Assembly (NCBI RefSeq): GCF_032062105.1
Contig: NW_026920964.1
Coordinates: 1 to 64,000 of the forward strand
Source: Saccostrea cucullata
Taxonomy: Eukaryota
DNA: 64,000 nucleotides
Reading direction: 5' to 3'
Translations under genes and position numbers: made by a program
Shown: positions 1-64,000 of the stretch, in pieces
Position numbering within the stretch: the first letter of the stretch is position 1
How the letters are laid out: each line of letters starts with the position of its first letter
The notes under the pieces: model-generated
Databases searched by the model: none
Seen by the model: only the letters and a program-made list of their open reading frames with translations
Told to the model about the DNA's origin: nothing

Positions 1-12039: not shown

Positions 12040-13695
12040 ATGGATAAGGATATCACAACACAACTTAAAGTTCTTCTGTGCTCTCATTGTCCGACTGATG
12101 TGAAATTCTACTGCAGGCCATGTAAACAAAATCTGTGTTTAGCGTGTAAGCAGAAACACGTTGTGTATCTCGATACCAAAGACCATGATGTGGTTATATA
12201 CCGTTTGAAGCATGGAAAATTTATAACACCAGAGTCATGTGATAGACACCCAAACTGCAAATATAAAAACTGGTGCAAATCTTGTAAATGTCCCATCTGT
12301 GATGCAAATTATAAGCATAAGAAACATGAAATTCTTGATATCAAATTAGCCTGCACGGTTAAAAGACAGCAACACAAGGAAAGAATTATTCAAATTAGAG
12401 GTGATAGTCTCCCGTACAACAGTGCGATCCTAGCAGGTCTCGAATTTGACGTCAAAAAAGATGTAAAAAACTTAAAAGCAAAACTTTCCAGCATCCAACA
12501 AGAGCTTGCGGTTAAAGCTGAAAACTTGAGAAAACTTATCGAAATACATAGTAAAGCAGTAAATGATTTATATGAAACAAATTTTTATACGAGTTTTATA
12601 ATGAAGCATCAAAAAATGACAGAGTATGTACATAGATACGAGCAACTGGCAAACAAACCCGTGAGGTTTCTATTGTTCATAAAGAAAACCCCTGTCCCCA
12701 AGACAAAAGAACTTCCTGATAACATAAAGTGTAACTTTAATAAAGAAATAAGAATAAGAGACACTTTAGAGCTATTAGTTGAAATCAAAATCACAGAGAC
12801 AGGAAAAAGACAAGTTAGAAATGAGAATATGTTGAGACTGTTAAAAGGGGCTATCCTAAATACTAAGCATGTCTATGTGACTAACTTAAATCACGGTGTA
12901 CACATTTCCTTTGTAACATCAGAGCAACTTTGGGTCAGTGATGGACACAGTCTTACTTTGACCAATTCTAAAGGTAACATTCTACATCATTTATTTGATG
13001 TAAGTGAATACTATGGTGTACATACAGTAAACAGTGAAGGAGAGTTGATTTATGTAGACAAAGACTGGAACATTAACAAAATAAGTGCAGACAATGCTAC
13101 AAAGTCGACATTGATAAAAAGAACAGAATTATGGGAACCATGGTGTATCTGTCACTCAGGCTCTACTGGAGATTTGCTGGTCATGATGAGATATGATACA
13201 AGAAACCCCACCATACCATTATCAGATGTGAAAGTCATTCGGTATAGTAGTACAGTTCAACAAATCCAAACCATCCAATACCACAGAACAGGCGAACCAT
13301 TATATAGTGAGCCTATCTATATCACAGAGAACGGGAATGGAGATATTGTCGTGTCTGATACATGGAATGGTGTGGTCGTCACAGACCATGAAGGGAAATA
13401 TCGTTTCACTTACACAGGACCACCAGAAGGACTGTCGTTTGGAATATTTATGCCAAGTGGAATTTGTGTAGATGCATTCTTAAATATCCTGATATGTGGT
13501 CGACTAGACCAAACAATACAATTGATAAACAGGGATGGTCTTCTACTGTCAATTCTACCAACAAAACAAGATGGAATGGTTGAGCCATTGGGACTTGGAT
13601 ATGACGAAAAAAATCACGTTGTTTGGATGGGATCAGGAATGAACAACAAACTATGTGTATACAGATATATAGAACGACAAGATTATCTTGCTTAA
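12040..13695 (+). CDS. RING-less TRIM-like protein: B-box x2, coiled coil, NHL-like beta-propeller (intact, single coding exon)
   Basis: CSHC..FYCRPCKQNLCLACKQKH and CDRH..WCKSCKCPICD B-boxes; NHL-type motifs PIYITENGNGDIVVSD, PSGICVD; splice acceptor TTGTAG ending at 11982 upstream of ATG 12040. Confidence 0.9.
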   Translation: MDKDITTQLKVLLCSHCPTDVKFYCRPCKQNLCLACKQKHVVYLDTKDHDVVIYRLKHGKFITPESCDRHPNCKYKNWCKSCKCPICDANYKHKKHEILDIKLACTVKRQQHKERIIQIRGDSLPYNSAILAGLEFDVKKDVKNLKAKLSSIQQELAVKAENLRKLIEIHSKAVNDLYETNFYTSFIMKHQKMTEYVHRYEQLANKPVRFLLFIKKTPVPKTKELPDNIKCNFNKEIRIRDTLELLVEIKITETGKRQVRNENMLRLLKGAILNTKHVYVTNLNHGVHISFVTSEQLWVSDGHSLTLTNSKGNILHHLFDVSEYYGVHTVNSEGELIYVDKDWNINKISADNATKSTLIKRTELWEPWCICHSGSTGDLLVMMRYDTRNPTIPLSDVKVIRYSSTVQQIQTIQYHRTGEPLYSEPIYITENGNGDIVVSDTWNGVVVTDHEGKYRFTYTGPPEGLSFGIFMPSGICVDAFLNILICGRLDQTIQLINRDGLLLSILPTKQDGMVEPLGLGYDEKNHVVWMGSGMNNKLCVYRYIERQDYLA

Positions 13696-14209
13696 ACTTT
13701 AATGTGCTTGTGTTTGGCTGACTTGTTACATATCAATTGGCAAAACTTTTTGCGATGAATTTGACTACAAAATATTCCGTATACTTGATAAATAAATAGG
13801 TCTCTAGGCAGGTTATAATCAGTCAACAGGGGATGCTTACACATCCCAGGCACCTGATTCCACCTCTGTAATTTCCATAGGTCCCTGTTATGTGCTGTTC
13901 ACAGAATTGTTTTGTTTGTGTTATTTGCGCGATCGATCACTGTTCGTTAACTTCACCTTTTTTCCCCACATGTACAGACAAACAGACAAGGAGATTTCGG
14001 ACATTCTTATTAATATAAATAATAATGACTTGATCCACGTACAATGAGAGATGATAATTATTTTTAATCGTGAGATACCAGGGTATAGAGAATTTTTCAA
14101 GTTCAGTTTATTTGACGAATACAAATCAGGAGCAGAGCAAATACTGATTTTTAAACATTATAAACATTATAAAATAAATGTCTATGAAAAAATTTATTTT
14201 TTATTGTAA

Positions 14210-14309
14210 TGTGTCCCCTGCGGTGACAATTTGAATCTAAATGAGAAAACATGTTTAAGGATGTCACAACCCACATTAAAGTACTTCAATGCTGTCAGTG
14301 TCAGAAAGG
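14210..14309 (+). pseudogene. 5' stub of another TRIM-like paralog
   Basis: Matches 34175-34288 (KDVTTHIKVLQCCQCQ); truncated by a Naiad RT fragment. Confidence 0.75.
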
Positions 14310-14492
14310 TAACAACATTGTCTTTGTTTGTAAAGCTCATTATATAAATTGCATTCTACAAGAACTTGGACTTAATTCTAAAAGTGGTAATACTACTTAT
14401 ATTCATACTTCCCTTTCTAAGGAAGAAATTCTTCAAATCAACTGTCAGTTTTGAATACTTTTAATATTCCACGAGCCAAAATGAATTTGAAC
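14309..14492 (+). mobile_element. Internal Penelope-like (Naiad-type) RT fragment
   Basis: NNIVFVCKAHYINCILQELG..GNTTY resembles the N-terminal RT region of these elements. Confidence 0.65.
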
Positions 14493-14495
14493 TAC

Positions 14496-14896
14496 AGACA
14501 CGTGCCATAAGTATTCAGTCAACTTGGCGGTTTGTTTACGCTTGAAAACGAAAGTACATACTTTGAGTCTCTTGTTTTTGTATCTACACGTCATCGATGA
14601 CGAAGTGTTATAAATTTATATTTTTAGTCACATGATGTATCACATGATCATTTGTTGTCGTCTGTAGTTAGCGAAAGTTGTCAGAATTACGAATTTGAAA
14701 ATATGGGTCGAAAAGTGCATTAGCTTGGGACGGAGGCGAAAAATATCATTATAGACTTGATACAAATTTGATATAGTGGTCTTTCCCGTCACAAGGTCAG
14801 TGAGATGTTGAAAATTCCAAAGTCAACAGTTATCGATGTCGCAAGAAAGTTTTTTTGCCACAGGGTCAGTGGAAAACAAACCAAGATGTGGGCGGC
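14496..14896 (+). mobile_element. Decayed Tc1-like transposon, 5' part
   Basis: TA|CAG start; disrupted HTH transposase N-terminus from 14703 (MGRK..SEMLKIPKSTVIDV..GSVENKPRCGRP) with stops. Confidence 0.7.
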
Positions 14897-16207
14897 CGGT
14901 GTAAAGACGAATAATGACCCCCATCGAATATTGACCCGGAGTCATTTTTCAACGACAAAAAATGACCCCCTACCCCTAGAAAAAATCATTTTTTTAGAAA
15001 AAGAGTCCTAGGGGTCATTATTTTATATGTTAGACCTATAAAAAAAATTGACCCCTATCGAAAAATGACACCTTTTAAAGTGATACAAATTTTATAACAG
15101 TGAAAGGGAAAATTATGCTGTATATTATAATTGTTCTTCCTTCGAGTAATTCATGAATTTGTTCGAATACATTTTATATTTGTTCTTTTTAGTATCTAGG
15201 GGTAATGAAGTTCCTCATTTCTCTCTGCCGAATTATTGACAAATCAGTTTTAAGCAATTAACAATCAATCAATTAATCACCATTTCTCTGATAAAGGAGC
15301 AAACCTAGAAAATCAAAGATGTACATGTAAATGGATCAAACGAACGCTGGAGATATTTATGAATATAATTTTTTTTCTTTACTGACTCCAATTATTGCGT
15401 TGTTTCAGAAAAATACATATTCTAACGCAAAAACTATACATGTACATGTAGACATATCTTTTTATACAGTATAGTATTCATTGCATTTCTTAATTCTTGT
15501 TTTACTCCACCCTTTTACTCAGTTCTGAGTCTATTTTTCAAAGAATTTAACATGAAAATCAGAACAAACATTTTCATTTTTGTAAAGTCTTCTTTATACT
15601 GTATCAAAATATGAAAAGTTAATTGAAGATCATTTCTTTTTATATCCCTGTAATCGAAGATTTTGGGGAATATAGTTTTATCGTAAGTATGTCTGTCTAT
15701 CTGGAGGTCTGTTTGTCCGCAAAAACTTTAACCTTGACCATAACTTTTCATTTATTGGAGCTATGACTTTCTTATTTATTTAAATATGTGTATTCATTGA
15801 GACAAGACCTTACTTTGGGTACCACCAAATTTAACCATTTGACCTTACCTTGGAGTTTGTCCCACTTTAAACAAAAATGCCATTTTTTACATTGGCCATA
15901 ACTTTTAAACAGTAGATACTAGTACTCTCGTACTTCACATATGTATTTTTTGGCATGACTTTTCATTAGATACTAAAACTTTGACCCTTTGACCTTGGAG
16001 ATTTTCGTACTTATGACAAAAAACTTTAATTTTGGCCATAACTTTTGAACGGTAAGGGCTAGGGACACAAAAGGGTCATTTTTCTACGTCGAATAAGGAC
16101 CGGGGGTCATTTTTCGCCGTAGAATATTGACCTGGGGTCATTTTTCGCTGTCAGAAAATGACCCCCGGTCATTATTCGATGGGGGTCATTATTCGTCTTT
16201 ACAACGG
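14896..16207. mobile_element. Non-autonomous TIR element with subterminal ATGACCCC repeats (EnSpm/CACTA-like)
   Basis: TIRs CCGGTGTAAAGACGAATAATGACCCCCATCGAATA / TATTCGATGGGGGTCATTATTCGTCTTTACAACGG. Confidence 0.85.
15636..16062 (+). repeat. Degenerate Helentron-associated (HINE-like) element with satellite-like monomers
   Basis: T-run, short hairpin, GTCT-like microsatellite, then three GrCCATAACTTTT-containing monomers (~15737, 15895, 16034). Confidence 0.55.
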
Positions 16208-17386
16208 CAAACGTTATAACCGAAAATCTTCCTATTTAATGTTATGTGTATATTCCGATAAATATGTATTGGTATAGAGTAAACATATCTTTCTCTGCTT
16301 ACATCTTGTGTAAACTAGCTAGCTCTCATAGAAAAAGAAAAGATAGAAATAAACGAAGAGGAGTTTCTAATATTTGAATGCAATAGTCGATGTATACTTC
16401 TAAAAAACACAACATTTGGAATTCAATCGTCAATTTCGATAGCACAGAATAAAGAGGCAGGAGTAAGAAATGTAGATGACTACAAGAACCTTACATCTCA
16501 TCAGTTCTCACGTCTCCAAAGCATTTTCTTTGAGGGTATATTTTATTTATTTATTCCTCTTCCTTAATTATATCTGTCATGGAATTCATTGTACATGCAC
16601 TACATTAAATCCAATGCTAAGATAAAATTAATTTTTCTGCAAATGTTGAACACGTTTACAATAATTTTTTTAAAAAAATAGTCTTCACTACATTCGTTAG
16701 AAACACGCTTATAATTGTGATAAATATTATTTATGAATAAATTAGAGAGAAATATGCTATTTTCTCTTTTGTCCGAAATTCAACAATTTAAAATTCAAAC
16801 ATAGTGAAAAAACCCAGACAACGAAACAATTTGTGGCTGAATCAATACATTAAAAAGACCGGAAAGCGACCCCCCGTCCTTCCCACGAAGAAGTGATTTT
16901 TCATATTTGGAATACGAGTTTTGATGTTCTTGGTTACTTAGACATTGGATTTTTCTTGAGCTTTGGGATGGAAAAATTAACCCCAGGAAAAAACTCCTAG
17001 AAAGGGTACCTGCTAAAATCTTCAAACAGATATGCCGAGGGAAAAACAGATGTACTCATATTGCTTTAGTGACTAATAATTCATAACAATCAATAAAATA
17101 AGTCTTGAATTGCTTTAGTAACTAATAGTCAATAAAATAAGTCTTGATCATTCATTTATCAAAATTCAATTTACTTTGAAAAAAAAAGTCTCAGTTGAAT
17201 TTTGTACAAGACTGTAAAGTAATTATACACCATATTAAAACGTTTAATGTCTATTATAAACTACACATAAGAATTCATTACAGTCGTATGTTAGAGGGAG
17301 GTACATGTATATGAGCTCATCTAAGATACAAGGTAAACATTCTATAAGGAATAGGATCAAGACAGGAAAAGGTATCAATTTTCCCT

Positions 17387-19179
17387 TCATACACTTTCAT
17401 CTGAGCTTGAAGATATACGACAAGAGTTTTCAAACTCCAAGTCTAACTGTTTCTTTTCAGAAAGGCAAGAAAGGGCTTTGTTGAGTCGTAAGCAAACTGT
17501 GGAATTCAGGAGGTCTTTAAGACTTTCGTCTCGGACTTCATCTATCCCTCCAGTCACCAGACCCAAAGCATGAACAGACCTCTGTTCGGGGGATCTGTCG
17601 TGTTGGAAAACAACGGACCCACTATCCCCTTGTAAAGAAAAGGGGTACTCATCGGAGTTAAAACTGGAAACTAAGAACATTTCACTTCTTTTCCCAAACA
17701 ATTCATGATAGAACTCCGAGCTGGTGATCCGACCATCAGAGAGATTAGTTGTTGCCCCCTTCTTATGGACGACAGAATTTGCTGATATGGGTCCTTCGTG
17801 AATATTTACATTGCATGGTTTTTCCATTCTATTTAGAAAGGTCGTATCACAGGTTCCACGTTTGTTTTTATCTATTTGGAAAACGGCAAAGTCGTGGAAA
17901 GGTTTTTGATCTGAATAGATGCATTCACCAACTTGGGCCAGTTGCTTATTTTCTCCAGACGTAACGTACACAAATTCGTTCTCCCTAGGCAATGCATGAT
18001 GACACGTCAATCCATACAACTCGCCTTGACCTCGATTGTCTCTCAAAAGAGCGCCAGCTGTTGCATATTTTGAAATTTCATCATTTTTATCTAGGTAAAT
18101 TTTTTCACCTTGCTTCACATGATTGTAAATGTTTAGTTCACCGGACACGATGTGCAGTGACATAGTGTTTAAGAATTCAGGATCAAGTTTATAGAGTTCG
18201 GAATTTAGACTTTCAATATCTTCTCTGTTTCTGACAAATACTCTGAACTCTGATGTTTCCCAGATTCCAAAGCCTTGAACGTCTGATCTCCTGGAATGAC
18301 CAAAATAGATAGTAAATCATACTAAAGAAGAAGGTACAGTTTGGGCTTATTGAGCTAAAAATAATGTTCAGAAAAATTATGAAGATGACTGTAATATAAG
18401 TTAAGAAGACCACCACTTCCATATATTAGAACATTACAGGGTCAGGTTTGTATTAAAACCGTGTTCCGTTCTTTAGGCATGACGTAAAAATCATTGAGTT
18501 ATGTACCATTATTAGTTCAATAGTAATTCACTATTAATCCCAAAGGTTTATTTTTACTACGCAGTAGCAAAAATAGGACATAATAGAATTACATACTCAA
18601 ACAGGAATTTTTTAATCCTTTCCGGGATCTGCATTTCATTTCTCGTCGATGACATTTGTGATAAAACTGATTTGCATTCATTCAACAATTTTGGTATTTC
18701 TTCATTCATTCCTTCGTAAACGTTCAATTCTTCAAGAAATCCTTCGATGCATTTCTTCAAATATGCTTCTAGGAAAGAGGTTATAGCTTCTCGAACACAT
18801 TTCTTTTTTCTTGAGAGGATCGAGAATTTTGATTGAAATGTGTTTCCAAACGATGACCATCCAGCTTTATTGAGAACTATGTAAGCTTTTGTCCATACAA
18901 CTGGTCGTATGGAATTGAGAAGCTAATCAAAAAAGAAGAAAATTGCAGTTGCTTTCTTTAAATTTTCGTGAATTATTTAGTTTATATAACATTTTCAAAA
19001 GCGTTCAAAGTAATTACATCATGAATACCTCTTCTATTCTTTCTATTGGTTCATTCTCACTTTGAAAATAGATAAGCGCTGAAACAGGCCATCGTTGTTC
19101 ACCCCTCAAAGAGGAAGCTTCTTGCTCTTCTAAAGGGAAACAAATAATTTTAAAATTAATTACATGCCAATAGACCCAA

Positions 19180-19216
<37 letters not shown>

Positions 19217-19920
19217 GATACCTGTAGCCTTTGAGGAAGAAATTAGTTTTTCAGTTTCTTTAGTAATATCCCCGGCTAGGTAAAGCTGGACTTTTTGGAC
19301 ACTCATAATTAATGGTGCAATGACTTGAGACGATGATCTGAAATTTCTCATCTTTGTTGCAAGCTTAGAGACCAACTGATGGTGGTAAATAAGACGTGGA
19401 AAGTTGCTGATTGGATACCACTTCTCAATGTATGGTGATCGATATGAATCTGAAATTTTACGATCTAAAATAATGCAAAACAGCGAGTATACTGGGGCAA
19501 TAAGGAAGTTTAAAAACTTTTTAAATAACTTTTGTTTCTTACCAGATTTAGATCTCTGATGATATATGTTACTTTCCACAGATTTCATGCGTTTCTCATT
19601 GGCATCCGACTGTCTTTTTCCTATCTGAGCCTGAATACGAAAACTATACTATTCAGTATCCATGTAGAATTTTTACCTAGTCTTTTTAAATTGATATACA
19701 ATAGAGTAAAATGTAATATGACTGTTGCGGAAATTAAAATATTTTTTTTCTATTTTAAGAATGAGAAATGGCTGAATTTTAATACCTAAATTTGGATTTT
19801 TTGAATAATAAGGAAACAAAAAACCCATTTGAACTATTAGAGACTTACTAGTGGTTTGGTTCTTAGAGATACGTTTGCACCAGTACCAAGTGGAAAGGGA
19901 TGTGTACAAGAGCAGGTCAT
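17387..19920 (-). CDS. Six-exon NAL1/Ssy5-like trypsin-fold serine protease (~577 aa); exons 19920-19849, 19630-19543, 19464-19222, 19129-19029, 18922-18597, 18290-17387
   Basis: All introns are GT-AG and phases join into one stop-free 1734-nt frame; triad motifs LTCHHAL, HDFAVF, GDSGS; KKGATT motif; no signal peptide. Further upstream exons cannot be excluded. Confidence 0.85.
19183..19213. repeat. (GA)n microsatellite in intron 3 of the protease gene
   Basis: Direct observation. Confidence 0.95.
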
Positions 19921-20416
19921 TCTATCCGAAAAACAAAATAAAATGAGAAAGGTTTTTCATTAGTATCCAAGAATTAATTAGACCCCAAAACTGTGTTTTT
20001 CTACACGAAAAATTAAAAGAAAATTTTTAAATGTATTTATGTACGTACATGTATATATCTATAAACATTCGGATATTTATCCTTTTTTAGGTTAAATAGG
20101 GCAAAATATATACAACATGAGTGTGAAGGAAGAGTGAAAAATGAAAAAAAAAATCCTGAATAACAACTCATGATTGAAATAAATTCAAGCTTCACTAACA
20201 AAACATTCAATTTTCTGTTTATAATATTGCAGTCGTTTTTGTAACGCCTTGTCTTAGATTGTGACGTCAACGCCATAGCTGAGTGATTGGGACGTCATGT
20301 CTTAGCGCTATCATGATTTAAATCATTATAAAAATGGATTTTACCAGCCTTTTTGGAGAAGCTTTGGAAGTTTTAGCCTTTGCCTGAATTAGAAAACTTT
20401 TTATCTTATATTAGAC

Positions 20417-20758
20417 GACCGTCTCGGTAGCTTAGTCTATGAAACGTTTGCTTCGTGATCGGAAGGTAGTCTGTTCGAATCTCGGGCATGACTGACCTAC
20501 AGTGTAAGTCGGAAATATGTTCTTCGTCAAAAGTTCAGCACTTGGGATGAGACCTAAACACCAGGGCCCCATGTTGACCGTGTCACATAAGTCGTTGTCA
20601 CGATAAAGACCCCCCACTGCTAAATTGCCTGCTTAACTGCCCTTAGTGCCAATCATAGGTCTAAACTTGAAACCTTTCACCGGTACATTGTATGAGATGA
20701 TGTTTCTATATATGAGAGAAATATCAAATGGGAAGTAAAACAAAATACAATCAATAAA
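20417..20758 (+). mobile_element. Diverged tRNA-derived SINE
   Basis: A-box-like TAGCTTAGT, B-box GTTCGAATC, core CACGATAAAGACCCC, AATC-type tail. Confidence 0.7.
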
Positions 20759-22821
20759 TTATTATCAACAAGGAAAACATTTTCAACACTTTTCCTGATG
20801 AGAAGTGAAATAGATTAACATTCTGATAGACATGTATTTACATTTGCTGTGATTTTCTAGGAAGCCAACAGTGAAATAGATTTGAACACCATTTTCATGT
20901 ATACTCACGCGTAGAAATAAACACGGAAGAAACGTGCACTAACTTGAAGTCACAATGAGGCTACAGAGACGTTAGAAAAATTGTAACGAAATAGGGCAGC
21001 GAGTAATTCAAATATTTAGTACCATGCTTTAAGACAGATATATCTTTTTATTTTAGTTAGTTTGAACTTATCAAAAAATACGTCAGAAATGACTTTAACC
21101 TCGACTTCGACTCTGTCACTATTTTCTTTTTGGCGAAAAGCAAACCATATTGACCAAAAGAGCCATAATTGTTTAATCACCCCAATGCCACAAATATAGC
21201 ATTTTTTTTCTTCAAAATTCTTACCTGAAACAGGTATGGTTCTAGTCATTCAAAATGACTTTTTGTTCCATGTACAAAGAGTAGACAAAAATTCAATTGT
21301 CAATGATGAACTTATTCTCTACATGGATGATGAGGAGTCCTGGAGGAGTGAAAAAATATCACAAGGAAGTTACAAGTGAAGTGGAGTAAAACTAATCATA
21401 TATATATTGTTTACGGAAGGTGACACTTAATTTAGCTGCTTCGTGGCAATGCCTTATTTCCTCTTATATCATGTTTGATCACTTATTGTTAAGTATTTGA
21501 TTGTGTTCCACTTTATATTTTAAACATAAATTGTCAATGGTCAAGTGTGTGTAGCTTTCTATAATAATTGTGCGATTGCTTGGGACAGTAATTTTTTTTT
21601 AAAGTCATATTCATGTGATGCAACTTTTTTGTTCGAAAAATTGATAATGAAAATATTAGATGTTGTTATCAGAAAACCTGTATACAATATGATTTTTCAT
21701 GTCTACTCTCTTATCCACTGGATTCAGTTATTGGTTTCGTATCCCACAAAACTGTCAATGTGTAGTTGTTGCAGGTAAATATACAACCATATGTTTATGC
21801 ACTTACACATGTAGAATATCTACACAGAATCCTTGCTCATATCAATTGTTGCACAGTTTTATCGAATGTTCCGTGAAATGTTATAACAACGAACGAGTAA
21901 AATTGTGTTTTCCATGAAAATTGGACCTCCCGAATAAAAATGATCCTAAAGGAATGGATATATATATAAATACATATATAACATACTAACACAGCTTCCT
22001 CCATGAAATAGTTCATTGCACCATCAAAATATTTGGTTAAATACCTCTAGGAATATTAATCCAACTCTTACTAGCAGGTCATTTCTAAAGATAGAATTTT
22101 TTTCTCTAATAGGTCCTTTAGAAAATTACTTATTTATAAATTAACTGATAATTTTTACTCCAAAATACTTGTATGTTAAAATTGTAATCGCTACTTTATG
22201 TTTAGTACTTTTAACATACACTTAACCAAGGTGAGTTTGATCTACCCGACCTAAACTTTCTTCCAAACCTTAAGGACGCTCTACTTATAAATTTATAATA
22301 TTTTTTATTCTGAATGTGACTTTCATCAGACGACTTGCGGGGTTTTTTTTCCCACACTATGAGTTGGATACAAATCATAGGCAAATTCAAATCACAGGAT
22401 AGCCTTTTTATATTACGTTTTATGAATCATTATCAATGATTTTCACATGCAGTTTTATATAGAATACTTTTTATTTTACTCAATAACTCTCATTCAATGT
22501 CAATTGTGTTGTCACAACTTTGGTATATAAATTAAAATCCAATGCTTGAAAACCACAGCATAAGGTGTAAAATTGGATAAATTACTTTTTTCAACTGGAA
22601 CTATATATATTGTTCTAAGTTAGATTTATACCTATACCAATAGAGAGATGGTGGACGTAACATTAGATATCACACTTTACTATTTGTATTATATACGCAT
22701 TTGTTTTTTAAAATCAACCCACTCATATAATCTTTAGACTATGCACTGCTACGGTATGTTGAAAACGTACTTAATACATATTTGCACTTGAAAAAAGGCT
22801 AAATAAATCAGTTTGGAAAAC

Positions 22822-23406
22822 AAAGGACAAGATGGGGTAACGGCCGAATCTGGCCCCTTATTTGATGTAAAAATCAGAACATTGGTAAAATGTGAAAGTT
22901 TGTAATTAAGAAGTTAAAATGATGCTTTCTTAAAAAAGGACTAATAAAGATTCAAAGCATACATGAAAGCCAGTAGAGGGTGGAGATGTAGGACTTTTTC
23001 CAGAATTTCCTCAATTCTGGTGGAATTTCATCCTATTTGCGATACATTTCTCTTTGGAAAACATAGAGCACAAGCTTGCAATTGCCTATCTGAGATTTTT
23101 CCACATAAACTGCCTCTGATATCAGTGTATAAAATATATATATTTTGTAGATAGGCAAGCGTGTGCTCTATGTTTTCCGAAACAAAATGTGTTGTTAAAT
23201 TGATGAAAATTTGCATAAAAATGAGCAATTTCGAAAGTTGACCTATTTCGTGACCTCACTGTGGCCCCTGTATATTTTAAATCCTAGAACCAATACTCAT
23301 TTTGTATCAGGGGTGACAACAGGTTTTTATCGACAAACTGTTGGATCATTCTGAAAGACACCCCAAATCGGGGGCCAAATTCTGGACTTACCCTATCTTG
23401 TCCTTT
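22822..23406. mobile_element. MITE with AAAGGACAAGAT TIRs
   Basis: AAAGGACAAGATGGGGTAA..TGGCCCC / GGGGCCA..TTACCCTATCTTGTCCTTT. Confidence 0.75.
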
Positions 23407-24358
23407 ATACAGGATTTTAATAAGTGTCCATGGGCTAATTGAACAATGCACACAGAATTGTTGGAAACTATTCCATTCTGACCTAAATTATAGTTTTGGA
23501 GTATTTGACTGTGATAGTTCGCGAACCTTTCATCACCCGTATGACGGTGAACCACTATGGTATATGTTTATTAATGAAAATGATCTTTTAATTTTTTTTT
23601 TGTCATTTCGCTAAATCTATAAAGCTACAGTGTATGTCACCACTTGGTTGTAAATGTTTGCCATGTGCTTTAATTAATATATCCAAAATTTGTTATAATT
23701 AAAATTTTATCATTGGGATCTGAGTTATCAAATATTATTATAATTATCATTACAAAATGTGGTCAATGAAGGATCATAATTTCATATATACACTGCACAT
23801 TAGAAAAACTTGCTAAACATATAATCGCTTATTTTTCTTTTTTGTGAATACAACATTTGCGTAATTGGTATTAGTAAATATTTATATTATGCATATTTAT
23901 ATAAAACGCCATCTTTTCCAATACAGTGGAATTGGCAAATGATTTGGTATCATGAAAAACCCAAAAATTACCTTCTTGCCTGAAAACCAATTTTCCGACA
24001 TGCAAATCATACCTTTTTTGTCAAATTATATGCAGTTGCTAATTATCGACAATGGTATTTGAGATTATACCAAGAGCAGTATCCCAGTAAACTACTCAGA
24101 TTATATGCAACGATTGACTATTATATCGCTTGCTAGTCTTCAAGAGCTTGGAAGATGGTGTTCATATCATCAAGTCTACCCAGCTTCTGGTTTCCCCAAT
24201 ATTGGGGAATGACATTGAAATGTTTAAATGCTTGGCTATCTTTAGTAAATATCTTAATGTTTACTAGTCTTTTCACACCAATTTTTCAATTTGTCAACTT
24301 AAACTCATCACAACTATTTTTACAACTTTTTTTCACTAAGAATAATAAATTAAAGCTA

Positions 24359-25564
24359 TGTTACAACGCGAAGTGTTATAACAACGCGAAATGTTGTAAA
24401 CTCGGATTATTACAATTTGCGTTATTACATTTTGCGTCGAGATCAACGCAAAATGTAATAGCACAAAATGTAATAAGATGATTTAAGATTACTACATTTT
24501 GCGTTGTTACATTCTGCGTAATTTTATTTTTGCACTGAAGGCAATGCAAAATGTAATAAAACAACATGTAAAAAACAAAATATAATTAATTATTTGGATT
24601 GTGTATAACAAAAAATAACAAAAAAATTATTCAAATATTTACATGTAATTAACATGGGGAAACACACCGTAAAATATTTAGAACTAAAGCAATGAGACCA
24701 ACACTAGGGCTTTTACGGACATAAATACATCTAAATGCATCGTTTTTTTTTTACTCTGATTTTTGTTATAATGAATACACTGTACTTAATTTTACAGTAA
24801 CACATGATTTATTTGATTACCCAAGATTGACCATAGGTTCATTAAAATCTCTTGATATGCCATTGTATGTATAGATTGGTTAACAAATTAGACGTGTATG
24901 TGAGGAGCAGGGATAGGATGGGGTTTAACTTTGTATGTTTATTATTGTATTACATGCAGAATCAATTCATTTTATTATTGGATGGAAAGAGAGAGAGAAT
25001 TTGTTTTTGCATGTCTGCGATGCTGGTGATTTGCATGGAACAGTATGGTATCATTTGTCATTAAACCTCTGCCCGCTATACATTCACACCTGCCAGTACA
25101 TATATATAGGGGTTTTTTTTATAGATTCATTGGAAAAACATTATTAAACTAATTTTAAATAATGTAACTAATTAAATCAATATTATAAAATTTAATTGTA
25201 AGAAATTGCATATATCTATTTTTCTCCTTTTGTTTGATTTTCTTTTTTTATCGGCTACTACGTGATGAAAACAAGTGTGTTATAACATTTTTTGCTCATG
25301 CCTTTTGCTAAATCTCGACGCAAAATGTAACTACGCAAAATGTACTAATCCAAAAACAGTGTTATTACATTTTGCGTTATTACATTCTACGTTGATCTCG
25401 ACACAAAATATAATTACACGAAATGTAATAATCCTCAAAAGTGTGTTGTTTCATTTTGCGTTATTACATTCTGTGTTGATTTAGACGCAAAAGGTAATAA
25501 CGCAAAATGTAATAATCCAGGTTTATTATATTTCGCGTTGTTATTACATTTCGCGTTGTAACAG
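24359..25564. mobile_element. MITE with TGTTACAACGCGAA TIRs and repeated subterminal motifs
   Basis: Both inverted arms present, flanked by TA. Confidence 0.75.
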
Positions 25565-25725
25565 TAGGTGCACTGTACTCTTCAAAGATCAGCAGAAGTA
25601 AGATTATTGCTTTTACACGCAAAGAGCATTATGTTTAAATGGAAAAAATCTTGCGTTGAATAGTAATATTATTGCTATGAATTCAAACACAAAAATTATT
25701 GCGTTAAGTTGCAAATGTATTGCGT

Positions 25726-26436
25726 TTTATTATATGATTGAATAATTTCCATCTCTCTGATTGGCTGATATCCAACTATGTTAGAAAAATACTACGTTGT
25801 ATTGACCTGCACGTGACGTTCCAGATCAATACAAGGATTTATTTCCTCTACATTGATCTAAAAATAGATTGGGAAATTCCAAATTGATACAAATTGTTTT
25901 GGAAAGCTATTTAAACGACTGTGATTTTTTCTCTATGTGAAAAAAAACATAAGCGAATATATATTTTAGGGTGAATATGGTAAGAGGGGATGCAGGGACC
26001 CCCGTCCAACACTTTTACTGAACATGTTTTTTTTTTACTTTTCGGCAGTCAGTTTTCCCTGATAATAAATACTCCTTCCTTTCAAAATCTATCTTATAAA
26101 AAGACTGACATTATATTATTTTTTTCATGGCAACTAAAATTGATTAAAAAAACATTTCAAATTGATACGACTGGTAAGGTTTATTAACATTTTAAGTCTG
26201 TTTCTCTCTTGTATTTGGCTAGGACTTTGTTAAATGCAAGTTAACAAATAATGAGCTGCATCATTTTATCAGTGAATCATATAATAAAACAATTATTGCT
26301 GTTTTTTCGGTCAATACAATGATTTAGCCATCTTCGAAGTACAATATTCACCTCGCCCTTCGGGCCTCGGTGAATATTGTACTCCTCAGATGGCTAAATC
26401 ATTGTATTGACCTCAAAAAGCAGCAATAATTGTATA
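25726..26436. mobile_element. Non-autonomous Crypton-like element
   Basis: Absent in copy A (~6933); TTATATGATT/AATCATATAA asymmetric inverted repeat; ~60-bp-arm terminal hairpin 26289-26433 with CCTCGCCCTTCGGGCCTCGG centre; no clear TSD. Confidence 0.75.
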
Positions 26437-29185
26437 GAATCGCTTTATTATTGCGTTTACGAACGGGCTTCCCTAAAAGGTAGATGACTATGGTTATATC
26501 AATTGTCCATGTTTGTTGTTTATGAAGATGGAATAATTGTTTTCATCATGGTGAAACACATATGTTACTTTCAGTTTGTACATATTTTTACAAAACAATT
26601 GAATAGGTATGTTTATTTTCTCACGGTCAAATATATTTCACTCTGAAAATTTTACATGAGAACAAATAATACATCATTTATTGAAATGTTTTGGCATTTC
26701 GAAATCCCAATTTTAAAAAATTCCTCAAATAAAACAACAAAAAGAAGAAAGAGGAAACGTAGAAGAATATTCTGTTGTACACTTTAAATTGATGGGGGGT
26801 TTTTATTGAAAAGTTAGCTGTAAGCATAACTGATAAGATCGCAATAAACATACGTAATATGAAATATTTTGATTTTGAAATGTTCTCCATTGTGTTCAGT
26901 AAAGAGTAAAGAAATAAATATGGATGAAGCAAGTGAGATACTTTTTCCTGGGAACAACTTTTTTTAATGAATATAATTAAAACCAATGACTAATAAGTGT
27001 CTTTTTAAAACGAAGAGATGCAATATTCTGCTAGAAGTGCAAAATAATAGACGTATTTAATATTTAAAAAATTATTTTTTTAAAAAAAAAGAAAAAAAGA
27101 AAAATATTCATCGATGGATCAAATAGAAGAACCAATTAATTTGTTCAACATAAATACGTCAAATATTTCAATGTTGTCCGCATTACAAAAAAATTAGTTG
27201 CATATTTAGAATTTGCAAGAATTTAAAAAAAATAATAATAATACGTTAATTAAAACTATAATTGGTAAATGCAGGTATGTAAAAAGCATAGAAAAATCAT
27301 GTTCTTGTTTGATAAATGTGGGGGTTGGAAAATATGCTTATTAATAAGTATATATAAAAGGGTCTTGTGAAAAGAATTTAAATCAAAAATATATCGTTAA
27401 TTCAATTAAATATATGATATTAAACATGTTAAATTTGATAAAATATTCTCTTTATTTATTCAATTTATTTTTTAGTTAAAATTCATTCACAGCATAAAGC
27501 CACTTGAACTGATTCACAAATATCGTTTTTAAAATTGTTATACTCAAAGATTATAGATCAGAATACTAACTTACTTCATAAACACAATAATTTTTGTGTT
27601 TTGTAACAAGCACCTACTTTTACACCTTCCAACCAAATTAAACTTTACCACATGCTATTATAGTCCGAAAAATCTTACGGTTTCTTGGCTATTTTAAAAT
27701 ATGATTTTGATATCTTATACATGCCAGGAAAACGTACGGTAACAAATCAAAATCGTAAAAAAGAATTGGACAACGACAGATATTTCGGACTTATGCTATT
27801 ATTGCCCATGCAGAAGTCTTTAGTCATTTTAAGTTGACATAAAAACGTTACTTATCCATTTTTAGAATTTTTTTTTTGGCGGATAAAAATTATCTTTAAA
27901 TAACCAGAGATACGTGCGTATGACCTACGGTGTCAAATTGACCCATGCTTTCATTGTTTACGATTCCTTCGCACTGATAGCCTTTCTACACCGGATAAAA
28001 TGTTGTGATTGTTGGTCGCTGTTATTTATGAAGGATATATTTTCCTTTTCTGACAAATAAGATGAAACTCTGTAGCGAATTTCATTTCATAAGTAGAGAA
28101 AAATAGTTAAAACTGTATTATTAGCCGTAACATATTTTTTTAGGTTGAAGAAATGTAAGTTGATAAGTGTAATACGAACACTGATTCGCACCCAAGATAA
28201 TTCGCATGGAGACGTTCCGCTCTCCACAATGAAATCAAGGGGGTTGTGAGGAGAATAGCGTATGAGAACCCCTTGGCTAGCGAAGATGTTTACAATTTTA
28301 CAATTAAAGTAAAACACGACTGAGAATTATTGAATCAAGCTAGGATAAACTTAGCTGTTTTACTTATTAACGAACAGCTATACAATATTTATTTCCATGA
28401 TTTGTTTTAAAATATACTATACATCTACTGCTTAATTAATGTTAATCCTTGTTCTTTTTACGTCATTTAATATACAAAATGTAAACTTTGGTGAATTGTT
28501 AGTTTTTAGTTAATGAGACATGGACACAGTTTTAACTGATTTTGTTTTTAAAAACACTTTTAATATTTACAATTCCTAAAGACAATTGAAATGGTCAGCT
28601 GAACATAATTTCTTGATTTACAAAGGAGAAACGGAACTTAAACTCTTCATAATATAAACAAGGGTTCTTGCCTCGATTTTGTTTACATAAAGAAAATATC
28701 AATTTTTACGACAAAATGAGATTCAGAAAATCAATATTAAGTGTTTATTTGTATTTAAAGTTAACTTCTTTACTGACAAAACTGCTTTGAACGAACATAT
28801 TTTAGTATATCTAACCTATGTTAACAATAACATGACAAGGGCCTTGTTTACATACCGGTATCAAAGATTGGAGGTCTAAATCTTTCTTAAATTGTATCTC
28901 GTCAACTGAAATTTAAATTTTTCATATTTATAAAAAATATTTAAGTTAAGTATATGTAAGCATGAAGAAATGAACAATAAGTTTAAATAATTTTCAGCTG
29001 AAACTGTGTTCGTACCCTTTTAAAAAAGTATTTCTTCTGGAAAAACAAATATTATCAAAGTTCATATTTCCTTAGAAACATTTAACTGTAGAAAAAATAA
29101 TTGTATCAAAATATTTTTTTAATTGTAGACTGTCTCCTGAAGTAATACTTTGAACCTAGAAAAGAAAACAAATAAAAGTAACACC

Positions 29186-30832
29186 ATGAGGATATCACAA
29201 CACAACTTAAAGTGCTTCTGTGCTCTCATTGTCCGACTGATGTGGAATTCTACTGCATGCCATGTAAACAAAATCTGTGTTTAGCGTGTAAGCAGAAACA
29301 CGTTGTGTATCTCGATACCAAAAACCATGATGTTGTTATTTACCGTTTAAAGCATGGAGAATTTATAACACCAGAGTCATGTGATAGACACCCTGACTGC
29401 AAATATAAAACTGGTGCAAATCTTGTGAATGTCCCATCTGTGATGCAAATTATAAGCATCAAGAACATGGAATTCTTAATATCAAAAAATTAGCCTGCAC
29501 GGTTAAAAGACAGCAACACAAGGAAAGAATTATTCAAATTAGAGGTGATAGTCTCCCATACAATCGTGCGATCCTAGCAGGTCTCGAATCTGACGTCAAA
29601 AAAGATGTAAAAACCTTAAAAGCAAAACTTTCCAGCATCCAACAAGAGCTTGCGGTTAAAGCTGAAAACTTGAAAAAACTTATCGAAATACATAGTAAAG
29701 CAGTAAATGATTTATATGAAACATATATTTATACGAGTTTTATAATGAAGCATCAAAAAATGACAGAGTATATGCATAGATACGAGCAACTGGCGAACAA
29801 GCCTGTGAGGTTTCTATTGTTCATAAAGAAAACCCCTGTCCGACAAGACAATAGAACTTCCTGATAACATAAAGTGTAACTTTGATAAAGAAATAAGAAT
29901 AAGAGACACTCTAGAGCTATTAGTTGAAATCAAAATCACAGAGGCAGGAAAAAGACAAGTTAGAAATGAGCATATGTTGAGACTGTTAAAAGGGGCTATC
30001 CTAAATACTAAGCATGTTGATGTGACTAACTTATAACACGGTGGACACATCTCCATTGTGACGTCAGATAGACTTTGAGTCAGTGATGACCGAAGTCTTA
30101 TATTGACCAATTCTAAAGGTAAAAATCTGCATCATTTATTTGATGTAAGTGAATACTATGGTGTACATACAGTAAACAGTGCAGGAGAGTTGATTTATGG
30201 AGACAAAGACTGGAACATTGGCAAACGAAGTGCAGACAATACTACAAAGTCGACATTGATAAAGAGAGTAGTTTTGTGGGAACCATGGTGTATCTGTCAC
30301 TCAGCCTCTTCTGGGGATTTGTTGGTCATGATGAGATATGATACAAGAAACCCCTCCATACCATTATCAGATGTGAAAGTCATTCGGTACAATAATACAC
30401 TACAACCAATCCAAACAATCCAATACCACAAAACAGGCGAACCATTATATAGTGAGCCTATCTATATCACGGAATGGGGATATCGTTGTGTCTGATTCAA
30501 TTAATGGTGTTGTGGTCACAGACTGTAAAGGGAAATATCGTTTCACTTACGCAGGACCGCCGAAAGGAGTGACCTTTGGATTATTCATGCCAAGTGGAAT
30601 TTGTGTAGATGCATTCTTAAATATCCTTGTATGTGGTCGACTAGACCAAACAATTCAAATGATTAACAAGGACGGTCTCCTGCTGTCAATTCAACCAACA
30701 AAACAAGATAGAATGGTTGAGCCATTGGGACTGAGATATGATGAGAAAAATCATCTTGTTTGGATGGGATCAGGCAACACCAACAGACTGTGTGTGTACA
30801 GACATATAGAACGAGAACATTATCTTGCATAA
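29186..30832 (+). pseudogene. TRIM-like B-box/NHL pseudogene (recent duplicate of 12040-13695)
   Basis: High identity, but with a deletion after the ATG, several frameshifts (~29410, ~29485, ~29845, ~30470) and in-frame stops (~30034, ~30076). Confidence 0.9.
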
Positions 30833-31809
30833 ACTTTAATTTACCAGTGTTTGGCTACCTTGTTTTATATCAATTGGTAGATATTTTTGAGCTTAATTAG
30901 ACTACAGAATATTCCGTATACTTACTCAATAAATACGGGCTCAAGGAAGTGTATTACAGGTCAACAGGGGATGCTGACACACATCAAGCACCTGATTCAA
31001 TCTCTGAAGTTCCATGTGTCCCTGTCATGTGCTGTTCACAGAATTGTATTGTTTGTGTTTTTTTTTTTCGGCGATCGATCAATGATCGACATCTTCATCT
31101 TTTTCACACATATACAGACAAACAGACAAGGAGATTTCGGAAAAGCTTATTAATATGAATATAATAATGAACCGTCCACACACTTGAGCGTTAATATTTC
31201 TTTTTATACCGAAGATATAGAGATAACAAACAGTTTTTAAGATCATTTTATTTAACAAAAAAAAAAAAAAAAAACAGGAGCAGAACAAACGCTGACATTT
31301 TAAAGTTCAGAGGTGCATGAGATCAATTCCATGGAGGAGTGAGCATCCCTTTCCGACCGGTAATACCTGCGTGTGCTACTTGTCATAATCGACAAAAAGG
31401 GAGAATTAAGTTTGTAGAAAATTCAGCGTGTAAATTTGTGTGAAAAACGTCCATCAGCATTTGACTCGATATATATGTCTCTTATGTTGTTTGTGAAATA
31501 TCGCAAAATTAATAATGTTTTTAGAAATCCCTTCACAAAACATCTTGTTGAATCATTTTAAAAGATTAAAATCCTTTTCAAATCAAAGTAAAGAAAGTAA
31601 TCAACATCCTATAATTATGTTCTTTTTTTGTAAAATGGGTCCCAGGTTACACAGTAAAAGGATCTCATTTTGATATCCTTTCACACTGTAACAAAATATC
31701 ATTTTTATTTAATGTCTAAATCCCAGTATTTCACTGTTGAAAATGTAATAGAATATTATATGAAAAATCAGGATAAGAATAATGTAATTTTGCTTCAATC
31801 AAAGCTTAC

Positions 31810-32397
31810 AGATGGACATGGAGATAACGAACAGTATTCAATCTCAACGTCCATTAAACAATATACAAAATAAGAGCAGAGCAAACACGGACCTCCGAAA
31901 CATCAGAGGTGGGATCAGGTACCATGGAGGAGTGAGCATCCCCTGCCGACCGGTCACACCCGCCGTGTGCTCGTTGTCATGATCAGGAAGAAACGAAAAA
32001 AATCCGTCGTCAATTCAGTGTATAAATAATGGACTAACAATTGGTATGAAAAACGTCAGTCAGCATTTGACTCAATGATAAATTGTATTTGCTGACAAGG
32101 TCATTGTATCAACCATAGAATTTACGAAATGATGACTTTAAACGAGATTGTTGATATTCTTGTTTCATCAACTTGTTTGTCAATAATTTACCTCGTTTAC
32201 GAAATTGTTCATACGTAGAGCACGCTCTTGCGTATCGAATCAACTGAGATATATATACTCCGTATGCAGGCGATGAAGGTATATTGCTGCATAAGTAAGG
32301 GAAGTTGACGATAGAAAAGTTAAAGTCATCACGTTTATCATATAGCTTGGTTGTTAGATTACAGTTAGTGTCTTTTTCAAATAAAATATCCAAGTAT
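31810..32397 (-). mobile_element. 5'-truncated Naiad-type Penelope-like copy
   Basis: ORF 32109-32411 is nearly identical to the C-terminus of 10930-11676; absent from the paralogous flank at ~36800. Confidence 0.9.
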
Positions 32398-34230
32398 GAT
32401 AGTTCTTCCATTTCAAATATCGAACAATTGAAGTTAGTTAACCTTTTTTCTGATATTTAGTTAATTGACTTGAAAGTTGCAGCTTTTATTGCTTTAAAGT
32501 AAAGATGCCAAAACTAGAAAATAAAGACATTATTTAGTTTTAGGACACTTAATTTGTCAACCACAAAACGTGCTCAGGATCAGTTGCACATAAATGTGGG
32601 GAAATAAAAAGTTAATATTAAATCCGGATTTCTTTCTTCTGTCGAATTTTCTTGAGTATCTGCCTTCCCACATTATATTACGCATGTATATTATCAGGAC
32701 CACTTAAGAATTCGGAATAAGTGTTAATTCAATGGGACAGTCCTTATGTTGTAGTTTAACTGTTAAATTGAATTATATTTTATTTGGTTTCTACTGTTTA
32801 TCTGGATTTTAGACCGTTTTCTTTCGGATGGCTGATTAAGGTAAAGTATGCACCTTTTTTGTTAGTGATTTACTAGTAAAAATAAGAGATAAGCTTTGCA
32901 TGTTGTACTCCACGATCAATAAAACCAGAGACATTAACTGACATAGAAAGATAAGAAAAATAGCGAAAATGTTTTAAAACTATTTGATCTTGATCGTACA
33001 TACATTATTATGCTCACTTATTTTTCCCCATTTTTCAAACACTCCTTTTATTATGACATAGTTTAAAATAAACCTATTTAGTCAATTTCAAAAAAACATA
33101 AATATTTACTGACATTGAAAGGTGAGAAAAATGAAACAAACATTTGCAAATTATTTGATTATAAACATACTTGCATTCTGACTTTTTTTCCGGATAACTT
33201 GTTATTCGCTTTGAGGGGGGTTAAAATTTTTGTTTTAGTGGACAATTTTACTAGACGTACATTTTAAACTTTTAGGCATACCTTTACTCAGATGACTGAA
33301 AATTCCACTGATAAGAACGAAATACCACCTATTGCACATTGTACACCTATGATTCTTGTGTTAAATTTCAATTTCAAATAACTAGATCAATGACCTCGTT
33401 TTCAAGCCAGGGGCCCTTGAGTATTTCTCGGGAAATGCCTCAATTTTTCACACTAAGAGCAACAAAAAATAAATAATGAAATATTATGGCAAGGGAACAG
33501 AGTTTCTCCATATAAAGAAATGAGTAGAGTTTGGGCCGTAAAGGTGATAATTATTACAGTCCGAATCTCCTCTGTCATATTTATATTTTTTTCCTATTTT
33601 TAATCAAGTATCGCAAAAATCTGAGTGATAAGAACTCTAAATTATTTATATAGCCTCGGATTACTTTTGTTAGCCTCATTCTCATGGTATTAATATTATA
33701 TGGAGTCAATGATCAAATTATTGAGATATGTTGACTGGAGTGGTTTTTGTACATGTTTTTGAATTTCTTTATGTCATAGCATTCATTTATTTGAAATAAT
33801 TTATAAGCTTAAACACATATAAAATTTTCAAATTGATGTCTTAAAATACATATAACATTTACTTTGTGATTAATATTGCAAAAAGAAAATTTCAAAAATG
33901 AAAAATTAAAAAAATTAGTTCGAATTTCCTCTTCATAGCCATACATTGAGTTTTGTTCCTATATATTTTCTTCAAAGACTTACATATTCAATTTTTAAAT
34001 TGATATTTAGATAAAACTTTTTTATCCATTTAAAACAATTTTTGATTTAATGTATTATACTTTATAAAATTTCCTCTCTGATTTCTGAAACCTGAGTAAA
34101 CGTCATCCTTAAATCATTTTACTTATCATGAAAATTAATGTCTAAGAATACATTATATTTTGTTTTATTGTAGACTGTCCCTTGAAACGACATTTTGAAT
34201 TTAAATGAGAAAATATATTTAAGTAGCACA

Positions 34231-35869
34231 ATGAATAAGGATATCACAACACAAATTAAAGTGCTTCAATGCTGTCAGTGTCAGAGAGATGTGGAATTCT
34301 ACTGCAGACAATGTGAAAAAAAATTTCTGTATGCCTTGTAAGCAGGAACACGTTGTGTACTTCGATACCAAAGACCATGATGTCGATGTCGTTATTTACC
34401 GTTTAAAGCATAGAGACTTTATAACACCAGAGTTATGTGATATACACACAGACTGCAAATATAAAAACTGGTGCAAATCCCGTGAATGTCTTATCTGTGA
34501 TCCAATTGATGAACATCAGACATGAGATTCTGGATATCAAATTGTCCTGCATGGTTCGAAGACAAGAACTCAGGGACAGAATTATTCAAATAAGAGCCGA
34601 AAGTCTTCCATACAATCGTGCTATCTTTACAGGTCTCAAATCTGCAGTCAAAAAAGATGTAAAAACATTGAAAGTACAATTTTCGAGCATCAAACAAAAG
34701 CTTGCGCTTAAAGCTGAAAACTTGAAAAAACTGATCGATATACATAATAAGGCACTAAATGATAAAACAAATACTTATATTAGTTTCGTATTAAACCATC
34801 ATAGAATGAAGGAATATGTGCACATATACGAGCAACTAGCAAACAAGTCTGTAAAGTTTTTGTTGTTCATAAAGAAAACCCCTGTCCCTAAACCAAAAGA
34901 CTTCCTGATAACATAACATGCAGCTTTTTTGGAGAAATCAATGAAAGAGACATAAAGAACTATGTTGTTGAAATCAAAATCACAGAGACAGGAAAAAGAA
35001 AAGTTAGAACTGAAAAAATGTTAAAGCTGATGCAAAAAGGAATGTTAAAGAAGTATGTTACTGTGACTGACTTAATTCATAGTATTCACATTTCCTTTGT
35101 GACACCAGATAAAATGTGGGTCAGTGGTGGACTTAATTTAATTTCGACAAATTCTAAAGGTGAAAGTTTTCATTATTTGTAACATGTAAATGAATATTAT
35201 GGTGTACATGCGGTAAACAATGCAGGGGAACTAATTTATGTAGATAAAGACTGGAACATTGACAAACTAAGTGCAGACAATACTACAAAGTCGACATTAA
35301 TAAAGAGAACAGAACTGTGGGATCCATGGTGTATCTGTCACTCAGCCTCAACTGGAGATTTGCTGGTCATGATGAGATATGATACAAAAAACTCTACCAT
35401 TAACTCAGTGGTGAAAGTCATTCGGTTTAACAGCAATGTACAACCAGTAGAAACCATCCAGTAAGACAACTCAGGCCAGCAATTATATAGTGAACCTATC
35501 TATATCACAGAGAACCATAATGTTGTTTCCGATGCATGACGTGGCGTGGTGGTCACAGACCTTAATGGAAATTATCGTTTCGCTTACAGAGGGCAATCAA
35601 AAGTATTCCCATGGATGTTCTTTGTTCCACATGGAACCTGCGTAGATACATTCTTAAATATCCTGATCTGTAGTCGAACGGATCACACAATGCACATGAT
35701 TAACAAGGACGGTCTCCTGCTGTCAATTCTATCAACAAAACAAGATGGGATATTTACACCATTGGGTTTGGGATATGCTGAGAAAAATCATCTTGTTTGG
35801 ATGGGATCAGGCCAGACCAACAGACTATGTGTTAACAGATATATAGAACGACAAGTTTTTCTTGCATAA
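34231..35869 (+). pseudogene. TRIM-like B-box/NHL pseudogene (older paralog)
   Basis: Fragmented frames homologous to 12040-13695; same upstream acceptor TTGTAG|ACTGTC. Confidence 0.9.
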
Positions 35870-38284
35870 ACTCTAATTTGCTAGTGGTGTGGCTGACTTA
35901 TTTCAATCCAATTGATAAAACTTTGTTTTGTGCTGAATTTGACTACATAATGTTCCGTATACCTAATCAATACATAGGTCTCTAGGCAGGGTATGAACGG
36001 TCAACAGGGGACGCTTAATCCTCCTAGGCACCTCATCCCACCACTGGAATTTATATGGGTACCTATTATTCTCTGTTCGCAGAATTGTATTGTGTCTAGT
36101 TTTTTATAGATCGATCACTGCGCGTTATAATCACATTTTTCATAAATTACAGACAAGGATGTTTCAGACGCTCTTATTGGTACGAGTAATAATGATCTGA
36201 TGCCCAAACTTTGAGAGACAATATTTGTTTTTTATTCATGAGATATAGAAATAACGAACAATTTTCAAGCTTAGTTCATTTAACGAATGCAAATCAGGAG
36301 CAGAGCAAACGCTGGCCTCTAAAACTTCAGAGGTGATATCAGTGAAATGGAGTAGTAAGCTTCCACTGCCGACCGGTCATACCCGCCGTGTTCTCCTTGT
36401 CATGATCGGAAAAAGGAAAAATTATAGACAATTGAGTAAAATTAATATCAAAAAAATCCATCAATATTTGACATGATATATAAAATACTTATTTTTTTTT
36501 ATTTTGCAAAAAGAATGATGCTGTTAGAAATTCGTACCAAAAAATATCTTGTTAAATTCTTTGAAAAAAGAAAATCAATGTAAAAAGGAAAGATACCAGC
36601 ATCCTTTAAGTTCTGCTGTAAAATGGTCCCAGGTCACACTGTAAAAGGATATCATTTTGATATCATTATACTCTTTGACAGAATATCACCTTTATTCAAT
36701 GTATGGATCACAGTGTTTTAATGTTGAAAATGTAATAAAGTAGTGTATAAAATATCAGGATGACAATCATGTTATTTTGCTTGAACCAATTGCAAAGCTT
36801 ATGAATACTATTATAGTTCTTCCATGGCAAATATGAAAAACGGAAGGTTTTGCGTTTTTTGTCCTTTAGTTAAATACAATTTTAAAACAGAAATTCCGAC
36901 TTAAAAGTTGAAGCTCATATTGCTGTAGAGTAAAATTTGAAAAAAGTAATCTGTCTGAGACTTGATATTCCAACACAGTAAAGTGTTCAGAAACAGACTG
37001 ACAAAAATGTGAAGAAATTCAAGTTCACATTCAATCCGGGGTTTTTTTCTGTCAAGCCTTCTTTAATATAACTACCCTCCCACATTACAGAACATATGTA
37101 TATTACCATGGATATTATCAGGATCAGCAATGCATTCGGAAGAAGCATGGGCTCTATGGGACGGTCCTTACGTTGTTGTATAACTGTTTAAATGTTGAAT
37201 TTTTATTTGGTTACTCCTGTTTATCTGGATTTTAGTCTGCTTTCTTTTTCATGGGCGATTGTAGGTAAAGTATGCAACTTGTTTAATATTGATTTACTAG
37301 TACAAAGAAAAGATAACGTTTTACCTTTGGTACTCTACGATCAATAAAACAGAAATATTTTTTGACATATAAAGATAAGAAAAATGGCGTGAAAGTTTTC
37401 AAACTACTTGATCAGAAACATGTATGTATTTTGGCATATTTTTTTCGGATAACCTCTTTTCAAACACTCTTTTTCTATGACATACTTTTTAAGAAAATAA
37501 TTCAGTCACTTTCCTTTTGAAAAGTTCACCAGTGTAAATTTATAGTAGATTTTACAAGTTTGTGGTTTGTTTTATAGCATTAGTTAATCCTTGGACAAAT
37601 AAGGAGATGCACGACAGGACAATTATGACATCATCAAGATGATGAAGTTAGGAAATTTTTACAAACATCAAAATTGTCTTATGTCGCAAGGAGAAAAGAT
37701 TTCATCGCGCAATTGAATAGCACACCAGTGGGATTTTAGGCAGAATTATAAAAGTGAAGTTTTCCGTTCAAGGTTTGTATTTCTATTTACCAATAGTTAA
37801 TACGCCCAAAGAATATTCAAGAATGAAAATAATGTTTATCAAAATTCCTGACTTTAATTTTTATAAACCATTTTGATTTTCTCTCGTTTAATTTCTGATG
37901 GATAAATATAAAATTTTCTGTGGGTTAAATTTACAAATTATTATCTAATCAGTGGGTTAAAAATTACAAATTCTTATCTAGTGGGTACCATTATTTGCCG
38001 ATATTTTCACTTCCTTGCATCTTTTAACATTTTGCTGTCGTAGGGACACATTATCCAAAGATGTCGAAAAGATATGGTTCGAGTGAGAGTATAGAGGAAG
38101 TTCCCAGATTATGTCCAACCTTTAAAAACACCATACAGTGCATACGTTTAACTAAATATCAATTTTATTTTCGCTATATTTTCATAAAAGTATTACCTGT
38201 TTATTCCTGTTTTCCTGTAACAACAAAAATTAAAGTTAAAAAGAATGTACCGTATGATAACTTTTACAGGTTGGATAGAATATC

Positions 38285-41200
38285 ATTTATTTATTTCCAA
38301 TTTTGGGCCCATGAAGGGCATTCAAGAAAAATACAACATAAATAAAATATAAAGCTAAAGAGAGGAAGAGATCCAAATGATAGTTGAATTCATATGCAAC
38401 AATGAATATGTATAATATATGATAAAAGTACACAAACGCAAACATTATGCCACATCATGCATAAATTTTAGTGGATATCTACCTTTCTGCATATTATATC
38501 ATTCTCGACTTTCAGGAACATCCTGAGACAACATTGGATCTTTTATTGTAACATTTAAATATATATTCTGCAAAATTATTTATTATATCACTACTTTCAT
38601 TTGACATTAGCCAAATAAATTTATTTCTGTTTGTAAGTGAGGAGAATTTTTTATTTTCTTCACTTATATGACTAATGAATACTTGCCTATATAGTTTATA
38701 AGTTGAACATTCAAATATAAAATGGATTTCATCTTCTACAGAGTCTGAAGCACAAAGTTTACACTTTCAATCCGTGGCAGGCACATTTCTGTATCTGCCA
38801 GTTTCAATTTCAAGCTTATGTGAACTAATCGGAAGTTTGTAAAACATTTAAGAACTTCTGGTTTTGATATCATAGAAAAATATTTTTCTTTTATTAGTCT
38901 TGTTTTGTATAATCCATATGTTCGAAGTTTGCCTTTTTCATTTCTAACACACTCTGATAAATTATTTTGCCATATATTAGTAAATCTTCTATTTAGTTCA
39001 TTATAAACTATTGATGGAAGGTTTTCAGCCAAGATGTTGTCACAGGATATTCCTAATTGTCCCAACATAAAATGAATACTACTCAACCAACAGCTCTTTC
39101 TATTATTATTCAATATTATATTTTCTTGTAGTGCACTTGCTAGTAAAGTACTATCTGATTTATAAATATGTTGCAAATATTTGATACAATTATACAAGAT
39201 TTCAATATACAATGGATGTCTGCCCCTAATTCACCCATAACAGCATGGTTAGAAGCTTTCTTGTGAACCCCACAAATATATTTTAGAGCTTTGATATGTA
39301 GTTTATCACTAAATAACTTTTTAAAGGAATTTTCTATTTCATAATTTGTCCTTTTAACAACTGCAGATTCTGTGTTTATAGTGCCCCAGATCTCACTTCC
39401 ATATAAAACAACAGGTTTTACAGTATGATCAAAAAGATGTAGCAAGATATTTGCATTTAGTTTGGTATTACCAAAACATTTTACCAATTTAAAGAAAGCT
39501 TTCAAACCACGCTTATATAAATCATACTGACATTGAGCAAATGAACCAGATGCATTGAATAAAACCCCTAGATACTTATATGACAATGTACACTCAATTT
39601 CATGAACTTTATATATAAAATGTAAATTTGTGAGTCGTGCATTTTTGTAAAAGATTACAACTTTTGTTTTTTTCAAATTTACAGTAAGACAATATTTATC
39701 ACAAAAAGTGGCCAGCTTGTTCAAACAATTCTGTAGGCCTTTTGGAGAAGATGATAATAAAACAAGATCATCAGCATAGAGAAGACAACTAAGAGGTTCA
39801 TTATTCAAATATACTTGATCATCTTCACTGTTAAACATATCTGGTAGTTCATTAATAAGGATTTTAAACAAGTTTGGACTCAAATTATCCCCCTGCCTTA
39901 CCCCTAATTCAGGGATGAAGCTTTTAGTAAGTTTATTACCAATTCGAATATGTAAATTATTCGAGGTGTACATGCTCTTAATGACATAGTAAAAAGGACC
40001 TCTAATATCAATCTGAGATAGTCTATATAATAAGGCCGAGTGAAGTACTGTATCAAACGCTTTTGAAAAGTCAATAAAACAGGTGTACAATTTTGAGTTA
40101 GAGGAGTTATATTTTTGAATTAGTGTTTTCAGTACAAACATATGATCAGATGTTCTAGCCTTGGGTTGAAATCCTATTTGGCATTTATTGATAACTTTAT
40201 GGTCATCTAGATAAGTTTGAAGTCTTGCATTTAAAATACTATTGAACACTTTGGAGAGACAAGACATAATTGCTAATCCTCTGTAATTTGAGGTGTCACA
40301 TGGATCATCACATTTATATAATGGTTTTAAGTACCCAATTTTCCAATCAGAGGGATAAACTCCTGTAGAAAGAATTATATTAAATAGTTTTAACAAACAT
40401 CCTACTATTTGGGATAATCCAGCTTTAATCATTTCATTTTTAATCCCATCAAGGCCAGCTGACTTGTTATTTTTAAGTTTAGTTACTGCATCAATTATCT
40501 CTTTTTCTGTAATTCTACAATCAAGGAGTGAAAAGGTTTTACTCTTTTGACTTTGATCACAAAGATTTCTAAAGTATAAGTCTTGTGGAGTAAACTTCTG
40601 TATATATTGAAAGTAGGTTTGAAAAATGAGATATCCATTTATCATGAGATATTCTTGTTGAAGGGTCTTGTTCGTCATTGTCTTCTTTTAATTCTTTGAT
40701 TAATTTCCAGTATGAATTAGGATCCTTAGCATGCAATGTCTCTAGATTTTTCATAATACTTGCTTTAAATTCTCTTTGTTTATATTTGCATTGTTTATTA
40801 TAATGTTTACGATACTTGAAGAAAGAGCCTCTTATAATTGGATCAAAAGGATATTTAGAATACAGTTTACTTTTATTTAATAATTCTAACTTCATTTTGT
40901 GTAAATCATAGTCAGACCATTTTTTATTTTTATGAATTTTATCTTTTTTCACACCTACTTTAACCTTAAGGGATGTCTTTAACGATTTGTTGCATGCTGT
41001 TTTAATAATATCATTAAATCTCATTAAAGCATGATCACTTCCAGATTTATGCTCGTTACAAGAGCTGTTTGAAGGATGGACAGATCTATAATTAATCATG
41101 TTTAACTCTTTACAACTTACTGAACTGTTATGCAACATACACTTAATGTTCACGTCGTGGAAATAGAAATTTACCATTTCCCCGCAAGCACCTTATAGCG

Positions 41201-43128
41201 TGGTACACGTTTCTCTAAAATTTAGCGTAAATAATATCATGACGTAGAATTTTAACACAAATATAACTTTTCTTATTTTATGAGATTTTTGCAAGTATAA
41301 AATAGAATGAAATTGGCATTAAATTAAAAATTAAATGAACTTTTTAAAGTGCGTGAAAATGCGTGATTGCGGGGAAATGGTATATGCGTGATTTTGCGTT
41401 AGAAATAGGAAATGTTATATGCGTTAAAATGCGTGACTGCGGGGAAGGGGGTTAAATCATCTTCCAAATATTCTTTTATCATTGTTTGCACTTCATTATT
41501 ATTCAGCGCAGCTTAAAAATGTATAATAGATTCTTTATTCCATATATAAGAGGATGGAATTAATATGTTCGAGTTCGATACATGATTTTCTTTGCTAAAC
41601 TCCTGAAAATTGGCTTTAATCTGGCATGTTAATTTTGCATGGTCTGAGAGAATTGGTACATGATCATGAATCATAAAATACAAAATGTTGTTTGACAGTG
41701 AATTTGATATTATACAATAGTCAACGATACTATTACCATTGTATTGAAAACACGTAAACTTTCCACTTAAATCTCCAACACTTCTCCCATTCAAAAATGC
41801 AAATCATGGGATATACAAAAATCAATAAGATCTCTTCCCCTCTTATTAACAAAAGAATCATGACTAGATCTAACAGGCAAATGATAATCAACATGGTCAA
41901 ATGAAGTTGGAACATAAGAATCAAAATCTGTGTTTTCTATTTCAGTCCCGGTCCTTGCATTAAAATCGCCACATATTATAATATTCCCAATTTGGCTATA
42001 TTCTGTGACATTATGTTCTAATATTTGTAAGACATCCAAATTGTTTCTTATGACATATGATGAATTAGAAGGGGCAAAGTATGTGAAACAAATGTAAAGA
42101 TCCTTTTCAAAGCCAAAGAATTCCTTAGCTAATCTGATCCACTGTATTTCACTACTGGTATTTTTGATAATTTTGATTCCTGGTTTAATAGAGTTTTTCA
42201 ACAAAATTATGATCCCCCCTGATACAGGATATTTTTCTTCTTTAGGGCGGGGAACTGAAATAGAGCTAAAATCTTGACCGAAGTCAAAGTGGTCATCTTT
42301 ACTATGTTTTGTTTCTAATATACCAAATATATCATATCTACTAATCTCTGCAAGGAAATATTTGTCTCTCGATTTATTGTGAACTGAAGATTTCAGTTTA
42401 TTTATATTCCAACTTCCAATCTTTAAAAGTTTTCGCATTATTCTAGACAATCAAGTTCTTCTCGGAGATTCTCAGAGAAAAGGAAAACACCTTGTTTGGA
42501 CAAGTGCTTTTGGTCACGCAAGATACCTCTGAGTGGCATGCCTCTGTAGAATAAATTGCTGTTGTCACAAAGAACGACGGAATTGTCACGCTTGTAGTGA
42601 TTCTGAAGATCTATGTTCAGAGTATTTATTCGCAGGTTGAATTCACGGTCTCCTCTGGGTAAGCCAAGGGATATCATAAGTCGACAGGACGGAAATTTTA
42701 CTTTGGTTACGTCGATTAAGTGTTGACATTTTTTCAATAGCTGAGGATTTGAGGATTTTTCAACATCGTTGCATAGTAGATGATACACAATGATTTCTGG
42801 TTTCATCTCTCCGTCATAGTTCTGTATATACTCTGTTGCATCATCAATGGTGTATCTAGTCTCTTTATGGACAGAGTATCTCTTCCCTGCTACATACCTG
42901 CAGCTAACATATTTAATGTTTGATGTTCCGACGAACAGAACTTGTTTTCTTCTGTGTCGAGTTGCTCGTTCCTATCGGCTTCTCACAGCTTGCTTTGGTT
43001 TGTTGTCAGCTTGTCGTGGTTCAGCATCTGGTAGATTTTGTCTGTTTGATATGTTTACAGCTCGTCCTTGGTGCAGTTCAGCATTATGATCTGGTCGATT
43101 TTGTTTGTTTACAGCTCGTCTCTGATCT
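38285..43128 (-). mobile_element. Decayed non-LTR retrotransposon (RTEX-like): ORF1 SGNH-esterase-like, ORF2 APE endonuclease plus RT
   Basis: APE motifs SWNI, ICGDFNART, IVDY, SDH; RT motifs DFSKAFDTV, QGDNLSP, YADD; ORF1 HLLCNDV..DQKHLSKQG; several frameshifts; AAAT-repeat 3' tail at ~38285. Confidence 0.88.
41028..41451. mobile_element. TTAA-targeted insertion (piggyBac-like end) within LINE ORF2
   Basis: TTAA at 41024-41027 and 41452-41455; right end GGGG|TTAA; removing it rejoins EDDL-MRFNDII. Confidence 0.6.
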
Positions 43129-43515
43129 ACTGGGATTTCCTCTATACTCTCTTTAGAACCATATCTGTTCGACATCGCAAATAATGGTACCCATTGGATA
43201 AAAATTTGTAAATTTCACTCCTCCATGGCACCTGATCCCACCTCCAATGCTTTGGAAGTCCATGTTTGCTTTGCCTCTATCTTGTATTGATGAACGAACT
43301 TTTGATCTTAAATACTGTTTGCTATCTCCACATGTTTCATTAGATCTTCATTTTCAGACTGAATTTTCATCAGAAGTGTCCCTTTACCCGATCATGTCAA
43401 TTGACACTCGACGGGTGTGAGTGGTCGGTAGGAAAAGTTTAAATCTCTGTGGCAGCTGCAGTCAGTTCTGATTTAAAGATCGAAGTTTGCCTTGCTAATA
43501 ATTTGTATAATGTAA

Positions 43516-45264
43516 ATGGACTTACAGGCAGAATCAGTGTTTGTTATCTTCAAGTTTCGTCCAAGCTATTCAAAGCCTGAAACAAAAATGAGCATTATGA
43601 AAATACGTAATACAGCATTGACAAAGCCACCAATTTGTGATCCATTTCACGGAAAGATAGAATTCTACTGCAACACATGTACAAGAGACCTTTGTGTTCC
43701 TTGTAAGGAGAAACATGTAATAGATTTGGACACTATGTATCATGATGTAGTAATACGTCAATTAAAGAATGGAATTATGGTATCAGAGGCGTGTAAAAGA
43801 CACAAAGACAGAAAATATGACCGTTGGTGTCTGTCTTGTGAAAATCCACTTTGTGTCAAGTGTAACGAACACCAAGAACATGAAACACACGATATAGATC
43901 CATGTTGCGTGGTGTGCAGAGAAGAGAGCAATATCAGTATTATTCACCTCCGAGGTGAGATACTTCCTTATAGTATGGCTATCTTTGCGGATATAAAATC
44001 TGACCAGAAAACAGAAAAACATCGAGCGGAATCATTCGAAATCATGGAAAAAATGAAAAGAAAAGCTCAGAGACTAAAGAATTTTATCGATAAAAAAATG
44101 CGAAAGGAATGTACCAAATTAAATTCTCAAATAATCTCATTAATTTATCAGCAGCGAAAGCGACATTTAAAAAAAATTATGAAATATGAACATAGATTTG
44201 AACAGTTATCAAACAGACCAGTAGGATTCCTTTCATGGGTTAAGAGGTTTCAAGTTCCTAAACTGAATGGAATTCATGAGGATTTGAGTTGTTTAATAGG
44301 AAATATCCAACAGAAAGAGATAGGGAAAAGGCAAGTAAGAAATGACTTTCTCCTGGAAATTATGCTCGAAATTGATATGTTTCACGAATCTATAATTGTG
44401 ACAGACATGTTAGAGATCGATGAAGATGACAATTGGATTCGTCATATTTCCCTTGGATTACCAAACACAATCTGGATAAGTGATAAAAATAGCTTAATCT
44501 TGATAGATACAACTGGTGACACTCTGGATCAGCTGGCAGTTACAGATATTGGAACGGGTGTACATACAGTGACCAACGAAAAAGAACTTATTTACATTAA
44601 TGAAAATGAGAACATCTGCAAATTATCAAAAGACAACACAACCGAATCAACAATTATATTAAAATCAGATCCATGGAGGCCTCTCTGTGTCTACAGCTCC
44701 ACTTTAAATGGAGATCTATTGGTTGGATCTGGTAAATATGAGAAAGACAATCAAACAGAATCCAAAATAAACCAGCATTTTCCTACGGAGGCCAGAGTAA
44801 ACCGATACGATAGCAAAATGTTAAAGATCCAAACTATCCAATACAAAAGGCGTAAAAAGAAAATGTATAAGTGTCCTGCATATATAACAGAAAACAGTAA
44901 CGGAGATGTTATTGTGTCCGATAAAAGATCTTCGCATAGTGATGATAATGGTGTTGTCGTCGTAACGGACCGTCAGGGAATCTTTCGGTTCTCCTACAAC
45001 GGACCTCCATTCGAGAGCCAATCATTTTTTCCTTGTGGGATTTGCACAGACGGACTATCAAACATTGTGGTGTGTGATCACAACTCAGGCACCGTTCAAT
45101 TGATTAACAAAGATGGACATTTTCTTATGTATCTCTTGACTTCCCCAGACATCATGCCACCATGGAGTCTTGCCTATGATGAAATTAACCACCGTTTATT
45201 GGTTGAATCAAGTATATGTGAAATATTCTTATACAGATACATTAACAGGAAGGATTACTATTAA
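43516..45264 (+). CDS. RING-less TRIM-like protein: B-box x2, coiled coil, NHL-like propeller (intact, second subfamily; start may be the ATG at 43588)
   Basis: FYCNTCTRDLCVPCKEKH, CKRH..WCLSCENPLCVKC; PAYITENSNGDVIVSD, PCGICTD; uninterrupted 582-aa ORF. Confidence 0.9.
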   Translation: MDLQAESVFVIFKFRPSYSKPETKMSIMKIRNTALTKPPICDPFHGKIEFYCNTCTRDLCVPCKEKHVIDLDTMYHDVVIRQLKNGIMVSEACKRHKDRKYDRWCLSCENPLCVKCNEHQEHETHDIDPCCVVCREESNISIIHLRGEILPYSMAIFADIKSDQKTEKHRAESFEIMEKMKRKAQRLKNFIDKKMRKECTKLNSQIISLIYQQRKRHLKKIMKYEHRFEQLSNRPVGFLSWVKRFQVPKLNGIHEDLSCLIGNIQQKEIGKRQVRNDFLLEIMLEIDMFHESIIVTDMLEIDEDDNWIRHISLGLPNTIWISDKNSLILIDTTGDTLDQLAVTDIGTGVHTVTNEKELIYINENENICKLSKDNTTESTIILKSDPWRPLCVYSSTLNGDLLVGSGKYEKDNQTESKINQHFPTEARVNRYDSKMLKIQTIQYKRRKKKMYKCPAYITENSNGDVIVSDKRSSHSDDNGVVVVTDRQGIFRFSYNGPPFESQSFFPCGICTDGLSNIVVCDHNSGTVQLINKDGHFLMYLLTSPDIMPPWSLAYDEINHRLLVESSICEIFLYRYINRKDYY

Positions 45265-45678
45265 AATTGATTAAAGAACAGGATCTGACATAATAATATA
45301 GAGAATATTTATTATTTAGAATACGATTTGAGAAAATAGTGGATACAATTACAATTGGATATGTATTTTGTCAGATTTTAAGCAATATAATGAATGTTTT
45401 ATTTCATTATATTCTGTATTCTTTTTTTCAGATATTTATAGATATTCCTAATGTATTTTCTTCAAAATGTTATATAATACTTCAGACATAATCTGTAGAA
45501 TAATCATTACAATTGGATTTGTATTTTGTCAAATATAAGCAATACAATGTATCTATTTGTCCCTTTATATTCTGTATTCTTTTTTAGAGACATTATAGAT
45601 ATTCATATTAAATTTTCCCTATACGTTGTAAAATAATAAACCAGACATACTCTATAAAATTTTAATAATTATTAAATA

Positions 45679-45879
45679 CTGTAGACGTACTTTTTCCACG
45701 GGGTCATAATTCAGCGGAATCTCTATTTCTGTTCAATCCGCTGATTGAAAATTACGCGGATACCTTAAGACTATTTATGCATGCCTTATGTTAAGTTCAA
45801 TGGGACAAATTTCCGCGGAAAATTTGTGACCCTGCACATAGCGTTAATTAATACCACGCGGAAAAATGTACTTCTACAG
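45679..45879. mobile_element. Short pogo/Tigger-like MITE
   Basis: TA|CTGTAGACGTAC..GTACTTCTACAG|TA. Confidence 0.8.
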
Positions 45880-46431
45880 TAAATATAAAAGTTCATTTTT
45901 ACATTCTAATTGAATACTGATCAAAACATTTGCAGTGTGTTACTTGTACTGGCAATCACATCTAATATCGTATTAAACAATTTATATGTTATATTGATTT
46001 TAGAATTATAATTTATTTTTATATTCCTTTGTTATTAATGTATGACCGAAGCAAAGTCAACTGAGCTAGTTTTTTGATGGATCAAAAGAAAATAACAACA
46101 CAAATGAAAGTGAAAAAATGTCATTTTTTGAAGTAAATGACACAAAAACAAATATTAAACATATTATGGGGGTCAGACAAGACGATCAAAAACTTCGAAA
46201 GAACACAAAAATCTTTGACATCACATTATGCAATCTGACCCCCTAACATTTAATATAGCATAAAGCAGGCACTGATATGCCTGCAATCAAAAAAGGGTGG
46301 AAATTTCATATACACGATTATTTGATCGACACCTGTGATTCCGAATTTCTAGTAAGCGAAAACAAAATAAAGAGATCGTAGCAGATATGAAATCTGTCAA
46401 GAAAAAAGAAATTTAACTTCAAAAGAAAACG

Positions 46432-46668
46432 TCGCCCGCGTGGTGCAGTGGTTAGAGCGTCTGCTCCTAGAGTCGCGAAGTAAGGAGTCAATCAGCAGTA
46501 GGTGCTGGCACGAAAAAGATCCCTCACTGCTCAAAGGCCCTGAATACCGAGTATAGGACAAAATTTGTAGCTCTCCACCGGCAAGTGGTGGCGGCACCAT
46601 ATGAATGAAAAATTCTCGAGAGGGACGTTAAACAACATACAATCAAGCATGCAATCAGTCAATCAAAC
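46432..46668 (+). mobile_element. tRNA-derived SINE with internal deletion
   Basis: A-box TGGTGCAGTGG, core matching 2462-2740, AATC tail. Confidence 0.8.
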
Positions 46669-46682
46669 AAAAGGAACATCCA

Positions 46683-49555
46683 AATCATGTTAAAAATGAC
46701 AAAACAGGCTCATAAAGTAAAAAATAATATTGATAAAAATGCGGATGGAATCTACTAAATTAAATTGTCAACTAATCTCATCAAAATTTCAAATTTTACA
46801 AGAACATATTAAAAAAATGATGAAATATGAACATGAATTTGAAGTTATCAAACAGACCAGTCGGATTCCTTTTATGGCTTAAGAAGTTTTATAGTCCTAA
46901 AATAAATGAATTTAAGAAAGAGATGATTTGCTTAATAGGAAAATACAACAAAGATAAGGAAAATTAAAATAGGAAATGAGTCTCTCCTGAAAATGTTCAA
47001 ATATGAGATCCAAAAATTTATAATCTGACAGATATCACAACAGTACGACCAAAGGATAAGTACACTTAAGGAATACTTTATGGACCCTATTTCTGGGCCA
47101 AATTTTTTTTAAAGAATATAATACCGAATCGTTTTCTTTTGGTAATAGTTAAATAGTATTGAATATTTCTAATCAAAAAATCATTTTAAGCATTATCTAA
47201 ATCAGCAAACGTATAAAACAATGGACTATTTTAGATGCCTATATATATATACCCAGATCTCGAAAAGTCGTACCGAATCCACTTTGAGTTTCGTTTATTT
47301 AAATCGAGGGTGGAAACATTTGAACAATCCGATGACGGTTCATCGATGGGTGTATTTACCGATTAATACTTTTTTCTGTTTTGCATTTTAAAAAATCGAA
47401 TGAGGTTGTGTAGATGCCCGAAGCGATATAAAGGAACTCAACTTCATTGCACGCTTGTATTAAAAAAATAAGTATTTATATTAGTTTCTTTGAATTTTGG
47501 AAATAAAAAAAGAGTATTAAGGTAGATTTTATTAGGGTCTCATTGTCTTGCATGAACGATAACAATGTTGACACTTTTATAAACGACACTGAGCTCTCTT
47601 TACCCCCTAGTGTTGAATACTGTCTGTTATCTCCATATCCTTCCTTCCCCGAGTGTTTCTAAAACCAAATACATACAATCATCTCTAAGCAGCACGAATT
47701 TAATAATAGAAAGACTGGCTATGCAGTGAGCACCCTTGGGGAATGTTTACTTGGGTAGAACTCAGGTGACTATCAGTATTTTAAAAAAAAATTCTACTTT
47801 TAACTTTTTATACATTTTTAATATTTTATAAATATATAAAGCATCTTTTATCATTCGCACAAGTTTGCACAACGTTAGGCTCATGTTAGAAGGGCTTCTC
47901 GATTAACTATAGGATATCACGAATGTCGGCTGATCCCTACCACATTGTATGGCTTTGCTCTTTGTATATTCATGATTTTCAGTGGTAAAAATTATTGAAT
48001 CGTATGGTATATATATCAATTGATAACTTGAAATGAAAAAAATTGATTTATTTGATTCTTTATTTTTTCATGTTTTACATGGGGCCCATAAGTGCACTCG
48101 TTCTTTCCCTTAAATTACCGAGCAAAATCTGGGTTAGTGATAAAAATAGCTTAATCTCGACAAATATAACTGATAATAGACTGCACTAGCTGGCAGCTAC
48201 AAATATTGGTACTGGTGTACATAGAGTGACAACAGAAAAGGAACTCATCTAAATAAATATTGGTTCTGGTGTACATACAGGGACCAGAGGAAAGAAACTC
48301 ATTTACATAAATATTGGTACTGGTGTACATACAGGGACCAGAGAAAAGGAACTCATTTACATAAACATTGGTACTGGTGTACATAGAGTGACCAGAGAAA
48401 AGAAACTCATTTACATAAACATTGGTTCTGGTGTACATACAGGGACCAGAGAAAAGGAACTCATTTACATAAACATTGGTTCTGGTGTACATAGAGTGAC
48501 CAGAGAAAAGGAATTCATTTACATGAATATTGGTACTGGTGTACATAGAGTGACCAGAGAAAAGGAACTCATTTACATAAATATTGGTACTGGTGTACAT
48601 AGAGTGACCAGAGAAAAGGAACTCATTTACATAAATATTTGTTCTGGTGTACATACAGGGACCAGAGAAAAGAAACTCATTTACATAAATATTGGTACTG
48701 GTGTACGTAGAGTGACCAGAGAAAAGAAACTCATTTACATAAATATTGGTTCTGGTGTACATACAGTGACCAGAGAAAAGAAACTCATTTACATAAATAT
48801 TGGTACTGGTGTACATACAGTAACCAGAGAAGGGAACTCATTTACATAAATACTGGCACGGGTGTTCATACAGGGACCAGAGAAAAGAATTCATTTACAT
48901 AAATATTGGTACTGGTGTACATAGAGAGACCAGAGAAAAGAAATTCATTTATTTAAATCGAAATGTTAACATTTACAAACTATCACAAGACACCACAACA
49001 GAGTCAACATTTATAAAGAAATCAGACCCTTGGAGACCACAATGTGTCTACAGCTCAATGGAGATATAACTAAACACTTTCCTTCGGAAGCCAACGCTTT
49101 CCTTCGGAAATAAATAAACTGATACACCAGCAAAGGAGAAAAACCAAAAATGTCCAATACAGACGGTGTAAAAAGAAAATTTATAATAGCCCTGTATATA
49201 ACAGAGAATAGAAATGGAACTATATTTGTGTCATATACAAGACCCTTACATTGTGAAGATAATGGTGCCGTTGTTGTTCCAGACCGTCGGGAAGTCTTTC
49301 GGTTCTAGAGACTCCCATTTTTTCCATGCAGGATTTGTACAGACGCACTATCAAACATCCTGATGTGTGATTGCAACTCTGTCGACGTACACATTAATGA
49401 CAAAGACGGGAATTGTCTTATATGGCTGGGTGCAGACATGATGTCATGGAGCTCGAGTATAGTATAGGATGACAAAAATCATCCTTTATGAGATGGAACA
49501 TACGTATGTTAATTATGTATATAAAGATACATTAATAGGAAAAATTGTTTTTAAA
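46683..49555 (+). pseudogene. TRIM-like pseudogene (paralog of 43516-45264) interrupted by a ~1.06-kb insertion (~47050-48112) and a 54-bp repeat expansion
   Basis: 46800-47040 matches the coiled-coil region 44160-44410; 48113-49550 matches the NHL region 44455-45264, with stops and frameshifts. Confidence 0.85.
48202..48955 (+). repeat. 54-bp minisatellite, 14 units, encoding NIGTGVHTVTREKELIYI
   Basis: Units start every 54 bp from 48202; units 12 and 13 are 53 bp; single ancestral copy at 44545-44598. Confidence 0.97.
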
Positions 49556-50001
49556 ATTGAATGACGAAAAAAATTGAATAATAATTATAACCTTTATTTA
49601 TTCATGATAACACTTTTAGCTTAAAGCTAGATTTTTTTACTTTGTTGTTCATCATTTTAACACATTTACATTCACATATGGGCATATAAAATTAGCATCT
49701 TAATATAAACACTAGATAAAAAAAAAGAACAAACATATGCAGATATATATAGGCATGAAGAATCATATTTTTAACACTAAATAGATTGGCACACTCAAGG
49801 ATCGGGGGAAAATCCGGTTTAAGCATTGAATCTGTTAAAATACTCGGTAGATACACAGAATTAAAAATATCCACTAAACTAAAGGTTGTAATATTTTTGG
49901 CAGCTTGTTCCATACAAATGCATTATAAATATGTAAATAATGAATATCCCAGTAATATAATAGATAGGATTTTAATATCACGTATGTTTATTTACTTTCA
50001 G

Positions 50002-50327
50002 CTAATGATTCAAAGGGAAACATCCGAAATCATGTTGCAGATGACAAGAAAATGTCAGAGACTGAAGGATTTTATCAATAAAGAAATTCAAAAGGAATTT
50101 ACTGAAATAATGTTTCAATTAATCTCAACGAAATTCCAACATCGAAAAAAGCATATCGAAAACATGATGAGATATGAAGATCAATTTGAACAGTCAGCAA
50201 ACAGGCCAGTAGTATTCCTTTTATGGCTAAAGAAGTTTCCAATTCCTAAAATGAATGAAATTAAGGAAGAGGTGATTTGTTTAATGGGAAAAATAAAACA
50301 GAAAAGGATAGGGAGAAGGCAAGTAAA
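50002..50327 (+). pseudogene. TRIM-like coiled-coil fragment disrupted by the Gypsy insertion
   Basis: QRLKDFINK..RYEDQFEQSANRPVVFLLW..IGRRQV matches the paralog at 44040-44340 and ends exactly at the LTR. Confidence 0.85.
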
Positions 50328-50618
50328 TGTAGTACAATTTGTATCCTGTGCCGAGCCCCTATATGTATTCCCGTGTTGTACCCCTTTTGTGTATGTGTGC
50401 GTATGACGTCACGCTTTCGTGTGTAGCCAGTAGAAGAAGACGCCATTCCGTGTAAGAAACCACTGGTAACTTTTGTGAACTATTTCGACCTGCTGTGTGC
50501 GGCCAGGGGCTGCTGTGTGCGCCTCACATATATAATAACTTGCTGCTGTGTGCGCTCGTTATCTCTGTATATTTGTGTATTGGTTAACTGCATTGTTTAT
50601 GTAATAAATGTCATTACA
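50328..50618 (+). repeat. 5' LTR of Ty3/Gypsy element
   Basis: TGTA...TACA ends, AATAAA near the 3' end, followed directly by a PBS. Confidence 0.85.
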
Positions 50619-50622
50619 ACAT

Positions 50623-50635
50623 TGGCGACGAGGAT
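50623..50635 (+). promoter_or_regulatory. Primer-binding site, tRNA-Ser(GCU)-type
   Basis: TGGCGACGAGGAT is complementary to the 3' end (..AUCCUCGUCGCCA) of eukaryotic tRNA-Ser(GCU). Confidence 0.75.
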
Positions 50636-51324
50636 AAACGGCGCGAAACATCCGGCCATGTGCTTCTGAAAAATATCAAACTCAATTTTACTTTAGATAA
50701 CGATTCAGAACCCATATATTTTAATTTGTACTAGTTTATTGGATAGGTTTATTCACACATAGAGTTATTTTTGGAAGATAAGGGTTAATTTACAAAATTT
50801 ATTGTTCGTTCGAATTTCCTCAGAATGTAAGAGTAGCCAAGTTCTGCATAGGCTTGCAGTTATACTTGTTATTTTAAGTAGGTAATCGCATTCTTGTCAT
50901 CCAAATACACCAGGGTTAATAGCTCTTCCATTTTTAAGTCCTGTTTCCATATAAATAACAAAATTGTACTTATTTGTAGAAAAAAAAGTATACATTAAGA
51001 AAAAAACAGTTTAAAACCCCCCTCTCCATTCCTTAGAGTGGAGGCGCACTGCAGTACAATTACCCATTTCTTTTTAGAAAGGAATAAAATAAAGGTTCAT
51101 TCAATTGCTTTGCATATAACTAACTAACACCTGTGTTAATTTTTGATTTCATCAAACAGCAAATACTGTTTACCTTACCAATTGCTCCCTAGCAATTTGT
51201 GTATGGTTATTTGCCATAATTAAATTGCTAAATCTTTCTACTTTCTTTCTTTCTATCTATTGTTTAACATCAAAATAAAAGTTTGTACTGCTGTTTTTTT
51301 CAATAAATATCACAAACATTGAAC

Positions 51325-53088
51325 ATGCGTGTAAATATTCAAACCGCCACTGAGGAAGAGCTCCAAACTTTAGAGAACATTGGAGAAAAGAGAGCTCAAG
51401 CTATCATCCAATTACGAGATATGCTGAATTTTCCTATTTCCATTCAACTGCTGGCTTATGCCTCAACAATCAAGGAAGGAGTATGGCAGCAGTGGATAAA
51501 TGAAGGCCGCATTGAATTAGACGACAACAACGGACGACCAAGTAAAGCTGCAGGTAATGAAGATCTTAGTCATGAACTAAGACATACCAACCAGAAATTA
51601 GAGGTCTGTTATTTTGAAAAGGAGGATCTGCACCACAGGTTAAATATGCAGCAGGGCAGAATGCAAATGCAGGCAGAGGAGCTTCATAGTAAAGACTTGG
51701 CTCTAAAGGAAAAAGAGACTCAAATTTTTGAACTTCGAAAAGAGCTAGATAGACAAAGACCCGTAAACATACCAAACTTGCCACTGGGTTATCCACAGAC
51801 ACCTTTGGACAGGGCAGGAATTAAGCATGAACCCATGACACCGCATCTGACCCCTTTGAGGGCAGAACCTGGACAACGCACCTTGGAAGGAGGACACATG
51901 ATGACTGGTATTAGGTCTCATTCACCATTTGAGTTGGGATCAATGCAGTCATTTACTGCATTTCCTTCCTCTGGAGGACCATCCTTTCAATCTTCTACCC
52001 CGTGTAGTGTGGGTGGCGCAAATATACAACTGGATTTTGACCATCAGCGATCTACTCTTGGAGATAGATTTTCCAGTGCCGACCTGAGACAACCAAAAAA
52101 GAGACATACACAGGCTACTAGATATAGAGGAGAAAGTAGCTCTGGCTCATCAGACTCGGAAGATTCCTGTGAGTCCGATGACTCACTTAACTTATCCAGA
52201 AGGAAAACTCGGCATGGTAAATCCCGGAGGAGCCCATCAAGACCTAAGATGCCTACCTTTCGTGGCGACAAGAACTGGGACTCGTTTATCTTCCAGTTCC
52301 AAAGACAAGTGAAACAATATAATTGGAGTGAGCAAAAAGCAAAGGGAAGGCTACTTGACTGTCTGCAGGATGAGGCGTTAGATTTTGCACGTGAACTTAC
52401 ACATTGTAGCTATCAGGATCTCTTAAAGAAGATGTCAAGGCGATTCAGTACAAAGGAGGCACTCATATCTGCGAGACGACAGTTACAATTTGTACGACAG
52501 AAGGAAGATGAAACTTTTGAGGAGTTTTCTCAAAAAGTCCATTTTCTAACCATGGATGGACTTCCAGAAGCAAACGACAGCACTGTTGATCAAATGGCGG
52601 TTGAAGCTTTCCTAAGGGGATGCAAGGATAAGGAGGCTGCTCACCTTGCTATGGAAAAGAACCCAAAGAGTATTTACAAGGCCTTGAAGTATGTCAAAGC
52701 AGCTGTAAATAATCGCAAGGCACTGTTCGGTTCACGAGCTAATTACAGTACTCGTCGTGTAAGTTTCCAAGACGACTGTGTTGAGCCAGCTACAGACGAG
52801 GCATGTATTCGCACTCTTCATGACTCAAAACGAGACTCCTCAGAAAAACTTGAAGGCCTGATCTCCAAGCTAATAGGACTTATGGAACGGAAGGACCAGC
52901 CAAGGTCAAGGTCACCGACACCCCCATCAAGTCCACAACGCCGTCGCTGTTACCTCTGTAAGGGTTATGGTCATTTGCAAAGGGATTGCCCTCAGGCTAG
53001 AGACAAGGGGAGGAGCCCTAGCCCAGATAAAAAGGATTTAAACTTCAGAGGACTGGGCGGATCGGCCAACACTCAGTTCAGCCAATAG
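51325..53088 (+). CDS. gag: Gypsy Gag with N-terminal ComEA-like helix-hairpin-helix, coiled coil, capsid and CCHC knuckle
   Basis: VNIQTATEEELQTLENIGEKRAQAII; PTFRGDKNWDSFIFQF..QKEDETFEEF capsid-like region; CYLCKGYGHLQRDC. Confidence 0.88.
   Translation: MRVNIQTATEEELQTLENIGEKRAQAIIQLRDMLNFPISIQLLAYASTIKEGVWQQWINEGRIELDDNNGRPSKAAGNEDLSHELRHTNQKLEVCYFEKEDLHHRLNMQQGRMQMQAEELHSKDLALKEKETQIFELRKELDRQRPVNIPNLPLGYPQTPLDRAGIKHEPMTPHLTPLRAEPGQRTLEGGHMMTGIRSHSPFELGSMQSFTAFPSSGGPSFQSSTPCSVGGANIQLDFDHQRSTLGDRFSSADLRQPKKRHTQATRYRGESSSGSSDSEDSCESDDSLNLSRRKTRHGKSRRSPSRPKMPTFRGDKNWDSFIFQFQRQVKQYNWSEQKAKGRLLDCLQDEALDFARELTHCSYQDLLKKMSRRFSTKEALISARRQLQFVRQKEDETFEEFSQKVHFLTMDGLPEANDSTVDQMAVEAFLRGCKDKEAAHLAMEKNPKSIYKALKYVKAAVNNRKALFGSRANYSTRRVSFQDDCVEPATDEACIRTLHDSKRDSSEKLEGLISKLIGLMERKDQPRSRSPTPPSSPQRRRCYLCKGYGHLQRDCPQARDKGRSPSPDKKDLNFRGLGGSANTQFSQ
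53037..53043 (+). promoter_or_regulatory. -1 ribosomal frameshift slippery site T_TTA_AAC (gag to pol)
   Basis: Heptamer is in the correct gag phase; the -1 frame is open into the protease ORF at 53109. Confidence 0.8.
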
Positions 53089-53473
53089 ATGATGGCCAGA
53101 CATTACCGATGAATGAGAGTCTGGATGAAAATTATGAAACATGTCATGAAGAGATGGAGGAAACACCAGATGTATCACTCTTGTCATTGGATGAGCTCGG
53201 TCATGAACTGAATTCATCTACTGACAGGGATGTTAAGGAAATATTAGCAAAACAAGTAAATGTAGCTAGCCTAGTGATCCCTATCCATATACATTCAAAG
53301 AAAGTCTCTGCTGTAATAGATACTGCTGCTCAAGTGTCTGTAATGAATCTTCAACTCGCGAGAGAATTGGGACTGATGATTGACGACAAGCAGTTCATAT
53401 ACCTAAGGGGTGTGGTACCTGATGAAAGGATACCTGGGTATATAATTAAAAGTGTACCAATTTGCATAGGTAG

Positions 53474-56400
53474 TGTGGCGAATCACAATCACACGGAAAT
53501 CTTCTTTTTATAATTTATTATGACGATTAAAGGCAATAACAAATCCACAAGGGTTAACAATCAAAATACCACATTGGCTAAGATAATCAGATGGTTTCTG
53601 ATATGTATTCAATATTTCTTCAATGTAAACTCAATACAAAATCGATAAACTCAATAGTTATCAAGATCACAAAAACTCTCATATATATAGTATCGAAGAA
53701 ACATCTAGAAATAGAAACTTCGATAAAATTCTAGATCATCACATTCTTAAATATTCTAGAGACTTCTTGATAATTAATTCACGAAACATTTAGAACATTC
53801 TAGATTATACCTGTACATCATTCAATTTCTAGAAAATGCATTAAAATTGCGACAATTTGCAACACTCCCAAGACCAAGGAAAGTTAATTTAATTGTTCCT
53901 TTATCAGTTTTGTCGCTCTTTCAGCGGCCTGTCTTTTTGCTCTAGGTAATGGAGGAATACCATCGACTGCTGGCTCTTCCTTCGTCATATCACTATCACC
54001 AAGGTCAGATTTATCGGTGCATTCTATGGGATAAAGTAAATTTAACGGTCGGTTTAATGTTCTTTTGTTAGGTAACATTACCTTTCCGGACCTGTATTGT
54101 CCATCTTTACTCATTGTCAAATCGCAAATTCTTCCAATCTTCCAGCTTCCTCTAGGGAGATCTTCTTTGATGAGGACAACATCACCAATTTGTACCGGCC
54201 TGTTGTCTTGAATACGTTTTCCTTTTAATTTATAGGATGTTCTTTCTCTTAGACTTAAAAGATACTCATCTCTCCATGTCCTCCAGAATGTATCTAAAAG
54301 TCGTTGACCTTTTTTCCAAATTGCCAGTAAAGTGTTTACAGAGCTTGCAACAGGTACATAGTCTGGGTCCATGGGATCAAAATTTTCACTATCTTGAAGT
54401 CCTATTTTTGGATTCAAAGTGAGGAAATGCGCTGGAGTAAGGGTGATGTTTGAATTAATATCGTCTCCAATATAGACTAAGGGTCTCGAATTCACGACTG
54501 CTTCAGCTTCTGCAAGCATCGTTCTCATTTGCTCATTTGTTAAACAGAGTTTTCCTATAGTTTTTCTTAAGCATCGTTTGACAACACCAACCAGACGTTC
54601 ATAAAATCCTCCCATCCATGGTGCCAGTTCCACAATAAATTGCCACTGAATCTCTTCATTTGCAATATAACTTTGGACATCATTATCAGACGTAACCTTT
54701 TCCCAACTTTTATCCAAAACCAGGCTTGCAAGTTTAAATTGAGCACCATTATCAGAGATAATTTGTTTTGGCTTGCCCCAACGCGCAATAAATCTCCTTA
54801 GTCCTAGGAGAAACTGTTCTGTGGACATGTCCTGCATGAGTTCAAGATGTATGGCCCTTACTACCAAGCAGGTAAATAGACAGACCCATACCTTTTTATT
54901 GCCAGTTTCTGTTTTGATGAAGATTGGTCCAAAGTAATCCACTCCCGTGTACGTAAATGGTGCTGATTCACTCACACGTTTCTTTGGTAGTGGAGGCATC
55001 AGTGGCATCTTGTATGGACCACCCTCAAACCGCTTACAGATTGTGCATTTATGAAGTATTCTTTTTACTTCTGCTCTTCCCTGCGGAATCCAGTAGTCTT
55101 GACGAACCAATGACAGTGTTTGGGAGACTCCAACATGAAATGATTTTTTGTGGATGTAATCAATAATCAGTCCCGTCACATGGTTCTTTCTTGGAAGGAG
55201 GATAGGAGATCTTGCACCTTCTGTCAGCTGAGCATGCTTGAGTCTTCCAATGCATCTGATAATCCCTTCCTGATCCAATACAAGTCCTAATTGACTAATT
55301 AAATTATTTCTCTTATTTTCCTTGAGTGAGGTTTTGACATCACCATAGTTTTGAGTCTGGATATTCTTGATTATAAGAATTTTAGCATTCTGTAGTTCTG
55401 AGTAAGTTAGATGGTTCCATGGCATTGGAATTTTCTTCACTCTTTTGATAAACCTAAGAGTCCATGCTAAAACTCGAGTAAGGTTTATAAATGATGAAAA
55501 ATTTTGGTAGTCAATGATGTTTGGATATCCAGTTGATTCAGAATCTGAGTTGTTATTTCTTCCGTTAGGACTCTCCCCAGCCACCAGTTTTGCTTCATAA
55601 ACTATCTTTGGAGTCTTGCATTCTGATTCTATGACACTCTGCATTTCTTTACAGGTTTGTTGACTGTTCCATGAAGGCCAATTGTCTTTCCTTTTAATTA
55701 ACCATTCTGGACCATTCCACCATTGTTCAAATTCTTGAAGAGTTTTAACTGCTGTTCCTCTGCTTGCAATATCAGCTGGATTATCTTTTGTAGACACATA
55801 TTGAAAAGTGATATCTTTGTTGTTTCTGATTTCTTTTACTCTGTTTTCCACAAAAGTTTTAAGAGGTTTCTTCATTCTTATCCAATGTAATACACATTGG
55901 GAATCGGTCCAAAGGATCTTTTCTGTGACAGGTAACTTCAGTTGTTGTTCAACAAAGTTAATGCAGCGGACTCCAATGACAACAGCCAGTAGTTCCAATC
56001 TAGGCAGTGTTATTTTCTTGAGTGGCACTAACCGAGTTTTTGAAAACAACAGGTTGACAGTACTTCTTTCTTTTTTGCTCTGGTGTAAATAGATCGCACA
56101 GGCGTACGCTTTAGTTGATGCATCACAAAAGCACATTAATTTGTATGTCACTGTACCAGTGAGTCCTATAAAACGAGGAATAGGGCAATTGGGAATATCA
56201 TCCAGGTCTGCGGATATATTTTCCCAGCGCTGAATGTCTTCTTTGGTCAGTTCTTCATCCCACTCTTTCTTTTGGTTCCATGATGTTTGTAGAAACAACT
56301 TTGTTCTCAAAGTAACTGGGGTGAAGAATCCAAGTGGATCAAAAACAGAAGCAATTCTTTGAAGGACTTTCCTCTTGGTGATAGGTGGAATATGAGTTTC

Positions 56401-59400
56401 ATCTTTTGGACTGTTTATGAATAGGGAGTCCTCAGAAAGTTTCCAAGACAAACCAAGAATTTTTATGGTTTCTCTGTTTGCTTGATCAGCTTGAGGAATA
56501 CACTGGCTAAATTCTGTGGAGTTAGATGCCCAGTCTCGTAAATTCATTGACATGGTACTGAAGATCTCTTTGGCGTCTGTATATAGTTTCCTAGCCTCTG
56601 AGACGGACTCTACACCAGTGATAACATTATCCACGTAAATATTGCTTCTTATGTTTTCAGCTGTTGCAGTGTTGTAGTTTCCAAGATGGTAATCTAAAGT
56701 TGCAGCTAATAGAAAAGGGCTTGATATAACTCCAAATGGAACTCTCGTAAATCTATATACTTGAATATTGTTCTCTGTGGATGGAGTTTCAATATCCTTT
56801 AACCAAAAAATCTTGTCACATCTCTGTCCTTTCCTTGTAATTCAATCTGTAGAAATGCCTTTTCTATGTCAGCAATAATTGCAATCCTTTTCATTCTAAA
56901 TCTCATCAACAGTCCACACAAATCATTTAGCATTACTGGTCCTCTGTAAAGACACTCGTTAAGGCTGTTACACTCTGGTTTGACCTTTGCCGATGCATCA
57001 TAGACGATCCGTACTTTTGTGGTAGGCTTTGTTGGATCAATGACAGCATGATGGGGTATGTAGTGTTTGATACTATTCTTCACTTCACTGCTCTTTGTCA
57101 CCTTTTCAATTATGCCTTGCTTGCACTGGTCCTGAATTATTCCATCATATTGGTGAAGCAGCTCAGGGTTCTTTTTTAATTTTTGAAGTAGAGATTTCAA
57201 CCTTCCAAAAGCAAGTTCTCTGTTCTCTGGGAGTTCAGGTTGCTCATCCTTCCAGGGCCAAGTGACTTGATATCTACCATTGACTAGTTTTATTGTGTCG
57301 TTAAAGTTTTTTAAAGCCTTGTCATCATCTGATGAATGGGGCTGATCCTTGATTCCAATAGTTTCCAAGTTCCAGTACTCGTCTAGTGATGGCTTCAAGG
57401 GCAAACATTCATCGACAGACGAATGAAGACAATATTCCGTTGTTAGATTGTTTCCATTTACAATCAGCATTTGGTGTAAATTATCTCTGGATACCTCAAA
57501 GTTAGCTTGTGTTCTTCCAGTGAGAATCCATCCTACCTTTGATGAGAGCAAGTAAAGTCCATGGTCAACTTCAATTTTTTCTGATGATACCAAATCAAGA
57601 TAATAGTCATTCCCAATAAGGATGTCTATGGTTGAATTCTCTGTAGTTTTTGGTAAGGTATCTGCAAACTGTAGATGTTTCCATTGGCACTGTACCTTTT
57701 CAATGATGTTAGGTGATAACGGTCTTCTGTGTATTGGTCCGGTTATTTGAGGCACAACATTTGCTTCAATTCTCATATAGTGTCCATCCTTCAGTTTAAT
57801 TCTTAAAGATACATTTGGAGTTTTTACTATTTTTGGTTTCGTGGATCCAAAGGTGACAAGTGATATTTCCTCTGTTCTTTTTCTTTTCAAATTCAATTTT
57901 GAAGCTAATTCCTCGGTAACATACGTTCTTTGAGATCCAGAGTCCATGAGAATTCTGATTGTTTCAAATCTCGATCCAATCAGATCTGATGCATCAATTT
58001 TTGCAGTTTGCATTAGGACCATACTTCCTGATGACAGTAGGCTGTTTTCTCGAACATTGTTAACTGTTTCTGAGTCACATAGTTCGGATGTTTCAACAAA
58101 GTGTGAGGTTTCTCTCAAAGGCAGCATTTTCTTGTTGCAGAGACTTCGGTGATGTTTCTTTGTCTGATGACAATGGAAACATGGTTTGTCGACTTTGCAG
58201 TCTTTGCTAAGATGACCTGGCCTAAGACAAATGTAACATCTTCCCTTAATCTTCTGTTTTCTATCTTCAACTGTCCTGAATTCTTGGCATTCGTCACTCC
58301 AGTGATTTTGTTCACAGAAGATACAAATGGGATACTTTCTTTGAATTTTGTTTCTTCTTGGAGATTCTTTAAATGATGTTGTTAAGGCTTCCGCAGATGT
58401 ATGTTTTCTTTCATGTTCATATAGCATTCCAGGTGATGGGGGTTTTCTAGCAGGTTGTTCTTCATGACCGGCTAGGTTTTCCATATCTGTAGACTCTCTG
58501 GCTGCTATGTAGTTATCAAGAAACATTCTCAGCTTTTGCACAGTCCACTTCTCTTTCTTTCCTTTCTGTATTTCTAATTGTAATCTGGCTTCTTTTGGTA
58601 ACTTCGTTATAATCATGGAAACAAAGACATCCTGGTTTACGTCCTGTTCCAATGCTTCTAGGCTGCGCATATGCTTTTCTAAATCATCAAATAGTCTACG
58701 GAGACTGGAAGTATTATTGAGTGCAGGCTTAATGTTTATAAGGTCCACGTAATGTTTGTTAATTACAGACTGCACATCTCCGAATCGTTCCTTCAATATG
58801 GAGAGAGCTACATCATAATTTTCACGGGAGAGCATGAGGCCGGAAATAGCAGATTGTGCCTTTCCTTCCATTTTACTTTTCAAGTAGTTGAACTTCTCAA
58901 TATTGGAAAGCCTTGTGTTTTTGTGTACGGAAGCTTCAAAGGAGTCCCAGAACTCTTTCCACTTTAACTTGTCTCCGTTGAATGAAGGGAGCTCAAACTT
59001 TGGTAGTTTAACTACCGGAGTCTCTTTGCAAATCTTCTCCTTTCTGTGCAGTTCCTGAATCTGGAGTTCTTGGAAATGCATCAGTTGTTCCTGCATTTTT
59101 GTCTGCAAATCTATCATGTGGTCGATTCGTGGGTTATTTGGTGCTTCACTTTTCATATATGGAATGTCCACTTGTTCCAGTCTTTTTTCCAATAGTAGAA
59201 GTTCTTCTGAGCGCTCTGTAACATCTGTGAGCAATTCAAACAACTTCTCACTATCTTCTGTAAATTTTTCAATTTCAGACTCATTGTCTTGTTTTGATTC
59301 CAAGGCAATGGAAAGTTCTTTCATCGATTCTTCTAATTTAGCACCAAAGTCCTTTAACCGTCTCAAGGAAGATTGAATCTGCCTTATCCTGGTTGTCAAA

Positions 59401-59963
59401 TCCTCTTCTTCAGCTTCTGAAGAAAGAAATGTCTTACTTTTGATCATTTCCTTCAGCAGTAGATTCTTGTACCTTGTACAAAGTCCTTTCAAGTATGAGG
59501 TTGACATCTTCTTCTTTTCCGTGATAACTTATTGATTTCAGGCTCCAATTCCCGGGTTCCGGCACCAAACAATGTGGCGAATCACAATCACACGGAAATC
59601 TTCTTTTTATAATTTATTATGACGATTAAAGGCAATAACAAATCCACAAGGGTTAACAATCAAAATACCACATTGGCTAAGATAATCAGATGGTTTCTGA
59701 TATGTATTCAATATTTCTTCAATGTAAACTCAATACAAAATCGATAAACTCAATAGTTATCAAGATCACAAAAACTCTCATATATATAGTATCGAAGAAA
59801 CATCTAGAAATAGAAACTTCGATAAAATTCTAGATCATCACATTCTTAAATATTCTAGAGACTTCTTGATAATTAATTCACGAAACATTTAGAACATTCT
59901 AGATTATACCTGTACATCATTCAATTTCTAGAAAATACATTAAAATTGCGACAATTCGCAACA
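53474..59963 (-). mobile_element. Full-length BEL/Pao LTR retrotransposon nested in Gypsy pol
   Basis: 391-bp LTRs (53474-53864, 59573-59963) differing at 2 positions by eye; 5-bp TSD GGTAG; tRNA-Phe-type PBS at 59550-59567. Confidence 0.97.
53884..59507 (-). CDS. BEL/Pao gag-pol polyprotein with a single frameshift at 56805-56810
   Basis: LPKFELPSFNGD gag, triple Cys/His knuckles, LMDSGSQRTYV protease, ADIEKAFLQI/YVDN RT, FCDAS RNase H, APWMGGFYERLV integrase. Confidence 0.9.
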
Positions 59964-62900
59964 GGTAGAACCTACCTTGCAGATCTCTATGCAGCAGACG
60001 TAACAGATAGTATTTTACTTGGATTGGATTTCTTAGTAAAATACAACTGCATTGTAGACTTAAAGGATAACATATTGCAAATAGGCAACAATACCATTAC
60101 CGGGATAGTCAAGAGAACTGAAAGTGGCACAGATGTTGACATAAGGAAAGTTTTCATGCAAGGAAGGACAGTCATCCCTCCAAATACAGTTTCCTGTACA
60201 AATGTTGTTATTGATGGACCCAACATTAATGATGATAGGCCTTTAGTCCTTGAACCTTTGAAGACCAATAGAAAGTTTGTCATGGCAGCAACCATAGTTG
60301 ATTCCGGGAAATCAGCTAGAGTCAACATTATGAACCCGACAAATGGTACAATTGTTATAAAGGCCGGGAAGCACATAGGCAATGCAATGGACTTCAGCGA
60401 GGAATTACGAGGTGTAGAACAATGTAACATAAAATGTGCTCAAACCAGTTAGCCAACCAGCCTCAGCAGAGGAACTGGATCTGCCTGAGCACTTGCGTGA
60501 ATTGTTTGTTAGAACTTGCAAGAACCTGAATGCTGATGAGGCTAACAAAGTCAAGGCACTGCTGAATAAGTATAGTGAAGTATTTGCAAAACATGACTTG
60601 GATTTGGGATGTTTTTCAGAGATTAAACATCAGATTAATACTGGATCTTCTTCCCCAGTGCGACAAAAAATGCGTAGAACTCCCTTTGGATTTGAAGGAG
60701 AAGAAGAGACACACTTACAAAAGATGTTAGATGCCAAAGTTATACAGCCTTCGACTTCTGAATGGTCATCTGCTCCTGTGTTAGTTCGTAAGAAGGATGG
60801 ATCGGTCAGATGGTGCATTGATTATCGCCAGTTAAACCAAAAGACAGTCAAAGACTCTTACCCCCTTCCTAACATAGAAGATTGTCTCTCAACATTGTCG
60901 GGCTCGATCTACTTTAGCACATTAGATATGGAGTCAGGGTACTATCAAGTAGAAATTGATCCAGCAGATCGGAAAAAGACAGCATTCATCACTAGATTTG
61001 GGCTGTTTGAGCATGTGCGAATGGGGTTCGGACTGTGCAATGCTCCCGCCACCTTCCAGCGAGTTATACAGCTTGTGTTGCGTGGCCTTACATGGAAGGA
61101 TGTCATTGCGTACTTAGATGATGTTAATGTTCTCGGCAAGTCCTTTGAAGAACATTTGAACAATCTCGATGTAGTCCTAGAGAGGTTTAGCAGATACAAC
61201 TTGAAGCTCAAGCCAAGAAAGTGCTTCTTATTCCAGACTGAATGTGAGTTTTTAGGGAAGCGAATTACTCGAGAAGGTGAAAGGATTTCCCCAGCCAAAT
61301 TGGATGCTGTACGGTCCTGGCCTGTCCCTACAGATAAGAAAGAAGTTGAATCTTTCCTTGGCTATGCTAATTATCATCGAGAACATGTACAAGGATATGC
61401 TGGGATTTCAAAGTGTCTGTATGAGCTAACAGGTTCAAAGGCAAAGCAATTTCACTGGACTACTGAGCACCAAGAGGCATTTGAACACTTGAAGACAGCA
61501 CTATCCTCAGCACCCTGTCTCGCTTACCCAACTCCTACTGATGACTTTATTTTAGACACTGATGCATCTGACGCAACAATAGGAGCTGAACTTATACAGT
61601 TGCAAGATGGAAAGGAACGGACCATAGCCTATGCCAGCCATGTTCTGTTACCAGTACAACGGAAATATTGCACAACACGCAAGGAGTTACTGGCAGTTGT
61701 GAAGTTCTGTCGTCATTTTCGTCATTATCTTTTGGGACGACGCTTCACGATACGAACTGACCATAACAGTTTAGTTTGGTTGTTTAGGTTTCGACACATC
61801 GAGGGGCAGTTATCTCGCTGGATAGAGGAACTCTCACAGTTTGATATGCAAATTGTTCATCGTAATGGGAACAAGCATTCCAATGCAGATGGCTTATCAC
61901 GTATTCCTGATAGATTGGAGGCTTGCGATTGTTATAATGCAGGTTCCAACTTGGAATCACTGCCTTGTGGAGGTTGCAATTACTGTACCAGAGCCTGTCA
62001 ACAGTGGGAGAGATTCTCAGAGGATGTAGATAACGTAGTACCGCTAGCTGTCAAGGTCATTAACCCTGAGCCAGGACAAACTGCAGAAGTGTTGAGAGTA
62101 GAGTACAACACTGATGTGCTAACAGATGATCTTTCCTTTGAAGTAAATTGGACAGAAACAAGAACAAAGGAAGAGGTATCAAAACTACAACATGAAGATG
62201 CAGATTTATCAGTATTGTTCCAGTGGCTAGAACAACCCCCTACATCACATGACTTGCTTCTGAGTAGCCCAGCCTCGAGGTCATACTGGATGTGCAAGAG
62301 TCAGTTGCTCATAAAGGACGGGATACTTTTCTATGCCTGGCGAGATGAAGCAAACCGGAAGCTATGCTTACTGGTTCCAAAAACCATGCAAGAAGAAGTC
62401 CTTTACGGTTGCCATGATATGATGTCAGCAGCGCATGTAGGCCAGGATAAGACATTGCAGCGAGTCAAACATCAGTACATGTGGTATCGTATGTCCCAAG
62501 ACTGCAGAGAATATGTCCAATCGTGCTCTGTATGCAATAAAAATAAGAAGTCGTCAGTCAAGCCCAAAGCCCCTCTTCAGCGACATCATGCAGGGTACCC
62601 AAAGGAGCGTGTTCATTTGGACATTCTTGGCCCATTTACACCTAGCGAACGAGGAAATGTGTATGTCCTTGTTATGATAGATCAATTTACAAAGTGGATT
62701 GAATGTGTAGCACTCCCAAATCAAACTGCTCAGCTAATAGCCAAAGAGTTCCTCCTCCACTTCATTGTGACATTTGGATTTTTACTCACTGTCCATACAG
62801 ATCAAGGTCGAAATTTTGATGGGGACCTGTTTAAGGCTTTGTGTAATGCCTTACAGATATCTAAGACAAGGACGACACCCTACCACCCATCTTCGAATGG

Positions 62901-63910
62901 ACAGGTTGAACGGTATAATAGGGTCCTTCTTCAGATGATTCGTTGCTACATAGAGGGCAAGGTCAGAACTTGGGATGTCGACTTACCTCTACTAGTAATG
63001 GCCCTTCATTCAACAGAGAACCGTTCTACAGGATATACGCCCAACAGACTCATGCTTGGACGTGAAGTTATTTTGCCACTTGATATTGTGACTGGAATGG
63101 CAAGTCTTACATTGACTGAATATGAGCCAAATGAATGGGTGAAGCATCTAGACAAGGTCATGATGGAGGCACACTCATTTGCGAGGAAGCAACTCGACAG
63201 TGTGCAGAGAAGACAGAAGCGCCTGTATGATTTGAAGCTAAATGAAAGGACATACACAGAAGGAGATGTCGTCTACAGGCTTAACGAGGCTACAACAGTA
63301 GGACAGAGTCGCAAGTTACAGTCGCCATGGAAGGGCCCTTACCTTGTCGTTTCAGCTGACCCACCATTATACACTGTTGTAGATCAGAAAGAGAGACAGT
63401 CCACTCTTCATCATGACAAATTAAAAAGATGTAATGACAGGGAATTGCCATTGTGGATTCGGCGACTGAGAAACAAGTATTTTGAAGAGGATGAGAGCTC
63501 ACCTGATGTTGATAGGGAGGAGAACAAATTAATTGGTACTGACAACAGCCTGGAGGATTCAGGTGAAGCAGATGATACTGTGATAGAGACAAATGAGCAG
63601 GACATTGTTGATGACATGGAGACAATTCAAGATGAATCTACAGAGACAAACAATCAGAATATTGTTGACGACATTGAGAAGAATCAAGATTTAGGATCCA
63701 CAGCTACAACCAGAGCAGGGAGAAAGATCAAGAAACCTGCTCATCTGGAAGATTATGTATAATTACAAGTTGTGCTCTTTTTATTTGGTTTTATTGTGCC
63801 AGGCAGGCATAAGTCAAACTTATTGAGGTCATTTATCTCAATAAGGTACTAATACTTGTATATTATTTCATGATGTAATCATTAGTAGTTTCTATTTTTT
63901 GTACAGCAAT

Positions 63911-64000
63911 ATGTCTGACTACATGGAAGAAGCATTGTTCGTGCCAGATTATGAAGAAGATATGGAAGATGATTCAGTGAAAGTGCCAGAGAGACCAAAG
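63911..64000 (+). CDS. Possible third ORF of the Gypsy element (acidic N-terminus, runs off the window)
   Basis: Pyrimidine tract plus TACAG acceptor ending at 63906, ATG at 63911, 30 open codons MSDYMEEALFVPDYEEDMEDDSVKVPERPK. Confidence 0.4.
   Translation, partial: MSDYMEEALFVPDYEEDMEDDSVKVPERPK

Follow-up and report, generated by a model that had tools for sequence, protein, structure and literature searches.

The protease gene that lies on the minus strand at 17387-19920 of the window (the whole stretch of 64,000 nucleotides of Saccostrea cucullata DNA that was analysed) is a real gene, RefSeq LOC134258861, there named 'uncharacterized', and it belongs to a small family of paralogs in Saccostrea. 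Sequence comparisons support the view that its protease is kin to the NAL1/Ssy5/bacterial type rather than to secreted trypsins. The explanation that we favor, with a probability of roughly 0.5, is that the gene encodes a signal-less, NAL1-type cytosolic signalling protease that would be held off by its own head, predicted to be dead and dynamin-like, until a trigger is received.

Gene structure, transcription and family range

The original prediction described six GT-AG exons that splice into one frame of about 577 residues and gave no strand. We reproduced this structure on the minus strand: exons 19920-19849, 19630-19543, 19464-19222, 19129-19029, 18922-18597 and 18290-17387 form an open frame of 577 amino acids and every intron is GT-AG. 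If the acceptor of exon 3 is moved from 19464 to 19449, the product is 572 amino acids long and letter-for-letter identical to P0001, which is RefSeq XP_062597434.1. Given this identity, and given that contig joints from related oysters fall at 19445-19450, we consider 19449 to be the more likely acceptor, and residue numbers refer to the 572-aa form. As predicted, no signal peptide was apparent; the hydropathy of the 572-aa protein revealed no signal-like or membrane stretch (best N-terminal 11-residue window 0.82, best 19-residue window 1.07). The parts of the gene are as follows.

21225..21270, minus strand: candidate upstream untranslated exon, ending CAG/GTAAG, 5' end undefined; matched by eye to loose ends of relatives' contigs
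19849..19920, minus strand: coding exon 1, aa 1-24; the ATG is one base past an AG acceptor and intron 1 is joined in 4/4 runs
19543..19630, minus strand: coding exon 2, aa 25-53; basic, low-confidence N-terminal tail (pLDDT <50 for aa 1-58)
19222..19449, minus strand: coding exon 3; encodes the first helix of the bundle and the initial strand of the alpha/beta insert; 5 aa longer with acceptor 19464
19029..19129, minus strand: coding exon 4; from the gene model and relatives' RNA contigs
18597..18922, minus strand: coding exon 5; remaining alpha/beta insert, two bundle helices and first helix of the pro/ATP-binding-like (pro/ABD-like) domain
17387..18290, minus strand: coding exon 6, 904 nt; contains the greater part of the pro/ABD-like domain, the entire protease and the stop codon; intron 5 joined in 4/4 runs

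RNA contigs from 4 of 15 listed runs (1 recorded as RNA, 3 presumed to be) were compared with the gene. In all four runs the contigs were mostly no more than 95% alike to the gene and, therefore, we attribute them to related oysters and paralogs, not to the copy in the window. Introns 1, 2, 4 and 5 were joined in every run and intron 3 in two of the four among the rows listed, with a shifted donor; the exon model, for which RNA confirmation had been proposed, is thus spliced at all five introns in contigs of related oysters. Loose contig ends at 19923 in 3/4 runs, for which there is a candidate donor at 21225, establish that at least one additional 5' exon exists. Exon 6 was covered by two sequence classes (in run X3, for example, with 36 and 97 differences in about 695 bases), which suggests that two paralogs are transcribed.

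Three word-seeded protein searches yielded four proteins from S. cucullata and three from S. echinata, along with one JGI fragment (38%), and a fifth S. cucullata gene model was added through a cluster look-up. The members are spread over four contigs in S. cucullata and two sequences in S. echinata, with two pairs probably each sharing one contig. The JGI fragment was the only relative beyond Saccostrea in these searches, which are insensitive and so offer no proof of absence elsewhere in bivalves. Indeed, the nearest Atlas cluster is eukaryotic and has 56 members, Mollusca being the commonest group, and we take this to mean that the family is wider than word-seeded searches reach. Pattern scans of metagenome, prokaryote and viral contigs revealed no relative, tblastn of plasmids was empty, NCBIfam gave nothing useful and PADLOC had no match for any of four proteins. 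Between paralogs the N-terminal domain is 42-84% and the protease 62-84% identical, the head being slightly less conserved; it is retained in 5 paralogs and missing from three paralog models (P0005, P0007 and P0011). In a quick tree of 72 rows, made up of 9 family proteins and 63 prokaryote frames with NAL1, Ssy5, FAM111 and S1A not included, the oyster proteins grouped with P0008 (support 99); their branch was long and no bacterial lineage was a supported sister to it. We claim no gene transfer.

Typing of the protease and the domain ahead of it

The C-terminal part of the protein contains the following features.

17441..18100, minus strand: trypsin-fold NAL1-type protease, aa 336-555; assigned from motifs, Pfam, profile and Atlas
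17998-17996, minus strand: codon of catalytic His370
17893-17891, minus strand: codon of catalytic Asp405
17623-17621, minus strand: codon of catalytic Ser495
18143..18634, minus strand: probable NAL1-type pro/ATP-binding-like domain, aa 260-321; helix-strand-strand-helix-strand, split by intron 5; pLDDT 65-85

The motifs named in the original prediction (LTCHHAL, HDFAVF, KKGATT, QGDSGS and DVQGFGIW) are all present in the translated frame and IVGG is absent. The His-Asp-Ser triad is intact, with His370, Asp405 and Ser495 kept in 9/9 family proteins, and is accompanied by K-x-G-x-T and GDSGS, which completes the NAL1-type motif set. Judged from sequence, the protease is very probably catalytically active.

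Secreted trypsins of the S1A type have an IVGG activation site and a C-x-GDSGG motif with Cys191. In the oyster family GDSGG is absent from all nine proteins and none has an activation-site IVGG, and Cys191 is lacking as well; an IVGG-like word occurs in P0008 alone, past the catalytic Ser. By hydropathy alone, none of the 5 full-length proteins has a hydrophobic N-terminus (best 11-residue window 0.12-0.91). Pfam Trypsin (PF00089) matched 0/8 members at E up to 1. Other Pfam families did match: Nal1_C weakly in 6/8 members (best E 0.0012), Peptidase_S64 (PF08192) in 4/8 (best E 1.7e-6), limited to the catalytic part and with P0001 not among them, and Trypsin_2 weakly in two of the eight (E 0.09). 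For the window protein Nal1_C scored 11.2-12.8 bits (11.2 for P0001), below its curated cut-off of 26.1, and we would say that the protease resembles NAL1 in build without reaching the Pfam cut-off for membership.

Profile comparison points the same way. From 123 prokaryote loci selected by a K-x-GATT motif there were 115 open frames, 19 of which, picked by score and length, were aligned. The oyster profile matched this bacterial NAL1-like profile (hhalign) with a probability of 98.1% (E 7e-14, 161 columns), a match that is inflated by the K-x-GATT selection; the alignment does cover the His and Asp strands, which are outside of the selecting motif, at about 20% identity. Against the PDB the bacterial profile found rice NAL1 first (E 4e-24), with streptogrisin far behind (2e-12). 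Our reasoning for retaining the NAL1-type reading despite the inflated match is that Atlas features, which are independent of it, agree: neighbours at 0.95-0.97 bear Nal1_C, S64 or Trypsin families, the top cluster being molluscan and the neighbours with an assigned family mostly bacterial. In Foldseek NAL1 was rank 1, yet with an E of only 0.059, and at E up to 0.001 neither model had a match; rows for ZnT C-terminal domains probably reflect the small pro/ABD-like fold of the models. The original prediction of a NAL1/Ssy5/bacterial type over a secreted trypsin is upheld by the profile match, the rank of NAL1 and the absence of Pfam Trypsin.

There is probably a small NAL1-type pro/ATP-binding-like domain ahead of the protease. 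Residues 260-321 are the best-modelled part of the protein (block pLDDT 65-85) and, when the DVQGFGIW..FRVFV stretch was compared with its bacterial counterpart, it scored 19.0, above 100/100 shuffles, although the probability was merely 4.9%. Pfam NAL1_N had no match in the 8 members. We think it likely that aa 260-321 correspond to the ATP-binding/pro-like domain of NAL1. In the available text of PMC12012508, NAL1 has a small ATP-binding domain (ABD) immediately before its protease and forms a trimer/hexamer cage through ABD-protease domain contacts. A trimer prediction for aa 259-556 of the oyster protein gave 0.27 (mark 0.32) and was used neither for nor against any reading.

The N-terminal half, its possible role and the TRIM-like neighbours

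The remaining domain is less readily classified.

18647..19432, minus strand: N-terminal domain, aa 60-255; alpha/beta insert within a three-helix bundle, a candidate dynamin-like pseudo-GTPase; from two low-confidence models

Both models have a helix at 71-90, an alpha/beta insert at 106-200 and helices at 203-253 that fold back onto the first helix, following a low-confidence tail (aa 1-58). Model 1, of the full-length protein, was built from 8 close sequences (mean pLDDT 53.5, pTM 0.37) and model 2 from 5 (59.4 and 0.49). In a fold search with model 1 the top 5 of 48,161 chains all belonged to the dynamin superfamily, over a model range of about 67-256: MFN2 (Z 7.5, rmsd 5.0, 176 aligned), EHD4 (6.9), BDLP (6.3), Campylobacter DLP (5.8) and LeoA (5.8), where no Z was 8 or above and a Z of 7-8 is, according to the fold-search tool, typical of unmatched models. 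By title, the best 50 rows held 33 GTPase-fold proteins, 13 that were not and 4 that were unclear, and a second fold look placed G-domain/bundle constructs of Drp1, dynamin 1 and Vps1 on top (Z 7.3-6.3). The AIG1, Toc34 and IRG families were not among the matches listed. In model 2 the three-helix bundle recurs and the alpha/beta insert has a pLDDT of 27-59; helical bundles lead its fold search, with the dynamin family in 3 of the 50 rows listed (MFN2 Z 7.3, rmsd 8.1, 149 aligned) and small GTPases in none. The Atlas model gave no GTPase among 10 rows listed, all with TM no higher than 0.38 by query. From these models we would put at about even the chance that the N-terminal half descended from a TRAFAC/dynamin-type GTPase.

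GTPases are recognized by the motifs G1 (GxxxxGK[ST]), G3 (DxxG) and G4 ([NT]KxD). All three are missing from 5/5 N-terminal halves and, therefore, the head would be dead if it is a G-domain. Stalk and membrane-binding domains are absent as well; after the last residue of the bundle, aa 255, comes the protease unit. Profile tests against bacterial GTPase domains (sets of 18 and 13) gave scores of 12.6 (at least 10 of 100 shuffles higher) and 18.65 (1 of 80 higher), neither being significant, and Pfam and PDB sequence searches assigned the head to no GTPase family. When 36 GTPases were set against 168 other frames, the GTPases came out ahead (p 2e-7), a result to which we give no weight as the top score was a control and the control set includes shadow frames of differing composition. 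A match of the head to Cap12 TIR (E 0.18, ranked under annexin) was set aside as noise.

In the scheme that we favor, the protease would be located in the cytosol and kept off by the N-terminal half, predicted to be a dynamin-like GTPase that is dead; release by a partner or a stress signal would allow the protease to make limited cuts in a few specific host proteins. Lacking P-loop, DxxG and NKxD motifs, the head is not expected to hydrolyse GTP and may serve as a dimerisation or docking surface, the hinge-like bundle relaying its change to the protease. We favor a gated cytosolic protease because the triad occurs without secretion signals, because a NAL1-type pro-like domain seems to be present and because gating is the rule for such proteases. 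As the accessible parts of the sources have it, Ssy5 is intracellular and controlled via degradation of its pro-domain (PMC3145550, PMC6761765), and bacterial defence proteases are gated by sensors and occur in protease-effector modules (PMC12642450, PMC7159879). Gating, the choice of substrate and an immune role are put forward as inferences. That the N-terminal half regulates the protease in some way seems to us somewhat better than an even bet, and a role in immune or stress signalling is suggested only tentatively. We consider rather improbable the most elaborate form of the scheme, a self-contained oyster immune-switch family in which the dynamin-like pseudo-GTPase head would dimerise on an invader protein or host GTPase and release the NAL1-type protease, which would then cleave an effector of death or signalling; bacterial defence by NTPase and protease would have an animal counterpart here, with a NAL1-type cassette reused behind different invertebrate sensors.

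A different account of the head, possible but on balance unlikely, is that it has no relation to GTPases and is either some other alpha/beta domain or an inhibitory pro-region like that of Ssy5, and that this NAL1-type intracellular protease is activated by cleavage or degradation of its N-terminal half in nutrient or developmental signalling. The missing GTP motifs, the non-significant sequence tests for a GTPase and the lack of a clear G-domain in model 2 and the Atlas model all count in favor of this account, as do the S64 matches in four of the eight members and the control of Ssy5 through its pro-domain. Against it, the top five matches of model 1 all come from one superfamily and span the layout of helix, insert and helices, and the best alignment of the head to the dynamin profile sits in the expected strand-4/G4 register.

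The original prediction looked to the neighbours, proposing that the protease, given its position among TRIM-NHL genes, could serve as effector in an undescribed bivalve sensor/protease module; there the flanking TRIM-NHL-like proteins would sense an invader and switch it on. The surroundings of the gene are as follows.

11995..13695, plus strand: TRIM-like copy 1, an open, RING-less B-box/coiled-coil/propeller gene
14310..24556: unique block with the protease gene, between two duplicated TRIM-like units (by self-comparison)
29141..30832, plus strand: TRIM-like copy 2, frameshifted as assembled (4 frameshifting indels vs copy 1)
34186..35869, plus strand: TRIM-like copy 3, frameshifted as assembled (3 frameshifting indels vs copy 1)
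43516..45264, plus strand: more distant open TRIM-like gene, 38% identical to copy 1
46.7-50.3 kb: TRIM-like fragments

By position the array stands, as the protease does sit between TRIM-like copies; Pfam found no RING in the TRIM-like frames and NHL only weakly (E 0.0025). Exact protein look-up of the two open frames in seven start variants gave no match. TRIM-like genes are very numerous in oysters. The module would be in keeping with the expansion of immune gene families in bivalves (PMC6289776, in the available text of which B-box/NHL genes are not named). The layout argues against it: the TRIM-like genes are all on the plus strand and the protease is on the minus strand, and the TRIM units were duplicated (self-comparison places them at about 5.8-14.15 kb, 24.6-31.3 kb and 34.2-36.8 kb) without the protease, which is single-copy within the window and lies in its unique 10-kb block. 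Directly before it is a 137-bp stub from the 5' end of another TRIM, resembling the scar of a rearrangement. Furthermore, both downstream copies carry frameshifts as assembled, be it through decay or through an error of assembly, and the protease family is scattered over its four contigs in S. cucullata and two sequences in S. echinata. The place of the protease among TRIM-like genes is likely incidental, and we regard both the module and any functional tie to these neighbours as quite improbable. What survives of the sensor/protease idea is a candidate switch in the protein's own N-terminal half in place of the TRIM neighbours.

It is also very improbable that the protein is a constitutive, NAL1-like housekeeping protease, self-assembled into a cage for the breakdown of unstructured proteins in the cytosol or nucleus, in which the head would only pick substrates or location. 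Such a cage would follow the NAL1 trimer/hexamer described in what is available of PMC12012508, and both of the domains involved seem present here, but repeated duplication in one genus and a single detectable outside relative (in insensitive searches) fit a fast-turnover family better. Finally, we regard it as all but refuted that the gene is a pseudogene, comes from bacterial contamination or encodes an ordinary trypsin that is secreted. In favor of these readings, the protease unit is mostly in one exon and the family-bearing Atlas neighbours are mostly bacterial; against them stand the five introns joined in relatives' contigs, the open frame, the RefSeq gene, the animal neighbours and the lack of an IVGG activation site, GDSGG, Cys191 and any Pfam Trypsin match (8/8).

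Comparison with known systems

NAL1-type proteases have been studied in rice and the related Ssy5 in yeast. We found no paper on an animal NAL1-type protease in a literature search with subscription journals and supplements outside its coverage (such architectures might be listed in the supplements of PMC8195603 and PMC7159879). A family that is expressed and duplicating in oysters would offer a testable animal intracellular signalling protease beyond caspases and FAM111. If the reading of the head holds, the fusion of a dynamin-like pseudo-GTPase to a protease appears to be a new architecture and would hint at how such proteases are switched, with a bearing on the immunity of farmed oysters; if the head is not a dynamin-like GTPase, the family is a modest extension of a known protease type.

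The closest known system is rice NARROW LEAF 1 (NAL1; PDB 7y77, 8hau, 8pmm; Nal1_C PF25819, NAL1_N PF25608; PMC12012508), along with the bacterial NAL1-like proteases. With NAL1 the oyster protein has in common a signal-less trypsin fold, the His-Asp-Ser triad, K-x-G-x-T ahead of a G-x-I strand, F-x-x-x-GDSGS and, probably, a small alpha/beta domain directly ahead of the protease. It differs in having a 200-aa alpha/beta-plus-bundle head where NAL1 has an 88-aa strand-swapping N-terminus, and in falling below the Pfam cut-offs; from the NAL1-like bacterial proteins it differs in a protease that is only about 20% identical. Yeast Ssy5 (Peptidase S64, PF08192) is likewise an intracellular chymotrypsin-fold protease after a long N-terminal region, but P0001 has no S64 match, and neither self-cleavage nor a phosphodegron is in evidence.

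In its predicted layout the head would share with the dynamin superfamily (MFN2 6jfk, EHD4 5mtv, BDLP 2j68, LeoA 4aur, Drp1 3w6n) a helix, an alpha/beta domain and two helices that close a three-helix bundle. Unlike dynamins it has no G1, G3 or G4 motif, stalk or membrane part, is much shorter and is fused to a protease, and the match comes from a low-confidence model. FAM111A/B (PMC9798293) provide an example of animal intracellular trypsin-like proteases with an intact triad, and FAM111A is antiviral. In the accessible part of that source FAM111 is defined by Trypsin_2 and two ubiquitin-like domains, the latter missing in some marine invertebrates; in the oyster family, by contrast, Trypsin_2 is weak and confined to two members, and the head is not predicted to be ubiquitin-like (from weak models). 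Unlike the bacterial NTPase/protease conflict systems (PMC7159879, PMC12642450), the oyster locus is an intron-bearing animal gene with no PADLOC match (4/4) and no adjoining effector gene. What it may have in common with them, as far as the available texts describe these systems, is an NTPase or inactive-NTPase switch joined to a trypsin-like protease that releases an effector.

LTR retrotransposons between 51 and 64 kb

Two LTR-type elements occupy this end of the window:

53474-59963, LTR retrotransposon of the BEL/Pao type, carrying two long ORFs
51307-53088 (gag frame) and 60433-63762 (pol frame), Gypsy-like element

The terminal repeats of the BEL/Pao-type element are 391 bp long and 99.5% identical. 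This element apparently came to sit between the gag and pol frames of the Gypsy-like element by insertion, in what appears to be a recent, nested event. The gag-like frame begins with an N-terminal helix-hairpin-helix motif (Pfam HHH_3, E 8e-6), which is followed by gag and zinc-knuckle parts.

Other retroelements and TRIM-like remnants

Reverse transcriptase sequences were also found elsewhere in the window:

38736-42971, minus strand, non-LTR retroelement with several broken frames
10885-11901, 31810-32456 and 5499-5847, nearly identical fragments (95%) of one small element with a reverse transcriptase

The reverse transcriptase of the non-LTR retroelement was matched in Pfam (E 1e-34). The small element is one that we take to be Penelope-like, and older copies of its end recur directly 3' of TRIM-like genes. 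With regard to remnants of the TRIM-like genes themselves, a stub of 137 bp (14171-14308), which matches TRIM-like copy 3 at its 5' start, lies exactly at the start of the unique protease block. We also observed that a decayed TRIM-like gene contains a 54-bp unit in about 14 copies (48201-48958); long open frames run through this array on both strands.

The protease gene, its paralogs and prokaryotic genes

Within the candidate upstream exon of the protease gene there is, in the stretch 21225-21250, an ATG opening a short frame that, if spliced, would terminate across the main start codon; conservation of this frame was not apparent in the loose ends of related-oyster RNA contigs. Three S. cucullata paralog models (P0005, P0007 and P0011) start at or within the pro/ABD-like domain and are without the N-terminal head; these may be either genuine head-less forms or truncated models.

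Among prokaryotes, Nocardia altamirensis carries two adjacent K-x-GATT protease genes (L037 and L038) 3 kb apart on a single contig. In both the oyster head and the cyanobacterial GTPase L167 (G004:C228), a hydrophobic strand is followed by the word AGDIT; comparison of the two gave a non-significant score and a register unlike the fold-based one.

Follow-up and report, generated by a model that had tools for sequence, protein, structure and literature searches.

A predicted ComEA-type helix-hairpin-helix domain at the start of Gag in a broad Ty3/Gypsy lineage

Bacterial ComEA binds DNA through a helix-hairpin-helix (HhH) domain in which individual residues have been probed. The substitution K166A left ComEA-Gs with no DNA binding in a gel shift, and its Bacillus equivalent, K164A, cut transformation more than 100-fold (PMC9747964). 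In Vibrio ComEA, K63 is key for DNA binding, K62, G60 and R71 matter too (R71 being read as structural), and variants without either HhH motif appeared to lose DNA binding (PMC3879209). BAF also binds DNA via an HhH motif; as a dimer it bridges stretches of viral DNA and so blocks autointegration (PMC3381236). Among retroelement proteins, MLV p12 is a Gag-encoded tether that has been proposed to keep the complex containing the capsid on chromatin (PMC6021111). The N-terminal extension of Ty3 Gag runs outward, with 36 residues lacking defined secondary structure (PMC6525542), and in dArc1 and dArc2 the capsid domain is preceded by 41 and 28 residues, the N-termini forming exposed spikes of which some are suggested to point inward (bioRxiv 10.1101/697193).

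Here we describe a Ty3/Gypsy Gag from Saccostrea cucullata that begins with a predicted ComEA-type two-hairpin HhH domain (Gag residues 1-66; 51325..51522 on the + strand of the window, i.e., of the whole 64,000-nucleotide stretch of DNA analysed). HhH domains and Gypsy Gags are each known; what is new is their combination, together with a remodelled second hairpin. The open-access literature that we searched yielded no account of a Gypsy Gag with an HhH domain. The clades of a mollusc LTR survey (MolGy1-16) are defined by RT and RNase H, and the word 'helix' is absent from its main text (PMC6238403). A candidate precedent, the CERV helical domain of Cer1, proved unrelated to the HhH head. One mussel member is automatically annotated as 'Helix-hairpin-helix domain-containing protein', and other database names given to members are ERC2/CAST, interaptin-like, SSX2IP and 'competence ComEA-like'. 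As far as we searched, the head is thus visible in databases and undiscussed in the literature, and it provides a protein marker for a large Gypsy group that is mislabelled in databases.

The open reading frame (ORF) that carries the domain runs from an ATG at 51325 to 53088 (+ strand, 587 aa). Read from stop to stop it starts at 51307, i.e., just six open codons 5' of the ATG, and its second methionine is residue 33, in a fair start context. Upstream we read from the sequence a 5' LTR of 294 bp (50328..50621, +, TG...CA) and, one base past its end, a primer-binding site starting with TGG (50623..50635, +), which we take to be for a serine tRNA. In other copies, on public contigs, the flanks diverge at both LTR ends, and one has a G-run directly before the LTR start. 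An AT-rich 5' leader follows (50636..51324, +; leader length 703 nt), with merely three tiny upstream ORFs, whose ATGs open 3, 1 and 6 codons. The middle of Gag is a predicted capsid-like core (52237..52734, +, about residues 305-470), for which Foldseek matches the PNMA2 capsid (E 2.9e-5), dArc1, Arc and the Ty3 capsid; Pfam PNMA and Retrotrans_gag both score under their cut-offs on this Gag. A CCHC zinc knuckle (52945..52995, +; Pfam zf-CCHC, residues 541-557, over cut-off) precedes the overlap with pol, where a putative heptamer TTTAAAC (53037..53043, +), also read from the sequence and also present at the gag end of a metagenome locus (L001), is likely a -1 frameshift site. The pol frame starts with an aspartic protease (53031..53473, +) and resumes after an insertion (59964..63762, +), where the last part of the protease region is followed by RT, RNase H and integrase. 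The order is thus protease, RT, RNase H, integrase, and among solved structures the RT is nearest to Ty3 (E 4.6e-78). The capsid-like core, the CCHC knuckle, the pol order and the Ty3-like RT together identify the ORF as a Ty3/Gypsy gag.

The match to HhH domains lies at the very start of this Gag. On the first 80 residues, Pfam HHH_3 matches residues 2-34 with 30 bits (E 5.7e-7, cut-off 27) and Pfam HHH scores 26.6 bits (cut-off 24); HHH_3 gives 30.5 bits on residues 1-70, and on the full-length Gag the two profiles give 26 and 22.8 bits, both just below their cut-offs. Sequence matches in the PDB are EEPD1 (E 1.1e-5, from two stretches) and ComEA (8dfk, E 0.0054; 8dss, E 0.013). A sequence search with residues 1-75 alone returned no match at E <= 1 among 12 candidates, and a profile search with the HhH family did recover relatives that this query had not. 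In the ESM Atlas, residues 1-75 fall in HHH_3 clusters (top 0.92, 150 of 256 features); the same search for a mussel relative gave no HhH-Gag cluster (top 0.82). A family profile trained without this Gag scores it at 67.8 bits; the maximum is 5.2 bits for reversed proteins and 3.4 bits for any other frame of the window. Such left-out, reversed-protein and window controls matter because the profile was trained iteratively on the same relatives, which is circular. The domain opens a retrotransposon Gag at its Met1, downstream of an LTR and a primer site, and has neither the secretion signal or membrane anchor nor the bacterial genome of a ComEA protein: the Gag head is a ComEA-type domain, not a ComEA protein.

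The initial annotation had quoted an N-terminal peptide as a ComEA-like HhH motif. That peptide does stand at the start of the ORF at 51325, and its identity is borne out by the HHH_3 score over cut-off on residues 1-80 and by a ComEA-like predicted fold. The motif was rightly located at the Gag start and drawn too short, since its 39 codons cover only part of a predicted folded unit that comprises residues 1-66. The two outcomes that had been named as counting against the motif, a missing HhH match or fold and a downstream translation start with the segment unconserved, are not what we found.

A model of residues 1-70, built on a 56-row alignment (this Gag and 55 relatives), has a pLDDT of 93.3 and four helices (10-14, 21-33, 40-47 and 51-59). 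Its best match among 48,161 solved chains, and the sole one with Z of at least 8, is Geobacillus ComEA 8dss (Z 9.1), which superposes on 63 residues with an rmsd of 2.2 A and 35% identity. The next matches are all HhH proteins, i.e., 2duy (Thermus ComEA), Tex, PolC and TEFM, with KIF22 at rank 7, and the transcription-linked neighbours are Tex (Z 7.2), TEFM (Z 5.5) and Spt6 entries. Foldseek on the head model found no match at E <= 0.001, the best being ComEA 8dss (E 0.2, probability 0.99), and a viral structure library yielded weak ComEA-like matches only, from giant viruses and unnamed proteins, with E of at least 0.13. The head is therefore predicted to be a complete ComEA-type domain, in which two HhH motifs pack without a connector helix as in the ComEA DNA-binding domain (HHH_3, PF12836; 8dss, 8dfk, 2duy). 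Both have the glycine of hairpin 1 and a basic residue at the position of K166/K63. They differ in hairpin 2, which in the Gag head lacks the Gly-x-Gly and the lysines and has a conserved Trp, and in context: the head is fused in front of Gag and has a predicted coiled coil instead of a membrane anchor or oligomerisation domain.

To see how widely the head is shared, we gathered relatives with the capsid core alone against 1.84 billion representatives, and the HhH could therefore not bias the list. The best 150 of 2,246 matches, plus four from another search, gave a set of 154. Fewer than 190 residues precede the core in 69 of them, which we read as mostly shortened gene calls, and one of these carries the head. 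Among the 85 with at least 190 residues, 64 have the head at 20 bits or more, six have a weak or partial trace and 15 have none. Pfam HHH_3 by itself recognises 46 of the 56 rows of an alignment (A2) at E <= 0.01, these rows having been preselected as HhH-positive. There is no drop with distance: the head is present in 11/17, 24/29, 15/23 and 14/15 relatives in successive bands of falling core score. On a quick, unrooted tree of 86 cores it occurs in every major branch; we found no clade lacking it on this tree, where the 15 headless rows are isolated tips spread over the branches and require 14 changes, the same as in shuffles. The simplest reading of these sequences is that the head is ancestral, with shortened gene calls or sporadic losses, an unrooted tree alone being blind to gain versus loss. 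A single gain at an early stage of the lineage is probable. The suggestion that the domain defines a distinct lineage stands in so far as relatives share it, and needs widening in that it marks a broad lineage rather than one family. The start of the protein is conserved along with the head: in 61 of 65 relatives the HhH match begins no later than residue 15, and in the three closest metagenome loci (L001-L003; RT identity to this copy 69% for L001 and 64% for L003) the earliest Met in the open frame coincides with the head.

The named hosts of head-bearing relatives are Mytilus edulis, M. galloprovincialis and M. coruscus. No relative was found in the viral contigs or in the prokaryote genomes that were scanned, and no HhH was found in two distant relatives, P0011 and L005; a further one of the five metagenome loci (L004) begins at a contig edge and is uninformative on the head. 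A Candidatus Thiodiazotropha metagenome assembly includes an HhH-Gag (P0059 and P0215) on contigs of 3 kb, likely host DNA binned with the symbiont. P0018, P0030 and P0033 form a small supported clade (SH-aLRT 98) with a weak (partial in P0018) or missing head, a candidate for true loss. At locus L002, positions 1903-7684 hold two LTR-like repeats, a primer site and an HhH and Gag core in broken frames; pol gave no match there, and the element may be a non-autonomous one of the HhH-Gag type.

The pattern of conservation differs between the two hairpins. The heads of 65 relatives have a mean pairwise identity of 26%, and A8, L13, G20, A24, I27, R31 and W54 are retained in 53 to 59 of them (G20 in 53, R31 in 56). 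At 50-60% core identity the head averages 37% identity (19% when shuffled) and the linker 25% (22% when shuffled); measured in this way, the head has been retained across the sampled lineage while the adjoining linker diverged almost to shuffle level. In this copy hairpin 1 has G20, K22, R23 and R31 and is rated intact. R23 aligns to K166 of ComEA-Gs (by sequence alignment and structural numbering), and its column is K/R in 46 of the 65 relatives and something else in 19. By register, K22, G20 and R31 would correspond to K62, G60 and R71 of Vibrio ComEA. Column 22 is basic in just 10 of the 65, and the first glycine of hairpin 1, which is Asn in this copy, is Gly in just 31. In hairpin 2, the column of the second ComEA glycine is Pro in 31 relatives, Ser in 13 and Gly in 3, the column of ComEA K195 is K/R in six, and the Gly-hydrophobic-Gly with lysine is gone; the next ComEA Leu is replaced by Trp (W54) in 57. 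The head is net acidic (-5 in this copy, family median -2). With hairpin-1 residues kept and the hairpin-2 signature lost, the alignment indicates that one DNA-contact face is retained and the other remodelled. Of 334 differences in four public runs, the 40 best supported include 19 in gag: both of those in the HhH are synonymous, and eight of the 17 downstream are non-synonymous, numbers too small to serve as a selection test.

Behind the head, a long helix (51556..51759, +, residues 78-145) is predicted to form a parallel two-stranded coiled coil, and a predicted disordered linker (51760..52236, +; residues 146-300, pLDDT <50) ends in a Ser/Asp-rich and basic stretch. In the model of the full Gag the head is followed by a helix (78-144), a disordered stretch (146-300), the core and finally the knuckle; the pTM of 0.27 is low enough that these domains are not positioned relative to each other. 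For two copies of residues 1-150, the dimer prediction scored 0.53, against 0.25 for the best of three controls, with an interface at 78-145 in heptad register, at least 80% of contacts shared across runs and a partner pLDDT of at least 78. Of 30 solved microbial pairs, 21 passed the mark for a dimer, against none of 23 single chains; for eukaryotes, 17 of 29 pairs passed (7 of 16 from animals) and none of 30 single chains. Among the seven eukaryotic pairs without an older solved relative just one passed, and the pass may thus reflect generic coiled coils. By a crude heptad score, 48 of 65 Gags have a heptad window that exceeds every one of 20 shuffled versions of the linker it belongs to, and a basic cluster lies within 40 residues N-terminal of the core in 43 of 65. 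We conclude that the coiled coil is predicted to pair two Gag chains. The capsid-like core, the CCHC knuckle, the gag-pol overlap and the pol order are common to this element and to Ty3/Gypsy Gags and derived capsids (Ty3, dArc, PNMA2). In contrast to Ty3 and dArc, about 300 residues precede the core here, with a predicted folded HhH head and a long helix.

We tentatively favour, as the leading possibility but at less than even odds, a role as a chromatin tether, in which a predicted ComEA-type HhH domain paired by a predicted coiled coil would bind double-stranded DNA without sequence preference and hold the particle or pre-integration complex on host chromatin. Hairpin 1 alone would contact DNA, via the hairpin backbone and R23. 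A single head, touching DNA only in this way, would bind weakly, and strength would come from the pairing of heads and from many copies per shell. The heads would stand outside the shell on a long flexible linker, like the N-terminal Gag extensions of Ty3 and dArc, so that they would meet host DNA first. They would do the job of MLV p12 with a DNA-binding fold rather than a nucleosome-binding peptide. MLV p12 and the chromatin-binding sequence of foamy-virus Gag are likewise Gag-encoded parts proposed to hold the capsid complex on chromatin, but they are short nucleosome-binding peptides, whereas here the part is a folded domain of a DNA-binding family, and the likeness is a functional analogy only. 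Several observations weigh against a tether: the loss of the hairpin-2 ComEA signature, given that Vibrio variants missing either motif seemed unable to bind DNA, the 19 of 65 relatives without K/R at column 23, the Asn in place of the first hairpin-1 glycine, the net acidic head, the lack of a Foldseek match at E <= 0.001, a dimer score that generic coiled coils might also give, the suggested inward dArc N-termini, and the 21 of 85 relatives with long N-termini that score below 20 bits. The protease may also cut the head off the capsid protein, which would count against it.

The alternative that survives best, though we think it unlikely, is that the dimeric heads act as a built-in BAF: by bridging and compacting the DNA newly made by the element itself, they would shield it and prevent self-integration. 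BAF itself uses an HhH motif and cross-bridging by a dimer (PMC3381236); like the predicted Gag-head dimer, it presents two HhH motifs to DNA, and a predicted two-headed dimer would follow the same logic. BAF is, however, a host protein acting in trans, without a sequence or structure match to the Gag head among the matches listed; its absence from the 50 structural matches listed for the head says little either way. BAF is described as highly conserved in multicellular eukaryotes (PMC3381236), so that the host likely supplies it. Some dArc N-termini perhaps point inward (bioRxiv 10.1101/697193), but in Ty3, and for most of the dArc copies, the extension leads out of the shell, away from DNA made inside, and this capsid topology, if it applies to the present Gag, favours tethering over shielding.

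Somewhat less probable is a head that keeps the fold as a protein-interaction or assembly module and has given up nucleic-acid binding. Such a change would suit the remodelled hairpin 2 with its new near-invariant Trp (57 of 65), the net acidic charge and the 19 of 65 relatives whose key column is neither K nor R. A structural role would explain all of the most conserved columns (A8, L13, A24, I27, R31 and W54), and R71 of Vibrio ComEA was read in this way (PMC3879209). Yet G20 (53 of 65) and a basic residue 23 (46 of 65), which occupy DNA-contact positions of ComEA, are conserved in heads of 26% mean identity.

We consider it improbable that the head binds nucleic acid at another step, keeping new Gag near chromatin or on the element's RNA and so aiding the selection or export of the genome that is to be packaged. 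Its transcription-linked HhH neighbours (Tex, TEFM, Spt6), the basic cluster ahead of the core in 43 of 65 Gags and the common occurrence of nuclear Gag in retroelements (PMC6042332) are in line with this, but the closest match is a DNA-binding ComEA domain, and Gag already has a CCHC knuckle for RNA. Finally, that the HhH match arose by chance, or is an untranslated fragment private to this copy, might be argued from the full-length Pfam scores just below cut-off and from the Met at residue 33 with its fair start context, but we reject it as extremely improbable given the head in 64 of 85 relatives with long N-termini, the independent Pfam matches, an HhH match that begins no later than residue 15 in 61 of 65 relatives, the confident structure model with its fold match, and the same start in three independent DNA loci.

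The head was likely captured by the Gypsy lineage, and domain scores bear on its possible source. Per domain, the family profile gives Bacillus and Geobacillus ComEA 56 and 54 bits, EEPD1 35.5 and 28.8 bits and KIF22 30 bits (PDB versions only), and a ComEA-like protein from the profile search aligns to the family at a probability of 98%. Over whole proteins, where two of its stretches contribute, EEPD1 is the top match (E 8e-18). On the per-domain scores, which cover about 60 residues and only the PDB versions of EEPD1 and KIF22, the better-matching candidate donor is of bacterial type. EEPD1 (9yi2) and the chromokinesin KIF22 (2edu) carry the same domain family in eukaryotic hosts, with lower per-domain scores, which makes a host donor possible, and giant viruses also have ComEA-like domains (weak structural matches). 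Head and core distances are correlated positively but weakly (Mantel rho 0.115, with 2 of 999 permutations as high, 64 proteins), and head swaps between families are therefore possible.

Taken with the tether, these results allow a wider reading, which we regard as possible but doubtful: a broad, unnamed Gypsy lineage of marine animals would have taken up a ComEA-type domain early, possibly from bacteria, and made of it paired, DNA-gripping capsid spikes that dock on chromosomes or bridge the element's own DNA without host BAF. If the donor was bacterial, this would be an old cross-domain capture by a retroelement. To our knowledge, how the particles of non-enveloped LTR retrotransposons reach and hold chromosomes in animal cells is poorly worked out, and a 66-residue head across dozens of divergent families offers a simple handle: one domain, R23 and one helix predicted to dimerise.

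The copy in the window is broken. A BEL/Pao LTR element (53474..59963, - strand) lies in its protease region, flanked by a target duplication of 5 bp (53469-53473 and 59964-59968), and the Gypsy pol switches reading frame near 60433-60452. With this insertion inside pol and the frame change, the copy is not autonomously mobile; its gag frame is open. The BEL/Pao LTRs are 99.5% identical over 391 bp (two differences), i.e., the insertion is young, and a break near 56799-56841 divides its coding sequence between two long frames. A second copy of the Gypsy LTR was not found within the window; the 3' LTR would fall beyond base 64000, as only 238 bases separate the pol stop from the window end, and a target-site duplication of the Gypsy element is likewise beyond what the window can cover. 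Near-identical DNA occurs in 20 of the 24 public runs listed, at half of the words or more in five; runs labelled as oyster metagenome contain just a minor fraction of the words. One contig from a public DNA run covers the leader, the start codon, the HhH domain and the core uninterrupted (51019-52601), so the junction of domain and Gag is not an assembly artefact. Contigs over the HhH domain are also found in RNA runs, contigs by themselves being no sign of transcription.

Several minor features surround the element. After the pol stop, an acidic open frame (63911-64000, +), whose ATG lies behind a pyrimidine-rich, acceptor-like stretch, runs off the window and could be an extra 3' gene of the Gypsy element. 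Between protease and RT, 60219-60395 (+) has a weak match to Pfam Herpes_ORF11, a dUTPase-like family (E 0.0028, under cut-off), and loci L001 and L003 have a similar-looking stretch. Just 5' of the LTR, older repeats of 75-88% identity link 44163-45128 and 46804-50292, and a tandem array with a period of 54 bp occupies 48094-48987.
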